Assembly (NCBI GenBank): GCA_963771175.1
Contig: CAVYSY010000032.1
Span: 96,001 to 160,000, forward strand
Origin: an uncultured delta proteobacterium
GTDB taxonomy: Bacteria; Myxococcota; Myxococcia; Myxococcales; Myxococcaceae
DNA length: 64,000 nt
Direction: 5' to 3'
Of this stretch, positions 1-64,000 are shown in pieces. The translations under genes were made by a program, and so were the position numbers. Each line of letters starts with the position of its first letter. Positions within the stretch are counted from its first letter, which is position 1. The notes under the pieces were generated by a model that saw only the letters and a program-made list of their open reading frames with translations, ran no database searches and was not told where the DNA came from.

Positions 1-1
1 G

Positions 2-571
2 GTGAGCACCTTCCTCGGCAAGCCGCGCCGGTTCGACGCCCACTTCGACATGGGCTTCTGGTTGGAGGTGCTGCGCCTGGAGCTGCTCCACCGCGGCGGC
101 ACCGAGTCGGCCTTCCTCACCCTCGGCGGCACGCACCTCACCCTGGACTTGTGGCACTCGAGAGACCTGTCCTCGTACGTGCGCGTGCGCGCCGGGCCCT
201 CGCTGGAGTACGACCGCACCCACCGTTTCCTCACGCTCGTGCCCGGCGCGGCCTTCGAGGGCGACCTCACGCTCGACGCGGACGGCTTCCACCACCTCAC
301 CTTCGCCGCCGAGGCGGAGAAGGTCTTCCTCGACCCGGAGGTGGAGGACCGTCCCCGCAACCCCGAGCGGCTGCGCGTGCGCGCCGGCTACGAGCTCATC
401 CTCCTGGCCATCAACGACCAGCCCGTGAGCCTCGTGCTCGACGGGCGCGGCCAGTGGCGGACCGACCTCGCGGAAGTGCCTCCCGTCTGGGAGTGGTCCG
501 CCTACACGGGCCTGCGCTTCTCGCTGTGGGCACCGGCCCGCCGCTCCGCGCCCCTGGCGGCCTCGCGCTGA
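2..571 (+). CDS. Hypothetical protein, probable outer-membrane beta-rich protein (5' partial)
   Basis: ORF with high GC3 open from the window edge; shares motif AINDQPVSLVL...W...GL.F.LW with the next gene. Confidence 0.6.
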   Translation: MSTFLGKPRRFDAHFDMGFWLEVLRLELLHRGGTESAFLTLGGTHLTLDLWHSRDLSSYVRVRAGPSLEYDRTHRFLTLVPGAAFEGDLTLDADGFHHLTFAAEAEKVFLDPEVEDRPRNPERLRVRAGYELILLAINDQPVSLVLDGRGQWRTDLAEVPPVWEWSAYTGLRFSLWAPARRSAPLAASR

Positions 572-583
572 GGACGGCCCGGG

Positions 584-1454
584 ATGCTCGCGCTCACGAC
601 TCGCCCTGCTGCTCGCCAGTGCCCCCGTGGACGGGAACGTGGAGGCGTGTACCGCCTTGGACGAGGCCGGGGAGCCCTTCCCCATCTGCTTCGACCCGGG
701 CAATGCGCTGCTCCTCGGCGCTGGAGGGCTCGTCCAGGCCGGAGAGGCCGCGCCCGAGCTGCGCGCCGGAATCCTGCTGCGCACCTCGCGCTCCAGCCGC
801 AGCAAGGGCACGCCGTGGCTCAACACCCACCGCCTGCTCGTCACCGAGGCTCGGACTGGCACCGCGCGGCGAGGCCTCACCGCCACCCTCTATGAGGGCA
901 ACCTGCGCCGCCACCTGGAGGAGGGCTTCATCCTCGTCCCCACCGCGCGGCCCGTGCGCATCCCCTTCCCCTTCGACCTCACCCTGGCGCTGCGCGTGGG
1001 CCACTACGAGCGGCGCGTCTGGGAGGGGCCGGGCTGGACGCTGGAGACGGGGCGCGCCGCGCTGATGATGGATCCACTGCGCTCGCCCACGGCCCGGGTG
1101 TGGCTCGGCTTGGGGCCCGCGGCGAGCCACACGCTGCGGCACTCGCGCGAGGGCACCGTCCACGAGCTGTCCCCCTTCACCTCGCTCCTGCTCGACGCGG
1201 GCTACGAGACGGAGGACGGAGCGTGGGCGGCGCGAGTCACGGCCCTCGCGGGGTGGACGGTGGACCTCGATGGCGGGGGACGCTTCCGGGCACGCGAGGA
1301 GGCGAGCCTCGAGCGCCTGCTCGTCGCCGTGAACGACCAGCCGGTGTGGCTGCGGCTCTCCGGGTCGCACGTCCACGCGGATGCCGGCGTGGACCGCGTG
1401 GGAGAGTGGACGGTGGGCCTGGGCCTCACCCTGCGCGCCTGGAGCGCACGGTGA
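584..1454 (+). CDS. Hypothetical secreted protein, paralog of the upstream gene (frameshift near 600)
   Basis: ATG 584 plus a frameshift gives signal peptide MLALTTLALLLASAP joined to ORF 627-1454; motif AVNDQPVWLRL. Confidence 0.6.
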
Positions 1455-1466
1455 GGGCCGCAGCGG

Positions 1467-2925
1467 CTACAGCGTCATGCGCACCGAGGCGAGCACCTGG
1501 TCGTTGCGATTGAAGTAGCCGAAGGCGCTGAAGGCCGGGCCGGCATACACCTCGGCCGCGAGCCCCACGGAGAGGTGCTCGGTCACGCGCCAGCCCACGC
1601 GCGGCGACACGAGGAAGGAGCGCTGGATGGGCTCGAAGCCACCGCGCAGCCCCACCTCCAGCCGGTCGTCCAGCAGCAAGTACCGCACGTCGGCCATCAG
1701 CAGGTGGAAGAAGGCCGCGCGCTCCTGGCCGCGCGCCGTGCCCGGCTCGAGCAGGAGGAGCAGCTCCTGTGCGCCCACGCGCGGCACCACGAGCCCGGTA
1801 TAGATGACGGAGTAGACGAGCTTCGACTCCTCCGCCTGCGACACGCCCACCACCCACGTCACCGCGGGCTTGCGCAGCGGGCGCGCCGGTCGCCATAGAA
1901 TGTCCGCGAGGGGCTGAAGCCCACGTCCACGTCGAGCTGCGCGGGCCCCACCAGCGTGCTCGCCTCGGCGGCCACCACGTGCTGGCGCGCGTAGCGGCCG
2001 GTGTAGAGCGACTCGCCCGCGCGCAGCCGGTCCTGCAGGGAGAGCAGCAGCGCCACGTCCGCCGGCTCACCGCGCTCCCGAGCGCGCAGCAGCGCATCCA
2101 GCTCCGGGTCGAGCGTCACCTGGGGCAGCTTCTCGTTGGCCCACACCCAGGAGCCGCCCAGCTTCACCCGGCCCACCTCACCGGTGACGCGCAGGCCCAC
2201 GTCCCCCGGCAGCCCGGGCCGCTCCGTCTCCAGCAGGTGCGGCTGCACCCAGCTCTCCACCGAGGCGTCCACGGGGAAGGGCACCGCCACCCCCAGCGAC
2301 GGCTGCAGCAATGCCAGGTCCTGGCCGAACACGTCGTAGCGGTTCGGGACGAAGAAGGGCGCCCACACGCCGGTGACGGTGAGCGGGCCCACGTTGGCGA
2401 GCGCCCGCGCGGCGAAGACGGGCAGCTTCAGGTCCTCCGGCTCGGGCAGCACGAGGCCCTGGCGGAGGTCCCGCGGGTTGAGGATGTCCGTGGGCGCGAA
2501 GAGGGCATTGGCCCCGAAGGCCAACGTCTGCTGCCCCACCCGCACGTCCACCCGCCGGGTGTAGAGGTCGATGAAGGCCTCGCCCAGGTACGGCTCGAAG
2601 GAGCTCTGGGCACGCTCGAAGCCCTTCTCGGCCCCGCCGCGCCAGAAGGCCCGCCCCTCCACCACCAGCCGCAGCGAGGGGCCCAGCTTCACGTCCGTGG
2701 CGAGCGAGGCCCGGCCCCACCCATCCACCACGTGCTCGCTGAGGCCGTCCTCCCGGCGAGGCTCGAAGCCGGTGTCCACGCCGCCCACCAGCCGTACGTC
2801 GCCACTCACCCGCACCTGGGGCACGACGGGCGCATCCGAGGAGAACTCCCGCAGCGGCGCCGCCCCCTCCTGCGGCGGAGTGCGAGCGTGGGCACCAGGG
2901 CCAGCAGTGTCAGCCCGCGTCTCAC
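1467..2925 (-). CDS. Outer-membrane beta-barrel protein (DUF1302-like), frameshifted near 2875 and 1880
   Basis: ORFs 1859-2824 and 1467-1862 join; motifs LGEAFIDLY..DVRVGQQ..PTDILNPRD and FGYFNRNDQV; GTGA overlap with the upstream LolA-like gene. Confidence 0.6.
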
Positions 2926-3701
2926 CCGCGCTCCAGGGCCCGCTCGGTGAAGGCCTCGTCGCCGAGCTGGACCTCCTCCAGCTTCAGCACCTCCAGCGTC
3001 GTGCTCGAGCCCGTCTGGAGGTTCTCCATCACCGCGCGCGAGGCGACCACCCGGTCCTTGAACTTCTGGAGCTGCTCGGCGCGGTACACCTTGAAGGGCT
3101 TGCCCTCGCGATCCGAGTACTCGGCCTTCAGCGGGACGTACGTCTCCTTGTCCACGTAGAGCGTCACCTCGCCATAGGGGGAGTCCGCCCCGGCCTGGCC
3201 GCGCAGCACGTAGGCGAGCCGGTCCAGCACCTTCGTCTCACCCGCCAGGCGGAGCGACTCGTCCCGCTCGGCGCCGGTGCCGCCCAGGTCCGCGTAGTTG
3301 AAGTCCGTGTCCATGAAGGACTGGCCCCGCTGCGTGCGCGCCACCTTCCGCACCCGCTTCAGCTTGGGCAGGTACAGCGAGATGTCCGCCGGCTCGCCCT
3401 TGGCCCCCTCCACGGTGAGCACCGCCACGCCCGCCACGCCCGCGGGCTGCGAGAAGCGCGCGAGCGAGTGCAGCCGCCCGTCCACCCGCTTCGCGGTGGA
3501 GGTGAGAACCTGATCCTTGCGTTGCCCCGCCTTCGTCACCGAGGAGAGCTTCAGCTCCGCCCGCAGGCCGAGCAGATTGAGGGCGCCCCGCTCGCGACTC
3601 CGGCGGGCGATGTCCGCGGCGGACTCCTCGGCGCGGGCGGGGGGGGCCACCAGGAGCGCCACCACCACGGCGCATAGCAGGGGAGCAAGGGGCTTCAGCA
3701 T
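2922..3701 (-). CDS. Outer-membrane lipoprotein-sorting protein (LolA-like)
   Basis: Signal peptide; motifs LYLPKLKRVRKV, SFMDTDFNYADL, AEYSDREGK, F.ERALE typical of this family. Confidence 0.8.
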   Translation of the reverse strand: MLKPLAPLLCAVVVALLVAPPARAEESAADIARRSRERGALNLLGLRAELKLSSVTKAGQRKDQVLTSTAKRVDGRLHSLARFSQPAGVAGVAVLTVEGAKGEPADISLYLPKLKRVRKVARTQRGQSFMDTDFNYADLGGTGAERDESLRLAGETKVLDRLAYVLRGQAGADSPYGEVTLYVDKETYVPLKAEYSDREGKPFKVYRAEQLQKFKDRVVASRAVMENLQTGSSTTLEVLKLEEVQLGDEAFTERALERG

Positions 3702-3890
3702 GGGCGCGGACTCTATCCCGCCCACACCGGCCGTCAGCCCATCCCACACCCCCAGGAGGTTGGAGCCCCTCTTCCCTCCTTATATGCGGGATGCATCGGA
3801 CGGGCCCGCGGCCAACTGTCCGATAGACAACCGGACGGGCAAAACGCCTTCCTGCGGGAAAAGCCCTGTCATTTGGGGCAGATGCCCTCC

Positions 3891-3920
3891 TTGAGCACCC
3901 CGGGGGCGTTCTGCTATAGC
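3891..3920 (+). promoter_or_regulatory. Putative sigma70-type promoter of the FHA gene
   Basis: TTGAGC-N18-TATAGC, 18 nt upstream of GTG 3939. Confidence 0.35.
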
Positions 3921-3938
3921 TGTAAGGGGACCCGACCC

Positions 3939-5696
3939 GTGCTGAAGCTCATCATCGAAGACGACGAGGGGCGAAAGACCGTAGTCCCCTTCGTGCGGGA
4001 CGAGATCACTATTGGCCGTCAGGAGGGAAACACCATCCGCCTGACCGAGCGCAATGTGTCTCGTCACCACGCACGCCTGCTGCGCCAGAACGGGCACGTA
4101 CTGGTGGAGGACCTGGGCAGCTACAATGGAGTGCGCATCAACGGTGAGCGCATCCAAGGGCAAGCCCAGGTAGGGGATGGCGATCTGATCCAGATCGGTG
4201 ACTACGATCTGGCCCTGCAGAAGGAGGCCGCCGCGCAGGTGGGCGCGCCTACCATCCGGCTACCCGCCGCTGCCCTGCAGGCCGCCATGAATGATGCCTC
4301 GAGCGCCTCCGCCGAAGCGGAGGCCGACGAGGCCGACACCCCTGCGCCCCAGGAAGAGGACGACGCGCCCACGCCCGCCACGGCGGACCAGCGCCGGCAC
4401 TCCACCGCGGTGATCCGGATGGATCAGGTGGAGATGAACCGGTCGCGCAAGGTCGCGGCGTTGGACGCGGAGGAGGTGCCTCACCTGGTGGTGGTGAGCG
4501 CCGAATTCAAGGGCCAGGAGTTCGCCTGCCTCCGCACGGAGATGCGGATCGGCCGCACCGACGACAACGACATCGCGCTCGACCACCGCTCGCTGTCGCG
4601 CACGCACGCCAAGCTCGTCCGAGAGGACTCCGGCGAGTGGCGCATCATCGACATGCAGTCGGCCAATGGCATGAGCGTCAACGGCGAGAGCTATGCGCAG
4701 GCCCCGCTCGCGCACGGCGACCTCATCGAGCTCGGCCACGTGAAGATGCGCTTCGTCGGCCCCGGCCAGAGCACCGCGGGCTGCTGCACGAAGGCGCGGC
4801 GCGGAGCGCTTCCTCGAAGAAGCCGCTGCTGCTGGCCGTCGTGGGCGTGCTCCTGCTCGGCGTGCTCGGAGGCGCGGCCTGGTTCATGATGGGCCAGCCC
4901 TCGACCCCCGACGTCAAGCCGCCGCAGACGGCCGTGGTGGACAAGCAGCCCGAGCCGCAGCAGCCGCCGCAGACGCAGCCCGCCAACCCGGAGCCGGTTC
5001 AGAACACGGATCCCACCCCGGACCCGCAGCCCACCGAGCCCGCCATTCCGCAGCTCGCGGAGAAGCTCCAGAGCGCCCAGGCCGCCATCGAGGCGTTGGA
5101 CTTCGACAAGGCGGTGGACACGCTCGAGACCATCAAGGATGCCAACGGCCAGCGCCCCGCCGAGGCGGAGGAGCTGCTGACTCAGGCTCGGGCCGAGCAG
5201 CAGTTCCGGCAGAACCTGGACCTCGCGAAGAAGGAGTTCGCGGCGAACCGTCCCCAGGAGGCCCAGAAGTACCTCGTGGCCAGCGAGGGCACGCTCGCCT
5301 TCGCCGAGGAGCACGCCGAGCTGAAGCAGCAGGTGGAGGCAGGCCCTGGCGCCTCCGACGAAGCCCACCCCCAACAAGCCCGCATCGGGCACGGCGCGCC
5401 GCCCGACGGCGGACCAGTCCAAGCAGCTCTACGACGATGGCGTCACGCTGCTGCGCAAGACGCAGCTTCCCGAGGCCGAGTCCGTCCTGAAGAAGTGCAT
5501 CGCCATCGATCCCACCTACGCGCCCTGCTATCTCGTGCTGGGTACGACGGTGGCCCGGCGCAACCGGCCGGACGAGGGCGCGCAGTACTACCGCGAGTTC
5601 CTACGGCTCGCGCCGAACCACGAGATGGCGCCCAGTGTGAAGAAGCTGGTCGCCGACTACGACAAGAGCCAGAAACAACCGGGAGGCGGCAAGTAG
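3939..5696 (+). CDS. Double FHA-domain membrane protein with C-terminal TPR-like region (frameshifts near 4780 and 5350)
   Basis: Two FHA signatures (TIGR..N..VSRHHA..DLGSYNG; RIGR..N..LSRTHA..DMQSANG), a TM helix, a Pro-rich linker and a helical C-terminus ending at TAG 5696. Confidence 0.8.
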
Positions 5697-5778
5697 CCCG
5701 AGGGAACCATCCTGCGCGCCACCCCCATGGCGCGAGTCCCGGGCTGCTGGCTTCCACCCCCCACAGGAGGAGAGGTCC

Positions 5779-6372
5779 GTGCAGATTCGTATCCTGGTGG
5801 TCGATGATGAGCAGGACAACTGCGACTACCTGAAGCTCGTCCTCATGCGTGAGGGCTATGACGTCGTCACCACGACGGACCCCACGAAGACGGTGGAGAT
5901 CCTCCGCAGCGCCGACTTCCACCTCGTCATCCTCGACATGATGATGCCGGTGATGTCCGGCACCGAGGTGCTGGAGCAGATCCGCAAGTACGACACCGAC
6001 GTCGCCGTCATCGTCGCCACCGCCTACCCGACGGTGGACACGGCCGTGGCCTCGCTGAAGAACCAGGCGAGCGACTACGTGAAGAAGCCCATGGAGCCGG
6101 ATCAGTTCCTCGGCGCCGTGCGCAACGCACTGGCGAAGAAGGGTCTGTCGCAGGATCCCGAGGCGGACCTGCACCGCGCCATCGGCCGCACCATCCGCGA
6201 CGCGCGCAAGACGCAGGACCTCACGCTCAAGCAGCTCGCGCGCCGCACCGGCCTGTCCGTGTCGCTGCTGTCGCAGATCGAGCGCGCCGAGTCCTCGGCG
6301 TCCATCTCGTCGCTCTACAAGATCGCCTCCGCGCTTCAACTCCGGATGGGCGAGCTCTTCGGCGACACCTGA
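5779..6372 (+). CDS. digR: Response regulator with receiver + XRE helix-turn-helix (DigR-like)
   Basis: Receiver (LVVDD, LDMMMP, KP) followed by XRE HTH (LTLKQLARRTGLSVSLLSQIERAESSASISSL); the ftsZ-proximal context matches myxobacterial digR as I recall it. Confidence 0.75.
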   Translation: MQIRILVVDDEQDNCDYLKLVLMREGYDVVTTTDPTKTVEILRSADFHLVILDMMMPVMSGTEVLEQIRKYDTDVAVIVATAYPTVDTAVASLKNQASDYVKKPMEPDQFLGAVRNALAKKGLSQDPEADLHRAIGRTIRDARKTQDLTLKQLARRTGLSVSLLSQIERAESSASISSLYKIASALQLRMGELFGDT

Positions 6373-6393
6373 GCCGTCAGGGGGCGGCCAGCC

Positions 6394-7167
6394 TCACTGG
6401 CCGCGGAAGCGGGGCGTGCGTTTCTCCAGGAACGCCGCCCTGCCCTCCTTCGCGTCCTCGCTGGCGAAGGCCCGGGCCCGCACCTCGCGCAGGTGCGCCC
6501 GCTCCTCCTCGGACAGCGCCGGGCGCGCGAGCAGCCGGAAGGCCTCCTTCATTCCCGCCACCGCCAGCGGTGCCTGCGCGGCGAGCGTCCGGCACAGCTC
6601 CAGGGCACGCGCCTCGGCATCGGCCACCGGGAGGCACTCGTCCAGCAGCCCCCAGGCCAGCGCCTCCTTCGCATCCAGCCGCCGTCCGGTGAGGCAGAGG
6701 TTCTTCGCACGCGCCACGCCCACCAGCCGGGCCGCGCGCGTCAGCCCATCCAGCGAGTAGACGATGCCCAGCCGCGCCGGGGGCATGCTGAAGACGACGT
6801 CCTCCGCGCCGATGCGGAAGTCGCAGGCGGCCGACAGATCGAAACCGGCCCCGAAGGCCCACCCCTGCACCAGCGCGACGCTGGGAAGCGGCAGGGACTC
6901 CAGCCGCGAGAGACACGCCATCAGCGCGTCGTCCGGCAACCGGTCCTCGGTGGGCGCCGCCAGCAGGTTCAGGTCATAGCCCGAGCAGAAGGTGCCGCCC
7001 GCGCCCCGGATGAGGACGGCGCGCACCTTGCCAGGGGCCGAGGCCAGCGCCTCGTCCAGCCGGGCCACCTGGCCGTCATCGAGCGCGTTGCGCCGCGCCG
7101 GGTTGGACAGGGTGAGGACGCGGACGCCATCGTCCCGGTCTTCCACATGCAGGGAGGATGGCTGCAC
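6394..7167 (-). CDS. Enoyl-CoA hydratase/isomerase (crotonase family)
   Basis: LTLSNPARRNAL, FCSGYDL, AFGAGFDL, SEDAKEGRAAFLEKRTPRF. Confidence 0.9.
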   Translation of the reverse strand: MQPSSLHVEDRDDGVRVLTLSNPARRNALDDGQVARLDEALASAPGKVRAVLIRGAGGTFCSGYDLNLLAAPTEDRLPDDALMACLSRLESLPLPSVALVQGWAFGAGFDLSAACDFRIGAEDVVFSMPPARLGIVYSLDGLTRAARLVGVARAKNLCLTGRRLDAKEALAWGLLDECLPVADAEARALELCRTLAAQAPLAVAGMKEAFRLLARPALSEEERAHLREVRARAFASEDAKEGRAAFLEKRTPRFRGQ

Positions 7168-7178
7168 CGCGCGTCCCG

Positions 7179-7391
7179 CTACTCGAGCACCACGAGGACG
7201 TCGCCCTCGTTGACCGACTGGGACTCCTTGCAGCGGATCTCCTTCACCGTGCCGTCCTCGGTCGCCTCCACGGGCATCTCCATCTTCATGGACTCGAGGA
7301 TGACGAGCGTGTCCCCCGCGGAGACCTTCTGCCCGACCTTGACCTCGATCTTCCACACCGTCCCGGTGATGTGCGCCGCCACGTCCGCCAT
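7179..7391 (-). CDS. Biotin carboxyl carrier protein
   Basis: 70 aa with biotinylation motif LESMKME. Confidence 0.92.
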   Translation of the reverse strand: MADVAAHITGTVWKIEVKVGQKVSAGDTLVILESMKMEMPVEATEDGTVKEIRCKESQSVNEGDVLVVLE

Positions 7392-7454
7392 ACGCTGTAC
7401 TCCTCGTCGGTGCTGCGTGAGCCCTGTGTGCTGCGTGGAAAGCCAGCTCCCTCG

Positions 7455-8804
7455 CTACGGCTTCGCGTGGTGCTCCAGGAAGCGCGTGTTCAGGTCGCCC
7501 GCGCGGAAGACCGGATCCTGCAGGATGCGCAGGTGGAGGGGGATGTTCGTCTTGATGCCCTCGACGCGGAAGCCCTGGAGCGCCTGGATGGAGCGCTCGA
7601 TGGCCTCGGCGCGCGTGGCGCCCGAGATGATGAGCTTGGCAATCATCGGGTCGTAGTTCGGCGTGACGGTGTTGCCCTCGGCGTAGCCCGAGTCCAGGCG
7701 CACGCCCTCGCCCGTGGGCGGCTGGAACACCTTGAGCGGGCCCGGCGAGGGGAAGAACTTCACCGGGTCCTCCGCGTAGATGCGGAACTCGAGCGCCGCC
7801 CCGCGCCGCTTCACGTCCTCCTGCTTCACCGTGAGCTGCTCGCCCGAGGCGATGCGGAGCTGCCAGCCGATGAGATCCAGGCCCGTGGTCAGCTCCGTCA
7901 CCGGGTGCTCCACCTGGAGGCGGGCGTTCATCTCGATGAAGTAGATGTCGCCGTCCGAGTAGAGGAACTCCACCGTGCCGGCGTTGGCGTAGCCGAAGGC
8001 CTTGGCCGCGGCGATGGCCGCCGTGAACAGCTTCTGGGCCAGCTCCGCGTTGCGCCCGTCCGCGAACAGCGGCGAGGGAGCCTCCTCCACCACCTTCTGG
8101 TGCCGGCGCTGGATGGAGCACTCGCGCTCCAGGCAGTGGATGAGGTGGCCGTGGTGGTCACCGAGAATCTGCACCTCGATGTGACGAGGGGCCGGGAAGT
8201 AGCGCTCGATGTACACGCCCTCGCGGCCGAAGGCGGCCTTCGCGCGATCCGTGCACTGGCGGAAGACCTTCTCCAGCTCGGCGGGGTCCTTGGCGGCGGC
8301 CATGCCGATGCCACCACCACCGCCCGCGGCCTTGCAGAGCACGGGGTAGCCGATGCGCTCGGCGGCGGCCAGCGCGGCGGCGACGTCCGGCAACACGTCC
8401 TCGGTGCCGGGAACCACCGGCACGCCGGCGGCGGCCACCAGCTTGCGCGCCTGGCTCTTGTCCTTCATCCGCTGCATGGCCTCGGGCGGCGGACCCACGA
8501 AGGTGATGCCGGCGGCCTTGCACGCGGTGGCGAACTCGGCGTTCTCCGACACGAAGCCGTAGCCCGGGTGGATCGCGTCGGCGCCGGTGGACTTCGCCGC
8601 GTCGAGGATGGCCTGGATGTTGAGGTAGCTGTCCTTGGCCGGGGCAGGCCCGATCCGCACCGCCTCATCCGCCTCACGAACGAAGGGCAGCTCCGCGTCC
8701 GCGTCCGAGTACACGGCCACGGTGGAGATCCCCATCCCCTTGGCCACGACCGCGATACGCCGGGCGATCTCACCCCGGTTGGCGATGAGCAGCTTCTTGA
8801 ACAT
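7455..8804 (-). CDS. Biotin carboxylase subunit (acyl-CoA carboxylase)
   Basis: KKLLIANRGEIA, IHPGYGFVSEN, RECSIQRRHQK, EMNARLQVEHPVTE, YDPMIAKL. Confidence 0.95.
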   Translation of the reverse strand: MFKKLLIANRGEIARRIAVVAKGMGISTVAVYSDADAELPFVREADEAVRIGPAPAKDSYLNIQAILDAAKSTGADAIHPGYGFVSENAEFATACKAAGITFVGPPPEAMQRMKDKSQARKLVAAAGVPVVPGTEDVLPDVAAALAAAERIGYPVLCKAAGGGGGIGMAAAKDPAELEKVFRQCTDRAKAAFGREGVYIERYFPAPRHIEVQILGDHHGHLIHCLERECSIQRRHQKVVEEAPSPLFADGRNAELAQKLFTAAIAAAKAFGYANAGTVEFLYSDGDIYFIEMNARLQVEHPVTELTTGLDLIGWQLRIASGEQLTVKQEDVKRRGAALEFRIYAEDPVKFFPSPGPLKVFQPPTGEGVRLDSGYAEGNTVTPNYDPMIAKLIISGATRAEAIERSIQALQGFRVEGIKTNIPLHLRILQDPVFRAGDLNTRFLEHHAKP

Positions 8805-8929
8805 GGCTGGCAACCCCTCCGATGTGAGGCGGGGCAACCTAAACTCCCCCTTGCGACCTGACAAGGAGACAACGCGCCGCCCGCCGGGAAGTTGCGGGCA
8901 TGTAGGATATTGGCGTAGCGTCCCTGGCC

Positions 8930-9307
8930 GTGAAGCCCTCCACGACAGGAACAGTGGTGGATCTCCAGGGAGCGCGCCGGGAGCGGCGACTGGAGATGTA
9001 CCGGGCGCGACTGGCCGAGCGCCTTCGCACCAACCGCGCGGCAATCGAGTCCCTCTACGAGGGAGGAACCCTCTTTTCGCCCCAGGGCACGCGCGCGGGT
9101 CGAGCCCTGCTCCGGGCCCATCAGGTGCTACAGCGCGCGAGCTCGCTGCTGGAGCAGCTCTCCGGCGACGGGGTGGTCCCCGCCCCGCGACTGCCCGAGC
9201 GCATCGAGGAGCTCTACCGCGAGGTGGACACGCTGCTGGCGCGCAGTGACGCGCTCTCCGGGCGTCACCACCGGGCGGCGAGCGTGGCCCGCCTCCCCGG
9301 GCGCTAG
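8930..9307 (+). CDS. Hypothetical helical protein
   Basis: 125 aa ORF with coding-like codon bias between biotin carboxylase and ftsZ. Confidence 0.6.
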   Translation: MKPSTTGTVVDLQGARRERRLEMYRARLAERLRTNRAAIESLYEGGTLFSPQGTRAGRALLRAHQVLQRASSLLEQLSGDGVVPAPRLPERIEELYREVDTLLARSDALSGRHHRAASVARLPGR

Positions 9308-9344
9308 CGAGAAGACCCCAGCCGCTCGGGCCGAGGCCCTTCCC

Positions 9345-10565
9345 TCACGGCATCTCCGTCTGGCCCTGGCGACGCAGGAAGGTGGGGATGTCGAACTGAT
9401 CCTCGTCCAGGGGCAGCGCCGCGTCCTTCACCACCGCGGTGCGCCCGGACAGCGAGCGCCCCTCCACGGCGGCCATCGTCCGCGTACCAGCCTTGGCGGG
9501 CACCAGGCTGGCCACTTCCTCGCGATCGCGAGCCGCGGTGAGCGAGACGGGCGCGGGCCGGGTGACGACCGGCACCTGCACCACCTGCGCCGTCGGGCGC
9601 CCCTTCGAATCCCTCGACACGAAGCCGGTGGCGATGATGGTGATCTTCACCTCGTCGGTGATGTTGTCGTCGATGAGCGAGCCGAAGATGATCTCCGCAT
9701 CCGGGTCGGCCGCGTCGTGCACCAGCGTGAGCGCCTCGTTGACCTCCTGGAGGGTCATGTCGCGGCCGCCGGTGATGTTGATGAGCAGGCCGGTGGCGCC
9801 GTCGATGGAGATGTCCTCGAGCAGCGGGCTGGAGATGGCCTGCTGCATCGCGTTGAGCGCGCGCTTGTCGCCGGTGGAGTGACCGGTGCCCATGAGCGCC
9901 AGGCCCTTGTCGCTCATGATGGTCTTCACGTCGGCGAAGTCGACGTTGATGTAGCCGTGGTACTGGATGAGGTCCGAGATGCCCTGGACGGCGTTGAGGA
10001 GCACCTCGTCGGCGCGCTTGAAGGTCTCCAGCAGCGGCATGGGCTCGTTGCTGAGGGTGAGCAGGCGCTGGTTGGGGATGGTGATGAGGGTGTCCACCGC
10101 GGCCTTGAGCTCCACGAGGCCCTGCTCGGCCTGCTTGCGGCGCTTGTTGCCCTCGAAGAGGAAGGGCTTGGTGACCACGCCCACCGTGAGGCAGCCGAGG
10201 CTCTTGGCGATGTCCGCGATGATGGGCGCCGCGCCCGTGCCGGTGCCACCGCCCATGCCGGCGGTGACGAACACCATGTCCGCGCCCTCGAGCATGGCGG
10301 CGATCTGATCGCGCGACTCGAGCGCGGCCTCGCGGCCCATCTCCGGGTTGGCGCCAGCGCCGAGGCCCTTGGTGAGGGTCTGGCCGATCTGCAGCCGCAC
10401 CGGCGCCTTGTTGGCCGCGAGCGCCTGCACATCGGTGTTGGCGGCAATGAAGTCGACCCGCTCAAGCTTCGCCATGATCATCGTGTTGACCGCGTTACAG
10501 CCGGCGCCACCGACGCCGACGACACGAATCTTTGCGGCCTGCTTGTTCTGGTCGAACTGGTCCAT
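9345..10565 (-). CDS. ftsZ: Cell division GTPase FtsZ
   Basis: [18 protein letters not shown] tubulin signature, INVDFAD, C-terminal DIPTFLRR. Confidence 0.99.
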
Positions 10566-10867
10566 GTGTTTCCTTCTTTCAGCGCAGGTCGCGCGTGCCC
10601 GCGCGCGCCGCTGCAACCACCATCTTCAGCAAGTCGCGATCTTTGGCAAGTTCTCAGCTACGAACCTGTAGCGCTACGTGGCGGTCCCGAGTCGTCACAG
10701 GCACTTACGCGGGAGCACCACCACCTCACCGGTGCGGTGCGGTAGGAGCAACTCACCTCTTGACTCGCGAACTGAGGGAGCGGGAACCCACGTTTCGGAC
10801 ACCGCGGGGGACAGGACACCTCGTAGGCTGGAGCGGTTCGAGTCCTTTGACCCAGAGCCCCTCGCCC

Positions 10868-11906
10868 ATGCCTGATTCCCCCGGCTCGCCCACCGAGGCA
10901 GTCCTCCACGCCACCCGGCGCTACCTGCGCGCGTCCCCCTCGGCGGCACTGTGCGTGGGCATCACCCACCGCGGAGTGCACCACGTGCAGGCCCTCCGTC
11001 ACGAGGGGACACCCGCCGCCGCGGATTCCCTGTACGAGCTGGGCTTTCTCACCCAGGTCTTCACCGGCACCCTCCTCGCCCTGTTGGTGGACCGGGGCGA
11101 GGCGAGGCTCGATACGCCCCTGAAGGAGCTGCTCCCCCAGCCGCTCCTCCCGGATGAGAGCGCTGGCCGCATCACGCTCGAGCAGCTCGCGACGCACACC
11201 TCCGGCATGCCGCACGACCCGCCGAACCTGCGGTCCCCACAGCAGAACCCGGCCGACCCCTACGGCCACTACAGCGCGGAGCTGTTCGGGGCCTTCCTGC
11301 GGAGCTACCACCCCCAGCACCCGCCGCCGCGAAAGCACGCCGAATCCATCATCGGCATGGGCGTGCTCGGGCACGTCCTCTCCCGCCGTCTGAGACTCAA
11401 CTACGGGCACGCCGTGCGGGACCACCTCAGCACGCCGCTGCGGCTCGGCGACACCACCGCCGTCCGCCTCTCCGAGGAACAGGAGCGGCGCCTGCGTCCC
11501 GGCCACTCCGCTCGGGGCCTGCCGGTGCCGGGTTGGACCTTCCCGTCGCTGCCCGGGGCGGGAGCGATCCGCTCGACGGTGCCCGACCTGCTGCGCTTCC
11601 TCGATGCGAACCTCAGATCCGGAGGCCGGGCTCGGTCGGGCCCTGCGGCTCACGCACATCCCGCGCGCGGAAGCCCGCGGCATGCGCGTGGGGCTCGGGT
11701 GGAACATCTCCGACGTGGGCGGCAAGCCCGTGGTGTGGCGCTCCTCGGTGACGGGCGGCTACGCCGGCTTTATCGGCTTCTCGGCCGAGGCGGACGCCGG
11801 TGTCGTCATCCTGTCGGACCACACCAGGTCCTTCCTCGACTCGCTCCGCAAGCGGGTGCCCGTCGAGGAGCCCGGGTTCACGCTCCTCTCCGGATACCTT
11901 CGCTAA
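10868..11906 (+). CDS. Beta-lactamase/serine hydrolase family protein lacking catalytic motifs (frameshift near 11620)
   Basis: Family scaffold (ITLEQLATHTSGMP, GAGAIRSTVPDLLRFL, GLGW, GGYAGFIG, GVVILS); SxxK position reads FLTQ. Confidence 0.75.
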
Positions 11907-11917
11907 CCCCCGAGGCT

Positions 11918-12499
11918 TCAGGGGAGCCGGAGCGTCCGCACCATCTCGTCCAGGACGGCCTTGTTGCCCGCATAGTCGAGCCCGCGCACCGTCAGGGTGC
12001 TCGCGCGGACGACGGAGTCACCATCACCGATGGCATAGACGTACTCGCGGGTGCCCGGGGGCAGCATCTGCGAATCCGAGGTGGCCCGCACCTCCAGGCG
12101 CACCGCGGGGCGGCCGGCCACTGTCAGACGCTCTTGCTGGAGCACCACGTAGCCGGAGCCGGTGGAGCCCTGGACGAAATCATCGAGCGAAACGGGCTCT
12201 CGCTTCACGGAGACGGCCACGGGAGGCTCCTCGGTGCCCGGCTGCACGTCGAAGGGCGTGGGGTGGAAGAGGCGGCAGGGCTCCACGCCGTTGCCTTTGT
12301 TCGCTCTCCACGCCGAGGGATAGGCAATCGAGTACCGGCCAGCGGGGTTGGAGCACCGGGTGAGCGAGGGCTCTGGAGGACGAGTCGCCTCCACCCGCTG
12401 GCGAGCACACCCGCTCGCGGCGAGCACGGCGGCGGAGAGGACGAGGAGACGCGCCGCGAGAGCCACACGAGAGCACCGGTTCGAGAGCACCATCCGCAT
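11918..12499 (-). CDS. Lipoprotein, PsbP/Mog1-like fold likely
   Basis: RBS GGAGG; signal peptide with AASGC lipobox; YSIAYPSAW, TVAGRPAVRLE, LDEMVRTLRL pattern. Confidence 0.65.
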   Translation of the reverse strand: MRMVLSNRCSRVALAARLLVLSAAVLAASGCARQRVEATRPPEPSLTRCSNPAGRYSIAYPSAWRANKGNGVEPCRLFHPTPFDVQPGTEEPPVAVSVKREPVSLDDFVQGSTGSGYVVLQQERLTVAGRPAVRLEVRATSDSQMLPPGTREYVYAIGDGDSVVRASTLTVRGLDYAGNKAVLDEMVRTLRLP

Positions 12500-12691
12500 T
12501 GCCACACCTCCAGCCCGAAGGGCCGCTTGGGGGGAACGAGGCATGGTAGGCGGGCGAGAACGGGGAAGAAGGGCCCGAAGCCCGGAGACGTCCGAAAGAG
12601 CAACGAAGCCCATGAGCCTCGCATGAAGGTGTCGGACATCGCGGAGGGGAGGACACCTCGCGGGCACACAGGCCCGGCTATGCTCGGGCAC

Positions 12692-13942
12692 ATGACACGA
12701 GTGCGCTCCTCTCCCAATCGCTCCTGGTTCCTGCCGCGCCATCTGTGCCGCGCCCTGTTCGTCCTCGCACTCGGCCCCCTGTGCCTCGAAGCGTGTGCGG
12801 CAACCGCTCCCTCCAAGACATCCGCTGAGGTCCCCGCCCCCTCCGTCGTCCGCTTCGTCCGCGCCTGCGACGCACTCGAAGCCGGAAACCTGGACGGCGC
12901 GGCGAGCGACATCCTCACGCTGCGCGAGGCCCTTCCCGAGCGCCCCGAGCCACGCCTGCTGGAGTCACTCCTCTCCCTCAGGCGTACCCGGCCTGACCTC
13001 GGCTGGCGCGACGCCTTCCTCCAGGCCTGGAACGGCATCGGCCGACCCGACTTCAGGGAGTCCCCCTTCCTCCAGGACGACCCGGAGCCCCGCCCCACGG
13101 GCCCCAGCCCCGAGCAGGTCTGGCGCAAGGAGCTCTCGGCCGAGCAGCGCTTCGTGCTCGCCCTCTCCATGAGTCCCGATGCCGACCGGGCCCGCGCCAT
13201 CCTCCAGCAGCTCCCCGTGCTCGCACCTCCCGAGCTGATCGTCGCCGCCGTCGAGCACCTCCAACGCGAGGAGCTGCCCGCTGCGGTGCGCGCCCAGGCC
13301 CGTACCACCCTGCGCGCCCGCCTCACCGCGCTCTCCGCCGACTACCCGGAGTCCATGCAGCTTCGCGCCCTGCTGCTCCTGGAGGGGACCGACGCCCAGA
13401 CGCCCTTCACGCCCCGGGAGCTCCAGGAGCTCGAGGCCCTCTCCCAGCTCCCCGACTGGCGTCAGAGCGGGTTCCTCGCGCTCTACCGGTACGCGCTGCG
13501 GCACTTCGAGGCCACCGGGGTTTCCGTCCCGGTGGACTACGCGTACACCCTCGCCGTCATGTCGCTGGTCAGCCCCGTCCCCCTGCTGCTCCAGCATCGC
13601 CTGGAGGCCTCGAGGGACGCGCTCACTCCCGCCGAGCACCAGCGCCTGGGCGAGTCCCTCTGGCGCATCGGCTCGCGCCTCTCCGACGAGTCCTCCGTCG
13701 TCGAGCGGCTCGTGGGGCTCAGCCTCATGAAGAAGGCCGCCGCCGCGCTGGGGGACGACACCCGCCTCCTGCAGGCCACGGAGGTGCTCGCCGACGAACG
13801 GGCCACCTACCAGGCCTGGCTGAGCGCGGAGTCACACCGCTGGCCCCTGCCCTCCCTGCGGCAGGCGATGATCGACGCCGCCATGAGCGACGAGGTGGCC
13901 CACATGCACGCCTTCCGCGCCCCCGCCGCCAACACGCGGTAG
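12692..13942 (+). CDS. Putative lipoprotein, helical, unknown function
   Basis: Signal peptide ending CLEAC; high GC3; TATGCT lies 7 nt before the ATG (possibly leaderless); its 5' part is duplicated at 21007-21344. Confidence 0.7.
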   Translation: MTRVRSSPNRSWFLPRHLCRALFVLALGPLCLEACAATAPSKTSAEVPAPSVVRFVRACDALEAGNLDGAASDILTLREALPERPEPRLLESLLSLRRTRPDLGWRDAFLQAWNGIGRPDFRESPFLQDDPEPRPTGPSPEQVWRKELSAEQRFVLALSMSPDADRARAILQQLPVLAPPELIVAAVEHLQREELPAAVRAQARTTLRARLTALSADYPESMQLRALLLLEGTDAQTPFTPRELQELEALSQLPDWRQSGFLALYRYALRHFEATGVSVPVDYAYTLAVMSLVSPVPLLLQHRLEASRDALTPAEHQRLGESLWRIGSRLSDESSVVERLVGLSLMKKAAAALGDDTRLLQATEVLADERATYQAWLSAESHRWPLPSLRQAMIDAAMSDEVAHMHAFRAPAANTR

Positions 13943-14048
13943 GACCGGAGCCGCGTTCCGACTCCCCAGGAGGGGCGAGCGTCCCGCCGTGACGCTGACC
14001 TCGGCCTTGGGATTGCACGACGCGAGGGCCATGCGGAAATCTTCCCTC

Positions 14049-14654
14049 ATGGCCACCCGTCGTCCCCCAGAGTCCGAGTCCACCGAGCGCAACGCCCCGT
14101 CCGTCGAGGCGGCCTTCCAGGCTGCTCCAGATGAGCTGGTGGCGGAGATCCTCGACGGGGAGCTGCACCTCAGCCCTCACCCAGCCCGTCCGCAGGTCAA
14201 CGCGCGGTCGAACCTGGGCATCCTCATTGGAGGGCCCTTCAAGTTCGGCAGAGGGGGACCGGGCGGCTGGGTCATCCTCGACGAGCCGGAGTTCCACCTC
14301 GGTCCCCGTCCGGACAAGCTCGTACCGGACCTCGCCGGATGGCGGCGCGAGCGCTTGCCTCGGGCCGTCGGAGGGGAAGAGGCCCCGGCGCACTACGACC
14401 TCGCTCCGGACTGGGCGTGCGAGGTCCTCTCCGAGCGCACGCGGCGCAGGGACAAGGGCCCGAAGATGCGCATCTACGCCCGGGAAGGAGTGCGGCACCT
14501 GTGGCATGTGGACCCGCTCGCCCGCACGCTCGACATCTTCCGGCTCCAGGGGGGCGACTGGCTCCTCGTCGACTCCTTCACCGGGGAGGAGCGGGTCCGC
14601 GCCGAGCCCTTCGAGGCCATCGAGCTCGAGCTGGCACTGCTCTGGTCCGAATGA
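14049..14654 (+). CDS. Uma2 family (DUF820) PD-(D/E)XK endonuclease
   Basis: AEILDGELHLSP, GGPGGWVILDEPE, VPDLAGWRRER, APDWACEVLS..T...D...K..IYA..GV..LW.VDP. Confidence 0.92.
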   Translation: MATRRPPESESTERNAPSVEAAFQAAPDELVAEILDGELHLSPHPARPQVNARSNLGILIGGPFKFGRGGPGGWVILDEPEFHLGPRPDKLVPDLAGWRRERLPRAVGGEEAPAHYDLAPDWACEVLSERTRRRDKGPKMRIYAREGVRHLWHVDPLARTLDIFRLQGGDWLLVDSFTGEERVRAEPFEAIELELALLWSE

Positions 14655-14672
14655 GGGGCTGAACCGGGCGGG

Positions 14673-14706
14673 TCCTTTGACACCTTCCAGGGGGGTGCTG
14701 TAGCGC
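14673..14706 (+). promoter_or_regulatory. Island motif copy; also a possible promoter of the 14715 gene
   Basis: TCCTTTGACACCTTCCAGGG contains TTGACA (14677-14682), N18, then TAGCGC, and ATG follows 8 nt later. Confidence 0.45.
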
Positions 14707-14714
14707 TCCTTCCC

Positions 14715-15608
14715 ATGACACGCTCCACTCGCCGCGTGGTGCTCGCGGCCCTCCTTTCCGCCCTCTGTGCCTGCGCCACGTCCTCCGCCTCGCGGCGCTC
14801 CCCGCACGCCGTCACGCCGCGCTTCGCCTGGCCCGAGCACTACTCCGCTCGCGTCTCGTACTCCTTCACGGCGAACAGTCCCCTGGGCAACACCGAGGTC
14901 CACCGCCGCTACTGGCTGACGGTGGAGCCGGCGAAGGAGAAGGGCGTCCACCGGCTCGTCCCTCGGGACATGGAGGTGTTTCCGCCCGAGTTCGCCGCCA
15001 TCGTGGACCCGGTGCCCACGGTGCTCTTCGACAACGAGGGCTCCTTCCAGCGCGCCGAGTTCCCCGAGGAACTGCCGGGCCAGGGGTTGCTGGAGGCGCT
15101 GCCCCTGGAGCCTGAGAAGAGGGCGGAGATCATCAAGAACATCGTGGCCAAGCAGGAGGAGTCGGCGCGGGAAGACTGGACACGGCTGGTGGAGCACTGG
15201 CGAGGCATCACCCTGGCGCCCGGCGAGCCGGTGCAGCTCGAGTCGAAGATGGTGGTGGGCACGGGCCTGATGGAGAAGAAGGAAGTGGCCTCGGAAGAGC
15301 GCTACTCCATCGAGGTGGACGTGCCGTGCGCACCGGACGCACAGGAGCGGCACTGTGTGCGGTTGAGCGTGGAGGTGCAGCCGGTGGGCCAGTCCGAGGC
15401 GGGCGAGGGACCCCTGGCGCGCTGGAGCTTCGAGCTGGTGACGGACCCGGACACGCTGGTGCCGTACTCCACCCGGTTGATGCGCCTGGACAGGGTGGAC
15501 TGGGGCGAGGACGGCGGCGCTCAATCCCTCAAGGAGTTCATGCAGGTGGAGGAATACCTCTACACCTACGGCGCCCAGCCCGTGCCGCCCGGCTCGAAAC
15601 AGCTCTGA
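14715..15608 (+). CDS. Putative lipoprotein, unknown function
   Basis: MTRSTRRVVLAALLSALCAC lipoprotein-type signal; 297 aa; high GC3. Confidence 0.75.
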   Translation: MTRSTRRVVLAALLSALCACATSSASRRSPHAVTPRFAWPEHYSARVSYSFTANSPLGNTEVHRRYWLTVEPAKEKGVHRLVPRDMEVFPPEFAAIVDPVPTVLFDNEGSFQRAEFPEELPGQGLLEALPLEPEKRAEIIKNIVAKQEESAREDWTRLVEHWRGITLAPGEPVQLESKMVVGTGLMEKKEVASEERYSIEVDVPCAPDAQERHCVRLSVEVQPVGQSEAGEGPLARWSFELVTDPDTLVPYSTRLMRLDRVDWGEDGGAQSLKEFMQVEEYLYTYGAQPVPPGSKQL

Positions 15609-15647
15609 GCGCCGCGTCGAACGCCTCCGTTGACGTCATGAGCCCAC

Positions 15648-16187
15648 CTATGGGTGGTACGGGTAGCGCGCCAGCACCTTCCCGTCGGGCGATACGGCGT
15701 ACAATTCAAACCAGTGGAGGGACGGATTGAAACCAGGGACCGCCCATCCGCACTTGTCCACACGCCGGTTGATTGCAACGAAATACAGCCCCCTCTCCTG
15801 GCCAACAGTGACTTCCATGGCTTTGGCGGAGTAGGAGCAATCTCCCGCGTATTCCTTCGGGAAGCTGGCCAGCAATCGCTGCAGCGCGGCATGAGCAGCG
15901 AGGACAGCGGGACCATCCAACGTGGCCAGCGGGCGCACCTCATCGGGCCACTCAATGCCCTCTGCGATGATGGGGGGCCGAGCAACAGTCCCACCATCCG
16001 CCTCTGACGTGCTGGGTCGGGAAAGGACGGTCCCACCATCCGCCTCTGACGTGCTGGGTTGGAGGATGACCGTTCCTCCATCTGTCCCAGCCCCTCCATC
16101 GCCCCCTGGAATGCCGGGCTGGGAGGTGACAACGCCACCATCCACCAGGAGCGACATGAGAAGGATGAAATGCTGAGGATTCATCAT
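15648..16187 (-). CDS. Secreted partner / putative immunity protein of the JAB lipoprotein
   Basis: RBS GGAG; hydrophobic N-terminus; DGGT repeats; two Cys; C-terminal FELYAVSPDGKVLARYPYHP; starts 22 nt after the JAB gene. Confidence 0.6.
   Translation of the reverse strand: MMNPQHFILLMSLLVDGGVVTSQPGIPGGDGGAGTDGGTVILQPSTSEADGGTVLSRPSTSEADGGTVARPPIIAEGIEWPDEVRPLATLDGPAVLAAHAALQRLLASFPKEYAGDCSYSAKAMEVTVGQERGLYFVAINRRVDKCGWAVPGFNPSLHWFELYAVSPDGKVLARYPYHP
15988..16058. repeat. 42-bp-period tandem repeat encoding PSTSEADGGTV twice
   Basis: gtcccaccatccgcctctgacgtgctgggt at 15988 and 16030. Confidence 0.85.
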
Positions 16188-16209
16188 GGAACCGTGCTCC
16201 AAGGTTCTT

Positions 16210-16995
16210 CTACCATTTCAATTCGGGCGAGCATTTGGGCAGGAGAATTCTGGGGCTGAGCATTCCGGACGACTCTTGAGGTTGGCAGGTGGCCTGAAAG
16301 TCCCAATGTTCCTTGTCATCGTTCCATCGGAAGACCTCACCCGCTGGATTCCATTTGTAGAAGCGAGGCTCATCCTTGTGACCCGTGGCGAGCCAGGCCC
16401 AGGCGGGAATCAATTGACCTCGGGAATCACGCCCCAACCCACCGATGGGGCTCGCCGCGTAGGACACCATCGTCCAGAGCCCCTCTCCCGTCTTCATCGC
16501 GGGAAATTTGGTCAGGTCTGGGCTGCTTATACTTGTTGCGCACGGATGATTGTGAGCGAAGCCAACGACAGGCAGCTCCCGGCCGAAGTCCTCATCTTCC
16601 ACTCCGCCGAAAGGAGGTTGACATGAATCGCGCTCATTCATCAGGTTGCGGATGGGCCATGACACGCGCCAGTCCTGCGGCGCCCTGTAGAGGGCGACAC
16701 AATATTCGGCTGCATCCGGGCGTGGGCGCCCCGTGTTCGGATCGCAGGCATCCACCGCGCCCGGTAACGCCATCAGGGCTTTGAGCGTCGGCAGCACCAG
16801 GTCATCCGGAATGCTGGCCGTGTCCGAGACGACGATGGGGACGTCCTCATGCTTCCAAGGACCGGGGGCCACAGCCAAGTCGATTCTTCCCTCCAGGATG
16901 GGCAACTCGGTCCGCAGGAAGTAGAGCCTGGGACCCGCGCATGCCAGGGCCTGCATGAGCACGAGGAAGGAGACCTGTCGCCAGGGAGGATTCAC
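16210..16995 (-). CDS. Putative lipoprotein with JAB/MPN-like metalloenzyme domain (DUF4329-like candidate toxin)
   Basis: QALAC signal end; AEYCVALY (Glu motif); FAHNHPCATSISSPD (HxH..SxxD); start codon uncertain. Confidence 0.6.
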   Translation of the reverse strand: MNPPWRQVSFLVLMQALACAGPRLYFLRTELPILEGRIDLAVAPGPWKHEDVPIVVSDTASIPDDLVLPTLKALMALPGAVDACDPNTGRPRPDAAEYCVALYRAPQDWRVSWPIRNLMNERDSCQPPFGGVEDEDFGRELPVVGFAHNHPCATSISSPDLTKFPAMKTGEGLWTMVSYAASPIGGLGRDSRGQLIPAWAWLATGHKDEPRFYKWNPAGEVFRWNDDKEHWDFQATCQPQESSGMLSPRILLPKCSPELKW

Positions 16996-17134
16996 TCCCT
17001 CGGAGTCTAGAAGAACCAGTCCGGCCGCCTCAAGCGCCCACCACACGCCCCCACGGTGCCCAGCGCGTGCCTCCCGGCTCCAACCCGCTCTGAGCGCCGC
17101 GTCGAGCCGCGTGTCAGCACCCCATCGCACGTCG

Positions 17135-17551
17135 TCACCGCCTGGAACGAGGAGCCCGCTTTGGACGCATCTTAGGCTTCTGGAGGATGATGTCGTACTC
17201 GGTTTCCCGGGTGGGGGAGCGGACGAACTCCGCGCCTTCCGTCGCCAGGAATTCATCCAGGAGACGGACGATCGCTTCGAGCGTGCGCGCCAGATCGCCC
17301 CCGTTGGCTTCATGGACTTGCTGGCCCCACCAGGAGGGGTGATACCGCCACTCCGGGTGCCGCTTGTAGAGCCACTCCCTGAAACACTCGTGCTGGCTCT
17401 TCTGCCCTGAATCCCCGAGGACATCCTCATAGCCCGTGATGTAGAGGGAGCGCTGATCGAGCGTGAAATCCGGGGCGAACATCCTCGGGCGCGAACAGAT
17501 GTGGCGCATGTGCTCGAACAGGCTTCCCGCATTGAGCTGCACAGGACTCAT
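17135..17551 (-). CDS. Orphan immunity-like protein (family resembling 19577-19954)
   Basis: L..YI.GY...F.EWL....W....GD....L..I..LL.EF pattern; ATGA overlap with a ...FVSTTP* stub upstream. Confidence 0.55.
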   Translation of the reverse strand: MSPVQLNAGSLFEHMRHICSRPRMFAPDFTLDQRSLYITGYEDVLGDSGQKSQHECFREWLYKRHPEWRYHPSWWGQQVHEANGGDLARTLEAIVRLLDEFLATEGAEFVRSPTRETEYDIILQKPKMRPKRAPRSRR

Positions 17552-17553
17552 GG
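17454..17553. repeat. ~100-bp direct repeat, copy 1 (copy 2 at 19944-20042)
   Basis: gatcgagcgtgaa(a/g)tccggggcgaacatcctcgggcgcgaacagatgtggcgcatgtgctcgaaca... present at both sites. Confidence 0.85.
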
Positions 17554-17718
17554 CGTCGTGGACACGAAAATGAGAACGACCCGGCGCAGGGAGCTCGACT
17601 GGCACCGGGAGCACACACCCGGACACGGCCGAGGAGTCGTGCTGGACAGGACGATAGAGGTCATGCCGGAATGGACCACGAAGCAGGTCATGGTGCATTT
17701 CCGGAGGAGGCCCACACG

Positions 17719-18408
17719 ATGACACGCCACCAGTCGCGAACTGACAGACCCGTCATGAGCACGCAGCTCGACCTCGAGAGACTCCGCTCCGCCCTCCGCG
17801 GACTCGATCGCGAGACCCTCCTGAGCCTTCTCGACCGTGCCCTCGACCGGGTGCCCAGGAAGCGTCTGGCCGAGATAGCAGAGGGTTATATCTCCCTGGA
17901 GGCGCTCCGTGCCGGAACGGCTCTCGTCGCCGACGTGACGCACTTTTGCGAGGCCAGCCGCCGCGGCGACTACTACGAGGCCTTCGACGTCAACTCGAAG
18001 AACTTCACGCAGATGTCCCTGGGCACACAACGCTGGATTGCGGAGTGCGAGCGCCTGTTCGAAAGATGTGTCACCGATTCCGCGAAGACGCCTCCGGCGG
18101 AGATGCGCAAGGCCCTCGGGCTGCTCCTGGACCTGCTCCGCTCCGTGGATGAGGCCAATGACGACATCGTCTTCTGGGCAGACGAGGGCGGCGCCTATGA
18201 GGTAGGCGTCGACTGGAGGAAGGTACTTCCCGTGTGGTTCCAAGCGCTCGCCGCGACCACCCCACCCGAGGAGTACGCCCGAGAAGCCCTCGCGGCCATC
18301 AAGGACTTCGATTCCGTCCACCGCGACCAGCACCTCCAGGAGGCCCGGACGGCCGCAAGTCCCGCCCAGCGGACAGCTCTCCTCCAGGACGCGGCACGTC
18401 AGCGTTGA
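17719..18408 (+). CDS. Conserved-looking hypothetical protein
   Basis: RBS GGAGGAGG; motifs GDYYEAFDVNSKNF and DDIVFWADEGGAYEVGVDW. Confidence 0.7.
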   Translation: MTRHQSRTDRPVMSTQLDLERLRSALRGLDRETLLSLLDRALDRVPRKRLAEIAEGYISLEALRAGTALVADVTHFCEASRRGDYYEAFDVNSKNFTQMSLGTQRWIAECERLFERCVTDSAKTPPAEMRKALGLLLDLLRSVDEANDDIVFWADEGGAYEVGVDWRKVLPVWFQALAATTPPEEYAREALAAIKDFDSVHRDQHLQEARTAASPAQRTALLQDAARQR

Positions 18409-18766
18409 CCCGTACGGAGGCGCGCCTGACCGGGCCTCCACGACAGGACGCCAACGAACGCGCCCTCGCACGCTCCACCGAACTGCTCGCGCGGATGGCC
18501 TGGCCCAGCGATTCGAGAGGAGCCCCGTCTGCCCGTGCGGCTGTATGGCTGGGAGGTGGGCATCCGCCCTCATGGCTCTAGAGGAGACCGCCCCCTGCCT
18601 CCGCCGTGCTCTCGGGCTGAATGCGCTCAAGGGAAATACCAGACGGCGTTGACTGGAGCATCGCGCGGGAGCTCGACGGTACCGGACTTGGAGCCGGGGC
18701 CTGTCCACAGGTGCCCGTACAGCAACGTGCCCTCCACCAGCAGCCCCGCCCCAACCGTGATGCCGC

Positions 18767-18946
18767 CGCAAGAACTTCCTCTTCGTCGGGCACGTGGCGG
18801 CGGGTGAATACCTCGCGGGCCTCTACGCCCTGGTGGCCACCTGCGAGGCGAACGGAATCAACCCCGAGACCTACTTGGCGGACGTGTTACTGCGCGTGCA
18901 GACGCACCCCAACTCGCGCCTCGACGAACTGCTGCCGCACGAGTGA
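18767..18946 (+). mobile_element. IS66-family transposase C-terminal remnant
   Basis: Translates RKNFLFVGH..AGLYALVATCEANGINPETYLADVLLRVQTHPNSRLDELLPHE*, the IS66 TnpC C-terminus. Confidence 0.85.
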
Positions 18947-18980
18947 GATTGTTCTTCACCGTTGAACAGAGCGGGAAAAC

Positions 18981-19580
18981 ATGCAAAAATCAAAACTCAA
19001 GATGACTCTATTGGTGCGCTTATTGCCATATCTGCTGAGCCTCGCATTGTCGGTAAGCGCCGGACGACCGGATGCTTGTGATTCGGGGGCTCTGCAATCA
19101 TATGGTCTGCTGAGTAGCTCACGTGTTCTGGTGAAATCCCTGATGGGTCAGGTGCCAGACTCCATCAGGGTCAAGATCTTCGCGGCGCTCGCGAAGGGTG
19201 ACGTCGAGGGAGCGGTCTCAGCCTACATGGCCCACAAGGGCTTGACCGACGCGCCGCGATGGCTCCAGGCGTTCCAGGCCGCCTTCAACGTGGCGAACCA
19301 GCAGATGGGACGCTGCCCCCAGGTGGCCAGGGACATCCACGCGGCACTCACGCGCTTCGGCGGCTCGCCGGAGTATGTGCGCGCCAGCAGTACAAAGGGT
19401 CCGTACCTGTCGTGGTACGGGAGACAAATCATGTCGGACAACAACACTCACTTCGCCGTTCGTTATAACGGGCGGCTCTATGATGCGTTCACAGGGGGCA
19501 GTGGAATGCTCGAGCAAGAATATATAGCCGCAATCGAGGCTCGCGCACCAGTGACCCTGGTCGTCACGGGGGCACCATGA
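18981..19580 (+). CDS. Secreted papain-fold toxin candidate (Tox-PL-2-like)
   Basis: Signal peptide; putative triad Cys (GRCPQVA), His (NTHFAVR), Asp (LYDAFTG); ATGA overlap with the next gene. Confidence 0.65.
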   Translation: MQKSKLKMTLLVRLLPYLLSLALSVSAGRPDACDSGALQSYGLLSSSRVLVKSLMGQVPDSIRVKIFAALAKGDVEGAVSAYMAHKGLTDAPRWLQAFQAAFNVANQQMGRCPQVARDIHAALTRFGGSPEYVRASSTKGPYLSWYGRQIMSDNNTHFAVRYNGRLYDAFTGGSGMLEQEYIAAIEARAPVTLVVTGAP

Positions 19581-19954
19581 CTGCCATCCAACCGCCAGAA
19601 GAATGGAGAGGTCGCACCGTCTATACGCTGGACATGCTCATGCTTCTTCGCGAGGAACTCCACCGTGTGGGCACTTTGTTGGTGCATACGGGAGCCACTG
19701 ACATCTATGTGCTGAGATCCTTCATTGATGGGATCACCTTCGCGCAATATTGCAATCGAATCGAAGATAGGGATTGCGAGGAGTTCTTCGCATGGTTGCG
19801 CGATGTGAAGAATGAGTTTCCCTGTGGAGGTGGCTGGGCGCGGAAATGCCTGGAGGAATGTCATGGCGATCACCGCGCGGCGATTGAGAGGTTCCTGGGC
19901 TTCGTAGTCGACTTCGTCGAGTTCAAGAAGAGAGAGAGACAAGATCGAGCGTGA
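19577..19954 (+). CDS. Cognate immunity protein candidate
   Basis: Small acidic helical protein translationally coupled to the toxin; FIDG...FFAWL..GW...GDH..AIERFL. Confidence 0.6.
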   Translation: MTAIQPPEEWRGRTVYTLDMLMLLREELHRVGTLLVHTGATDIYVLRSFIDGITFAQYCNRIEDRDCEEFFAWLRDVKNEFPCGGGWARKCLEECHGDHRAAIERFLGFVVDFVEFKKRERQDRA

Positions 19955-20125
19955 AGTCCGGGGCGAACATCCTCGGGCGCGAACAGATGTGGCGCATGTG
20001 CTCGAACAGACAGCCCGCATTGAGCTTCACAGGGCTCATGGCAGCTCGCGCACTACCTGCATCGAGAGCTGCCCGGGAGAATACAGGCGCTTCGTGTATT
20101 CGGTCACAGTCAACCCCGTGGGTCC
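19944..20125 (-). pseudogene. Remnant of a papain-fold toxin C-terminus plus 5' fragment of an immunity gene
   Basis: 20125-20036 encodes GPTGLTVTEYTKRLYSPGQLSMQVVRELP*; ATGA overlap into a truncated copy of the 17551 gene. Confidence 0.65.
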
Positions 20126-20149
20126 GTGTCAGGCGACAGGTCTACCGGC

Positions 20150-20767
20150 TCAACGCACGATGAAGTCGAATCGCTCCACGGCCGCCTTGAACTCCTCCAC
20201 CGTAGCCCCCCAGCGCTTCGCTTCCTCAGGCGCGTAAAACGTCCGCGCCACCGTGGAGGGCAGTTCCTTGAACCGCCCCTCGAGGATGACCGGAGTAAAG
20301 TCCCCTGGCCACGCCACGCTCAGCAGTTCCTGCCCGTGCTTGATCGGGTCAATAATGGTGAAGCAGGGCCACCTCGGCAGGCGGATCGTTCTCATGTCGC
20401 AGCCCTGAAAACGGCACAGATCCAACCGCGCCTCGGAGAAATCGCAGTTCTCCATCCCCCCGTGCTCCCACCATTCCCCGTGTCCGACCCGCTGGCCGAA
20501 GTCCATACCCGAAAAGCGGCCCTCGAAGCGACAACCCTTGAAGCTCATCGTCGTGAACCGCGTGTCCACGAGCTCGCGCTTTGCCTGGATGGTGCAGTTG
20601 ATCAACGTTCCCCACACGGGGATGACCTGCCGTCCTCCAACACGAATGACGACGGTGCAGTCCCGTAGCGTGAGATTGGGCCCAAGCCAATAGTTGGACT
20701 CCTTCTCTGTCAGCTCCAACTGCTCTCCCTCGATGGTTCGGTTCTCGTAGTGGATGTTCGGAGTCAC
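20150..20767 (-). CDS. Orphan immunity-like protein with pentapeptide/beta-helix-like repeats
   Basis: RBS GAGGGG before GTG; YWLGPNLTLRDCT, FKGCRFEGRFSGMDFG, ENCDFSEARLDLCRFQGCD, RWPCFTI; resembles myxobacterial Sit-type immunity proteins from memory. Confidence 0.6.
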   Translation of the reverse strand: MTPNIHYENRTIEGEQLELTEKESNYWLGPNLTLRDCTVVIRVGGRQVIPVWGTLINCTIQAKRELVDTRFTTMSFKGCRFEGRFSGMDFGQRVGHGEWWEHGGMENCDFSEARLDLCRFQGCDMRTIRLPRWPCFTIIDPIKHGQELLSVAWPGDFTPVILEGRFKELPSTVARTFYAPEEAKRWGATVEEFKAAVERFDFIVR

Positions 20768-20774
20768 GGGCCCC

Positions 20775-20960
20775 TCAGAAGAAAATCATTCGAAAAAACG
20801 TGCTCGCCATCCGCCGCCCATGAGTCTCGAACGGCGGTGCGGTTTCTCCAAGTCTGGTGCCTCCCCGCCGAGTGGAAACGATCCTGAAGGATATGACGAA
20901 AACGTCCCAACCATACAGGAGAGAAGGGGCAACCTCCGGGATGCTCGACCTGGAGGTGGA
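20775..20960 (-). pseudogene. Probable toxin C-terminal stub upstream of the 20767 immunity gene
   Basis: ...IPEVAPSLLYGWDVFV...HGRRMASTFFRMIFF* stops 7 nt before the immunity start; no N-terminus present. Confidence 0.4.
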
Positions 20961-21006
20961 GGGCTTCCAGTTTGGCCCGGGGGACGAGGTGCGCCCCCCC
21001 GCCATT

Positions 21007-21402
21007 CCTCGCGGGCACGGCTATGCTCGGACCCATGACACGCTCCTGGTTCCCGCCGCGCCACCTGTGCCGTGCCCTGTTCTTCCTCGCACTCGGGCCC
21101 CTGTGCCTCGAAGCGCGAGCGGAAACCGCCCCAACCCAGGCCTCCACAGAGGTCCCCTCCCCCTCCGTCGCCCGCTTCGTCCGCGCCTGCGACGCACTCG
21201 AAGCCGGAAACCTGGACGGCGCGGCGAGCGACATCCTCACGCTGCGCGAGACCCTTCCCGAGCGCCCCGAGCCACGCCTGCTGGAGTCACTCCTCTCCCT
21301 CAGGCGTACCCGGCCCGACCTCGGCTGGCGCGACGCCTTCCTCCGGATTGCTGCGCTGCCGCAGCCTTCCCTGGTTTGATCCGAATGAGGAGCCGACCCG
21401 GA
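21007..21402 (+). pseudogene. Internally deleted copy of the 12692 lipoprotein gene plus the Uma2 3' end
   Basis: 21007-21344 closely matches ~12656-13022 with the lipobox Cys lost (CLEAR); 21380-21401 matches 14646-14667 (tccgaatgagg.gc.ga.ccgg). Confidence 0.85.
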
Positions 21403-21413
21403 AGAGGATGGAG

Positions 21414-21890
21414 ATGACAAGCCTCGAAGACCGCTTGGAGATTCACGACCTGGTGTGCCGCTTCATGCAGGCGTTCGACGACAAGGACTGGGTCCTGCTA
21501 CGCGCCTGCCTCACCGACGTGGTGTTCTGCGATTACTCGTCCCTCCGGGGAACGCCCCCGGGAGAGGAGGAGGCCGCGCAGTACGTGGCCAGGCGCCAGG
21601 CGGCTCTCAGCCCGCTCCACATGCAGCACGACTTTTCCAACTTGCGGGTCGAGGTGGACGGCGCACGGGCCCGAGGACGGTGCAACTTCGTCATCCACCG
21701 CTTCGCCCCGGGCTTCAACGGCTCGCCGGAGCAGTTCTTTCACAGCTACGGCCACTATCGGTTCGACTTCACGCGCGAGGCCTCGGGCTGGCGCATCCGC
21801 GGCATCACCCAGGTGGTCCTCCAGAATCATGGCAACCCGGCGCTCCATTCTGGAACCCGAGGAGCACCGACGCCCGCGAAGCAGCCGTAG
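21414..21890 (+). CDS. SnoaL-like / NTF2-family protein
   Basis: LEDRLEIHDLVCRFMQAFDDKDW..LTDVV, QHDFSNLRVEVDG, GHYRFDF..GWRI. Confidence 0.85.
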   Translation: MTSLEDRLEIHDLVCRFMQAFDDKDWVLLRACLTDVVFCDYSSLRGTPPGEEEAAQYVARRQAALSPLHMQHDFSNLRVEVDGARARGRCNFVIHRFAPGFNGSPEQFFHSYGHYRFDFTREASGWRIRGITQVVLQNHGNPALHSGTRGAPTPAKQP

Positions 21891-21980
21891 CGAGGCGAGG
21901 ACCACGGAGGCATGCTACCGAGACCCCACTCTGCTCACATCCCCATCCGGGGCTCGACCTACACCCCTCCGACCCGAGAC

Positions 21981-22844
21981 ATGTCCATTCCGCGTTCAGC
22001 TCCTTTGACACCTCCCAGGGCATCCCGGCGCCTCCTCACGGTCTCCGTGGCCGTGCTCCTCTGCCTGTCCTGCGCCCCCGTCCCCCTTGCGCCTCGCGGC
22101 TCACCCGCGAGAACCAGCTTCACTGGAACGCGCAGCGGCACCCCGGCCCAGTTCAACCAGTCGTGTGGAGCGGCCTGTGGTGCCCCCGTCGCCCCGGGCA
22201 CCGGGGAGATTCTCGCGCCAACGGTCACTCGGGCCGGACAGGTACTCGAGAAGGTCGTCCAAGCCACCGAGGCTCTCAACGGTCTCCTCATCGTCTCGAA
22301 GTTCCTCGACGAGGCCCAGAAGGCGAAGGCCGAGAAAATCCTGGCCGAGTGCGCCAGCGTCGCCAACTTCAAGGTCAACGAGGAACTCTTCGGCGAAGGG
22401 AAGTCCCTACCCGAGTCCGAGTGCCTGAAAAAGCCCACCGTCGCGAATCCAACCGCTGACACATGGGGGCAGCACCTCGGCAACCTCAAACACAAAGCAG
22501 CCTTCCTCTGCGTCCAGGAGCGTCTGACCAAGGAGTTCCCTCACAACTTCTCCATCGAGCCTCGCTATCGCCAGGACAAGATGACAAAAGACGTCATGCT
22601 CACCGACAGAAAGAGTGGCTCGCTCAGGCCGGACGTGGTTCTCCACTTCACTCGAAACGCAACACGGATCCAGTGTATCTACGATTTCAAGTTTCCGTGC
22701 CTGCGAAAAGATCGAATCAACCCACTCAAGGACTCTGACATCAGGGACCAATTGAAGGCGTACTTCGATCTCGAACGCAGTTGCATTCCCGCCATTGTCA
22801 CTCCCGCCCACGGTGTCTACCGCCCTGCCCCTGACTCCCTCTGA
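21981..22844 (+). CDS. Lipoprotein with C-terminal PD-(D/E)XK nuclease (VRR-Nuc/TseV-like toxin), copy 1
   Basis: Signal RRLLTVSVAVLLCLSC; RPDVV...YDFKFPC...QLKAY motifs; coupled to the DUF3396 gene; alternative TTG start at 22005. Confidence 0.75.
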   Translation: MSIPRSAPLTPPRASRRLLTVSVAVLLCLSCAPVPLAPRGSPARTSFTGTRSGTPAQFNQSCGAACGAPVAPGTGEILAPTVTRAGQVLEKVVQATEALNGLLIVSKFLDEAQKAKAEKILAECASVANFKVNEELFGEGKSLPESECLKKPTVANPTADTWGQHLGNLKHKAAFLCVQERLTKEFPHNFSIEPRYRQDKMTKDVMLTDRKSGSLRPDVVLHFTRNATRIQCIYDFKFPCLRKDRINPLKDSDIRDQLKAYFDLERSCIPAIVTPAHGVYRPAPDSL

Positions 22845-23854
22845 TGCTCCAGCACTATCCTCGAATTCGACCGCATGGCGTCTACCCTCCAGACAGCCAG
22901 GAAGGAGGCGAGCGTCTCCTCGCGCGGGAGGTGATTCATTTCGTCTTCTACATGCCACACGATCACCCGGACCTCGCCGCGGGAGTGGCCCACGCCTTCG
23001 ACAGCTATATGAAAGCTGTCGGTGAAGGGCCCAACACGATCAACTCCTGTGCCTTCAACTACTACGATCATGGCCCCCTCTCCGAAGAGCGCTGGAGCCG
23101 CGTCCGCCAATTGCTGCTGCCAGACCGTCCGTTCCGTTACGTGGAAGATTGCACGAACGAGTACCGGGTCAGGGAGATGGAAAAGAGCGGCAGAGAGACG
23201 TGGATTCACCTGGATAACGACCTACAGGAACTCTCGGGCTTTCAACTCACCTACTCAGCCCGTATCCCGACCCGCGACCGGCAGCCATCCGACAACGACG
23301 TGAGCTATCTCGAGGGCATGCTGCCGACCGAGTGCCTTGAGGAACGCGGGCCCGCTGCGGTGAGGGAGCTGATGCTCGACCTGGCTTCGGGCCTTCACTT
23401 CGCCAGTGGCCATGCGGGGCTGAGCTTCGATTCCGTCGTCGGGGACGTGTTCTTCACACGCCGAATCCGCACCGAGCTCCTTCGCCATCCGGGGATCAGT
23501 CTCAACCACGGCTCTGCTCCGGCCTGGATGGGCACGCGCGTGGACGGAGTGCACTGGCTCAACTTCCTGGGCCCTCCCGTCCTTCAGGAGCTGGGCGGCG
23601 TGTCCGCACTGCGTTCCCGCCTGCACTCTCCTGAAACGACTGTCCAGGCAATCGACGGAACGCGGGCCGTCGTGACACTGGGAAATTGGCCTGAAGCGGG
23701 CGATCTCACCCGAGGCAACGCGATCCCCGCCTACCGCGAGTTCGGCCGACTGCTGGAGCCCTGGCTCGACAAGCCCTTCGAGGACCCCAGGTTTCGCGTC
23801 GAGGGCTTCACCCAGGAAGAAGCCATGGGTTGGGCCCGGCGTTTCCTCGACTGA
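22844..23854 (+). CDS. DUF3396 / TsiV-like immunity protein, copy 1
   Basis: LPTE.LEE.GP..VRELML.LA..L.FASGHAGL, RHPGI, VDGVHWLNFLG, VVTLG.WPEAGD, A..WARRF. Confidence 0.82.
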   Translation: MLQHYPRIRPHGVYPPDSQEGGERLLAREVIHFVFYMPHDHPDLAAGVAHAFDSYMKAVGEGPNTINSCAFNYYDHGPLSEERWSRVRQLLLPDRPFRYVEDCTNEYRVREMEKSGRETWIHLDNDLQELSGFQLTYSARIPTRDRQPSDNDVSYLEGMLPTECLEERGPAAVRELMLDLASGLHFASGHAGLSFDSVVGDVFFTRRIRTELLRHPGISLNHGSAPAWMGTRVDGVHWLNFLGPPVLQELGGVSALRSRLHSPETTVQAIDGTRAVVTLGNWPEAGDLTRGNAIPAYREFGRLLEPWLDKPFEDPRFRVEGFTQEEAMGWARRFLD

Positions 23855-23901
23855 ACTACGAGGAGGGAGACACGTTCGAGTCCTTTGACACCTTCCCGGC
23901 C

Positions 23902-24131
23902 GCGCACGGGCCCGAGGACGGTGCAACTTCGTCATCCACCGCTTCGCCCCGGGCTTCAACGGCTCGCCGGAGCAGTTCTTTCACAGCTACGGCCACTATC
24001 AGTTCGACTTCACGCGCGAGTCCTCGGGCTGGCGCATCCGCGGCATCACCCAGGTGGTCCTCCAGAATCATGGCAACCCAGCGCTCCATTCTGGAACCCG
24101 CGGAGCACCGACGCCCGCGAAGCAGCCGTAG
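23902..24131 (+). pseudogene. 3' half of the SnoaL-like gene (duplicated fragment)
   Basis: Near-identical to 21661-21890 with no start region. Confidence 0.85.
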
Positions 24132-24221
24132 CGAGGCGAGGACCACGGAGGCATGCTACCGAGACCCCACTCTGCTCACATCCCCATCCGGGGCTCGACC
24201 TACACCCCTCCGACCCGAGAC

Positions 24222-25082
24222 ATGTCCATTCCGCGTTCAGCTCCTTTGACACCTCCCAGGGCATCCCGGCGCCTCCTCACGGTCTCCGTGGCCGTGCTCC
24301 TCTGCCTGTCCTGCGCCCCCGTCCCCCTTGCGCCTCGCGGCTCACCCGCGAGAACCAGCTTCACTGGAACGCGCAGCGGCACCCCGGCCCAGTTCAACCA
24401 GTCGTGTGGAGCGGCCTGTGGTGCCCCCGTCGCCCCGGGCACCGGGGAGATTCTCGCGCCAACGGTCACTCGGGCCGGACAGGTACTCGAGAAGGTCGCC
24501 CAAGCCACCGAGGCGCTCAACGGTCTCCTCACCGTCTCGAAGTTCCTCGACGAGGCCCAGCGGGCGAAGGCCGAGAAGATCCTGACCGAGTGCGCCAGCG
24601 AAGCCAACTTCAAGGTCAACGAGGAACTTTTCGGGAAGGGGAAGTCGTTGCCCGAATCCGAATGCGACAAGGAGCCCAACGCCAAGAACAAAACCGCTGA
24701 CACCTGGAGGCAGCACCTCGGCAATCTCAAGCACGCAGCCGCCTTCATCTGCGTGCAGGAGCGCCTGGCAGCGGAGTTTCCAAACAATTTCACTATCGAG
24801 CCTCGCTACCGAAGAGAGGAGTTCACGAATGAGCTCCTCCTGACAGATAGATGGCGCGGCTCTCAACGGCCAGACGTGGTCCTCCACTTCACCCGCAACG
24901 CCACTCGAATTCAGTGCATCTACGACTTCAAATTCCCCTGTGATACCGCTGACCGCAGCAACCCCCTCGCCGACCCGCGCACCGAGGCGCAGCTCCTCAA
25001 ATACAAAGATCTCGGCAACGAGGATTGCCTACCAGCGGCCATCACCCCCAGCCTCGGAATCAGCAGGCTCTCCTCCCAATGA
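24222..25082 (+). CDS. Lipoprotein PD-(D/E)XK nuclease toxin, copy 2 (divergent C-terminus)
   Basis: Same N-terminus as copy 1; RPDVV...YDFKFPC...QLLKY. Confidence 0.75.
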   Translation: MSIPRSAPLTPPRASRRLLTVSVAVLLCLSCAPVPLAPRGSPARTSFTGTRSGTPAQFNQSCGAACGAPVAPGTGEILAPTVTRAGQVLEKVAQATEALNGLLTVSKFLDEAQRAKAEKILTECASEANFKVNEELFGKGKSLPESECDKEPNAKNKTADTWRQHLGNLKHAAAFICVQERLAAEFPNNFTIEPRYRREEFTNELLLTDRWRGSQRPDVVLHFTRNATRIQCIYDFKFPCDTADRSNPLADPRTEAQLLKYKDLGNEDCLPAAITPSLGISRLSSQ

Positions 25083-26086
25083 CACAACACTACCCCCGGA
25101 TTCGTCCCTACGGTGTCTATCCTCCCGAGAAGGAGGCCGGCGAGCGTGTCCTCGCGAGAGAGGTGATCCATTTCGTCTTCTACATGCCGCATGATCACCC
25201 GGATCTCGCCGCCGGAGTATCCCACGCATTCGACCGCTACATGAAAGCGGTGGGCGAAGGGCCAGACACCATCAATGCCTGCGCTTTCGGTCACTACACT
25301 CACGGCCCCCTTTCCGACGAGCGGTGGAAACGCATCCGCGAGCTGCTGCTGCCCGACCGTCCCTTCCGCTACGCCGAGGATTGTACCGACCCGTATCGCC
25401 TTAGGGAGCTGGAGAAGGGCGGCAACGAGACATGGATTCACCTGAGCAACGGGCACGACAGACTCTCGGGCTTCAAGCTCACCTACTCAGCCCGTATTCC
25501 GTCCCGAGACCGGGAGCCGTCCGACTACGATGTGAGCTACCTTGAGGGCATGCTGCCGACCGAGTACCTTGAGGAGCATGGCCCCGCTGCGGTGAGGGAG
25601 CTGATGCTCGACCTGGCTTCGGGTCTTCATTTCGCCAGTGGCCATGTGGGGTTGAGCTTCGATTCTCTCATCGGGGACGTGTTCTTTACGCCCCGAATCC
25701 GCACTGAGCTCCTGCGCCATCCGGGGATCAGTCTCAATCATGGATCCATTCCGGACTGGATGGGCACGCGCGTGGACGGAGTGCACTGGCTCAACTTCCT
25801 GGGCCCTCCCGTCCTTCAGGAACTGGGCGGAGTGTCCGCACTTCGTTCCCGCCTGCACTCACCTGAAGCGACGGTCCAGGCAATCGACGGGACTCGAGCC
25901 GTCGTAACGCTGGGGGATTGGCCCGAAGCGGGCGATCTCACCCAAGGCAACGCGCTCCCCGCCTATCGCGAGTTCGGCCGCGGACTGGAGCCCTGGCTCG
26001 ACAAGCCCTTCGAGAACCCCAGGTTCCGTGTCGAAGGATTCACTCAGGAAGAAGCCATGGGTTGGGCCCGGCGTTTCCTCGACTGA
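25079..26086 (+). CDS. DUF3396 / TsiV-like immunity protein, copy 2
   Basis: ATGA overlap; MTQHYPRIRPYG...; homologous to copy 1 throughout. Confidence 0.82.
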   Translation: MTQHYPRIRPYGVYPPEKEAGERVLAREVIHFVFYMPHDHPDLAAGVSHAFDRYMKAVGEGPDTINACAFGHYTHGPLSDERWKRIRELLLPDRPFRYAEDCTDPYRLRELEKGGNETWIHLSNGHDRLSGFKLTYSARIPSRDREPSDYDVSYLEGMLPTEYLEEHGPAAVRELMLDLASGLHFASGHVGLSFDSLIGDVFFTPRIRTELLRHPGISLNHGSIPDWMGTRVDGVHWLNFLGPPVLQELGGVSALRSRLHSPEATVQAIDGTRAVVTLGDWPEAGDLTQGNALPAYREFGRGLEPWLDKPFENPRFRVEGFTQEEAMGWARRFLD

Positions 26087-26214
26087 ACTGAAAGGTGAGA
26101 AACTCGTTCGAGCCCTTTGGCACCTTCCCGGGAGCACCAAATCCAATCAACCCCACTGACGGCAGCAAACCTCGTGGGAGAAAAACTTCGGACAGCGGAA
26201 GTAATCGAGCAATC

Positions 26215-27374
26215 TCAGAATGGAATGCTATCATCCGAAGGGCAATTGGAGCATCCATCTTCGGCCGTGTTTCTATACCTATCCTTCTTATTCATCAGCG
26301 TTCCACATTTGTCACACCAAACAAGATCATAGTTCCGATTCCCGCAATCCGCACAATACTGATTGTTATTAAATTCGGCACCGCAGCGCTCACACGGGTA
26401 CACCAACCTGCTTCCGCAGGCCCCACAAAATGGCTTGTGTGTATTTCTTATGAGACCAGGACCATCATACCAGCCGCCCTTGCCCCACCTCGTGGTTGGA
26501 CAGCGCACATTCAAGCAAAGGGCATCTCCTGGCTCAACTCGCTCAACTACAGCAACCTCCAGACGCTCCAGCTCTACTCTAAAATCATTTGCGCTCTGAA
26601 AACGCTTGGCTGGATCAATGTGACAAGCCTTCCTCAGCAGCTCTCGGAAAAATGGAGAGAGTTGCGACAAATCATTCTCCACAAGCTCAGGCCTGCTAAT
26701 TCTGCGCCCAACGAGCAACTCAAAAAGAACAAGCCCCAACAAAAGAGGTCTGCCCGTCGGTCAACTTCTCTCCCTGAAATTTGCTCGGGAGCCGCATAGA
26801 CCCAGGTACCAGGAGTCCTTTTGTCACCTGTTATGCGAGTGAGCCCTGGCGCAGGGCTCAAGCTAACACCTATTGAGAAATCAATCAGGTAGCAGTGCCC
26901 AGTCTTTGAAACCAGCACATTCTCAGGCTTGACGTCCCTGTGGACAATGTTGTTTTGATGAACGCATGCAAGGGCGCCTAATATCTGCTTAACATACGAT
27001 GTGGCCGTCTTGGGATTTTGTTTCCCATTGCCGATGACCGCATCAAGCCCATGGCCATCGATAAACTGCATAATGATGTACGGTATTGACACATTCACAA
27101 GAGTTGCATTGCCACAAGAGAGCACAAAGGGTATCGAGGGATGCTGAGATTTAGCTAGAAGTTTGGCTTCGCGCTCAAACCGTTTCCGACCGACGGCGTC
27201 GGATTTTCGGCTGGGGTGATCAAAAAACTTAATTGCCAATTCGCGCGCAAGCTTCGGTTGCGTTGCTAGATAAACATTGCCCGAGGCTCCGCGTCCAAGG
27301 CGCTTCCCAAGTATAAGATTGTGCTGTTTGAAGTATTCGATGTACTCACGGGGTGCCTCTGCGTCATTAGCCAT
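26215..27374 (-). CDS. Hanks-type Ser/Thr kinase with C-terminal Zn-ribbon cluster and DDSIPF tail (1-nt frameshift near 26743)
   Basis: LGRGASGNVY, LAIK, HRDVKPEN, DFS, YAAPE; restoring one base gives DLFSLGLVLFELL; IDPAKRF; multiple CxxC; visibly AT-richer DNA. Confidence 0.85.
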
Positions 27375-28021
27375 TCGATTCTTCCTCTGCGGTCCTTATG
27401 CGACATGCAGATCAGCCTGATTCCGCAGTATCGCAGTGGGCACAGGGAGGGGAAGAGGTCTCAGTTCCTTCGAACGGCCACCAGATGAACGGAAGGACGG
27501 CCCCGGAGGCCCCCCATGCGGTTCGGCAACAGAGATTGAAGACGAGAGCCCTCTGGAGCACCGAGGCGCAGTGTTCCCAGGGCGCACGCCTTTCCTGGCC
27601 ACTTGCCCATGAAGACTATGGCAGGTGCTGACAATCCCTGCTTTTCAGTTCAACACCACGCATCTTGAGGTGTCCCGCACGGGAGCAGCTTGCAGGAGCC
27701 CTGGGGAACTACAAATGCACCGGGATAGGCCGAACTCAACCCTTGCGCCTTCAATCTCCCAGGTCATGCGTACATGTGCAGCAGCAACGCAGCGGGACGG
27801 CCTCGTCGCTCAGCAAACTCCAGAAGCAGAGCACCCACATTCCCGCCCAGGAAGTGGACAAGCCAGCGGGGCAGAAGTCACGTCCCCTGGCAGAAGATGG
27901 AGCCACTACATCCGGCACCACCTCATAGAACAGAGTTCACCGGTCGCATGCACCGCTCCTTCCCCCTTGCCCACCCTAACTACACCCCGCCAAGGTCCAT
28001 ACTACTGGGTGCGCACCAACG

Positions 28022-28064
28022 AAAAAACCCGGGGTCGCTCTGGGAGGGACGCGACCCCGGGGTT
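28022..28064 (-). terminator. Rho-independent terminator after ftsA
   Basis: Stem cccggggtcgc / gcgaccccggg followed by a T6 run on the minus strand, about 24 nt after the ftsA stop. Confidence 0.8.
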
Positions 28065-28087
28065 CACTGCGGTACTGCGACAGCTCT

Positions 28088-29320
28088 CTAGAAGATCTCC
28101 TCGAGCCACTCGCGCATGCGGCCCTTGACCTTCTTGTAGACGTTCTCCTCGCGGATCCGGAACATCCGCCGGTCCAGGTGCTTCGCCCCGTACACCACCA
28201 GGCCCACGCCCGTCGCGTACATGGGGCTCTTCACCACGTCCACCAGCCCGCCAATCCCCCTCGGCATGCCCCGGCGCACCGGCAGCCCGATGACTTCCTC
28301 GGCCAGCTCCGGCATCCCCGCCAGCAGCGTCGAGCCTCCCGTAATCACCACGCCCGAGGCCAGCAGGTCCTCGTAGCCGCACTTCTGGATCTCCCGGTGC
28401 ACCAGCTGGAAGATCTCCTCCACCCGCGGCTCCAGAATCTCACACAGAATCTGCCGCCCCAGCACCCGCGGCTGCCGCCCGCCCACGCTCGGCACCTCGA
28501 GCGTCTCGTCCTTGTTCACCATCGAGGCCAGCGCGCAGCCGAACTTCTGCTTGATGCGCTCGGCCTCGTGCGCCGGCGTCCGCAGGCCAATCGCGATGTC
28601 GCTCGTCAGGTTGTTGCCCCCGAGCGCGATCACCGCCGTGTGCACGATGGAGCCGCCCGAGAAGATGGCGATGTCCGTGGTGCCCCCGCCGATGTCCACC
28701 AGGCACACCCCCAGCTCCTTCTCGTCCTCTCCCAGCACCGCCTCGGCCGACGCCAGCGGCTGCAGCACGATGTCCGACACGTTCAGGCCCGTGCGGTTCG
28801 CGCACTTCACGATGTTCTGCGCGCTCGACACCGCGCCGGTGACGATGTGCACCTTGGCCTCCAGGCGCACTCCCGCCATCCCCAGCGGCTCCTTGATGCC
28901 GCCCTGGTCGTCGATGATGAACTCCTGCGGCAGGACGTGGATGACCTCCCGGTCCAGCGGAATCGCCACGGCCTTGGCGGCGTCGATGACGCGGGCGATG
29001 TCCGCCTCGCGCACCTCCTTGTCCTTCACCGCCACGATCCCCTGCGAGTTGAAGCCCTTGATGTGGCCACCGGCGATGCCGGTGTACACGTGGGAGATCT
29101 CCGCCCCCGCCATCAGCTCGGCCTCCTCCACCGCGCGACGGATGGAGGCCACGGTCGCCTCGATGTTGACGACCACGCCCTTGCGCAGGCCCTTCGACGG
29201 GTGCGTCCCGATGCCGATGATGTCGATCCCATTGTCGGTGAGCTCCCCGACGATGGCGCAGATCTTCGTCGTGCCGATGTCGAGGCCGACGATGATCTCC
29301 CCGGACTTCTGCTTCGCCAT
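28088..29320 (-). CDS. ftsA: Cell division protein FtsA
   Basis: GLDIGTTKI, GLRKGVVVNIE, VDIGGGTTD, GVVITGG, PMYATGVGL. Confidence 0.98.
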   Translation of the reverse strand: MAKQKSGEIIVGLDIGTTKICAIVGELTDNGIDIIGIGTHPSKGLRKGVVVNIEATVASIRRAVEEAELMAGAEISHVYTGIAGGHIKGFNSQGIVAVKDKEVREADIARVIDAAKAVAIPLDREVIHVLPQEFIIDDQGGIKEPLGMAGVRLEAKVHIVTGAVSSAQNIVKCANRTGLNVSDIVLQPLASAEAVLGEDEKELGVCLVDIGGGTTDIAIFSGGSIVHTAVIALGGNNLTSDIAIGLRTPAHEAERIKQKFGCALASMVNKDETLEVPSVGGRQPRVLGRQILCEILEPRVEEIFQLVHREIQKCGYEDLLASGVVITGGSTLLAGMPELAEEVIGLPVRRGMPRGIGGLVDVVKSPMYATGVGLVVYGAKHLDRRMFRIREENVYKKVKGRMREWLEEIF

Positions 29321-29364
29321 GGACTCCCTCCCAGGCCCCCCACTCTCGTGAAAGGGGCGCGTCC

Positions 29365-30220
29365 TTACTGCGCCGAGGCCCCGCTCCTCTCGGACCGGGG
29401 CTCGAAAGTCTTCACCGCCACCCAGCCGGGACGCGCCCGGTTGTCCAGGTGGATTGTCTGTGCGGACAGCCCGCGCGCGACGCAGCTCGTCGCGCACCCG
29501 CGCCAGCCGCTGCAGCTTCGCGTCCGTCTCCCCCTCCCCCAGCAACACCTCCAGCCCCGTCCGCCGACACCAGCACCATCCCCGCGGGCGTCACCCGCAC
29601 CTCGCTCAGCCGCTCGCGCTTGCCGGGCTGCCGGGCCGCGTAGGCCTCCGCCACCGCCAGCGCCTCACGGACGCGCTCGCGCACTCCCGCCTCGTCCGCC
29701 AGGTAGCCCTCCCGGTCCAGCCCCGTGAGGAGCGGCAGGTCCACCTTGTCCCCGGGCTGCAGCCGCTTGAAGGGCTCGCCCTGCTCGTCCAGCAGGTAGA
29801 GGTCCCCGAGCGTCGCCAGCGCCGCCGGCACGTGCTCGGTCACCTCCACCGACACGCTGGAGGGGAAGTGGCGTCGCACCTCCACGGTGCGCACCCAGGG
29901 GTGGGCGGACATGGCGCGCTCCAGCGGCTCCACGTCCAGCGACCACAGGTTCTGCCCCACCGTCAGCCCGGACAGCTTGAGCAGCTCGCCCGGGGCGGCC
30001 CGCTGCAGCCCGCTGAAGGTCGTCTCCTTCAGCAGGAAGGTGGGCGAGGAGAGCGCCCAGCGCCGCAGCTCGACTCCGCCCCACACCAGGGCCAGGTCAG
30101 ACCCGTCAGTAAGATGGCCTTCAGCAGGCCGGGACCGTGCGTGCGCACGGCTCCCTTGACGGCCTCCTTCCTCTCGGAGGCGTCCTGGCGACGACGGTTC
30201 TTGGACTTACCGAATGCCAT
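29365..30220 (-). CDS. ftsQ: Cell division protein FtsQ (frameshifted)
   Basis: Basic N-terminus, TM, POTRA (GQNLWSLD..HPWVRTVEVRRHFPSSVSVEVTEH.P); lies between ddl and ftsA. Confidence 0.88.
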
Positions 30221-30346
30221 GGTGTGCGTCGGCGCATGCTGCGCGCGGTTGGATCTCCACGCCAGTTTTTCGCTACAGCCACGTCGCTGTAGCGATCGGC
30301 TCCCCTGAAGGGACCGGCAAGTCCACTTCATCCGGGGGACGGCATC

Positions 30347-31303
30347 TCAGGCCTTGAGACTGGCCCCTTGCAGCAGGCGCTCGCACAGGGCGGGGAAGTC
30401 GATGCCCCGGCCCGCGGCGATCTTCGGCAGCAGGCTGGCCTCGGTCATTCCCGGGCAGCGTGTTGATCTCCAACAGGAAGACCTCACCGGACGGCGTCAG
30501 GATGACGTCCGAGCGGGTGCCTCCACTGCATCCAAGCGCGCGATGGGCACCAAGGCAGACCTGGTTCACGCGCTCGTACTGATCCGGCGGGAGGGGGGCC
30601 GGGAAGAGGTACTTCGTGGTTCCCCCGGATTGGTACTTGGCCTGGTAGTCGTAGAACTCCCGCGCGGCCACCACCTCGATGACGCCGAGGGCCTCGTCGT
30701 CGAGGACCGCCGCCCTGCACCTCGCGGCCCTTGATGTACTGCTCGACCAGGATGGTGCCGGCCAGCTTGGAGGCGTCCTCGACGGCGGCGAGGTACTCCT
30801 CGCGCGTCTTGCACGATGTGGACGCCGACGCTGCTGCCCTCGCGGGAGGGCTTGACGACGGCCGGGAGGCCGAAGGGCAGCGAGTCCACGGCGGCCCGGG
30901 CCTCCTCGCGGTGCGGAAGGCGCGGTAGGGCGGCGTGGGGATGCCGTGGGCGATGAAGACCTGCTTGGCGAAGACCTTGTCCATGCCCAGGGACGAGGCC
31001 AGCACGCCGCTGCCGGTATAGGGGATGAACATGCGACTCGAGCAGCCCCTGGACGCAGCCGTCCTCGCCGTAGCGGCCGTGGAGGGCGATGAAGGCCACC
31101 TCCACCTTCTCGGCCACGAGGCGCGCGGGCAGGTCCTTGCCCACGTCGATCTCCACCACGTCGTAGCCGAGCCCCCGCAGGGCCTTGGCCACGGCGGCGC
31201 CGGTGCGCAGCGACACCTCGCGCTCGGAGGACAGGCCTCCCAGCAACACACCCACCCGCTTCCGCTTCAGCTCTTCCTTGGAGATGGTGCTCACGGTGCT
31301 CAT
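30347..31303 (-). CDS. ddl: D-alanine--D-alanine ligase (frameshifted)
   Basis: [55 protein letters not shown]. Confidence 0.95.
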
Positions 31304-32236
31304 GGCTGGAACACCCCCACGCGCTTGACTTCGGGTTGGAGCTCGACGCCCGCTCCTCGCGCACCCGAGTCTGCATCAGGGTGAGGAGCGAAAGCACGTC
31401 GTGGGCGGTGGCACCGCCCAGGTTGACGATCCAGTTGGCGTGCAGGGTGGACACCTGCGCGCGACCGATGACGTGGCCCTTGAGCCCCACGCTCTCGATG
31501 AGCCGCCCGGCGAAGTCGCCCGGCGGATTGGTGAAGACGCTGCCGAAGTTGGGCTGGCTGAGCGGCTGGCGTGCGCTTGCGGTAGGCGAGGTCCTCGTCC
31601 ATCGCCTTCTTGGACGCCTCGAGGTCCCCCTTGCGCAGCAGGAAGCGCACCCGCGTCACCACGCCGCCCGCGGGCAGCTCCGAGTGCCGGTAGCGGTGCG
31701 GAATCTCCGCCTTGCGGAAGCCACCCCACCCCGTCCGCGGTCGCCACTTCCACCGCCTCCACCACGCGGAAGCACTCGCCGTTCTTGGTGCCCGCGTTCA
31801 TGGTCACCGCGCCGCCCAGGGTGCCGGGGATGCCCGCGAGGAACTCGGCACCCACCAGGCCGTGGGCGCGCATCTGGTTGCAGCAGCCGGACGATGGCCG
31901 CGCCCGCGCCGAGGGTGAGCCTCCCCTCCTCCGCGCCCACGTCGGCCAGCTCGGGGAACAGGTCCCCCGGCAGCTTCACGGTGACGCCCGGAATCCCCGC
32001 CGTCGCCCACGAGGGTGTTGGCGCCGCCGCCGAGCACGGTGAGGGGCACGCCCTCCTCGCGCAGGAAGCGCAGCAGGGCCACCAGGGCCTCCGGCGAGCG
32101 CGGGCGGACGAGCGCCTCGGCCGGGCCGCCCACGCGCACGCTCGTGAGGGGCGCGAGCGGCGCGTTCGCCGTCACGTCACAGCCGGACAGACGCCCCACC
32201 CGCTCGGGCAGGGACGATGAGAGGACGCGCCACCAT
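31300..32236 (-). CDS. murB: UDP-N-acetylmuramate dehydrogenase (frameshifted)
   Basis: [46 protein letters not shown]. Confidence 0.93.
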
Positions 32237-32240
32237 GCCG

Positions 32241-33674
32241 TTACGCGCCCTTCGCCGTTCCGTGCTGCTTGAGCAGCTCGAGCAGCTCCGGCCCCACCTG
32301 GGTGATGTCGCCGGCGCCCAGGGTCAGGACGAGGTCGCCCTCGCGCAGCCGGGGCAGCAGCGTCTTCGCGACGTCCGCGCGCTTCTCCACGTAGGTGACG
32401 TCGCGGTGGCCGTGGGCGCGGATGGCCTCGGCCAGCGCCTCGCCGGTGGCGCCGGGGATGGGCTCCTCGCCGGCCGCGTAGACGCTGGTGACGTAGACGC
32501 ACGTCCGCGTCGTTGAAGGAGGTCGCGAACTCCTTCAGCAGGTCGTGGGTGCGCGTGTAGCGGTGGGGCTGGAAGGCCACCACGAGCCGCTTGCCGAAGG
32601 CGCGCCGGGCGCCCGCGAGCGTGGCCTGCACCTCGGTGGGGTGGTGCCCGTAGTCGTCCACCACGGTGACGCCGGCCGCCTCGCCGCGCACGGTGAAGCG
32701 CCGCTGCACGCCGCCGAACTCGGCGAGCGCGCCGCGCACCACGTCGAGGGGAATGTCCATCTCCTCGGCCACGGCGATGACGGCCAGGGCGTTGAGGGCG
32801 TTGTGCGCGCCCACCATGCGCACGCGGAACTCGCCGAGCGGCTCGTCGCGCCGGAAGGCCTCGAAGCGGGTGGTGAAGCCCTCCAGCCGCACGCCCTCCA
32901 GCCGGTAGTCCGCCATGTGCGAGCTGCCGTAGGTGACGAAGCGCTTCTCCAGGCGCGGCAGCAGCGACTGCACGTTGGGGTTGTCCAGGCACAGCACGTT
33001 GAGGCCGTAGAAGGGCACGCGGTTGCAGAAGGCCATGAAGGCGTCCTTCAGCTTGTCCAGCGTCGCCGTAGTGGTCCATGTGCTCGGGGTCGATGTTGGT
33101 GACCACGGCGATGGACGGGTGCAGGTGCAGGAAGCTGCCGTCGCTCTCGTCGGCCTCCACCACCATCAGCTCGCTCTGGCCCAGCCTGGCGTTGGAGTCG
33201 AGCACGTTCACCTTGCCGCCCACCACGGCCGTGCGGGTCCAGCCCCGCGGCGCTCAGCACGGTGGCCACCATGGAGGTGGTGGTCGTCTTGCCGTGGCTG
33301 CCCGCGACGGCGACGGCGTACTTGAGCCGCATCAGCTCGGCGAGCATCTCCGCGCGGGGGATGACGGGAATCTTCCGCTGGCGCGCGGTGACGACCTCGG
33401 GGTTGTCCTTGCGCACCGCCGAGGAGATGACGACCACGTCCGCCTTCACGAGGTTCTCCGCGCGGTGGCCCTCGAAGACGGTGGCGCCCAGGCGCTCGAG
33501 GCGGCGGGTCGTCTCACTGGCCTTGAGGTCCGAGCCGGACACCCGGTAGCCCAGGTTGAGCAGCACCTCGGCGATGCCGCTCATGCCGATGCCGCCGATG
33601 CCCACGAAGTGCACGTGCGCGGCATGGCGCGTCTTGAAGAGGCTCGCGGGCCTGGCGGGGCGGTTCGTCGTCAC
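32241..33674 (-). CDS. murC: UDP-N-acetylmuramate--L-alanine ligase (frameshifted)
   Basis: [50 protein letters not shown]. Confidence 0.96.
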
Positions 33675-33687
33675 GGGTGTCGTCTCC

Positions 33688-34908
33688 TCAGACCTGCTTC
33701 TCGTTGCCGCCAGCCTGCTGCTCGCCGCCAGCCTTCGGCTCGGTGCCGGGCTTCTTCTCCTTGCCCGGCTTCTTCGGGTTGGGGTCTTCACCCCGGGCCT
33801 CGGCCCGACCGGAGGGGCCGTACGTCTGGATCATCAGCTCCACGAGCACGTCCGCCAGCTCCTTGGCCGCCTCGGGACGCCCCAGCAGGCCCGCCTTCTT
33901 CTCCATCTGGCGGCGCTTCTCCGGGTCATCCTTGAGGCGGCGGATCTCCTGGGCGAGCTGCTGTCCCGTCAGCTCCGACTCGCGGAACATGAGGGCCGCG
34001 CCCGCCTTCACCAGCGCCTGGGCATTCACCTCCTGGTGGTTGTCCGTGGCGAAGGGGAAGGGAATGAGGATGCTGGCCTTCTTGGCCACCGTCAGCTCGG
34101 ACAGCGTGGTGGCGCCCGCCCGGCAGATGACGAGCTCCGCCCTGGCGTACGCGTCGGACATGTCCTCGATGTACTCCACCACCTGGGCCTGGGCGGTGAA
34201 GCCCTTGGCCGCGTAGCCCTGGCGCACCGTCTCGAGGTCCTTCTTGCCCGTCTGGTGCACGATGTGGAGCTGATCCTTGATGTCCTGCAGGTGGTCCAGC
34301 GCGTCGATCATCCGCTGGTTGATGCCGCGCGCCCCGAGGCTGCCGCCGAAGACGAGCAGGGAGAACTTCTCGTGCGCCACGCGCGAGCGCAGGAAGTTCT
34401 CCATCAGCGTGCGGCGGATGGGGTTGCCGACGAGCTGCACCTTGCGCGCGGGGAAGAAGGGGCGCGCCTCCTCGAAGGCGGTGAAGACGACGCGCACGAA
34501 CCGGCCGAGCACCTTGTTGGTGAGCCCCGGCAGCGCGTTCTGCTCCTGCACCGCGGTGGGGATGCCCATCAGCGCCGCGGCGAGCACCACCGGCCCGCTG
34601 GCGTAGCCGCCCACGCCCACCACCACGTCCGGCTTCTGGCGCTGGAGGATGCGGATGGACTCGATGAAGGCCAGGGGCAGCGCGAGCAGGCCCTTGATGA
34701 GGCCCACGAAGCCCTTGCCCTTGAGGCCCTGCGCCCGGATGGTCTCCAGCTTGTAGCCGGACTGGGGCACCACCCGCGCCTCGAGGCCGCGCTCGGTGCC
34801 CACGAACAGCACCTGGTTGGCGTGGTGCCGCGTCACCACCTCTTCGGCCAGGGCGATGCCCGGGTAGAGATGACCGCCCGTACCGCCTCCCGCGATGAGC
34901 ACCTTCAC
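33688..34908 (-). CDS. murG: MurG glycosyltransferase
   Basis: [43 protein letters not shown]. Confidence 0.97.
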
Positions 34909-36074
34909 GCCGCCACCTCCCTCATGTCACCGCCGGAGCGAAAAGTCCGGTTGCCAGCGGGTTCCGCGCTGGCACTCAGCGAAAGCAATACACCGGCCGC
35001 ACCCATCAGCACCACCAGGGAGGTGCCCCCGTAGGACACGAAGGGCAGTGTCAGTCCTTTAGTCGGCAACAGGCCCATGGCCACGCACATGTTCACCGTC
35101 GCCTGGAAGGCAATGATGGAGGTGAGCCCCAGGCCCAGGTACGTGCCAAATGTCTCCGGGGCGGCGAGGCTCGCGCGGATGCCGCGCCAGATGACGATGG
35201 CGTAGAGCGACACCAGCAACACCACCCCCATGAGGCCCAATTCCTCGCCGATGATGGCGAAGATGAAGTCCGTGTGGGCCTCGGGCAGGAAGAAGAGCTT
35301 CTGCCGCCCGTCTCCCAGGCCCAGGCCGGTGAGGCCGCCCGAGCCGATGGACATGAGGGACTCGGCCACCTGGTAGCCGATGTCGTGCCGGTGGGCCCAC
35401 GGGTCCAGGAAGGCCAGCACTCGCTTCATGCGGTAGGGACTGGAGGCGATGGCCGCGTACGCCAGCGGCAGCGCCAGCAGCACCGAGCCCACCAGGTAGC
35501 TCACCTTGGTGCCCGCGGCGAACAGCAGCGCGAAGAGCAGGAACACCAGCAGCACCGAGCTGCCGAAGTCCGGCTGCAGCATGCACAGGCCCACCAGCAG
35601 GCCGCACAGCAGCAGGTGCGGCAGGAAGCCCACGGAGAAGGTGGCCACCTTCTCGCGCTTCTTGGCCAGCGAGTAGGACAGGTAGACGACCCAGGCGACC
35701 TTGGCCACCTCGGCCGGCTGCAGGCCGAAGCCCGGCAGGCGGATCCACCGCCGCGCGCCGCCCGCCGTGGTGCCGATGCCCGGAATCAGCACCAGCACCA
35801 GCAGCACCAGCGTCACCAGCAGCAGCGGATAGGCGAGCCGCGCCAGCCGGCGCCAGCCCACCTTCATCCCCACCGCCATCGCCACCACGCCCAGGCCGGC
35901 CGCCACGAGCTGCCGGTTGAGGAAGTAGAGGCTGTCACCCAGCTTGTCCTGGGCCATGACGGCGCTCGCCGAGTACACCATCACCAGTCCGAGCGAGACG
36001 AGTGACAGCACCGCGCACAGCAGCAGCGCGTCGAAGCGCACCGGGGCGGCGGAGGGAGCGGCGAGGACCTTCAT
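34905..36074 (-). CDS. ftsW: SEDS peptidoglycan polymerase FtsW
   Basis: GLVMVYSAS, GARRWI, QPAEVAK, QPDFG, LPEAHTDFIFA, GLLPTKGLTLPFVSYGG. Confidence 0.97.
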   Translation of the reverse strand: MKVLAAPSAAPVRFDALLLCAVLSLVSLGLVMVYSASAVMAQDKLGDSLYFLNRQLVAAGLGVVAMAVGMKVGWRRLARLAYPLLLVTLVLLVLVLIPGIGTTAGGARRWIRLPGFGLQPAEVAKVAWVVYLSYSLAKKREKVATFSVGFLPHLLLCGLLVGLCMLQPDFGSSVLLVFLLFALLFAAGTKVSYLVGSVLLALPLAYAAIASSPYRMKRVLAFLDPWAHRHDIGYQVAESLMSIGSGGLTGLGLGDGRQKLFFLPEAHTDFIFAIIGEELGLMGVVLLVSLYAIVIWRGIRASLAAPETFGTYLGLGLTSIIAFQATVNMCVAMGLLPTKGLTLPFVSYGGTSLVVLMGAAGVLLSLSASAEPAGNRTFRSGGDMREVAA

Positions 36075-37456
36075 GGATTCAGAGCTCCCTCACGAGGCGT
36101 TTGAAGGTGTCGCCCCGGTGCTCGAAGTTCTGGAACTGGTCGTAGGAGGCACATGCAGGCGACAAAAGTACAGTGTCGCCGGATCTTGCCAGGGCCCTGG
36201 CCCGCCGTACAGCTTCCGCGAGCGTCCCGCAGGGATACACCGGGGCGCGTGCCCTCGTAGGCCTGGGCGAGGGTGTCGGCGTCCTGGCCGATGGTGAGCA
36301 CGCCCTTCACCTTGCCGCGCCCCTCGTCCACCATGGGCTGGTAGGGAGCGCCCTTGCCCTTGCCGCCGGCGATGAGGAGCACGTCCTTCTGGAAGGCGCG
36401 CAGGGCCACCAGCACCGAGTCCACGTTGGTGGCCTTGGAGTCGTTCACCCACTCCACGCCGTCCAGCACGCGCACGCTCTCCAGCCGGTGCGGCAGGCCC
36501 GGGTAGCTGTCCAGGCCCGCCTGCACGCCCTCGTGCGACACGCCCGCCAGCCGAGCCAGCAGCGCCGCCGCCATGGCGTTCTGTGTGTTGTGGGCCCCGC
36601 GCAGCGCACGGTTGGTGAGGGTGAAGGACTCGCCCTTGTCCCCTGCCCCCTCGAAGCGGAAGCCGCCGGGCCGAGCCACCGCCATGCCGGCCAGCTTGGG
36701 GGCCGCGGCCACCGGACGCCCGGTGAGGCTGAAGCCGTAGACGGGCACCTTCGCGGCCTCGGCCAGCCGCATCACGTCCGCGTCGTCCGCGTTCACCACG
36801 GTGAAGTCGCCCTGCGCCTGGTTGCGGAAGATGCGGGCCTTGGCCGCGCCGTAGGCCGCGTGGCTCTCGTACCGGTCGATGTGGTCCGGCGTGAGGTTGA
36901 GGATGGTGGAGCCGCGGGGCCGCAGCGCGTCGATGCCCTCGAGCTGGAAGCTGGAGAGCTCCACCACCAGCGCGTCCCACTCGCCGGGCGTGAGGGCCGC
37001 CTCGGCCAGCGGACGCCCGAGGTTGCCTCCCACGAAGGTGCGCTGCCCACCACTCTGGAAGAGCTCGCCGGTGAGCGCCGTGGTGGTGCTCTTGCCGTTG
37101 GTGCCGGTGATGCCGAGCAGCGGCACGTGCGAGAGGTAGCGCCCGGCCAGCTCCACCTCGCCCCAGACGGGCACGCCCGCGGCGCGCGCCTTTTGAATCT
37201 CCGGCAGCGCCAGCGGCACGCCCGGGCTCACCACCACGAGCTGCTGCGACTCCAGCAGCCCCGGCGGCGTGGGCCCGGTGACGAGCGTCACGCCCTGCGC
37301 CTTCAGCTCGCGCGCCGTCTCGCCCAGCGCCTCCTCGGTGCGAGCGTCCAGCGCCGTCACCCGCGCGCCCTTCGCCACCAAGAGACGGATGGCGGCCAGC
37401 CCGCTCTTGGCGAGCCCATACACCACTACCTTGCGGTCCTTCAGGTCAGGCGTCAT
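36071..37456 (-). CDS. murD: MurD ligase (3' frameshifts)
   Basis: [45 protein letters not shown]. Confidence 0.96.
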
Positions 37457-37472
37457 GCGCGCCTCCCTCTGC

Positions 37473-38656
37473 CTAGCGCAGCTTGAGCGACAGGAGCGCC
37501 ACGCCTCCGCAGAGGATGGCGACGATCCAGAAGCGGACGATGATCTTCGGCTCGGCGATGCCCTTGAGCTCGAAGTGGTGGTGCACCGGCGCCATCTTGA
37601 AGACGCGCTTGCCGGTGAGCTTGAAGGACGTCACCTGGATCATCACGCTGAGGATCTCCGCGAAGAAGACCCCGTGGATGATGGCGGACACCACCTCGTT
37701 CTTGGACAGCACCGCCAGCCCACCGAGCGCGCCGCCCAGCGCGAGCGAGCCGATGTCGCCCATGAAGACGGAGGCCGGGTAGGCGTTGAACCAGAGGAAC
37801 GAGATGCCCGCGCCCACGATGCTGGCGCAGAAGACGGCCAGTTCCGCGCCGCCGGGCACCTCGGGGACGCCCAGGTAGCTCCACAGGGGCTCGCCCACCA
37901 CGCGCGCGACGCCCCCCACCGTCTCCACGTTGGCGATGCGCGTCGCCGAGCCCGCCACGTAGCAGAGGATGGTGAAGGTGGTGGCCGCGATGATGGTGGG
38001 CATGATGGCCAGACCGTCCAGGCCGTCGGTGATGTTGACGGCGTTGGACGTCCCCACCACCACGATCCAGCGCGAAGAAGACGTAGAACCAGCCGAAGTC
38101 CGGGTTGAACCGGTGCGTGGGCACGAAGGGCAGCGTCAGCCGGGTGTCGATGAGCAGCTTCGGCCCGCTGAAGGACCCGTCCGGCCCCGTCCACGTGCAC
38201 ATCAACCCGAAGACGGCCACCAGGTAGAAGACCGTCTGGAGGACCATCTTGTACCGGCCGGCCAGCCCCTTGCGAGTTGCGCTTGGACAGCTTCAGCCAG
38301 TCGTCCAGGAAGCCGATGAAGCCGTAGCCCAGGGTGAGCAGCAGCGCCGCCCACACCGCGCGGCTCTTCAGGTCCGCGAAGACGAAGGTGCCCACCGCGA
38401 TGCACAGCAGGATGAGCGCGCCGCCCATGGTGGGCGTGCCCTTCTTCTTCTGGTGCGTGTCCGGGGTGTCCTCGCGCACGTTGCTCTGGCCGTGCTGCTT
38501 GAGGCGCAGCCGGGCGATGAGCCTCGGGCCGACGAGCATGCCCAGCAGCAGCGAGGCCACGCCCGCCGCGACGATGCGGAAGGTGGGGTAGCGCAGGAAG
38601 TTGAGCAGCCGCCCCGCGTCCGTGTCCTTGATCCACTCGTAGATGAGGAAGAGCAC
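37473..38656 (-). CDS. mraY: Phospho-N-acetylmuramoyl-pentapeptide transferase (frameshifted)
   Basis: [43 protein letters not shown]. Confidence 0.96.
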
Positions 38657-40068
38657 TCAGTGGCTTCCTCCAGGCGCAGCGGCACCGGTGAGGCCCGCGA
38701 CGACCCGCTCGAGCCGCATGCCGCGGCTCGCCTTGACCAGCACCACGTCCCCCTGCGCTTCAGCTGCGGCATCAGCCAGGACAACAGCGGCTCGACCTCG
38801 GTGAAGTGCGCCGCGCGCTCTCCCAGCCCCGCCGCCTCGTACGCCCTTGCGCGAGCGCGGCCCGAAGAACGCCACGAGCTGCGCCTTGCTCGCCGCGAGC
38901 GCACCCAGCTGCGTGTGCTCCTCCAGCTCGCCCGGCGCCCAGCTCCAGCATGTCTCCGAGCACCGCCACCGCCCGGCCACCGGGCTGCACCAGCGAGCGC
39001 AGCGTGTCCAGCGCCGCGGCCATGGAGGCGGGGTTCGCGTTGTAGCAGTCGTCCACCACGGTGGTGCCGTGCAGGCCATCCACCACGTTGAGCCGGCGCG
39101 CGTACGGCCTCGCCGCCTCCAGTCCCTTCACGCACTCCTCGGGGGAGTAGCCGAGCGCCAGGGCCAGCGCGAAGGCGCCGGTGGCGTTGAGGGCGTTGTG
39201 CTCGCCGATGAAGGACAGCTTCACCGGCCAGTCCTTGCCCTGCGTGCCGCACGGTGATGTGCAGCCCCTCGCGGCCGCGCGGAGCTGACCGCCGCGAGCC
39301 GCACGTCCGCGCTGCGTCGGCGCGGCCGAAGCCGAGCTTCTTCGCCCGGCTGCGCGCCGCCTGCTCGGGGATGAGCGGGTCGTCCACGTTCACCACCGCC
39401 ACGGCCTCGGGCGGAAGCTCCGGAACAGCTCGCCCTCGGCCTCGGCCACGCCCTCGATGCTGCCCAGCCCCTCCAGGTGCTCGGGCTGCACGACGGTGAT
39501 GAGGCCCGCGTCCGGCCGGACGACGCGGGTGAGCCGGGTGATTTCGCCGGGCTGGTTCATCCCCGTCTCGATGACCGCCGCCACGTGCGAGGACTCCAGG
39601 CGGAAGAGCGTGAGCGGCACCCCCACCTCGTTGTTGAGGTTGCCCTCCGTCTTCAGCGCGGGGCCGCGCGTGGCGAGGATGGCGCCCACCATCTCCTTGG
39701 TGGTCGTCTTCCCGTTGGAGCCGCCCACCGCGCCCACCGGAATCCGGAAGCGCTGGCGGTGCGCATGCGCGCCAGCGCCCCGAGCGCCGCCAGGGTGTCC
39801 TCCACCTCGTAGAGGACGAAGCCCTCGGGGAGCTGCGGGGAGTGCCCGGCCCTGCTTCACCACCGCCCCGGCCGCCCCACCGCTGGCGGCCTGGGCGAGG
39901 AAGTCGTGCGCATCGAAGCGCTCGCCCTGGAGCGCCACGAAGAGACAGCCCGGGCTCGAGGGCCCGAGTGTCGGTGCAGACGGCCGGGAACTCCGCCGCG
40001 GGCCTGCCGCCCCGCCGGGTGGCCCCGGTCGCCTGCACCACCTGCTCATCGGTGAATCGTGCGGCCAT
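38657..40068 (-). CDS. murF: MurF ligase (frameshifted)
   Basis: [53 protein letters not shown]. Confidence 0.95.
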
Positions 40069-40094
40069 AGAGGCTGCGGGAGCGGCTTCTCCGT

Positions 40095-41629
40095 TCAGGT
40101 GCGGATGGCGAGCGCCCGGGCCGCGACCTCGCGGTCGTCGAAGGCGATGCTTCTCGGCACCGACCTGCTGGTAGGTCTCGTGCCCCTTGCCGGCGATGAG
40201 CACCACGTCGTCCTCCTTGGCGAGCGCGATGGCCGTCTCGATGGCGGCCTTGCGGTCGCTCTCCACCAGGTAGCCGCTTCTCGCCGCTCTTGGCCTTGCC
40301 CGCGCTGATGCGGCGCAGGCCGCTCTTCTCCAGGCCCGGGGTCACCTGGGCGATGATCTCCTCCGGGTCCTCGTTGCGCGGGTTGTCGCTGGTCACCACC
40401 GCCAGGTCCGCGCCCTCGCCGGCCACCGCGCCCATCAGCGGACGCTTGCCCTCGTCGCGCTCGCCGCCGCAGCCGAACACCACGATGACGCGGCCCTTGG
40501 CCATGGCCCGCGCCGCCTCCAGCGCGCGCTTGAGGGCGTCGTCCGTGTGCGCGTAGTCCACCAGCACGGCGGGAGCCGCCCACCGGACCTGGTCTCCACG
40601 CGCTCCATGCGGCCGGGCACGCCCGCCATGCGCTCGATGCCGTCCTGCACGTCCTGCGCCGCGCGAAGCCCGCGCCCAGCGCGATGCCCGCCGCGGCGAG
40701 GATGTTCTCCAGGTTGTGCGGCCCGAGCAGCTGGCTCTTCACCGGGATGTCACCCGCGGGCGTCTTCAGCGCGCCCTTGATGCCCTGCAGGCGTGAAGGT
40801 CAGCGTCCGCGACGGAGATCTCCCCGTGCCCTGGCGGCTGAACTTCCACGCCATGCGCTTCTGGCCGCGCAGCTCGTTGTAGATGCGGCTCGCCGTAGGT
40901 GTCGTCGCCGTTGACCACCGCCACGCCGCCCTGGGAGCAGGTTCTCCACGAAGAGCTTGCGCTTGGCCTGGAAGTACTCCTCCAGGTCCTTGTGGTAGTC
41001 GAGGTGGTCGCGCGTCAGGTTGGTGAAGGCGGCCGCGCTGAAGGTGAGGCCGTGCACCCGCTCCTGCACCAGCGCGTGGCTGCACACCTCCATCACCACC
41101 GTCTCGATGCCCGCGTCCACCATCTCGCGGAGGATGCGGTGCAGCTCCAGCGGGTCCGGCGTGGTGTGCGGCGTCGTGGGGTGTGAACTGGCCGCCCAAG
41201 CGCTTGTAGCCCAGCGTGCCGATGACTCCCGTGGAGGCGTAGGCCGCGGTGGCCATCGCCTCGCAGCAGGTAGGTGGTGGTCGTCTTGCCGTTGGTGCCG
41301 GTGACCGCCCAGCAGCGTGAGCTGCTCGCGCCGGGCGGCCGTAGAAGTTGGCCGCGATGAGCGCCAGCGCCTTGCGGGCGTTGGACACCTTGAAGAAGGG
41401 CACCTGCGAGGCCGACCGGCTTCTCCGGCCACCACCGCCACCGCGCCGCGGCTGAACGGCCTCGCCCACGAACTGGGCGCCGTCCTCCTTCGTGCCCGGC
41501 ACGGCCACGAACAGGTCGCCCGGCTTCACCTTGCGCGAGTCCTGCGTCACCCCCGTCACGTCCACCGCGGTCCGGCCCACCCGAGGTCTGCTCGGCACCA
41601 CACCCTGCCAGGACATCCGTCAGCTTCAT
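40095..41629 (-). CDS. murE: MurE ligase (frameshifted)
   Basis: [57 protein letters not shown]. Confidence 0.95.
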
Positions 41630-41684
41630 CGTTTCCCCTTCAACATGCTTGCTGCAAGCGCGAGGCCGAGCTCCGAGTGCGGCC

Positions 41685-43730
41685 TCATTGCCGCGTTGCC
41701 AGCTCGAACGTCACCCGCGCACCCTTCTCCACCAGCGCACCGGCGGCGGGAGTCTGCGAGACCACGCGTCCACTACCCAACAGCTGAGGCTCCAAGGCCG
41801 AGGCGAGCAGCTTGCGTCACCGCCTCGCGCCCTGCCTGGCCGACGACATCCGGAACGCGGATGGAGCCCGGCTCCACGTTCTCGGGGAGCACTTCTATCC
41901 ACCATGGGCCGGACCGGCGTCCGCCTTCAGGAGGCAGGCTGCCGGCCCCTGGCCGCCACCGGCAGAGCGCGTGGCACGGCAGCGGCACCTCGCGCGAGGG
42001 CGGGACGGCCAGGTGCGCCATGGCGGCTGTGAGCGATTTCCTTGAAGGCAGGGGCGGCCACCAGCCCCCCGTACACGTCCGTCTTCGGCTCGTCCACCAC
42101 CACGAGGATGACCAGCGCGCGGCTCCTCGGCCGGCACCATGCCCACGAAGGAGGCGATGCGCTTGTCCGAGTACCCCCGCGCCACGGGGTCCGCCTTCTG
42201 CGCGGTGCCCGTCTTGCCGGCCACCCGGTAGTCCTCCATGGCGGCCTTGGGGGCGGTGCCCTCCTTGGTGACCACGCTCTCCAGCATCCGGAGACGACCT
42301 GGCGCGCCGTCTTGGGGCCGACCGACCTGGCGCACCTCGGTGGGCCGGTTCTCCAGCAGCACCACGCCGTCCGGGTCGACCACCTTGGAGACGAGGTAGG
42401 GGCGCATCAGCACGCCGTCGTTGGCCAGCGCGCCGTAGGCGGCGGCCATCTGCACCGCGGTGGCCGTCATCCCCTGGCCGAAGGACTGGGTGGCCAGCGA
42501 GATCTCCGCCTTGGGGAAGGGCATCGACGCCGCGGCCCTCGCCCGGCAGCGCCAGCCCGGTGCGCTCGCCGAAGCCGAAGGCGTGGTAGGCCTTCACCAG
42601 CCGCTCGCGCCCCAGCTGCTGGGCGATCTTCGGCCGCGCAGATGTTGCAGGAGACCTGCAGCACGCCCTGCGGGGTGAGCCAGCCGTACTGGTGGGTGTC
42701 GTGGATGGTGTGCCGCCCGATGCGCCACGCGCCGTTCTCGCAGAAGAAGGTGTCGTCGGGCTTGACGGGCCTCGTCCTCCAGCGCGGCGGCGACGACGAA
42801 GGCCTTCATCGTCGAGCCGGGCTCGAAGGTGTCGAGCGCGGCGCGGTTGCGGATGCTGGCCTCGGGCCTCCGTCTCCGGCGTGTTGGGGTTGAAGCGCGG
42901 GTCGTTGGCGAGGGCGAGGATCTCGCCCGTGCGTCGGGTCCAGCACCACCGCCATGCCCGCCACCGCCCTTGGCCTCGTCCACCGCGCGGGACAGCGCCT
43001 TCTCGGTGACGTACTGGAGGTGCCGGTCCAGGGTGAGGGTGACGGAGGCGCCCTGGCGCTCGATGGGGTCCGCGGTGCCGCCCTGGGACGAGCAGCTTGC
43101 GGCCCTTGGCGTCGCGCAGGCCGGACAGGCGCGAGTTCTGCCCGCTCAGCTCGTCGTCGAAGGCCAGCTCCAGGCCCTCCAGCCCGTGGCCGTCGAGGCC
43201 CACCATGCCCACCACGTGCGCGCCCAGCTCGCGCTGCGGGTAGAAGCGCTTGGGCTCCTTGGTGAAGCCGATGCCCGGCAGCCCGAGCGCCTTCACCGCC
43301 TCCACCTCGCGCGGGCGTCACCTGGCGCTTCACCCAGGCGAAGCGCTTCGCGCGCGCGCGAGCCGCGCCGTGCAGCGTCCTCCGGGTCCAGCTTCAGCGC
43401 CTTGGCCAGCGCGCGCGCGGCCTGCTTCACGTCCGGCAGCATGGAGGGGTCCACCCAGACGGAGTCCACCTCCACGCTCTGCGCGAGCGGCGCGCCGCGC
43501 CGGTCGAAGATGTCACCGCGGCGGGCGGGGATCTCGATCTGCCGGACGTACTGGTCCTGCGCGAGCCCGCGCAGCTTGCTCGCGCTCGAACACCTGCAGC
43601 ATCACCGCGCGCCCAAGCGCCACGGCCAGCAGCAGGGCCAGGAAGAGCGCCGGCCAGCAGCCGCACCCGCAGCCGCAGCCAGCGCCCCGCTGGGGGGCTC
43701 CGGCGCCCGCGCCGTCTTGAAGTCCCTCAC
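41685..43730 (-). CDS. ftsI: Division PBP FtsI/PBP3 with C-terminal PASTA-like segment (many frameshifts)
   Basis: RFYPQRELGAHVVG, GLEGLE, FEPGSTMK, SFGQG, VAGKTGTAQK, RVPDVVG. Confidence 0.92.
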
Positions 43731-43740
43731 CGAAGAGCCC

Positions 43741-44175
43741 TCAGCGCGACCCGGTGCGCTCCGCCACCGCACGCCGCGCGCGTCGCGGGCCTCCACGCGA
43801 GCGGTGCGCTTGTTGCCCGGCAGGCTCCGGCGCCAGGGCGACGCGCGCCGGCCCGCGGGCAGCGCCATGCCCAGCTTCTCGCGCGCCAGCTTCTCCAGCC
43901 GCGCCGGGGTCTTGAGCGTGGCGAGCTCCAGCTTCAGCCGGTCGTTCTCGCGGTGCAGGGCGCGGCTCTCGGCCTCGGCGCTTGGAGAGCCGGTAGCCCG
44001 CGTCCACCACCAGCACGCGGCCGGTCACGTGGACGATGCCCACCGCCGCGAACGAGGGCGAAGAGGGCCACGGCGGGCAGCAGGTGCAGCAGCACGCCGG
44101 CCACGGACACGCTCCACGTGCCCGCGTGCGGAAGCGCTGCCGTGCGAGCGCTCTCCGGCTTGACCGCGTGCTCAT
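43741..44175 (-). CDS. ftsL: Cell division protein FtsL (frameshifted)
   Basis: TM followed by coiled coil ending in [13 protein letters not shown]; lies between rsmH and ftsI. Confidence 0.75.
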
Positions 44176-45110
44176 CGGATCCGCTCCACCGCGCGCAGGT
44201 GCGCGCTGCGGGCACCGGGGGTTGGCGTCGAAGCTTCCTCGTCCGAGGCGGCGAGCGCCTTGCGCGTGACCAGCGGCGAAGTCCCCCTGCCGTCGCCGCA
44301 GGCGCACACCGGCAGCCCGGGCGGGCAGGTGCACGGCGCCCACCAGCGCGCGGAAGGCCTCCTTCACCCGCCGGTCCTCGAGCGAGTGGAAGGAGATGAC
44401 GGCGGCGCGCCCGCCCACCTTCAGCAGCGTGGGCAGCGCGGCGAGCAGCGCGTCCAGCGCCTCCAGCTCGCCGTTCACCGCCATGCGCAGCGCCTGGAAG
44501 GTGCTTGGTGGCCACGTGGATCTTCTTGGGCCAGGCCTGCGCGGCACCGCGCGCTTGACGACCTCGGCCGCCTCCAGGGTGCGCGTGGGCGGGGCGCGCT
44601 TGAGCTCGCGGGCGATGCGCCCGGCGAAGGGCTCCTCGCCGTACTCGCGGAGGATGCGGCGCGAGCTCCGCCTCGTCCTCGTCCGCGATGAGCTCGGCGG
44701 CGGTGCGGCCCGCTGTCCCCCATGCGCATGTCCAGCGGCCCGTCGCTCTGGAAGGAGAAGCCGCGCTCGGCCACGTCGAGCTGGGGCGAGGACACGCCCA
44801 GGTCCACCAGCACGCCGTCCACCGGCAGCACGTCCGAGGCCAGCTCGAGCAGGTCGCCGAAGTTGCCCTGGCGGGCGCTGAAGCGCGGGAAGCCGGCGAG
44901 CCGGGCGCGCGCGCGGCCTGCGAGCGCCACGCGGGTCGCGGTCCACGCCGATGACCGTCGCACCCCGGGCGCAGCAGCGCCTCGCGTGTGGCCGCCGCCG
45001 CCCAGCGTGCCGTCGACGATCACCGTCCCCGCTCCCGGTCGAAGCACGTCCACCGCCTCCTTCAGGAGGACGGTCTGGTGGCTGAAGTCAGCCAAGGGGC
45101 GCTCCGGCAT
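44172..45110 (-). CDS. rsmH: 16S rRNA m4C methyltransferase RsmH (frameshifted)
   Basis: [57 protein letters not shown]. Confidence 0.95.
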
Positions 45111-45492
45111 CAGACGAAGGGAGCGCGCGCGAGCGCGAAGGCGGCCCGCGCGTCGTTCAGTGCGGGTAGAACTCGAAGACGTCGTGGGCGCCCGCGGCCC
45201 GGAAGATGGCGGACAGGTAGGGCGACAGGCCCGGACAGCTTCACGTCGCCACCGGCGCGCGGCAAGGCCTCGACGCGCGCCATCAGCGGCTTCACGCCGC
45301 GGTAGTCCAGGTGGCTCACCTCGCTGAAGTCGAGCACCACGTTGCGCGCGCCCCGCTGCATGCGGCGCACGAGCTCCTCGCCCAGCTCGGTGCAGCTCCT
45401 GCTCCGGACAGCTCCCCCTCGAGCAGCAGGGTCTCCACGCGCTCCACTCGATGCGCGCCGCGACTGCCCTGTGACTCAGCTATCTGGTTCAT
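45110..45492 (-). CDS. STAS-domain (anti-sigma factor antagonist-like) protein (frameshifted)
   Basis: [21 protein letters not shown]...GGDVKLSG. Confidence 0.8.
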
Positions 45493-45556
45493 GTCGCCAC
45501 CTTCCCGGCTTTCGCTGCTTCGCGTCCAAAATTCAGCTACAGCGAGCTGCAGCCAG

Positions 45557-46011
45557 CTACAGCGATGCGCAGCTCGGTGAGCACCCGCATGACGTCCGCC
45601 TGGTCGGCTTCGCTGCGGGCCTCCTCCTGCGCCTTCGCCCAGCCTTCGCGAGCTCCACAGCTCGATGACCTTCACCATCCCCGCCCACACCAGGTCCTTC
45701 TCCAGCCCCGCGTGGGCGCGCAGCGACGGCGGAATCAGCACGCGCCCCAGCTTGTCCAGCGGGCACTCCTGGGCGCTGGCCACGTACAGGCGCATCAGCG
45801 TCTTCACCCCCGGCTCCATCGGGTTGCGCTTGGCCAGCGCGGCCTCCAGCGCCTCCCACTCGCGCACCGGGTAGGCGTGGAGGCAGGGGTCCAGCGCCGT
45901 GGTGATGATGAGCCGCTCGTCGTAGGCGCCCACGAGCGTCTCGCGCAGCCGGGCCGGGAGGCTGGTGCGCCCCTTCGCGTCGATCTGGTGCTCGTAGACG
46001 CCTCGGAACAC
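45557..46011 (-). CDS. mraZ: Transcriptional regulator MraZ (3' end approximate)
   Basis: [38 protein letters not shown]. Confidence 0.95.
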
Positions 46012-46042
46012 GCGGAGAGATCCACCCTGTCAGCCCAGCCGA

Positions 46043-46078
46043 TCCACATTACGCCACCCCTTCCCACTCCGATCCACT
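46043..46078 (-). promoter_or_regulatory. MraZ-binding direct repeats (dcw boxes)
   Basis: GTGG on the minus strand at exact 10-bp spacing (ccac at 46044, 46054, 46064, 46074). Confidence 0.8.
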
Positions 46079-46088
46079 TGGGCGGCGG

Positions 46089-46117
46089 AAAATACGCGTG
46101 GCCCCCTACCCGGTCAA
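46089..46117 (-). promoter_or_regulatory. sigma70-type promoter of the dcw operon
   Basis: TTGACC-N17-TATTTT directly upstream of the GTGG array. Confidence 0.65.
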
Positions 46118-46354
46118 GAAATGCAACAGGTCCGTACAGACCCGTGTCTCCGGGGGGATGGGGGCGGGGGGGGTGGGTGGTGGGAAGAAGTGGAGGGGAG
46201 CGAACGGATTGACCCCGGCGGAAGGCCCCTGCATTACTGCCGCCGCTGAGCGCTCCCGCGGGGGCCGCTCTCGCCTCGTGTCCTGGCCGGGGGTGCGAGG
46301 GACTTCATCCGGACGAGCCCTCGGGCCGTCCTCAAGCAAGGAAGAGATACACGC

Positions 46355-46966
46355 ATGACGCGCTTCACTCGTCTCACGATGCTCTCGGCGATGGCGGCGG
46401 GCCTGGTGGCCTGCGGCGGCGGTGCGAAGCTGGGCGGTGGCAAGGACGGCGCCGCGCAGGCCGCGTTCCAGGCCTCGCAGCCGGCGGGCCGTGGTGGGAA
46501 GACCTCGCAGCAGCTCCTGGACAAGGCGCTGGCCAGCGGGGCCGCCAGCATCTCCGTCTCCGCCAACTGCGCCAACGGCGGCAGCGCGAGCCTGACGCTG
46601 GACGCGACCAACATCGGCCAGAACGGCGAGCTCAACTACTCCGTCACCTACGACGACTGCAACGAGGACGGAAAGAACGAGTACAACGGCACGATGGCGA
46701 TGTCGCTCAAGTTCACCACGGACATCAGCAACGGCACCGTCTCCGCCTCGCTCATCACCGGGATGAAGGGCAAGCTGACCATCGAGGGCGAGGTCTCCGA
46801 CTACATCGACGCGAACGTGAAGCTGTCGATGGACGTCAGCGCCACCTCGACCCATACGGGCAGCGTGAAGCTGGTGCTCGACGGCACCATCAAGACCAGC
46901 GAGGGCAGCTACGTCTACACCGGCGAGACCCTCAACATCACCGCCGGCGTGCTGCCGGAGGCCTAG
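46355..46966 (+). CDS. Lipoprotein, beta-rich, unknown function
   Basis: Lipobox GLVAC. Confidence 0.8.
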   Translation: MTRFTRLTMLSAMAAGLVACGGGAKLGGGKDGAAQAAFQASQPAGRGGKTSQQLLDKALASGAASISVSANCANGGSASLTLDATNIGQNGELNYSVTYDDCNEDGKNEYNGTMAMSLKFTTDISNGTVSASLITGMKGKLTIEGEVSDYIDANVKLSMDVSATSTHTGSVKLVLDGTIKTSEGSYVYTGETLNITAGVLPEA

Positions 46967-47077
46967 TCGCCTCCTGAGCACAGCGGCACCCGAGGCCGGG
47001 TCTTCCGATTTGGAGGCCCGGCCTTCTTCATGCCTTATGATCCACCCATCCATGCACCCAGCCAGGGAACAGCAGCC

Positions 47078-47800
47078 ATGAGCCAGACCGCGACCCAGAA
47101 GGCCCCCGCAGAGGTTCGCCTCAAGGTGACCTACAAGAAACCGGAAGCGCTGCTGAGCGAGTACACGCGCAGCGTCGGCCAGGGAGGCGTGACGCTGCAG
47201 GTGCAGAAGAGTCTGCCCATCGGCACGCGCTTCGTTTTCGAGATGCACAACCCCGGGGTGGCCTCACCGGTGGAGGTGCTGGGCGAGGTGGTGCGGGTGA
47301 CACCGCAGCCGGATGGGCGCTACATGATCACCGTGAAGTACGACCCGGGCATGGACCGAGGCGGACTGGACGCGGTGCTGCAGCGCATCTTCGACCTGCA
47401 GGAGTTCGAGAAGCTGCGCCGCTACCCGCGCATTCCGCTGCGCCTGCCGGCGATGGAGGAGGAGACGCCCTTCGCGCCGCCCTTCTTCGTGAAGGACCTG
47501 TCGCGCGGTGGCGTGGGGCTGGAGGTGGAGGCCCCGACACTGCCCCAGTCGGTGAAGGTGGGCATGCCCTTCCTGCTGGAGATGGACCTGACGCTGGGAA
47601 CGCTCATGCTGCACGGCGAGGTGGCGTGGACGTCCGCGGGTGGGCCGGAGGTGCTGCCCACCTTTGGCGTCAACTTCGGCACGTTGAGCCGGGACACCCA
47701 CGAGCGACTCGAGAAGCTGCTCTCCCTCGAGTCCCTCCCGCCGCCGCCCTGGCGGGCCCGCGTCTGCTTCGGCGTGGACGCGGTCATGAAGATGCCGTGA
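47078..47800 (+). CDS. Double PilZ-type protein (myxobacterial TIGR02266-like N-terminal domain + PilZ)
   Basis: YTRSVGQGG..LPIGTRF; RRYPR...DLSRGG c-di-GMP-binding motifs. Confidence 0.8.
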   Translation: MSQTATQKAPAEVRLKVTYKKPEALLSEYTRSVGQGGVTLQVQKSLPIGTRFVFEMHNPGVASPVEVLGEVVRVTPQPDGRYMITVKYDPGMDRGGLDAVLQRIFDLQEFEKLRRYPRIPLRLPAMEEETPFAPPFFVKDLSRGGVGLEVEAPTLPQSVKVGMPFLLEMDLTLGTLMLHGEVAWTSAGGPEVLPTFGVNFGTLSRDTHERLEKLLSLESLPPPPWRARVCFGVDAVMKMP

Positions 47801-47803
47801 GCG

Positions 47804-49610
47804 CTACACCACGGCCAGCGGGTAGCCGCTGGCCTGCTCCACCGCCTTGAGAATCGTCTCGCGCAGTTCCACCGGGTCGTACGGCGTGAAGAGCTCCAGC
47901 CGAGCCATCTTGGCGAGGTGCTCCGTGAGCGCATCCCCCTTCACGGTGGCGCACAGCGCGCGCCGGGCCCGTTCGTAGGAGCGAGCATTGGCCTCGGTGG
48001 CGTACTGCCGCGTCATCGCCACCCGCGCCGCGTCGAGCTTCCCATCCGCCGCCGCCTGGCGCGTGCGCGTCACCATGGAGTCCAGCGCGTACGCGTCCAT
48101 CACCACGTCCGCCACCGCGGCCAGCACCTCCTGGTGCTGCTCGAGCTCCGGGCCGAACGTCTCCGCCGCCACCTTGAGCGTGTAGATGGCCAGCCGCTTG
48201 AGGCTCTCGGCCGCGTGCTCCTCCGCGGCCAGCTCGTCCTCCACTCGCGCCTTCGGCAGCAGCCCGTTCGCCAGGTCCTCCTCCACCGCCTGCGCCACCT
48301 CGAAGAGCGGCAGCGCGCCCTTCATCGTGCGCTTGAGCAGCATGCCCGCGATGAGCATGCGGTTGATCTCGTTGGTGCCCTCGAAGATGCGGTTGATGCG
48401 CGCATCGCGGTAGGCACGCTCCACCGGGTACTCCTCGATGTAGCCCGCACCGCCGTGGATCTGCACCGCGTCGTCCACCAGGTACCCGAGCGCCTCCGAG
48501 CCGTACACCTTCATGATGGAGGACTCGATGGCGTACTCCTCGATGGCGGCGATGAGGCGCGCGTCGTAGTCCGCGGCCGTCTTGTCCGCCCCGGCCAGTC
48601 GCCGCGTCCACCAGACCCGCCGTGCGGTAGGTCATGCTCTCCACCGCGTAGACGAGCGTGGTCATCCGCGCGAGCTTCTCGCGGGTGAGCGGGAACCGGG
48701 CGATGGGCGTCTTGAACTGCTTGCGCTCCTGCGCGAAGAGCAGCGCGTTGCGGAGCTGCAGCTTCATGGAGCCGAGCACGCCCGCGCCCAGCTTGAGCCG
48801 GCCGTAGTTGAGGATGTTGAAGGCGATCTTGTGCCCCTTGCCCACCTCGCCGAGCAGGTTCTCCCGGGGGATGCGCGCGTCCTCGAAGTAGAGCGGGCAG
48901 GTGGACGAGCCACGGATGCCCATCTTGTGCTCCTCGGGCCCCACGGTGAACCCGGGCGTGCCGCGCTCGACGATGAAGCCGGTGAACTTGTCGCCGTCCA
49001 CCTTGGCGAACACGACGAACACGTCCGCGAAGGCCGCGTTGGTGATGTAGAGCTTGGAGCCGTTGAGGAGCCACTCCTTGCCGTCCGGAGACAGCACGGC
49101 CTTCGTCTTGGCCCCCAGCGCGTCCGAGCCACTGCCCTGCTCGGTGAGGGCGTAGGCCGCGACGAGCTCGCCGGTGGCCAGCTTCGGTAGGTACTTCTGC
49201 TTCTGGGCGTCGTTGCCGAACCACACGATGGGCAGCGTGCCGATGCCCGTGTGCGCGCCGAAGGTCACGGACCAGGAGCCCAGCTGGCTCATGGCCTCGG
49301 CGATGAGCAGCGAGGTCGTCTTGTCCAGCCCGAGGCCCCCGTAGGCCTCGGGGATGTCGACCATCAGCAGGCCGAGCTCGCCGGCGCGGCGCAGCAGGTC
49401 GCGCAGCAGCGCGTTGTCCTTGGCCTCGATCTTATCGGCCCGCGGGAGGACCTGCTCCTCGGAGAACTGGAGCGCCGTCTTCAGGTAGAGACGCTGCTCC
49501 TCGGTGAACAGCTCGGGCGTGATGATGCGGACCTGGCCCACGTCGTTGAAGAGGAAGGCGCCACCGACGGGAACTTCGCCAGAGCGGGCCTGTTCGAGCA
49601 CTGCGGCCAT
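47804..49610 (-). CDS. Acyl-CoA dehydrogenase (frameshift near 48595)
   Basis: YALTEQGSGSDA, LNGSKLYITN, EHKMGIRGSSTC, QIHGGAGY, RIFEGTNEI. Confidence 0.95.
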
Positions 49611-49761
49611 TCGAAATCCTCCAGGAGTCCGTGTCCCCGCTTGGGAGGCAGTTGTGCAACCGCATCCATCAAGGTATGGCGCGGTGCATCAGGGCGGTAG
49701 TAGCGAGAGGCCCGCCCCTTCTCAACCGAGGTTGACTCGGACTCGCGGAGGACGTGACGCC

Positions 49762-50103
49762 ATGAAGCTGTGCTGGAACGTACTGGGAGCAGTGGTGCTG
49801 GCGTTGGGACTCGTGGGCTGCGGCGCGACGGTAGGCGATGCCTGCACCACGGACGGCGACTGCGGAGACACGGGCATCTGCATCAACCGGGACTACACGC
49901 CGGGAGGCTACTGCTCGCAGGCCTGTGTGCCCGGCAAGGACGATACCTGTCCCTCGGGCAGCACCTGTGTGAGCGAGGGTGCCTCCAATGACGTGTCCGC
50001 CTGCTTCCGGAGGTGCTCGAGCGCCGCGGACTGCCGCCAGGGCTACCTGTGTATCGGTGACTTCAAGGGCAACCCCGCCGCCGTCTGCGTCGCCGAGAAC
50101 TGA
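49762..50103 (+). CDS. Small Cys-rich lipoprotein
   Basis: RBS GGAGG; lipobox LVGC; many Cys (PGGYCS..C, C..DCRQGYLC). Confidence 0.8.
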   Translation: MKLCWNVLGAVVLALGLVGCGATVGDACTTDGDCGDTGICINRDYTPGGYCSQACVPGKDDTCPSGSTCVSEGASNDVSACFRRCSSAADCRQGYLCIGDFKGNPAAVCVAEN

Positions 50104-50113
50104 GGCCCCTGCC

Positions 50114-50932
50114 CTACTGTCCCGCTGACACCCCGGCCACGGGAGCCCGGGGCGTCGGGTAGACGAAGCACAGCGTCTCGAAGAGGGGCTCGCCGGGCGC
50201 CACGTACACACCGCTGAGCGCCCGCGCGGCCTGGGCCAGCTCCGTGCCGAAGGACGGCACGAGGCAGAGGTCCTCGGACGTGGTGAAGCGCCCCTTCAGC
50301 TTCCCGAGCCCCTTGCGCAGCGTGGCGATGTCCTGCTTCCCCCCGCGCACGGGGATGGAGGGGCCGTTCGCATCGGGACCGGGGAGCTTGCCCACGCTGG
50401 TGGTGAGCTCGAAGCCGTCCTGCCGCTGGATGATGCGCAGCTTGCCGGGAGCGACCTCGGCGAGCCACGCCTGGAAGCCCTGCTCGTCCCGGAGCACCAG
50501 CGCGTAGGCGACCGGGGCGTCCGGGTGCAGCAGCCACACCTCGCGGGCGGAGTCGCGCAGGGTGGCGAACAGCTCGGACGTCTGCGCGAGGAAGGTGTCC
50601 GCGTCGGGCACGAGCAGCACCCCCTGCTCCTTCACGCGCTCGCGCAGCCGGGCCTGGTCCTCGGGCCGCGAGGGCACGAACCGCTCCCCGCCGAGCCGCA
50701 CGGCCTCTCCCGCCAGTTCCACCCGCATCGCCTTCTCGGGCACGGGCTCGCCGTACACCTCGGCCGGAGCCACCTGGAAGAGCGCGTCACGCCCGGCGCC
50801 TCCCGCCTCCGCGACGACCTTCGGCAGCGGTGGAGGAGAGAGCGAGGTGAGCGGCTCGGCCGGCTTCTCCTCCTTGCAACCCAGGAGTTGCAGCGCGACC
50901 CCGGCCACGAACAGCACCTGCTTCAGACTCAT
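50114..50932 (-). CDS. Putative lipoprotein
   Basis: LLGC lipobox; ATGA overlap with the upstream gene. Confidence 0.7.
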   Translation of the reverse strand: MSLKQVLFVAGVALQLLGCKEEKPAEPLTSLSPPPLPKVVAEAGGAGRDALFQVAPAEVYGEPVPEKAMRVELAGEAVRLGGERFVPSRPEDQARLRERVKEQGVLLVPDADTFLAQTSELFATLRDSAREVWLLHPDAPVAYALVLRDEQGFQAWLAEVAPGKLRIIQRQDGFELTTSVGKLPGPDANGPSIPVRGGKQDIATLRKGLGKLKGRFTTSEDLCLVPSFGTELAQAARALSGVYVAPGEPLFETLCFVYPTPRAPVAGVSAGQ

Positions 50933-51922
50933 GGCGTCCCCTGCTCCGCCCGCGGCACCGCCGGAGGAAACGCGGTGGAGATGCACGCGCGCCGGGCCAG
51001 TCCCGCCTGCGCGGCGTGCTCGGCGGCGGTGCTCGCGTCCTTGAAGAGGAACATGTCCTTGAAGCGGGCGGCGTCCTGGGTGTTGCCGGCGTCGCGGATG
51101 TAGATGGCGCGCACGCGGCCGGGGAACTCTTCTCGGATTTGCGCGTAGACCTCCGGGTCCTTCTCGCCCGAGTCGCCCACGAGCACCACCGGATGGGGGA
51201 AGCGCTGCAGCAGGCTCCGGATGAGGGGCTGCTTGTAGTCGGAGAGCGTGTTCGGCCCGAGGTCGCGCAGGTAGAGACCAAATCCCGCCGGGGAAGCCGT
51301 GGCGGGCGAGGAAGTCGCCCACCCGGGGCCCGAACTGGACGGGCGAGCCGCTCACCAGCGCGAAGGCGGGCACCGCCCCCGAGTCCGCGCCGAGGCACCC
51401 GTAGAAGCTCGCCATGCCGGGGACGACCTTCTGGGTGTCCGCATCGCGCAGCAGCGCGTTCGTCACCAGCTTGTCCGGCTGCGTCACCTCGGAGATGGCC
51501 ACGGTGTCGTCGAAGTCGGAGACGACGAGGAAGGGCGCGGCGTCCGCGATGACCTCCACCCGGGCGCTGGCGGACGTGTCGGCCACGCGCGCCTGGGCCT
51601 GGTGCCCGCCCACGGGGAACGGACGACCCGGCGGCGGCTGGAAGGTGACCTGGAAGTCGCCGTCCTCGCCGCTGGTGACCGTGGCCGAGACCCCCAGGAA
51701 GGACACCTCCACCTTGGCCCCCTTCTGATTCCGGATCGCCAGGCGCCGCAGGTTGCGGGAGAGCGCGGTGCTGCCATGCGGGGCCTCGGCGAGGACGCGG
51801 CCCTGGAGGGTGATGCTGTCGGGGCGACCGAGCGCCGGAGAGAGCAACACCCCGGGACCGGCGAGCGCCGTGGCGGAGGCAAGTGCGACGACGAGCGCGG
51901 CGAGACGGGAAGGAGCATTCAC
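50929..51922 (-). CDS. App1-family (DUF2183) phosphatidate phosphatase (frameshift near 51280)
   Basis: Signal peptide; VVSDFDDT (DxDxT), VSGSP, LVGDSGEKDPEVY, AIYIR. Confidence 0.85.
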
Positions 51923-52101
51923 CAGGGAATCTCGTGGGCGAGCGTTGAGAGGCGGATGATAGCCGTGTGCGTCATCGTGACGGGCCGATGAACAGGCCTG
52001 GAGCGACCTGTAGCTGAAAAATTGATCTCCCCTGCCCCACCCCTACCCTGCCTTGCCACGAGTCATGCGCCCGGTTGGGCGCTCGCACGGGAGGTCCCAC
52101 G

Positions 52102-52308
52102 GTGAAGAAGCTCACGACGCTGTTGGTGCTCGGCGTGGCGGTGGTGGGGACGGTCGGGTTCGCCTCTCGGGGAGCGGCACGGTCCGAGGAGCCGTCAACC
52201 GAGGCCGAGTTCAACGCGGCGCTGGACGCCCGGCTGCATCAGGTGCTGGCCAACATACTCCAGTCGGGCCGCACGGAACCTCTGGCGTCGGACACGCTGC
52301 GCCGGTAA
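52102..52308 (+). CDS. Small secreted/membrane protein
   Basis: RBS GGAGG; MKKLTTLLVLGVAVVG hydrophobic N-terminus. Confidence 0.55.
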   Translation: MKKLTTLLVLGVAVVGTVGFASRGAARSEEPSTEAEFNAALDARLHQVLANILQSGRTEPLASDTLRR

Positions 52309-52371
52309 GTCTTGGTAACTGAAGAGGGTTGGTGCTACGACCAACCCCAGCTCTCGCTCCACGAGGGGGAC

Positions 52372-53418
52372 ATGCCAGAAGGGTCCGCGTCACTCCAGCT
52401 CGCGGTTGGCGACCGGGTGGTCTACCCCAACCAGGGTGTCTGCCGTGTGTCCGCCATCGATGTGAAGGAGGTAGCGGGGCAGAAGCTCACCTTCGTCACC
52501 ATGCGCCGGGAAGAAGACGGCGCGGTGGTGATGGTGCCCCAGGCCAAGGTGATCTCCATCGGCGTCCGCAAGGTGGCGGGCCCCGAGGACGTCGACCCAG
52601 ATGTTCGACTTCCTGCGCTCCGACAGCGACAAGGCGGACCTGGACTGGAAGCAGCGCGCCCGGACCAACCTGGACCGGATGACGCAGGGGGGCCTGCTTG
52701 GCCTGGCCGAGGTGGTCAAGGGCCTCCAGGTGCTCAGCGAGCTGCGCCCACTGCCCACCAAGGAGCGCGAGCTGTACGACAACGCGCGCCACCTGCTGGT
52801 GTCCGAGGTCGCCGCCGCGCTCAGCACCTCCGAGTGCAACGCCGAGGACTCCATCGACCTCGTGCTCTTCCCGCCCGGCCGCGAGCGCCCCAAGCGCACC
52901 GCCGAGGAGTTCAAGGCCCGGCTCGGAGAGGGCGACGAGGAGCTCGGGCTGGATGCCGACCTGCTCGGGCTCGACGGCGACCTGGACCTGCCCCAGGAGG
53001 AGGAGGCGCCCGCCGAAGAGGAGGAGGAGGCCTCCGAAGAGGAAGGTGGCGAGGAGGAGGGCGAGCCCAAGGCCCGCAAGAAGGCCGCGCCGCCGGCTGC
53101 GGGTGGTGCGGAGGGCGAGGAAGCACCCAAGCGCAAGCGCGGTCGCCCGCCCAAGCCCAAGCCGGAGGGAGCCGAGGCCGCCGCGCCCAAGAAGCGTGGT
53201 CGTCCCCCCAAGCCCAAGCCGGAGGGAGCCGAGGCCGCCGCCGCCGAGGCCGCGCCCAAGAAGCGCGGCCGTCCTCCCAAGGCGAAGCCCGAAGGGGCCG
53301 AGGCCGCCGCCGCGCCCAAGAAGCGCGGTCGTCCTCCCAAGGCGAAGCCCCGGAGGAGACCGAGGAAACCGATCTGGATGCCGACCTCGATTCGGACGAT
53401 ATCGAGACCGATGAGTGA
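52372..53418 (+). CDS. carD: CarD: RNAP-interacting domain + acidic tract + four AT-hooks (frameshifts near 52597 and 53351)
   Basis: GDRVVYPNQGV, DWKQR; Glu-rich tract; four KRGRPPK; followed by carG. Confidence 0.92.
   Translation: MPEGSASLQLAVGDRVVYPNQGVCRVSAIDVKEVAGQKLTFVTMRREEDGAVVMVPQAKVISIGVRKVAGPEDVDPDVRLPALRQRQGGPGLEAARPDQPGPDDAGGPAWPGRGGQGPPGAQRAAPTAHQGARAVRQRAPPAGVRGRRRAQHLRVQRRGLHRPRALPARPRAPQAHRRGVQGPARRGRRGARAGCRPARARRRPGPAPGGGGARRRGGGGLRRGRWRGGGRAQGPQEGRAAGCGWCGGRGSTQAQARSPAQAQAGGSRGRRAQEAWSSPQAQAGGSRGRRRRGRAQEARPSSQGEARRGRGRRRAQEARSSSQGEAPEETEETDLDADLDSDDIETDE
53112..53350 (+). repeat. Tandem AT-hook coding repeats
   Basis: Repeated gccgcgcccaagaagcgcggtcgtcc...aag units encoding (A)PKKRGRPPK(P/A)KPEGAEAAA. 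Confidence 0.85.
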
Positions 53419-53490
53419 CAGCCCCAGGGCCTGTGGGGCGCGGGCGAGAACCGCCGCCCGCCCCGAGGCCCGAGCCCGAGGTGACGCCCC

Positions 53491-54003
53491 GTGATTCGCG
53501 TCGTGACGCTGGACTCCTTCGACGAAAAGCAGATCGCGAAGCTCTGCCAGACGCTCTACACGGCGTTCGGCGTGGGCAGCGAGCACTCCGGCCAGAAGGA
53601 GGTGCCCGCGGGCATGTCCGAGCCGCTGGACGCCGAGAAGCTCCTGACGGAGATCAAGGGCGTCCGCGCCTACGCGGACGACAAGGTGCTCTTCCTCACC
53701 TCGCGCAAGCTGAAGGACCGCGAGCTGTCGAGCGGCACGGCGCCCACCACCGGCTTCGCCCTGTACGACAAGGACCGGGCCGTCATCAGCACCCACGGGT
53801 ACAAGGACCTCGAGACGGCCTTCAAGCCCGTGGCCCGCAACGCGCTGCAGCAGCTCGGCCACCTGTGGGACCTGCACCACTGCCTGGATCCGCGCTGCTC
53901 GATGTATCCGCCCTGGACGCCCTCGTTCGCCGCGGGTGAACCCATTTTCTGCACCTTCTGCCGCGACAAGAGCGAGCAGAAGATCCGCCTTGCGAAGTCC
54001 TAA
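53491..54003 (+). CDS. carG: CarG, zinc-binding adaptor (archaemetzincin-like, catalytic Glu absent)
   Basis: QQLGHLWDLHHC...CSM...FCTFC; directly downstream of carD. Confidence 0.88.
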   Translation: MIRVVTLDSFDEKQIAKLCQTLYTAFGVGSEHSGQKEVPAGMSEPLDAEKLLTEIKGVRAYADDKVLFLTSRKLKDRELSSGTAPTTGFALYDKDRAVISTHGYKDLETAFKPVARNALQQLGHLWDLHHCLDPRCSMYPPWTPSFAAGEPIFCTFCRDKSEQKIRLAKS

Positions 54004-54953
54004 ATCCATCCTGCGCGCCCTCCCCCTGGTGGAGCTGGGGGGGTTGCTGCTCGTCGCGCTCGCCTGCCTCGTCTTCCAGCTCCGACTGCCCGGCCGACTC
54101 CCCTCCGACGCGGACTACCGCACGGTGGCGGACTGGCTGCGCGCCGAGGCCCGCCCCGGCGACGCGGTGCTGCTCTTCCCCTGGTGGACCGAGACGGCCC
54201 GGCTCTATCTCCCGCCGGAGCTGCCGGTGTCGGCTATCTCGGCTCGGACCAGGACGACCTGGGCGCGCACCCGCGGGTCTGGGTGCTCGGCCAGCCGGAG
54301 CTGCCGCGAGCCGATGTGTCGGGCTTCCAGGCCGCCTTCCTGCCCCGGCGCACCAGGGTGGGAGCACCGCGCCGAGCGGGCAACCTGAAGCTGACGCTGT
54401 ACGAGAACGGCCGCCACCGGCCTCGACACTTCGTGGCCTCGGAGGCGTACGCGAAGGCCCGCGTCTACCTGGAGTCGCCGGACGGCACGCGGCGCGACTG
54501 CCCCTTCGACGGGCGCGTGCACCGCTGCCCCGGGCCGCCGCACCTCTACGTGGCCCCCGAGTGGCATGAGATCTACTACCAGCCGCGCCACTGCCTGTGG
54601 ATGCACCCGCCCGGTGGACAGCAGCGGCTGGTGGCCGAGTTCGACGGCGTGCCCGGCGGGCACGGCAGCTGCGGCTCGAGGGCGGCATCATCTGGGAGTA
54701 CGCCGTCCGCCACGAGCCGCGCCTGAGCACCACACACTTCGGGGTGGAGGACGCGGCCACACGCGAGTCACTGCTGGAGATCTCCCAGCCGGCGGGCCTG
54801 GAGGGCGTGCAGAAGGCATCGCGCGCGCTGCCGCCGGGCGGGCCTCGCACGGTGAAGGTGTGGGTGCAGGCGGAGAATCCGGACTCGCGACAGGTGTGCC
54901 TGGACCTCTTCGCGCTCGGGGACGGGGCCATCGTGTCCCGGGAGGGCACATGA
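53990..54953 (+). CDS. Membrane-anchored hypothetical protein (frameshifted)
   Basis: N-terminal TM; ARPGDAVLL.PWW; CLWMHPPG; three ORF pieces join. Confidence 0.6.
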
Positions 54954-56787
54954 CGAGCCGGGCACCGACTCGGGACGAGCGCTGGCTGGCGCTGGCGCTG
55001 TGGGTGCTGGCCTTCGTGGCGCTGTTGGCCACCGAGTCCGCGGTGGGCTTCACGCGCGACGAGAGCGTCTACTTCTACGCGGGCGAGAGCTACGCGAGCT
55101 GGTTCCAGCAGCTCTTCCGCGAGCCCGCGCGCGCCCTCACGGACGCGGCCATCGTCCGCGCCTGGGACTTCAACCACGAGCACCCGGTGCTGATGAAGGA
55201 GCTCTTCGGGCTCTCGCACCTGCTCTTCCACGAGACGCTGGGGTGGCTGCGCCCGGCGGCGGCCTTCCGGCTGCCGGCCTTCGCCCTGTCGGCGCTGGTG
55301 CCGGCCCTCATCTTCCTGCTGGGCAGCGCGGTGTACGGCCGCACCGCGGCCCTGTTCGCCGCGCTCTCCTTCCTGCTCGTGCCGCGCCAGTTCTTCAACG
55401 CGGAGCTGGCCTGCTTCGACATGCCGGTCGCGGCCATGTGGCTGCTCGTCGTCTACGCCTTCTGGCGCGCGCTGGAGGACCGGAACTGGGGCGTGCTGTG
55501 CGGCGTCTTCTTCGGCCTGGCGCTGTGCACCAAGCACAACGCCCTCTTCCTCCCCTTCGTCCTCGCGCCCTTCGCGCTGTGGCGCGCGTGGAGCTCCAGC
55601 GAGGGCCACCCGGCCGCGCGCACCGGGCTGTGGCGCGTCGTGGGGCTCTTCGCCGCGGTGGCGGTGCTGTACGCGCTGCTGGTGGTGAGCCTGGGCCCCG
55701 ACCGACTTCCAGCGGAAGTTCTTCCTGCTCAGCCCCCACACGCTGCTCTTCGTGGGGCTGGCGGTGGGCGCCCTGGGGATGCTGCACGAGCTCAACAAGG
55801 TGAACGCGCCCACGGCGCTCGCGCTGCTGCCGCTGGCGACCATGGCGGCGTTCGGGCCCGTCATCTTCTACCTGCACTGGCCCTACCTCTGGCACCACCC
55901 GGTGGAGCGCACGGCCTGGTACCTCGACTTCCACGCCACCCACAACCACTACGCCTGGTTCTACCTGGGCACGCTGCTGCGCGAGCCGCCCTTCCCGCTG
56001 GACTACGTGGTGGTGAAGACGGCGCTCACCGTGCCCACCAGCCTCTTCGTGCCGATGGTGACGGGGCTGGCTGGTGCTCGCCGGGCGCACGGTGCTGAGC
56101 CTCTTCCCGCGCACGCGCGAGTGGGTGCGCATGCCCTCGCTGGCGAGGGGCTGGTGGGCGTGAACGCGGTGGCCTCCATCCTCATCATCAGCCACCCCGA
56201 CGTGCCGCACTTCGGCGGGGTGAAGCACTGGCTGCCCGTCGATGCCCTTCCTGGCCCTGCTCGCGGGCGTGGCGGTGACGCGCGGCTGCGAGGCCCTGGT
56301 GGAGCGGCTGCGCCGCTCGCTGGCCGAGGCTGTCCCTGGCGGCGGTGGCGGCTCCCGTCTTCGCGCTGCTGATGCTGCCGGCGCTCATCGCGCTGGTGCG
56401 CGTGCATCCCGTACGGGACGAGCTACTACTCGGAGCTGGCGGGCGGCGTGCCGGGCGCGGCGTCGCTGGGGATGCAGCGGCAGTTCTGGTCGCAACAACG
56501 TGACCGGCGTGCTGCCGTGGATCAACGAGCACGCACCGCGCAGCGGGCGCGTCTTACCTGCACGAGGTGAACGGGCTACTCGTTCCGCGACTACCAGCGC
56601 AACGGGATGCTGCGCGCGCGACCTGCGGCCGGCGGGGCCCCTCGACGCGGACATCGCCGCGTACCAGTACCACCAGGAGTTCCGCGAGCACGAGTTCAAC
56701 GTCTGGCAGGCCTTCGGGACGCGGACGCCGGCCACGGGGCTGTACCTGGACGAGACGCCGCAGGTGGTCGTCTACCAGCGGCGCTGA
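54950..56787 (+). CDS. ArnT/PMT-like (GT-C) polytopic glycosyltransferase (frameshifted)
   Basis: TRDESVY, NHEHPVLMK, AFRLP, FDMP, GLALCTKHNA; many TM helices. Confidence 0.8.
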
Positions 56788-56927
56788 GTCATGCCGCGGC
56801 GCGTCGGAACGAAGTGGATTTCACGGACTGTTCAAGCGGAGACGACGAGGAACCCCCAGGGGCGGGAGCCCCGGATTCCGGGTTACGCTTGGGTCACAAC
56901 CGTGGTGGACGTCTCCAGGAGGGACAC

Positions 56928-57557
56928 ATGACTCGGTGGATAGGTGCCGTAGCGGTGGTGGCGCTGGGAGTGGTGGGCTGCCAGCAGGAGCAGAAGCCAG
57001 CGATTGCGCCGCGCGCGGAGCTCAAGACGCTGAGTGGCTCCACGGTGGAGTTCATCCCGAAGGAGGGGCAGCACCCGTACTGCATGCTCTTCACGGTGTC
57101 GGAGAAGGGCATCATCCGGCAGCTCACGATGACGCGCGAGAACCGGTCCATCAAATGCGATGCCGGCAAGCGCATCTACAACTCCAGCTTCCGCATCCCG
57201 GTCGAGGAAGGGTCGGTCCGGGCGTACATCTTCTTCTCGGACCAGCGCATCCAGGCGGGCTCGGTGGCGCAGCAGCTCTATGACCTGCGCGACAAGAAGC
57301 GGGTGACGGCGATGGACTTCCGGTTGCCGGGCGCGGTGTCGGTGGAGATGCTCGAGTTCACGCCGAAGGCGGGCGGCGAGCCGGTGACAGGCGCGGTGGT
57401 GGGCACCACGGACATCGCCGAGGGCGGCCAGACCGACGAAGCCGAAGTCGAGGAGCCCGGACAGGACCTGGCGCCGCCGAGCGACGGCGCGCAGCCGAAG
57501 CCCCCTCCCAGCGGTGACGACAGCGGCGCGAAGACGGCCACGGAAGCCGTGCACTGA
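56928..57557 (+). CDS. Lipoprotein, unknown function
   Basis: RBS AGGAGG; lipobox VVGC. Confidence 0.75.
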   Translation: MTRWIGAVAVVALGVVGCQQEQKPAIAPRAELKTLSGSTVEFIPKEGQHPYCMLFTVSEKGIIRQLTMTRENRSIKCDAGKRIYNSSFRIPVEEGSVRAYIFFSDQRIQAGSVAQQLYDLRDKKRVTAMDFRLPGAVSVEMLEFTPKAGGEPVTGAVVGTTDIAEGGQTDEAEVEEPGQDLAPPSDGAQPKPPPSGDDSGAKTATEAVH

Positions 57558-57635
57558 GGCTGGCCCGTCGCCCGCCGAACGGGAGCCACCGCCCCACCCG
57601 GGCGGGGGCTTGCCGGCATCATTACCTTGCCGGCC

Positions 57636-59022
57636 ATGACCACCCTTACTGTCGACAATCCGTACACCGGGGACATCGCCTGTTCCGTCCCGCTCGCGGA
57701 TGAGGCGACCGTCAACACCCTCCTCGACCAGGCCCGTGCCGCCGCGAGGACCGTACGCTCGACTCCTCTCTCCGAGCGCAAGGCCTGGTGCGAGCGCATG
57801 GTCGCCGCCATGGAGGCACGCGCGGAGAGCATCGCCGCCGACATCTCCCGGATGATGGGCAAGCCGCTCGGCCAGGCGCGCAACGAGGTCCGCGGGATGG
57901 CCGAGCGCGCCCGCTACATGATCTCCGTCGCCGACGCGGCGCTGGCGGACATCGTGCTGCCGGACAAGGCCGGCTTCGAGCGCCGGATCATCAAGGAGCC
58001 GCTCGGGGTGGTGCTCGATCTCCCCGCCTGGAACTACCCGCTGCTCACGGCGGTGAACGTGGTGGTCCCGGCGGTGCTTGCGGGCAACGCGGTGGTGGTG
58101 AAGCACTCGCCGCGCTCGCCGTTGTGCGGTGAGCACTTCGCCCGTGCCTTCGCGGAAGCAGGCGCGCCCAGGCACCTTGTCCAGGCGATGCACTGCGACC
58201 ACCCCACCAGCGAGCGCATGGTGGGAGATCCGCGCGTCGACCATGTCGTGTTCACGGGCTCGGTGTACGGCGGCCAGAGGCTCGTCCAGGCAGCCTCCAA
58301 GCGCTTCATCCACATCGGTCTGGAGCTGGGCGGGAACGACCCGGCCTACGTGGCGCCGGACTGCGACTTCGACAAGACGGTGGAGAACGTGGTCGACGGC
58401 GCCATGTACAACGCCGGCCAGAGTTGCTGCGCGGTGGAGCGCGTCTACGTGCACCGCTCCCTCTACAAGCGCTTCATCGAGGCGTGCGAGACGCTCGTGC
58501 GCGGCTACGTGCTCGGCGATCCGATGAGTGACAAGACGTCCCTCGGGCCCATCGCCCAACCGAACCACCCGGCCGAGCTGGATCAACTGGTGGAGGACGC
58601 CCGCCGCAAGGGAGCCCGCGTGGTGGCCGGCGGCAAGCGGCTCCAGGTGGATGGCAAGGGCCGCTTCTTCGAGGCCACCCTGCTCGCCGATCTGGATCAC
58701 TCGATGCGGCTGATGAAGCAGGAGTCGTTCGGTCCCCTCCTCCCCATCGCCCCGGTGGACTCGGACGAGGAGGCGCTCGCGAAGATGAACGACTCGGAGT
58801 TCGGGCTGACCGCCAGCGTCTGGACGAAGGACCGCGAGCGAGCCGCCCGCTTCGCCACCCGAGCTCGAGTGCGGCACCGTCTACATGAACCGCTGCGACT
58901 CGGTCGACCCGGCGCTGCCGTGGATTGGCGTGAAGAACTCGGGGCGCGGGCACAACCTGAGCACCCTCGGGTTCGACCAACTCACCCGACCGAAGTCGAT
59001 CCACTTCCGGCTGTCGTTCTAA
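57636..59022 (+). CDS. Aldehyde dehydrogenase (frameshift near 58860)
   Basis: AWNYP, FTGS, LELGGNDP, NAGQSCCAVER, ESFGP, GLTASVW. Confidence 0.95.
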
Positions 59023-59079
59023 CCCCGGCGGTTCCCCCTGCCCTCGGAGAACCGCCGGCCGTCCGGTCGCGTTCTTCAA

Positions 59080-59106
59080 AAACCTGTCCGACAGTCGGAC
59101 AGGTTT
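59080..59106. repeat. Perfect palindrome (REP-like) between convergent genes
   Basis: aaacctgtccgac-a-gtcggacaggttt, 13-bp arms. Confidence 0.8.
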
Positions 59107-59150
59107 CTCGAAACCGCTCCCGGCAGGCCCACTGGCCCCGATGGGATGAC

Positions 59151-60335
59151 CTAGAACGACTCGCGCAGCATCGCGAGCAGGTCGTCCTGGGTGCACGGGC
59201 GCGGGTTGCCGCGGTGCGAGGCATCCACGAAGGACTTCTCGGCGATGCGCACCAGGTCCTTCTCCTGCACGCCCGCGTCACGCAGGCGCGAGGGGATGCC
59301 GATGGAGGCGTTCAGCTTGCGCACCCGGTCGATGGCGTTGCCCGCGAGCACCTCCTCGCGCGAGTTGGAGGTGTCCCCCATGGCCACCGCTACGCGAGCC
59401 AGGCGCCCGGTGCTGACGGGGCGGTTGAACTCCATCACCACGGGCAGAACGATGGCGTTGGCCAGACCATGGTGTACGCCGGAGATGGGCGTGAGCGCGT
59501 GTGCCAGCGAATGGCAGGCCCCGAGCCCCTTCTGGAAGGCCATGGCGCCCTCCATGGCCGCCACCATCATGTCGGTGCGGGCCATGAGGTTGCGCCCCTC
59601 CTCCACGGCCTTCGGGAGCGAGCGCGCCACGCGAGCGATACCGTCGATGGCCACCGCATCCGCCAGCGGGTGGAAGCCGTTGGACAGGTAGGCCTCCAGG
59701 CAGTGCGTGAAGGCGTCCATGCCCGTGGCCGCGGTGGGCCCCGGCGGCAGGCCGAGCGTCAGCTCCGGATCGCAGATGGCCGCCTTGGGCATGAGGAACG
59801 GGCTGAAGATGACCGTCTTGCGTCCGGTATCCGAGAGCGTCGCCACTCCCGAGCGGCTCACCTCGGAGCCCGTACCGGCCGTGGTGGGGATGGCGATCAG
59901 CGGCGGCATGTTGTCCCGCACGTACTGGTCCCCGCCCGTCGCATCGTCATAGCGCGACAGGGGAGGCTCGTGCGTGGTGAGGACCTGAACCAGCTTCGCC
60001 GCGTCGAGCGGGCTGCCACCGCCGAGCGCGATGATGCCGTCGCACTTGTTCGCCTTGTAGGCCTCCAGCCCCCCGAAGGCATCGCGCTCGGTGGGGTCGG
60101 GCTTCACCTGGTCGAACACCGCGAAGGCCACTCCGGCGCCCTTGAGCACGTCGTACAGACGCTGAGCCAGCCCCGCCTTCACCACCCCCGAATCCGTCAC
60201 CACCAGCGGGCGCTTCATGTTCAGCCTCGCCACCTGGGCGGGCAGTCGCTGCAGCGCGCCGGCCCCGAAGACGACCTTCGTCGGCCAGGACATCTCGGTG
60301 ATGCGCGGCTCGCTCGGCATGTCGAACGGTTTCAT
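59151..60335 (-). CDS. Iron-containing alcohol dehydrogenase
   Basis: GGGSPLDAAK, IPTTAGTGSE, GMDAFTHCLE, HSLAH, HGLANA. Confidence 0.95.
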   Translation of the reverse strand: MKPFDMPSEPRITEMSWPTKVVFGAGALQRLPAQVARLNMKRPLVVTDSGVVKAGLAQRLYDVLKGAGVAFAVFDQVKPDPTERDAFGGLEAYKANKCDGIIALGGGSPLDAAKLVQVLTTHEPPLSRYDDATGGDQYVRDNMPPLIAIPTTAGTGSEVSRSGVATLSDTGRKTVIFSPFLMPKAAICDPELTLGLPPGPTAATGMDAFTHCLEAYLSNGFHPLADAVAIDGIARVARSLPKAVEEGRNLMARTDMMVAAMEGAMAFQKGLGACHSLAHALTPISGVHHGLANAIVLPVVMEFNRPVSTGRLARVAVAMGDTSNSREEVLAGNAIDRVRKLNASIGIPSRLRDAGVQEKDLVRIAEKSFVDASHRGNPRPCTQDDLLAMLRESF

Positions 60336-60346
60336 TCGGTGTCTCC

Positions 60347-61806
60347 TGAATGAGCTCCATGTAGCGCTCGAGCTCCCAGCTCGTGACGGCGCGCTCGTAC
60401 TGCCGGGCCTCCCACTCGCGCGTGCGCACGAAGTGGTCCAGGAACTCCTCGCCCAGAATCAGCTTCGCCCGCTTGGACGCCTTCAGCAGCGTCACCGCCT
60501 CCTTGAGCGAGCGCGGCAGCATCGGCGCCTCGGCCGAGTACCCATTGCCCACGCACGGAGCGGGGGGCTCCACCTCGTTCTCGATGCCCCACAGGCCGGC
60601 CGCCAGGCTCGCCGCCATGCCGATGTACGCGTTCATGTCCGCGCCCGTCTGGCGGTACTCGATGCGCATCGACTTGGGGCTGTCCCCGATGATGCGCACC
60701 GCCGTGGTCCGGTTCTCCCAGCCCCACGTGGCCGTCACCGGCGCCCACGTGTTCTCCACGCTGCGCTTGTAGCTGTTCACCGTGGGCCAGTAGAGCGCCG
60801 TGAACTCCGGCATCAGCGCCATCAGCCCGCCGATGTAGTGCCGCATCGTCGTGCTCATGCCGTCGGCCGACTCGGGGTCATGGAAGGCGTTCTCGTCCTC
60901 CTTGAGCGTCCACAGCGACTGGTGGAGGTGCCCCGAGCACCCCGGCAGCTTTTCGTTCACCTTGGCCATGAAGCAGGCCGTCAGCCCGTGGCGCGAGCAG
61001 ATCTCCTTCACCACCGTCTTGAAGAGCGCCGCCTTGTCCGCGGCCTTCTCCAGGTCGTCATAGCGGATGGCGGCCTCGAAGACGCCCGGGCCCGTCTCGG
61101 TGTGGAAGCCCTCCAGCTCCAGGCCGAAGTCCCGGCACCCGTCGATGAGGGCGTGCACCAGCGGCGCGCTGAGCGACGTGCGCAGCCACGAGTAGCCGAA
61201 CATGCCCGGCGTCAGCGGCGTCAGGTTCGCGAAGCCCTTCTCCTTCAGCGACTGCGGCGTCTCCTTGAAGATGAAGAACTCGTACTCGGCGCCGAACCTC
61301 GGCAGGAAGCCCATGTCGCGCGCGCGCTGACCCATCTTCCGCAGGAGCTGCCGCGGGCTCGGCTCGAAGGGCGAGCCATCCGGGTTCACGAAGTCCAGGA
61401 GGAAGGCCGCGGTGTCCGGCTCCCACGGGATGATGCGCCCGGTGGAGATGTCCACCCTGGCATGCCCGTCCGGGTAGCCGGTGTGCCAGCCCGTCACCCG
61501 CGTGTTGTCCAGCAGCTCGTCCGTGATGTCCCAGCCGAACACCACGTCACAGAAGCCGAGCCCGCTCTTGCTCGCGGAGAAGAACTTCTCCAACGACACG
61601 TACTTGCCGCGCCAGACGCCATCCACGTCCACCGCGCCAAGCTTCACCTGCCGCACGCCCTGCTCCTCGAACCACTTGTGCAGCAGGTCCGTACCCGAGG
61701 CCTGGCGCAGCGCTCTGACGGAGCCGCGCTCCTTCTCCTTCGAGCGAGCACGCCTGCCCGCCGGCTGCGGCAGCGAAATGACCTTCGCCTTGGAACGGTT
61801 CGCCAT
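60347..61806 (-). CDS. Glutamine synthetase-like gamma-glutamyl-amine ligase (expected stop missing; ORF runs on to 59947)
   Basis: GAEYEFFIF, HTETGPGVFE, FMAK..GCSGHLHQSL, NSYKR, ENRTTAVR, RIEYR, WELERY. Confidence 0.9.
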
Positions 61807-61895
61807 TGGCTTTTTCACCTTCATGGAAACTCCAAGCGGCAGCCGAAGCTAGGGAGCGACATACGATGCGGCAACCCGACCCACCGAGAGGCGCG

Positions 61896-62633
61896 ATGAA
61901 GAACGTTCTCCTGTTGAAAGCCGGTGATGCGGCCCACTCCGTACGTCTAACCGTCGGTGACTATGAGCGCTGGTTCGTGGAGTCGCTCGCCCCGGGTGGG
62001 TGCCAGTTCGACATCCTCCACGTCCACCGGGGAGCCAGGCTGCCCGGCAGCGCCGAGGGCTACGACGCGGTGATGATGACGGGCTCCCCGCTGTCGGTGA
62101 CGCAGCCGGAGCCGTGGATGGAGCGCGCGGCCGGGTTCATGGTGGACGCGGCGGCCCACGACGTGCCGGTGCTCGGGGTGTGCTTCGGGCACCAGTTGCT
62201 CGCGTACGCGCACGGGGCCCGCGTGGTGCGCAACCACCAGGGGCGCGAGATTGGCACCGTGGAGGTCACCCTGAGCGAGGCGGGCCGGGAGGATCCGCTC
62301 TTCGACGGAGTGCCCGAGCGCTTCACCGTCCAGGCCACCCACGAGGACATCGTCGAGCAGGCCCCGGAGGGCACGACGGTGCTCGCGGGCAATGCGAACA
62401 CCGCCGTGCAGGCGCTCGCCTTCGGCCCCCTCATCCGCGGCGTGCAGTTCCACCCCGAGGTCCAGCCCGAGGCCATGCGCGCCCTCATTCTCGCCCGCGA
62501 GGAGAAGTTGGAAGTCGAAGCAACCCAGCGGGGTTGCTCGCCCGGAGAGCGAGTGCCCCGGCTGCTGGCCGGGATTGCCCCCTCGCCCGCCGGGCGGCGC
62601 ATCCTCCAGAACTTCCTGGAGCGGTTCACCTGA
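61896..62633 (+). CDS. Class I glutamine amidotransferase-like hydrolase
   Basis: MTGSP, LGVCFGHQ (Cys nucleophile), QFHPE. Confidence 0.9.
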   Translation: MKNVLLLKAGDAAHSVRLTVGDYERWFVESLAPGGCQFDILHVHRGARLPGSAEGYDAVMMTGSPLSVTQPEPWMERAAGFMVDAAAHDVPVLGVCFGHQLLAYAHGARVVRNHQGREIGTVEVTLSEAGREDPLFDGVPERFTVQATHEDIVEQAPEGTTVLAGNANTAVQALAFGPLIRGVQFHPEVQPEAMRALILAREEKLEVEATQRGCSPGERVPRLLAGIAPSPAGRRILQNFLERFT

Positions 62634-62659
62634 GGGCGCGGCTGGGGTAGGTACACGCC

Positions 62660-63118
62660 ATGGCCTCCCGCTGGGACTACCTCTTCGAGACCAAGCCGGT
62701 GCCGCTCATCGACCACCTCATCGAGGAGGTGGCGAAGCTGCTGGCGAAGGATCTCGACCGCTGGCCGCCACCCGTCCAGGAGATTGACCTGGAAGTGGGT
62801 GGCCAGTTCGCGCCCCTCTTCACCGAGCCCCCGCCGCGCCCGTCCCGGGCCGTGTACGACGAGGCCTTCCGCCTCTCGCGCTGGGAGCTGGCCCGGGAGC
62901 TCGACGCCTACGACGACTACATGCGCAACAAGCGCTACCTGGCGCAGGGCCTGGCCCCCACGGATCGGCTGACCCTGCTCTTCCTCAACCGGTGGATCGT
63001 CGACCAGATGCTCGGACTGGGAGAGGCCACGGAAGGCCGCGTCAATCGCCGGCTCATGCAGCAATGTCTCGACCGCCTGGAAGCTCGCTTGCGGATGGTT
63101 CAGACGCCCTTTGCTTGA
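62660..63118 (+). CDS. Hypothetical protein
   Basis: 152 aa ORF with coding-like codon bias. Confidence 0.7.
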   Translation: MASRWDYLFETKPVPLIDHLIEEVAKLLAKDLDRWPPPVQEIDLEVGGQFAPLFTEPPPRPSRAVYDEAFRLSRWELARELDAYDDYMRNKRYLAQGLAPTDRLTLLFLNRWIVDQMLGLGEATEGRVNRRLMQQCLDRLEARLRMVQTPFA

Positions 63119-63150
63119 GGCCGGGCGGCCCCTCTGCGATAAGCCGCGCC

Positions 63151-64000
63151 ATGCTGCAGCCCCACGACCACGATGCCCCGGCGGAAAGCCGCAAGCGCCT
63201 CCTCATCCTGTTGGGGCTGTGGGCGACCATCGCCGTCATCCTGTTCGCCTTCCGCTCGGTGCTGCTGCCCTTCGCGAGCGCCGCGCTCATCGCCTACCTC
63301 GTCCACCCGCTGGTGACGCGCATCTCCCGGGTCCAGGTGCGCGGGCGGAACGTGCCCCGCTGGGTGGCCATCCTGGTCATCTACGCGCTCTTCTTCGTGG
63401 TGGCGTACCTCTTCTTCATCGCCATGGTGCCCCAGCTCTACCGCGAGCTGGCGCGCATCAGCCGCGACGGGGTCGCCTTCGTCAACTCGCTCACGCCCGA
63501 GCGCGTCCACGCGCTCGCCAACCAGCGCCGAGGAGTGGCTCCGGGCCAACGGCATCCCCGTGGCCATCACCACGCCCCAGGAGAGCCGCTCCGGAGCGCC
63601 CACCAACGGCGTCGCCCTGAACCTGGAGCAGCTCATCCAGGATGGCGCCGCGAGCCTGTCGGCCCTCACCCGCGAGCACCTGGGCGACATCGTCACCGTG
63701 TCGCGCAACATCGTCACGTCGGTGCTGGCCGGCGTGTTCATGCTGTTCTTCATGCTGATGGTCGCCGCGTTCTTCTCCATCGACGCGCAGGCCATCGTCG
63801 CGGCTACGTCACCAGCCTCATCCCGGCCGAGTACGCCGCCGACGCGCGGCTGCTGCTCGAGCGCATCGACCGCTCGCTGTCCGGGGTGGTGCGCGGCCAG
63901 GTGACCATCTGCCTGGTCAACGGCGCGCTCACCTTCGTGGGGCTGCTGCTGTTCGGGGTGAAGTTCGCCTTCCTGCTGGCCACCGTGGCCACGCTCTTCA
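63151..64000 (+). CDS. AI-2E family transporter (3' partial, frameshifted)
   Basis: LLPF..ALIAYLVHPLV, PRWVAIL, IDRSLSGVVRGQVTICL. Confidence 0.85.
   Translation, partial: MLQPHDHDAPAESRKRLLILLGLWATIAVILFAFRSVLLPFASAALIAYLVHPLVTRISRVQVRGRNVPRWVAILVIYALFFVVAYLFFIAMVPQLYRELARISRDGVAFVNSLTPERVHALANQRRGVAPGQRHPRGHHHAPGEPLRSAHQRRRPEPGAAHPGWRREPVGPHPRAPGRHRHRVAQHRHVGAGRRVHAVLHADGRRVLLHRRAGHRRGYVTSLIPAEYAADARLLLERIDRSLSGVVRGQVTICLVNGALTFVGLLLFGVKFAFLLATVATLF

Follow-up and report, generated by a model that had tools for sequence, protein, structure and literature searches.

More than 12 enzymes of replication, repair and recombination share the C-terminal tip of SSB as a docking handle, RecO, PriA and exonuclease I among the proteins it binds, and SSB tails are used by phage proteins as well. 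The conserved hexapeptide of this tip, DDDIPF (the SSB-Ct), is described as engaging many partners (PMC5872125); RecO, PriA and phage recombination proteins depend on the acidic tail, and the tip is able to dock on the OB fold of SSB itself (PMC5928155). Ser/Thr kinases have been described in a different context, that of phage infection, where a phage protein activates the kinase Stk2 and death follows via phosphorylation of host proteins (PMC6532042). In predicted abortive-infection proteins, AbiJ-NTDs precede effector domains that include protein kinases, with kinase fusions listed for AbiJ-NTD1 and AbiJ-NTD3 (Anantharaman et al., 2013; PMC3710099).

Here we describe a kinase family, small, undescribed and known here from sequence, whose members carry a tip of this kind at the end of a cysteine-rich domain. 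Full-text searches, with subscription-only papers outside their coverage, returned no kinase with an SSB-like tail. A kinase family bearing the exact SSB handle points to a direct route along which phosphorylation could be directed at the bacterial replication/repair machinery.

Results

The window, that is, the whole stretch of 64,000 nucleotides that was analyzed, carries on its minus strand (27374-26215) a single gene for a soluble Hanks-type Ser/Thr kinase ending in PSDDSIPF (Table 1). An insertion of about 17 kb separates ftsA from ftsZ, and the gene lies within it. The initial annotation had portrayed it as a stand-alone gene, more AT-rich than host DNA and encoding a foreign, soluble Ser/Thr kinase with no TM segment, and each of these traits is borne out. 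The gene is convergent with a TsiV-like gene ending at 26086 and sits 713 nt downstream of ftsA; its GC content is 0.50 while that of the host is about 0.70, with values of 0.44-0.54 (in 150-nt steps of sequence) restricted to 26.2-27.4 kb, i.e., across the kinase gene only, and values of 0.66-0.76 outside the 15-28 kb island. By Kyte-Doolittle hydropathy the protein is predicted to have no TM segment, the maximum 19-residue mean (1.48) falling within the kinase beta-strand region. A scan for sigma-70-like promoter sites, which is uninformative for the host organism, gave 0 at 26.0-28.2 kb.

Table 1. Coordinates, within the window, of the kinase gene, its parts and the neighboring cassettes.
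Feature	Position	Strand	Basis or remark
Two tandem cassettes, each PDC-M20A-like + TsiV-type immunity protein	21912-22844 / 22844-23854; 24153-25082 / 25025-26086	+	Pfam, PADLOC
Stop codon of kinase gene	26215-26217	-	sequence reading
C-terminal tail PSDDSIPF, SSB-Ct-like tip at very end	26218..26241	-	translation, conservation in relatives
Cys12 domain, six Cys pairs	26242..26523	-	C-x4-C...C-x2-C / C-x2-C...C-x2-C / C-x2-C...C-x2-C
Kinase C-lobe end, subdomains IX-XI (LGLVLFELL...KRFQSANDF...), and short connector to Zn domain	26524..26739	-	translation, alignment to relatives
Frame break	26740..26741	-	T, G = two bases left of one Ser codon
Kinase gene 5' part, codons 1-211	26742..27374	-	N-lobe, HRDVKPEN, DFS, activation segment, APE, to ...RRADLF
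Start codon ATG	27374-27372	-	sequence reading
Shine-Dalgarno-like GAGGA	27383..27387	-	8 nt upstream of ATG; minus strand = CAGAGGAAGAATCGA-ATG

The reading frame of the gene is interrupted, and two ORFs (27374-26634 and 26742-26215) cover it, the first of which finishes with 35 out-of-frame residues. Because the minus strand reads GAC CTC TTT T and, across the break, G TTG GGG at a site where intact relatives have DL[YF]SLGLVLFELL (F/Y-S-L-G-L in the 4 close relatives), a Ser codon here lacks one base, the gap falling between 26741 and 26740. A single frameshift in subdomain IX had been called from the start, and that call stands, but at this site rather than at about 26743. The 5' half of the kinase aligns with residues 1-210 of the intact Archangium violaceum protein P0002 at 88.1% identity and the 3' half with residues 213-386 at 86.8% identity, residues 211-212 forming the gap between the two local alignments, and no second lesion was found in the halves aligned in this way. 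The intact protein is about 385 residues long. If the frameshift is real, the window copy of the kinase is dead. Programmed frameshifting, by a -1 slip on CUC-UUU-U that would restore the length and exchange Ser for Leu, was considered and rejected, as all four of the four close relatives are single-frame and the window has many other frame breaks.

The N-terminal ORF matches Pfam Pkinase (PF00069) at E=5.2e-33 and 115 bits (cut-off 31.7), residues 23-223 corresponding to profile positions 4-193 of 263, and the intact ortholog P0002 scores 130.2 bits; no NCBIfam model reached its cut-off against P0002. The translation from the window contains the G-loop, the VAIK Lys, the alphaC Glu, HRD, the Asn, the DFG-type Asp, APE and the subdomain XI Arg. 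Throughout the family DFG is replaced by DFS, and the window copy retains the catalytic residues. In alignment columns with 44-60 non-gap relatives, K49, HRD, N152, DFS, APE, D209 and R258 are each kept in all sequences or all but one, and the subdomain XI Arg is present in 60/60 non-gap sequences. These features are consistent with a catalytically competent, cytoplasmic Hanks-type Ser/Thr kinase, and the strict family-wide conservation of catalytic residues suggests, therefore, that phosphotransfer matters.

The kinase domain is followed by the six Cys pairs that the initial annotation had read as a Zn-ribbon cluster (CLNVRC, CGAC, CERC, CADC, CDKC, and CSNC). All are present in the translation, and in a 15-sequence alignment each of the 12 Cys is either invariant or conserved to at least 90%; three Zn(Cys)4 sites could be made up from the Cys of this putative Cys12 domain. 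The Pfam DZR family (PF12773) stays below its cut-off of 27.3 bits (23.1 bits for the window protein and 22.4 for P0002), with the match confined to about 32 residues of a domain of roughly 95. Modeled with AF2, the Zn domain and tail together (111 residues) reach a mean pLDDT of 89.5. Foldseek searches with the Zn domain found nothing at E<=0.001, the best E being 0.32 in PDB and likewise in BFVD, and the best score in the ESM Atlas, 0.83, was to generic zinc-ribbon clusters only. Among relatives the Zn domain is near neutral, with a median net charge of +1 (range -12 to +14); with a charge of this kind and no structural relative, nothing ties the domain to DNA, and the idea that it binds ssDNA is unsupported.

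PSDDSIPF is read in the translation directly before the stop codon, with the tip DDSIPF, as had been annotated, and the proposal that a terminal D-D-x-I-P-F would be conserved in homologs holds in close relatives and in many distant ones. All 4/4 intact close relatives (70-87% identical) end in DD-x-IPF, their tails being ADDGIPF, SDDDIPF, SDDSIPF, and TDDDIPF. A search with the C-terminal 175 aa, its matches clustered at 50% identity, gave 66 distant representatives, of which 52/66 end in -PF and 41/66 in -IPF, and the exact DDDIPF, which is the E. coli SSB tip, is found in 21/66. Counted over the 56 proteins ending in -PF, positions -6 to -3 hold D in 37, D in 41, D in 46 and I in 45, the P and F being present in 56/56. 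Much as in SSB, where an acidic tip follows a disordered linker at the very C-terminus, the motif in these relatives always stands at the very end, and the segment between the last CxxC and the protein end, 4 to 44 residues rich in P/S/T/G/A, is unalignable. Because the relatives keep the tail while their linkers diverge, its conservation, judged from these alignments, is beyond chance. In the window's own clade nothing separates the last Cys from the tail, whose reach may be limited by this. Neither an SSB nor an OB family appears among the Pfam matches of the window ORFs or P0002.

The tail varies in its acidic part. One subclade is nearly without it, its proteins continuing from C-x2-C into GVPF, EIPF, NRLPF, IAF, or NIRF, so the universal feature appears to be hydrophobic-Pro-Phe-COOH, and another receptor could be involved. 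A further 11/66 are without any such tail; most are fragments or weak hits, and P0030 (414 aa) looks complete.

As far as these searches reach, the family is rare, with a patchy distribution. Of the 20 clusters examined, most have a single member, and Archangium and Polyangium are the only genera with named members, on chromosomes of 12-13 Mb. Two further word-index searches yielded 5 and 0 additional relatives, tblastn with the C-terminal 175 aa against 72,556 plasmid and 50,697 phage records was without a match, and a profile search of genome contigs, with 99 pattern matches, returned 2 loci, both unrelated double-zinc-ribbon proteins, and no family locus. One relative, P0048 (a cluster of 3 members), has AbiJ_NTD3 (6e-51) before the same kinase, Zn domain and a GDDIPF tail. 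With Pfam, AbiJ-NTD is absent from the window protein and P0002, being present only in P0048, and the N-terminal extensions of P0022 and P0045 matched no family at E<=1.

The cassette region (21912..26086, plus strand), convergent with the kinase gene, contains two Pfam TsiV matches (PF11876; 2e-42 and 1.6e-40) and PADLOC PDC-M20A/B matches down to 1e-113. By these matches the cassettes look like secreted toxin/immunity pairs rather than proven phage defence, and the kinase gene would be a horizontally acquired accessory gene in an island of conflict genes. Together with the AbiJ_NTD3 fusion of P0048, the neighboring cassettes support an association of the kinase with defence only indirectly. 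PADLOC PD-T4-6 models match the kinase core only (<=195 bits); the best of them, PDLC04042, reaches 194.6 bits over P0002 residues 20-274, the longer models align to P0002 only up to about residue 225, and no PD-T4-6 model covers the Zn domain or tail. With matches limited to the kinase core, membership in PD-T4-6 is unproven.

Discussion

The protein is laid out as a kinase domain, a 12-Cys domain, a short or long disordered linker, and D-D-x-I-P-F at the C-terminus. Our best reading of this architecture, which we adopt tentatively and rate slightly below an even chance, is that the tail docks the kinase onto proteins with SSB-tail pockets. The sequences show this architecture, the conservation of the catalytic residues, the Cys and the tail, and the foreign base composition; we infer the docking of the tail to clients, the targets of phosphorylation and a role in defence. 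The tail would insert into the SSB-tail pockets of genome-maintenance proteins, candidate clients being host RecO and PriA or phage replication/recombination proteins that use SSB tails, and the docking would bring the kinase to these clients, leading to phosphorylation of the clients or of their neighbors on ssDNA. A complex prediction of the window Zn domain plus tail with the Swiss-Prot entry RECO_MYXXD gave 0.15 against a mark of 0.32, a result that counts neither way. Because the gene appears to be accessory, horizontally acquired and placed in a conflict-gene island, the likeliest use of such docking would be inter-genome conflict, either phage defence or abortive infection.

A bolder version of this reading, possible in our judgment but doubtful, is that the family represents an undescribed class of conflict kinases with a copy of the SSB-Ct, serving either as a bait that switches the kinase on or as an address label for the SSB client set. 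As a bait, a role that the initial annotation had also suggested, the tail would be bound by phage replication/recombination proteins that need SSB tails, and this binding would switch on the kinase; as an address label, it would deliver phosphorylation to the whole SSB client set, shutting down replication and recombination during infection. If true, this would be the first time that a bacterial immune kinase has taken over a short linear hub motif, and if the conflict reading is right, mimicry of a hub peptide would be added to the ways in which immune proteins find targets. The tail is a clean experimental lever, comprising six residues or one Phe, and the compact Zn domain (about 95 residues, 12 Cys, no structural relative) together with the small size of the family makes the system tractable.

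Some explanations of the locus dispense with an active kinase altogether. It could be a true pseudogene, left behind by a transfer, decaying and without present function, its one-base deletion being real: the frame is broken in subdomain IX with those 35 out-of-frame residues, the missing base falls between T and G after a T run and is not a simple change of homopolymer length, and inactivation is common among foreign genes. This lesion is nevertheless the sole one, the two halves of the kinase are equally conserved (87-88% identity to the intact ortholog), and 47 same-strand frame switches at 30.5-45.1 kb (14.6 kb) hit essential dcw genes, which cannot all be dead, with mraY split over three frames. 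Since broken frames occur in essential genes elsewhere in the window too, the single frameshift in the kinase gene is probably a sequencing or assembly indel, as the initial annotation had supposed, and we consider decay of the locus improbable. The tail might also work independently of the kinase: as a competitive decoy it would draw clients off SSB and block replication or recombination. Although the hexapeptide is the SSB tip in many members, such a decoy would leave the strict family-wide conservation of the catalytic residues to be accounted for, and one tail on a presumably low-copy protein would be a poor competitor of SSB, which is tetrameric and abundant; we regard it as very improbable indeed.

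Other explanations retain the kinase but change what the tail is for or what the protein does. In AGC kinases a C-terminal hydrophobic motif acts on the PIF pocket, and by likeness to this motif, or to the SSB tip on its own OB fold, the tail could regulate the kinase itself, the hydrophobic-Pro-Phe end docking in cis or in trans on the kinase or Zn domain and the likeness to SSB-Ct being convergent. That only [IVL]-P-F-COOH is universal would agree with such self-regulation, as would a second IPF/PF copy inside the linkers of P0016, P0040, and P0061, and the subclade with the motif directly behind the last Cys, lacking both acidic residues and linker, suits an intramolecular contact. The tail is, however, not confidently placed in the AF2 model of the ortholog (mean pLDDT of 56 for the last 6 residues and 89.7 overall), which fits a free tail; the frequencies of DDDIPF (21/66) and of D at -4 (46/56) bring it closer to SSB-Ct than a generic hydrophobic motif needs, and disordered linkers of up to about 40 residues suggest a tether reaching other molecules, so that we grant self-regulation only a small chance. 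It is likewise unlikely, in our estimation, that the tail docks SSB clients in the service of an endogenous regulator of replication/repair, for example in the DNA-damage signaling of myxobacteria-like organisms, with their wealth of Ser/Thr kinases, and has no role in defence or conflict. The named members on large Archangium and Polyangium chromosomes, the lack of copies among plasmid or phage records, the lack of a partner gene or attached toxin-like effector, and the restriction of PADLOC matches to the generic kinase core would all suit such a regulator, but family members are few and scattered, mostly in singleton clusters, GC is 20 points under that of the host and this drop is confined to the gene, the island is inserted and places the gene beside toxin/immunity cassettes, and one cluster is fused to AbiJ_NTD3. 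Docking of the kinase onto SSB-tail pockets, used in inter-genome conflict, thus stays our preferred reading.

Comparison With Described Systems

By sequence, the closest solved structures are the kinase domains of mycobacterial PknB/PknA, which share the Hanks core (E=7e-34, residues 21-224). PknB, a receptor kinase, is membrane-bound and has PASTA domains, whereas the window kinase is predicted to have no TM segment and its C-terminal module differs. Like staphylococcal Stk2 and PD-T4-6 (from E. coli, as represented by the PADLOC models), it is a soluble eukaryote-like Ser/Thr kinase encoded alone, but PD-T4-6 matches to the family end at P0002 residue 274 or earlier. The architecture of an AbiJ-NTD followed by an effector is shared by the P0048 cluster only, the window gene and most relatives having no AbiJ-NTD, and the available text of the AbiJ-NTD paper mentions no Zn-ribbon or SSB-like tail (PMC3710099).

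For the tail itself, a non-SSB enzyme with an SSB-like acidic tail competing for the same docking site has a precedent in phage T7, whose gp4 helicase-primase and gp2.5 SSB reportedly have a common acidic C-terminal tail ending in Phe, although that case concerns a phage replisome, with no kinase and another sequence. The closest likeness is to the SSB-Ct: the kinase family has the same or nearly the same hexapeptide, at the very C-terminus, behind a low-complexity linker of variable length. It differs from SSB in that one subclade is without acidic residues, and in that the tail is carried not by an OB-fold tetramer but by a Ser/Thr kinase with a Cys12 domain.

Architecture and composition of the kinase gene

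Pfam places a protein kinase domain in the first ORF of the minus-strand gene at 27374-26215 (Pkinase, E=5.2e-33), where the alignment spans positions 4-193 of the 263-position profile and scores 115 bits, the cut-off being 31.7. The second ORF, which opens within kinase subdomain IX (LGLVLFELLVG...), runs to the end of the C-lobe and continues through six Cys pairs (CLNVRC, CGAC, CERC, CADC, CDKC, CSNC) to a C-terminal PSDDSIPF directly before the stop. GC content of the gene is 0.50, and in 150-nt windows the low values of 0.44-0.54 are restricted to 26.2-27.4 kb, i.e., to the kinase gene itself, against 0.66-0.76 elsewhere in the window beyond an island at about 15-28 kb; the gene's base composition is foreign. 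Hydropathy averaged over 19 residues peaks at 1.48, within a beta-strand region of the kinase, and thus no membrane segment is apparent in the protein by this measure. These results confirm, item by item, what the initial annotation had read from the sequence: a Ser/Thr kinase, about six Cys pairs, an SSB-like tail, AT-richness and no transmembrane segment.

Positions of the kinase gene and neighboring features in the window
Feature	Position	Strand	Description
Kinase gene	ATG 27374-27372 to stop 26217-26215	minus	one gene, two ORFs
GAGGA ribosome-binding-like site	8 nt upstream of kinase-gene ATG	minus	sequence
First ORF of kinase gene, 246 aa	27374-26634	minus	Hanks-type protein kinase
Second ORF of kinase gene, 175 aa	26742-26215	minus	subdomain IX to tail
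ftsQ	29412-30206	minus	
ftsA	28088-29548	minus	
ftsZ	9345-10625	minus	
Uma2-family putative restriction endonuclease gene	13887-14654	+	Pfam 1.2e-21; PADLOC candidate PDC-S03 match

Conservation of the tail, kinase core and Zn domain

Four full-length close relatives (382-386 aa, 70-87% identical) emerged from a word-index search in which the last 175 aa served as query; their tails are ADDGIPF, SDDDIPF, SDDSIPF, and TDDDIPF. An exhaustive phmmer search of 1.84 billion cluster representatives returned 66 proteins at E<=0.001, and 46 of these also pass E<=1e-10. Their typical identity is 30-45% and their typical length about 390-420 aa, and the kinase again precedes the Cys domain. Of the 66, 52 have a -PF terminus, which is -IPF in 41 and exact DDDIPF in 21. 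Three have another -F ending; the 11 without such an ending are mostly fragments or weak matches, and one of them, P0030 (414 aa), appears complete. In the 56 sequences ending in -PF (52 representatives plus the four close relatives), D occupies position -6 in 37, position -5 in 41 and position -4 in 46, I occupies position -3 in 45, and P and F are present in all 56. The initial annotation had made its proposal depend on conservation of the tail in homologs, which is strong, as seen here both in the -IPF endings of the representatives and in the DD-x-IPF of all four close relatives.

Between the last Cys pair and the C-terminus lie 4-44 residues (median 22) that are not alignable and are rich in Pro, Ser, Thr, Gly, and Ala. 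The tip is free, conserved and SSB-type, on a flexible tether, and a conserved extreme-C-terminal peptide on a variable, disordered tether has the build of a short linear docking motif. In some linkers (P0016, P0040, P0061, P0037) a second IPF or PF copy precedes the terminal one, as in ...EQIPFSDDDIPF and ...SEIPFLSDSDIPF, which suggests duplication of the putative docking peptide.

The G-loop, Lys49, Glu69, HRD, Asn152, APE, Asp209, and Arg258 are conserved family-wide, and DFS replaces DFG throughout. In each column, covered by 44-60 non-gap sequences, the catalytic residue is shared by all or by all but one, and the window copy, an apparently soluble protein, retains the full set; family members are thus active-looking kinases. 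Among solved structures, the kinases nearest in sequence are mycobacterial PknB and PknA, and no NCBIfam model reaches its cut-off. The 12 Cys of the Zn domain are invariant or nearly so. AlphaFold2 gave confident models of the intact Archangium violaceum ortholog, P0002 (mean pLDDT 89.7, pTM 0.71; last six residues averaging 56), and of the 111-residue Zn domain plus tail from the window (mean pLDDT 89.5). Structural comparison with PDB and BFVD gave no relative of the Zn domain at E<=0.001, and the domain's match to the double zinc ribbon model falls below threshold (23.1 bits vs 27.3). With a net charge close to neutral (median +1), it bears no mark of a nucleic-acid binder.

Distribution and domain variants

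Named relatives come from Archangium violaceum/gephyra and Polyangium aurulentum, the others being metagenomic; of 20 clusters examined, the majority have a single member. No family match was found in 72,556 plasmid records or 50,697 phage records, and a profile scan of genome contigs had no family locus among its returns. In the three-member cluster of P0048, an AbiJ_NTD3 domain (6e-51; residues 3-143) precedes the same kinase, Zn domain and a GDDIPF tail. According to Anantharaman et al., AbiJ-NTDs form the N-terminal part of predicted abortive-infection proteins, and protein kinases are among the various effector domains fused to them (PMC3710099). Two long relatives, P0019 (residues 1-320) and P0022 (residues 1-150), share a different, unassigned N-terminal domain with a D-x-D-N/H-W-N-G-G-T motif; the extension of P0022 matches no Pfam family at E<=1. 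Together with P0048 they form a subclade with N-terminal extensions, in which minimal tails occur: C-x2-C followed by EIPF, GVPF, NRLPF, NIRF, or IAF.

Origin of the frame break

On the minus strand the break reads GAC CTC TTT T|G TTG GGG CTT. Because four intact relatives read D-L-[Y/F]-S-L-G-L-V-L-F-E-L-L at the same place, the gene is, by this alignment, short of one base within a Ser codon, between 26741 and 26740, at most 3 nt from where the initial annotation had put a single frameshift in subdomain IX. Identity to P0002 is 88.1% upstream (its residues 1-210) and 86.8% downstream (residues 213-386), both halves being equally conserved and without any further lesion.

Viterbi segmentation on codon-phase GC counted 47 same-strand frame switches in the minus-strand cell-wall/division (dcw) cluster at 30553-45112, where about a dozen gene junctions would be expected. 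Checked by hand, mraY (37473-38656, minus strand) is spread over three frames, with the MraY signature in the piece at 38267-38656 and glycosyltransferase-4 profile positions 72-159 of 160 in another frame at 37476-38066. ORF ends also truncate further dcw Pfam matches, namely those of the transpeptidase domain, MraW and the Mur ligases; ftsA, murG, ftsW, murD, and ftsZ have clean reading frames. Since essential dcw genes cannot all be dead, the window sequence carries many indel errors, in places, and one indel in the 1.16-kb kinase gene is what this error load predicts. The break is therefore probably an artefact, as the initial annotation had supposed in calling it an assembly error; that this copy is a true pseudogene, through a real and very recent inactivation, is unlikely.

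The island between ftsZ and ftsA

The usually adjacent ftsZ and ftsA are separated here by about 17 kb (10626-28087), with lowered GC (0.51-0.68) in about 15.6-28 kb, in what looks like an insertion hotspot within the division cluster. Two tandem cassettes (21661-26131) adjoin the kinase gene in convergent orientation, and each pairs a PDC-M20A-like protein with a TsiV-type immunity protein (PF11876 at 2e-42 and 1.6e-40; PADLOC PDC-M20A/B matches down to 1e-113). Over 300 nt, the cassette leaders (21661-21960 vs 23902-24201) are 99% identical and the immunity-gene stretches (22899-23198 vs 25131-25430) 79% identical. The N-terminus of the A (PDC-M20A-like) proteins resembles a signal peptide and contains Cys, and the cassettes may be akin to the outer-membrane-exchange lipoprotein toxin/immunity pairs of myxobacteria; they look like toxin/immunity pairs, as distinct from established phage-defence genes.

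A directly oriented 16-27-nt element (consensus about GTTCGAGTCCTTTGACACCTTCCCGG) containing a TTGACA-like hexamer marks cassette junctions of the island, with copies at 10836, 14665, 21993, 23873, 24234, and 26105. The ftsZ gene has a copy 150-200 nt upstream of it, and the copy at 26105-26131 borders the kinase gene at its 3' end, immediately ahead of where that low-GC gene begins. Long ORFs at 16210-17532 and 17548-18771 have no Pfam or PADLOC match. Given the neighboring cassettes and Uma2 gene, the kinase gene is located in a variable, conflict-type island. A direct repeat of 300 nt with 93% identity between its copies (12719-13018 and 21041-21340) ties the high-GC part of the insert to the start of a SnoaL-like gene region. 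At 3873-4889 (+), 22 kb from the kinase gene and with no evident link to it, lies a gene for a protein with two FHA domains (Pfam 3.9e-36), which are phospho-Thr readers.

Proposed mechanism and comparison with known systems

The tip may enter the SSB-tail pockets of host or phage genome-maintenance proteins, and would thereby bring the kinase to them, so that these proteins or their neighbors become phosphorylated; the outcome would be a block of replication or recombination, serving in conflict. We consider the docking step somewhat short of an even chance and the full defence reading doubtful, and the reading given in the initial annotation is supported in part, its anti-phage sensor role being a plausible hypothesis. 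Alternatively, the tip could regulate its own kinase, in cis or in trans, as favoured by the subclade in which just x-[IVL]-P-F follows straight after the last Cys; this is improbable, and so, to a similar degree, is a real docking that serves endogenous regulation. A tail acting as a decoy independent of the kinase is very improbable.

The full-text literature searched, which covered few subscription journals, yielded no description of a kinase with an SSB-like tail. PADLOC models of PD-T4-6 match the kinase core only, so membership in that system is not established. The kinase does resemble single-gene kinase defences such as Stk2, described as activated by a phage protein and killing via phosphorylation of host proteins (PMC6532042). 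Its tail motif is the one known as SSB-Ct, the conserved hexapeptide DDDIPF through which SSB engages many partners (PMC5872125). The acidic tail of SSB is described as critical for RecO, PriA and others and as needed also by phage recombination proteins (PMC5928155). However, Pfam found no OB domain in the window ORFs or in P0002 and the protein is therefore not an SSB; by analogy, it would act like an SSB tail carried on a non-SSB enzyme.
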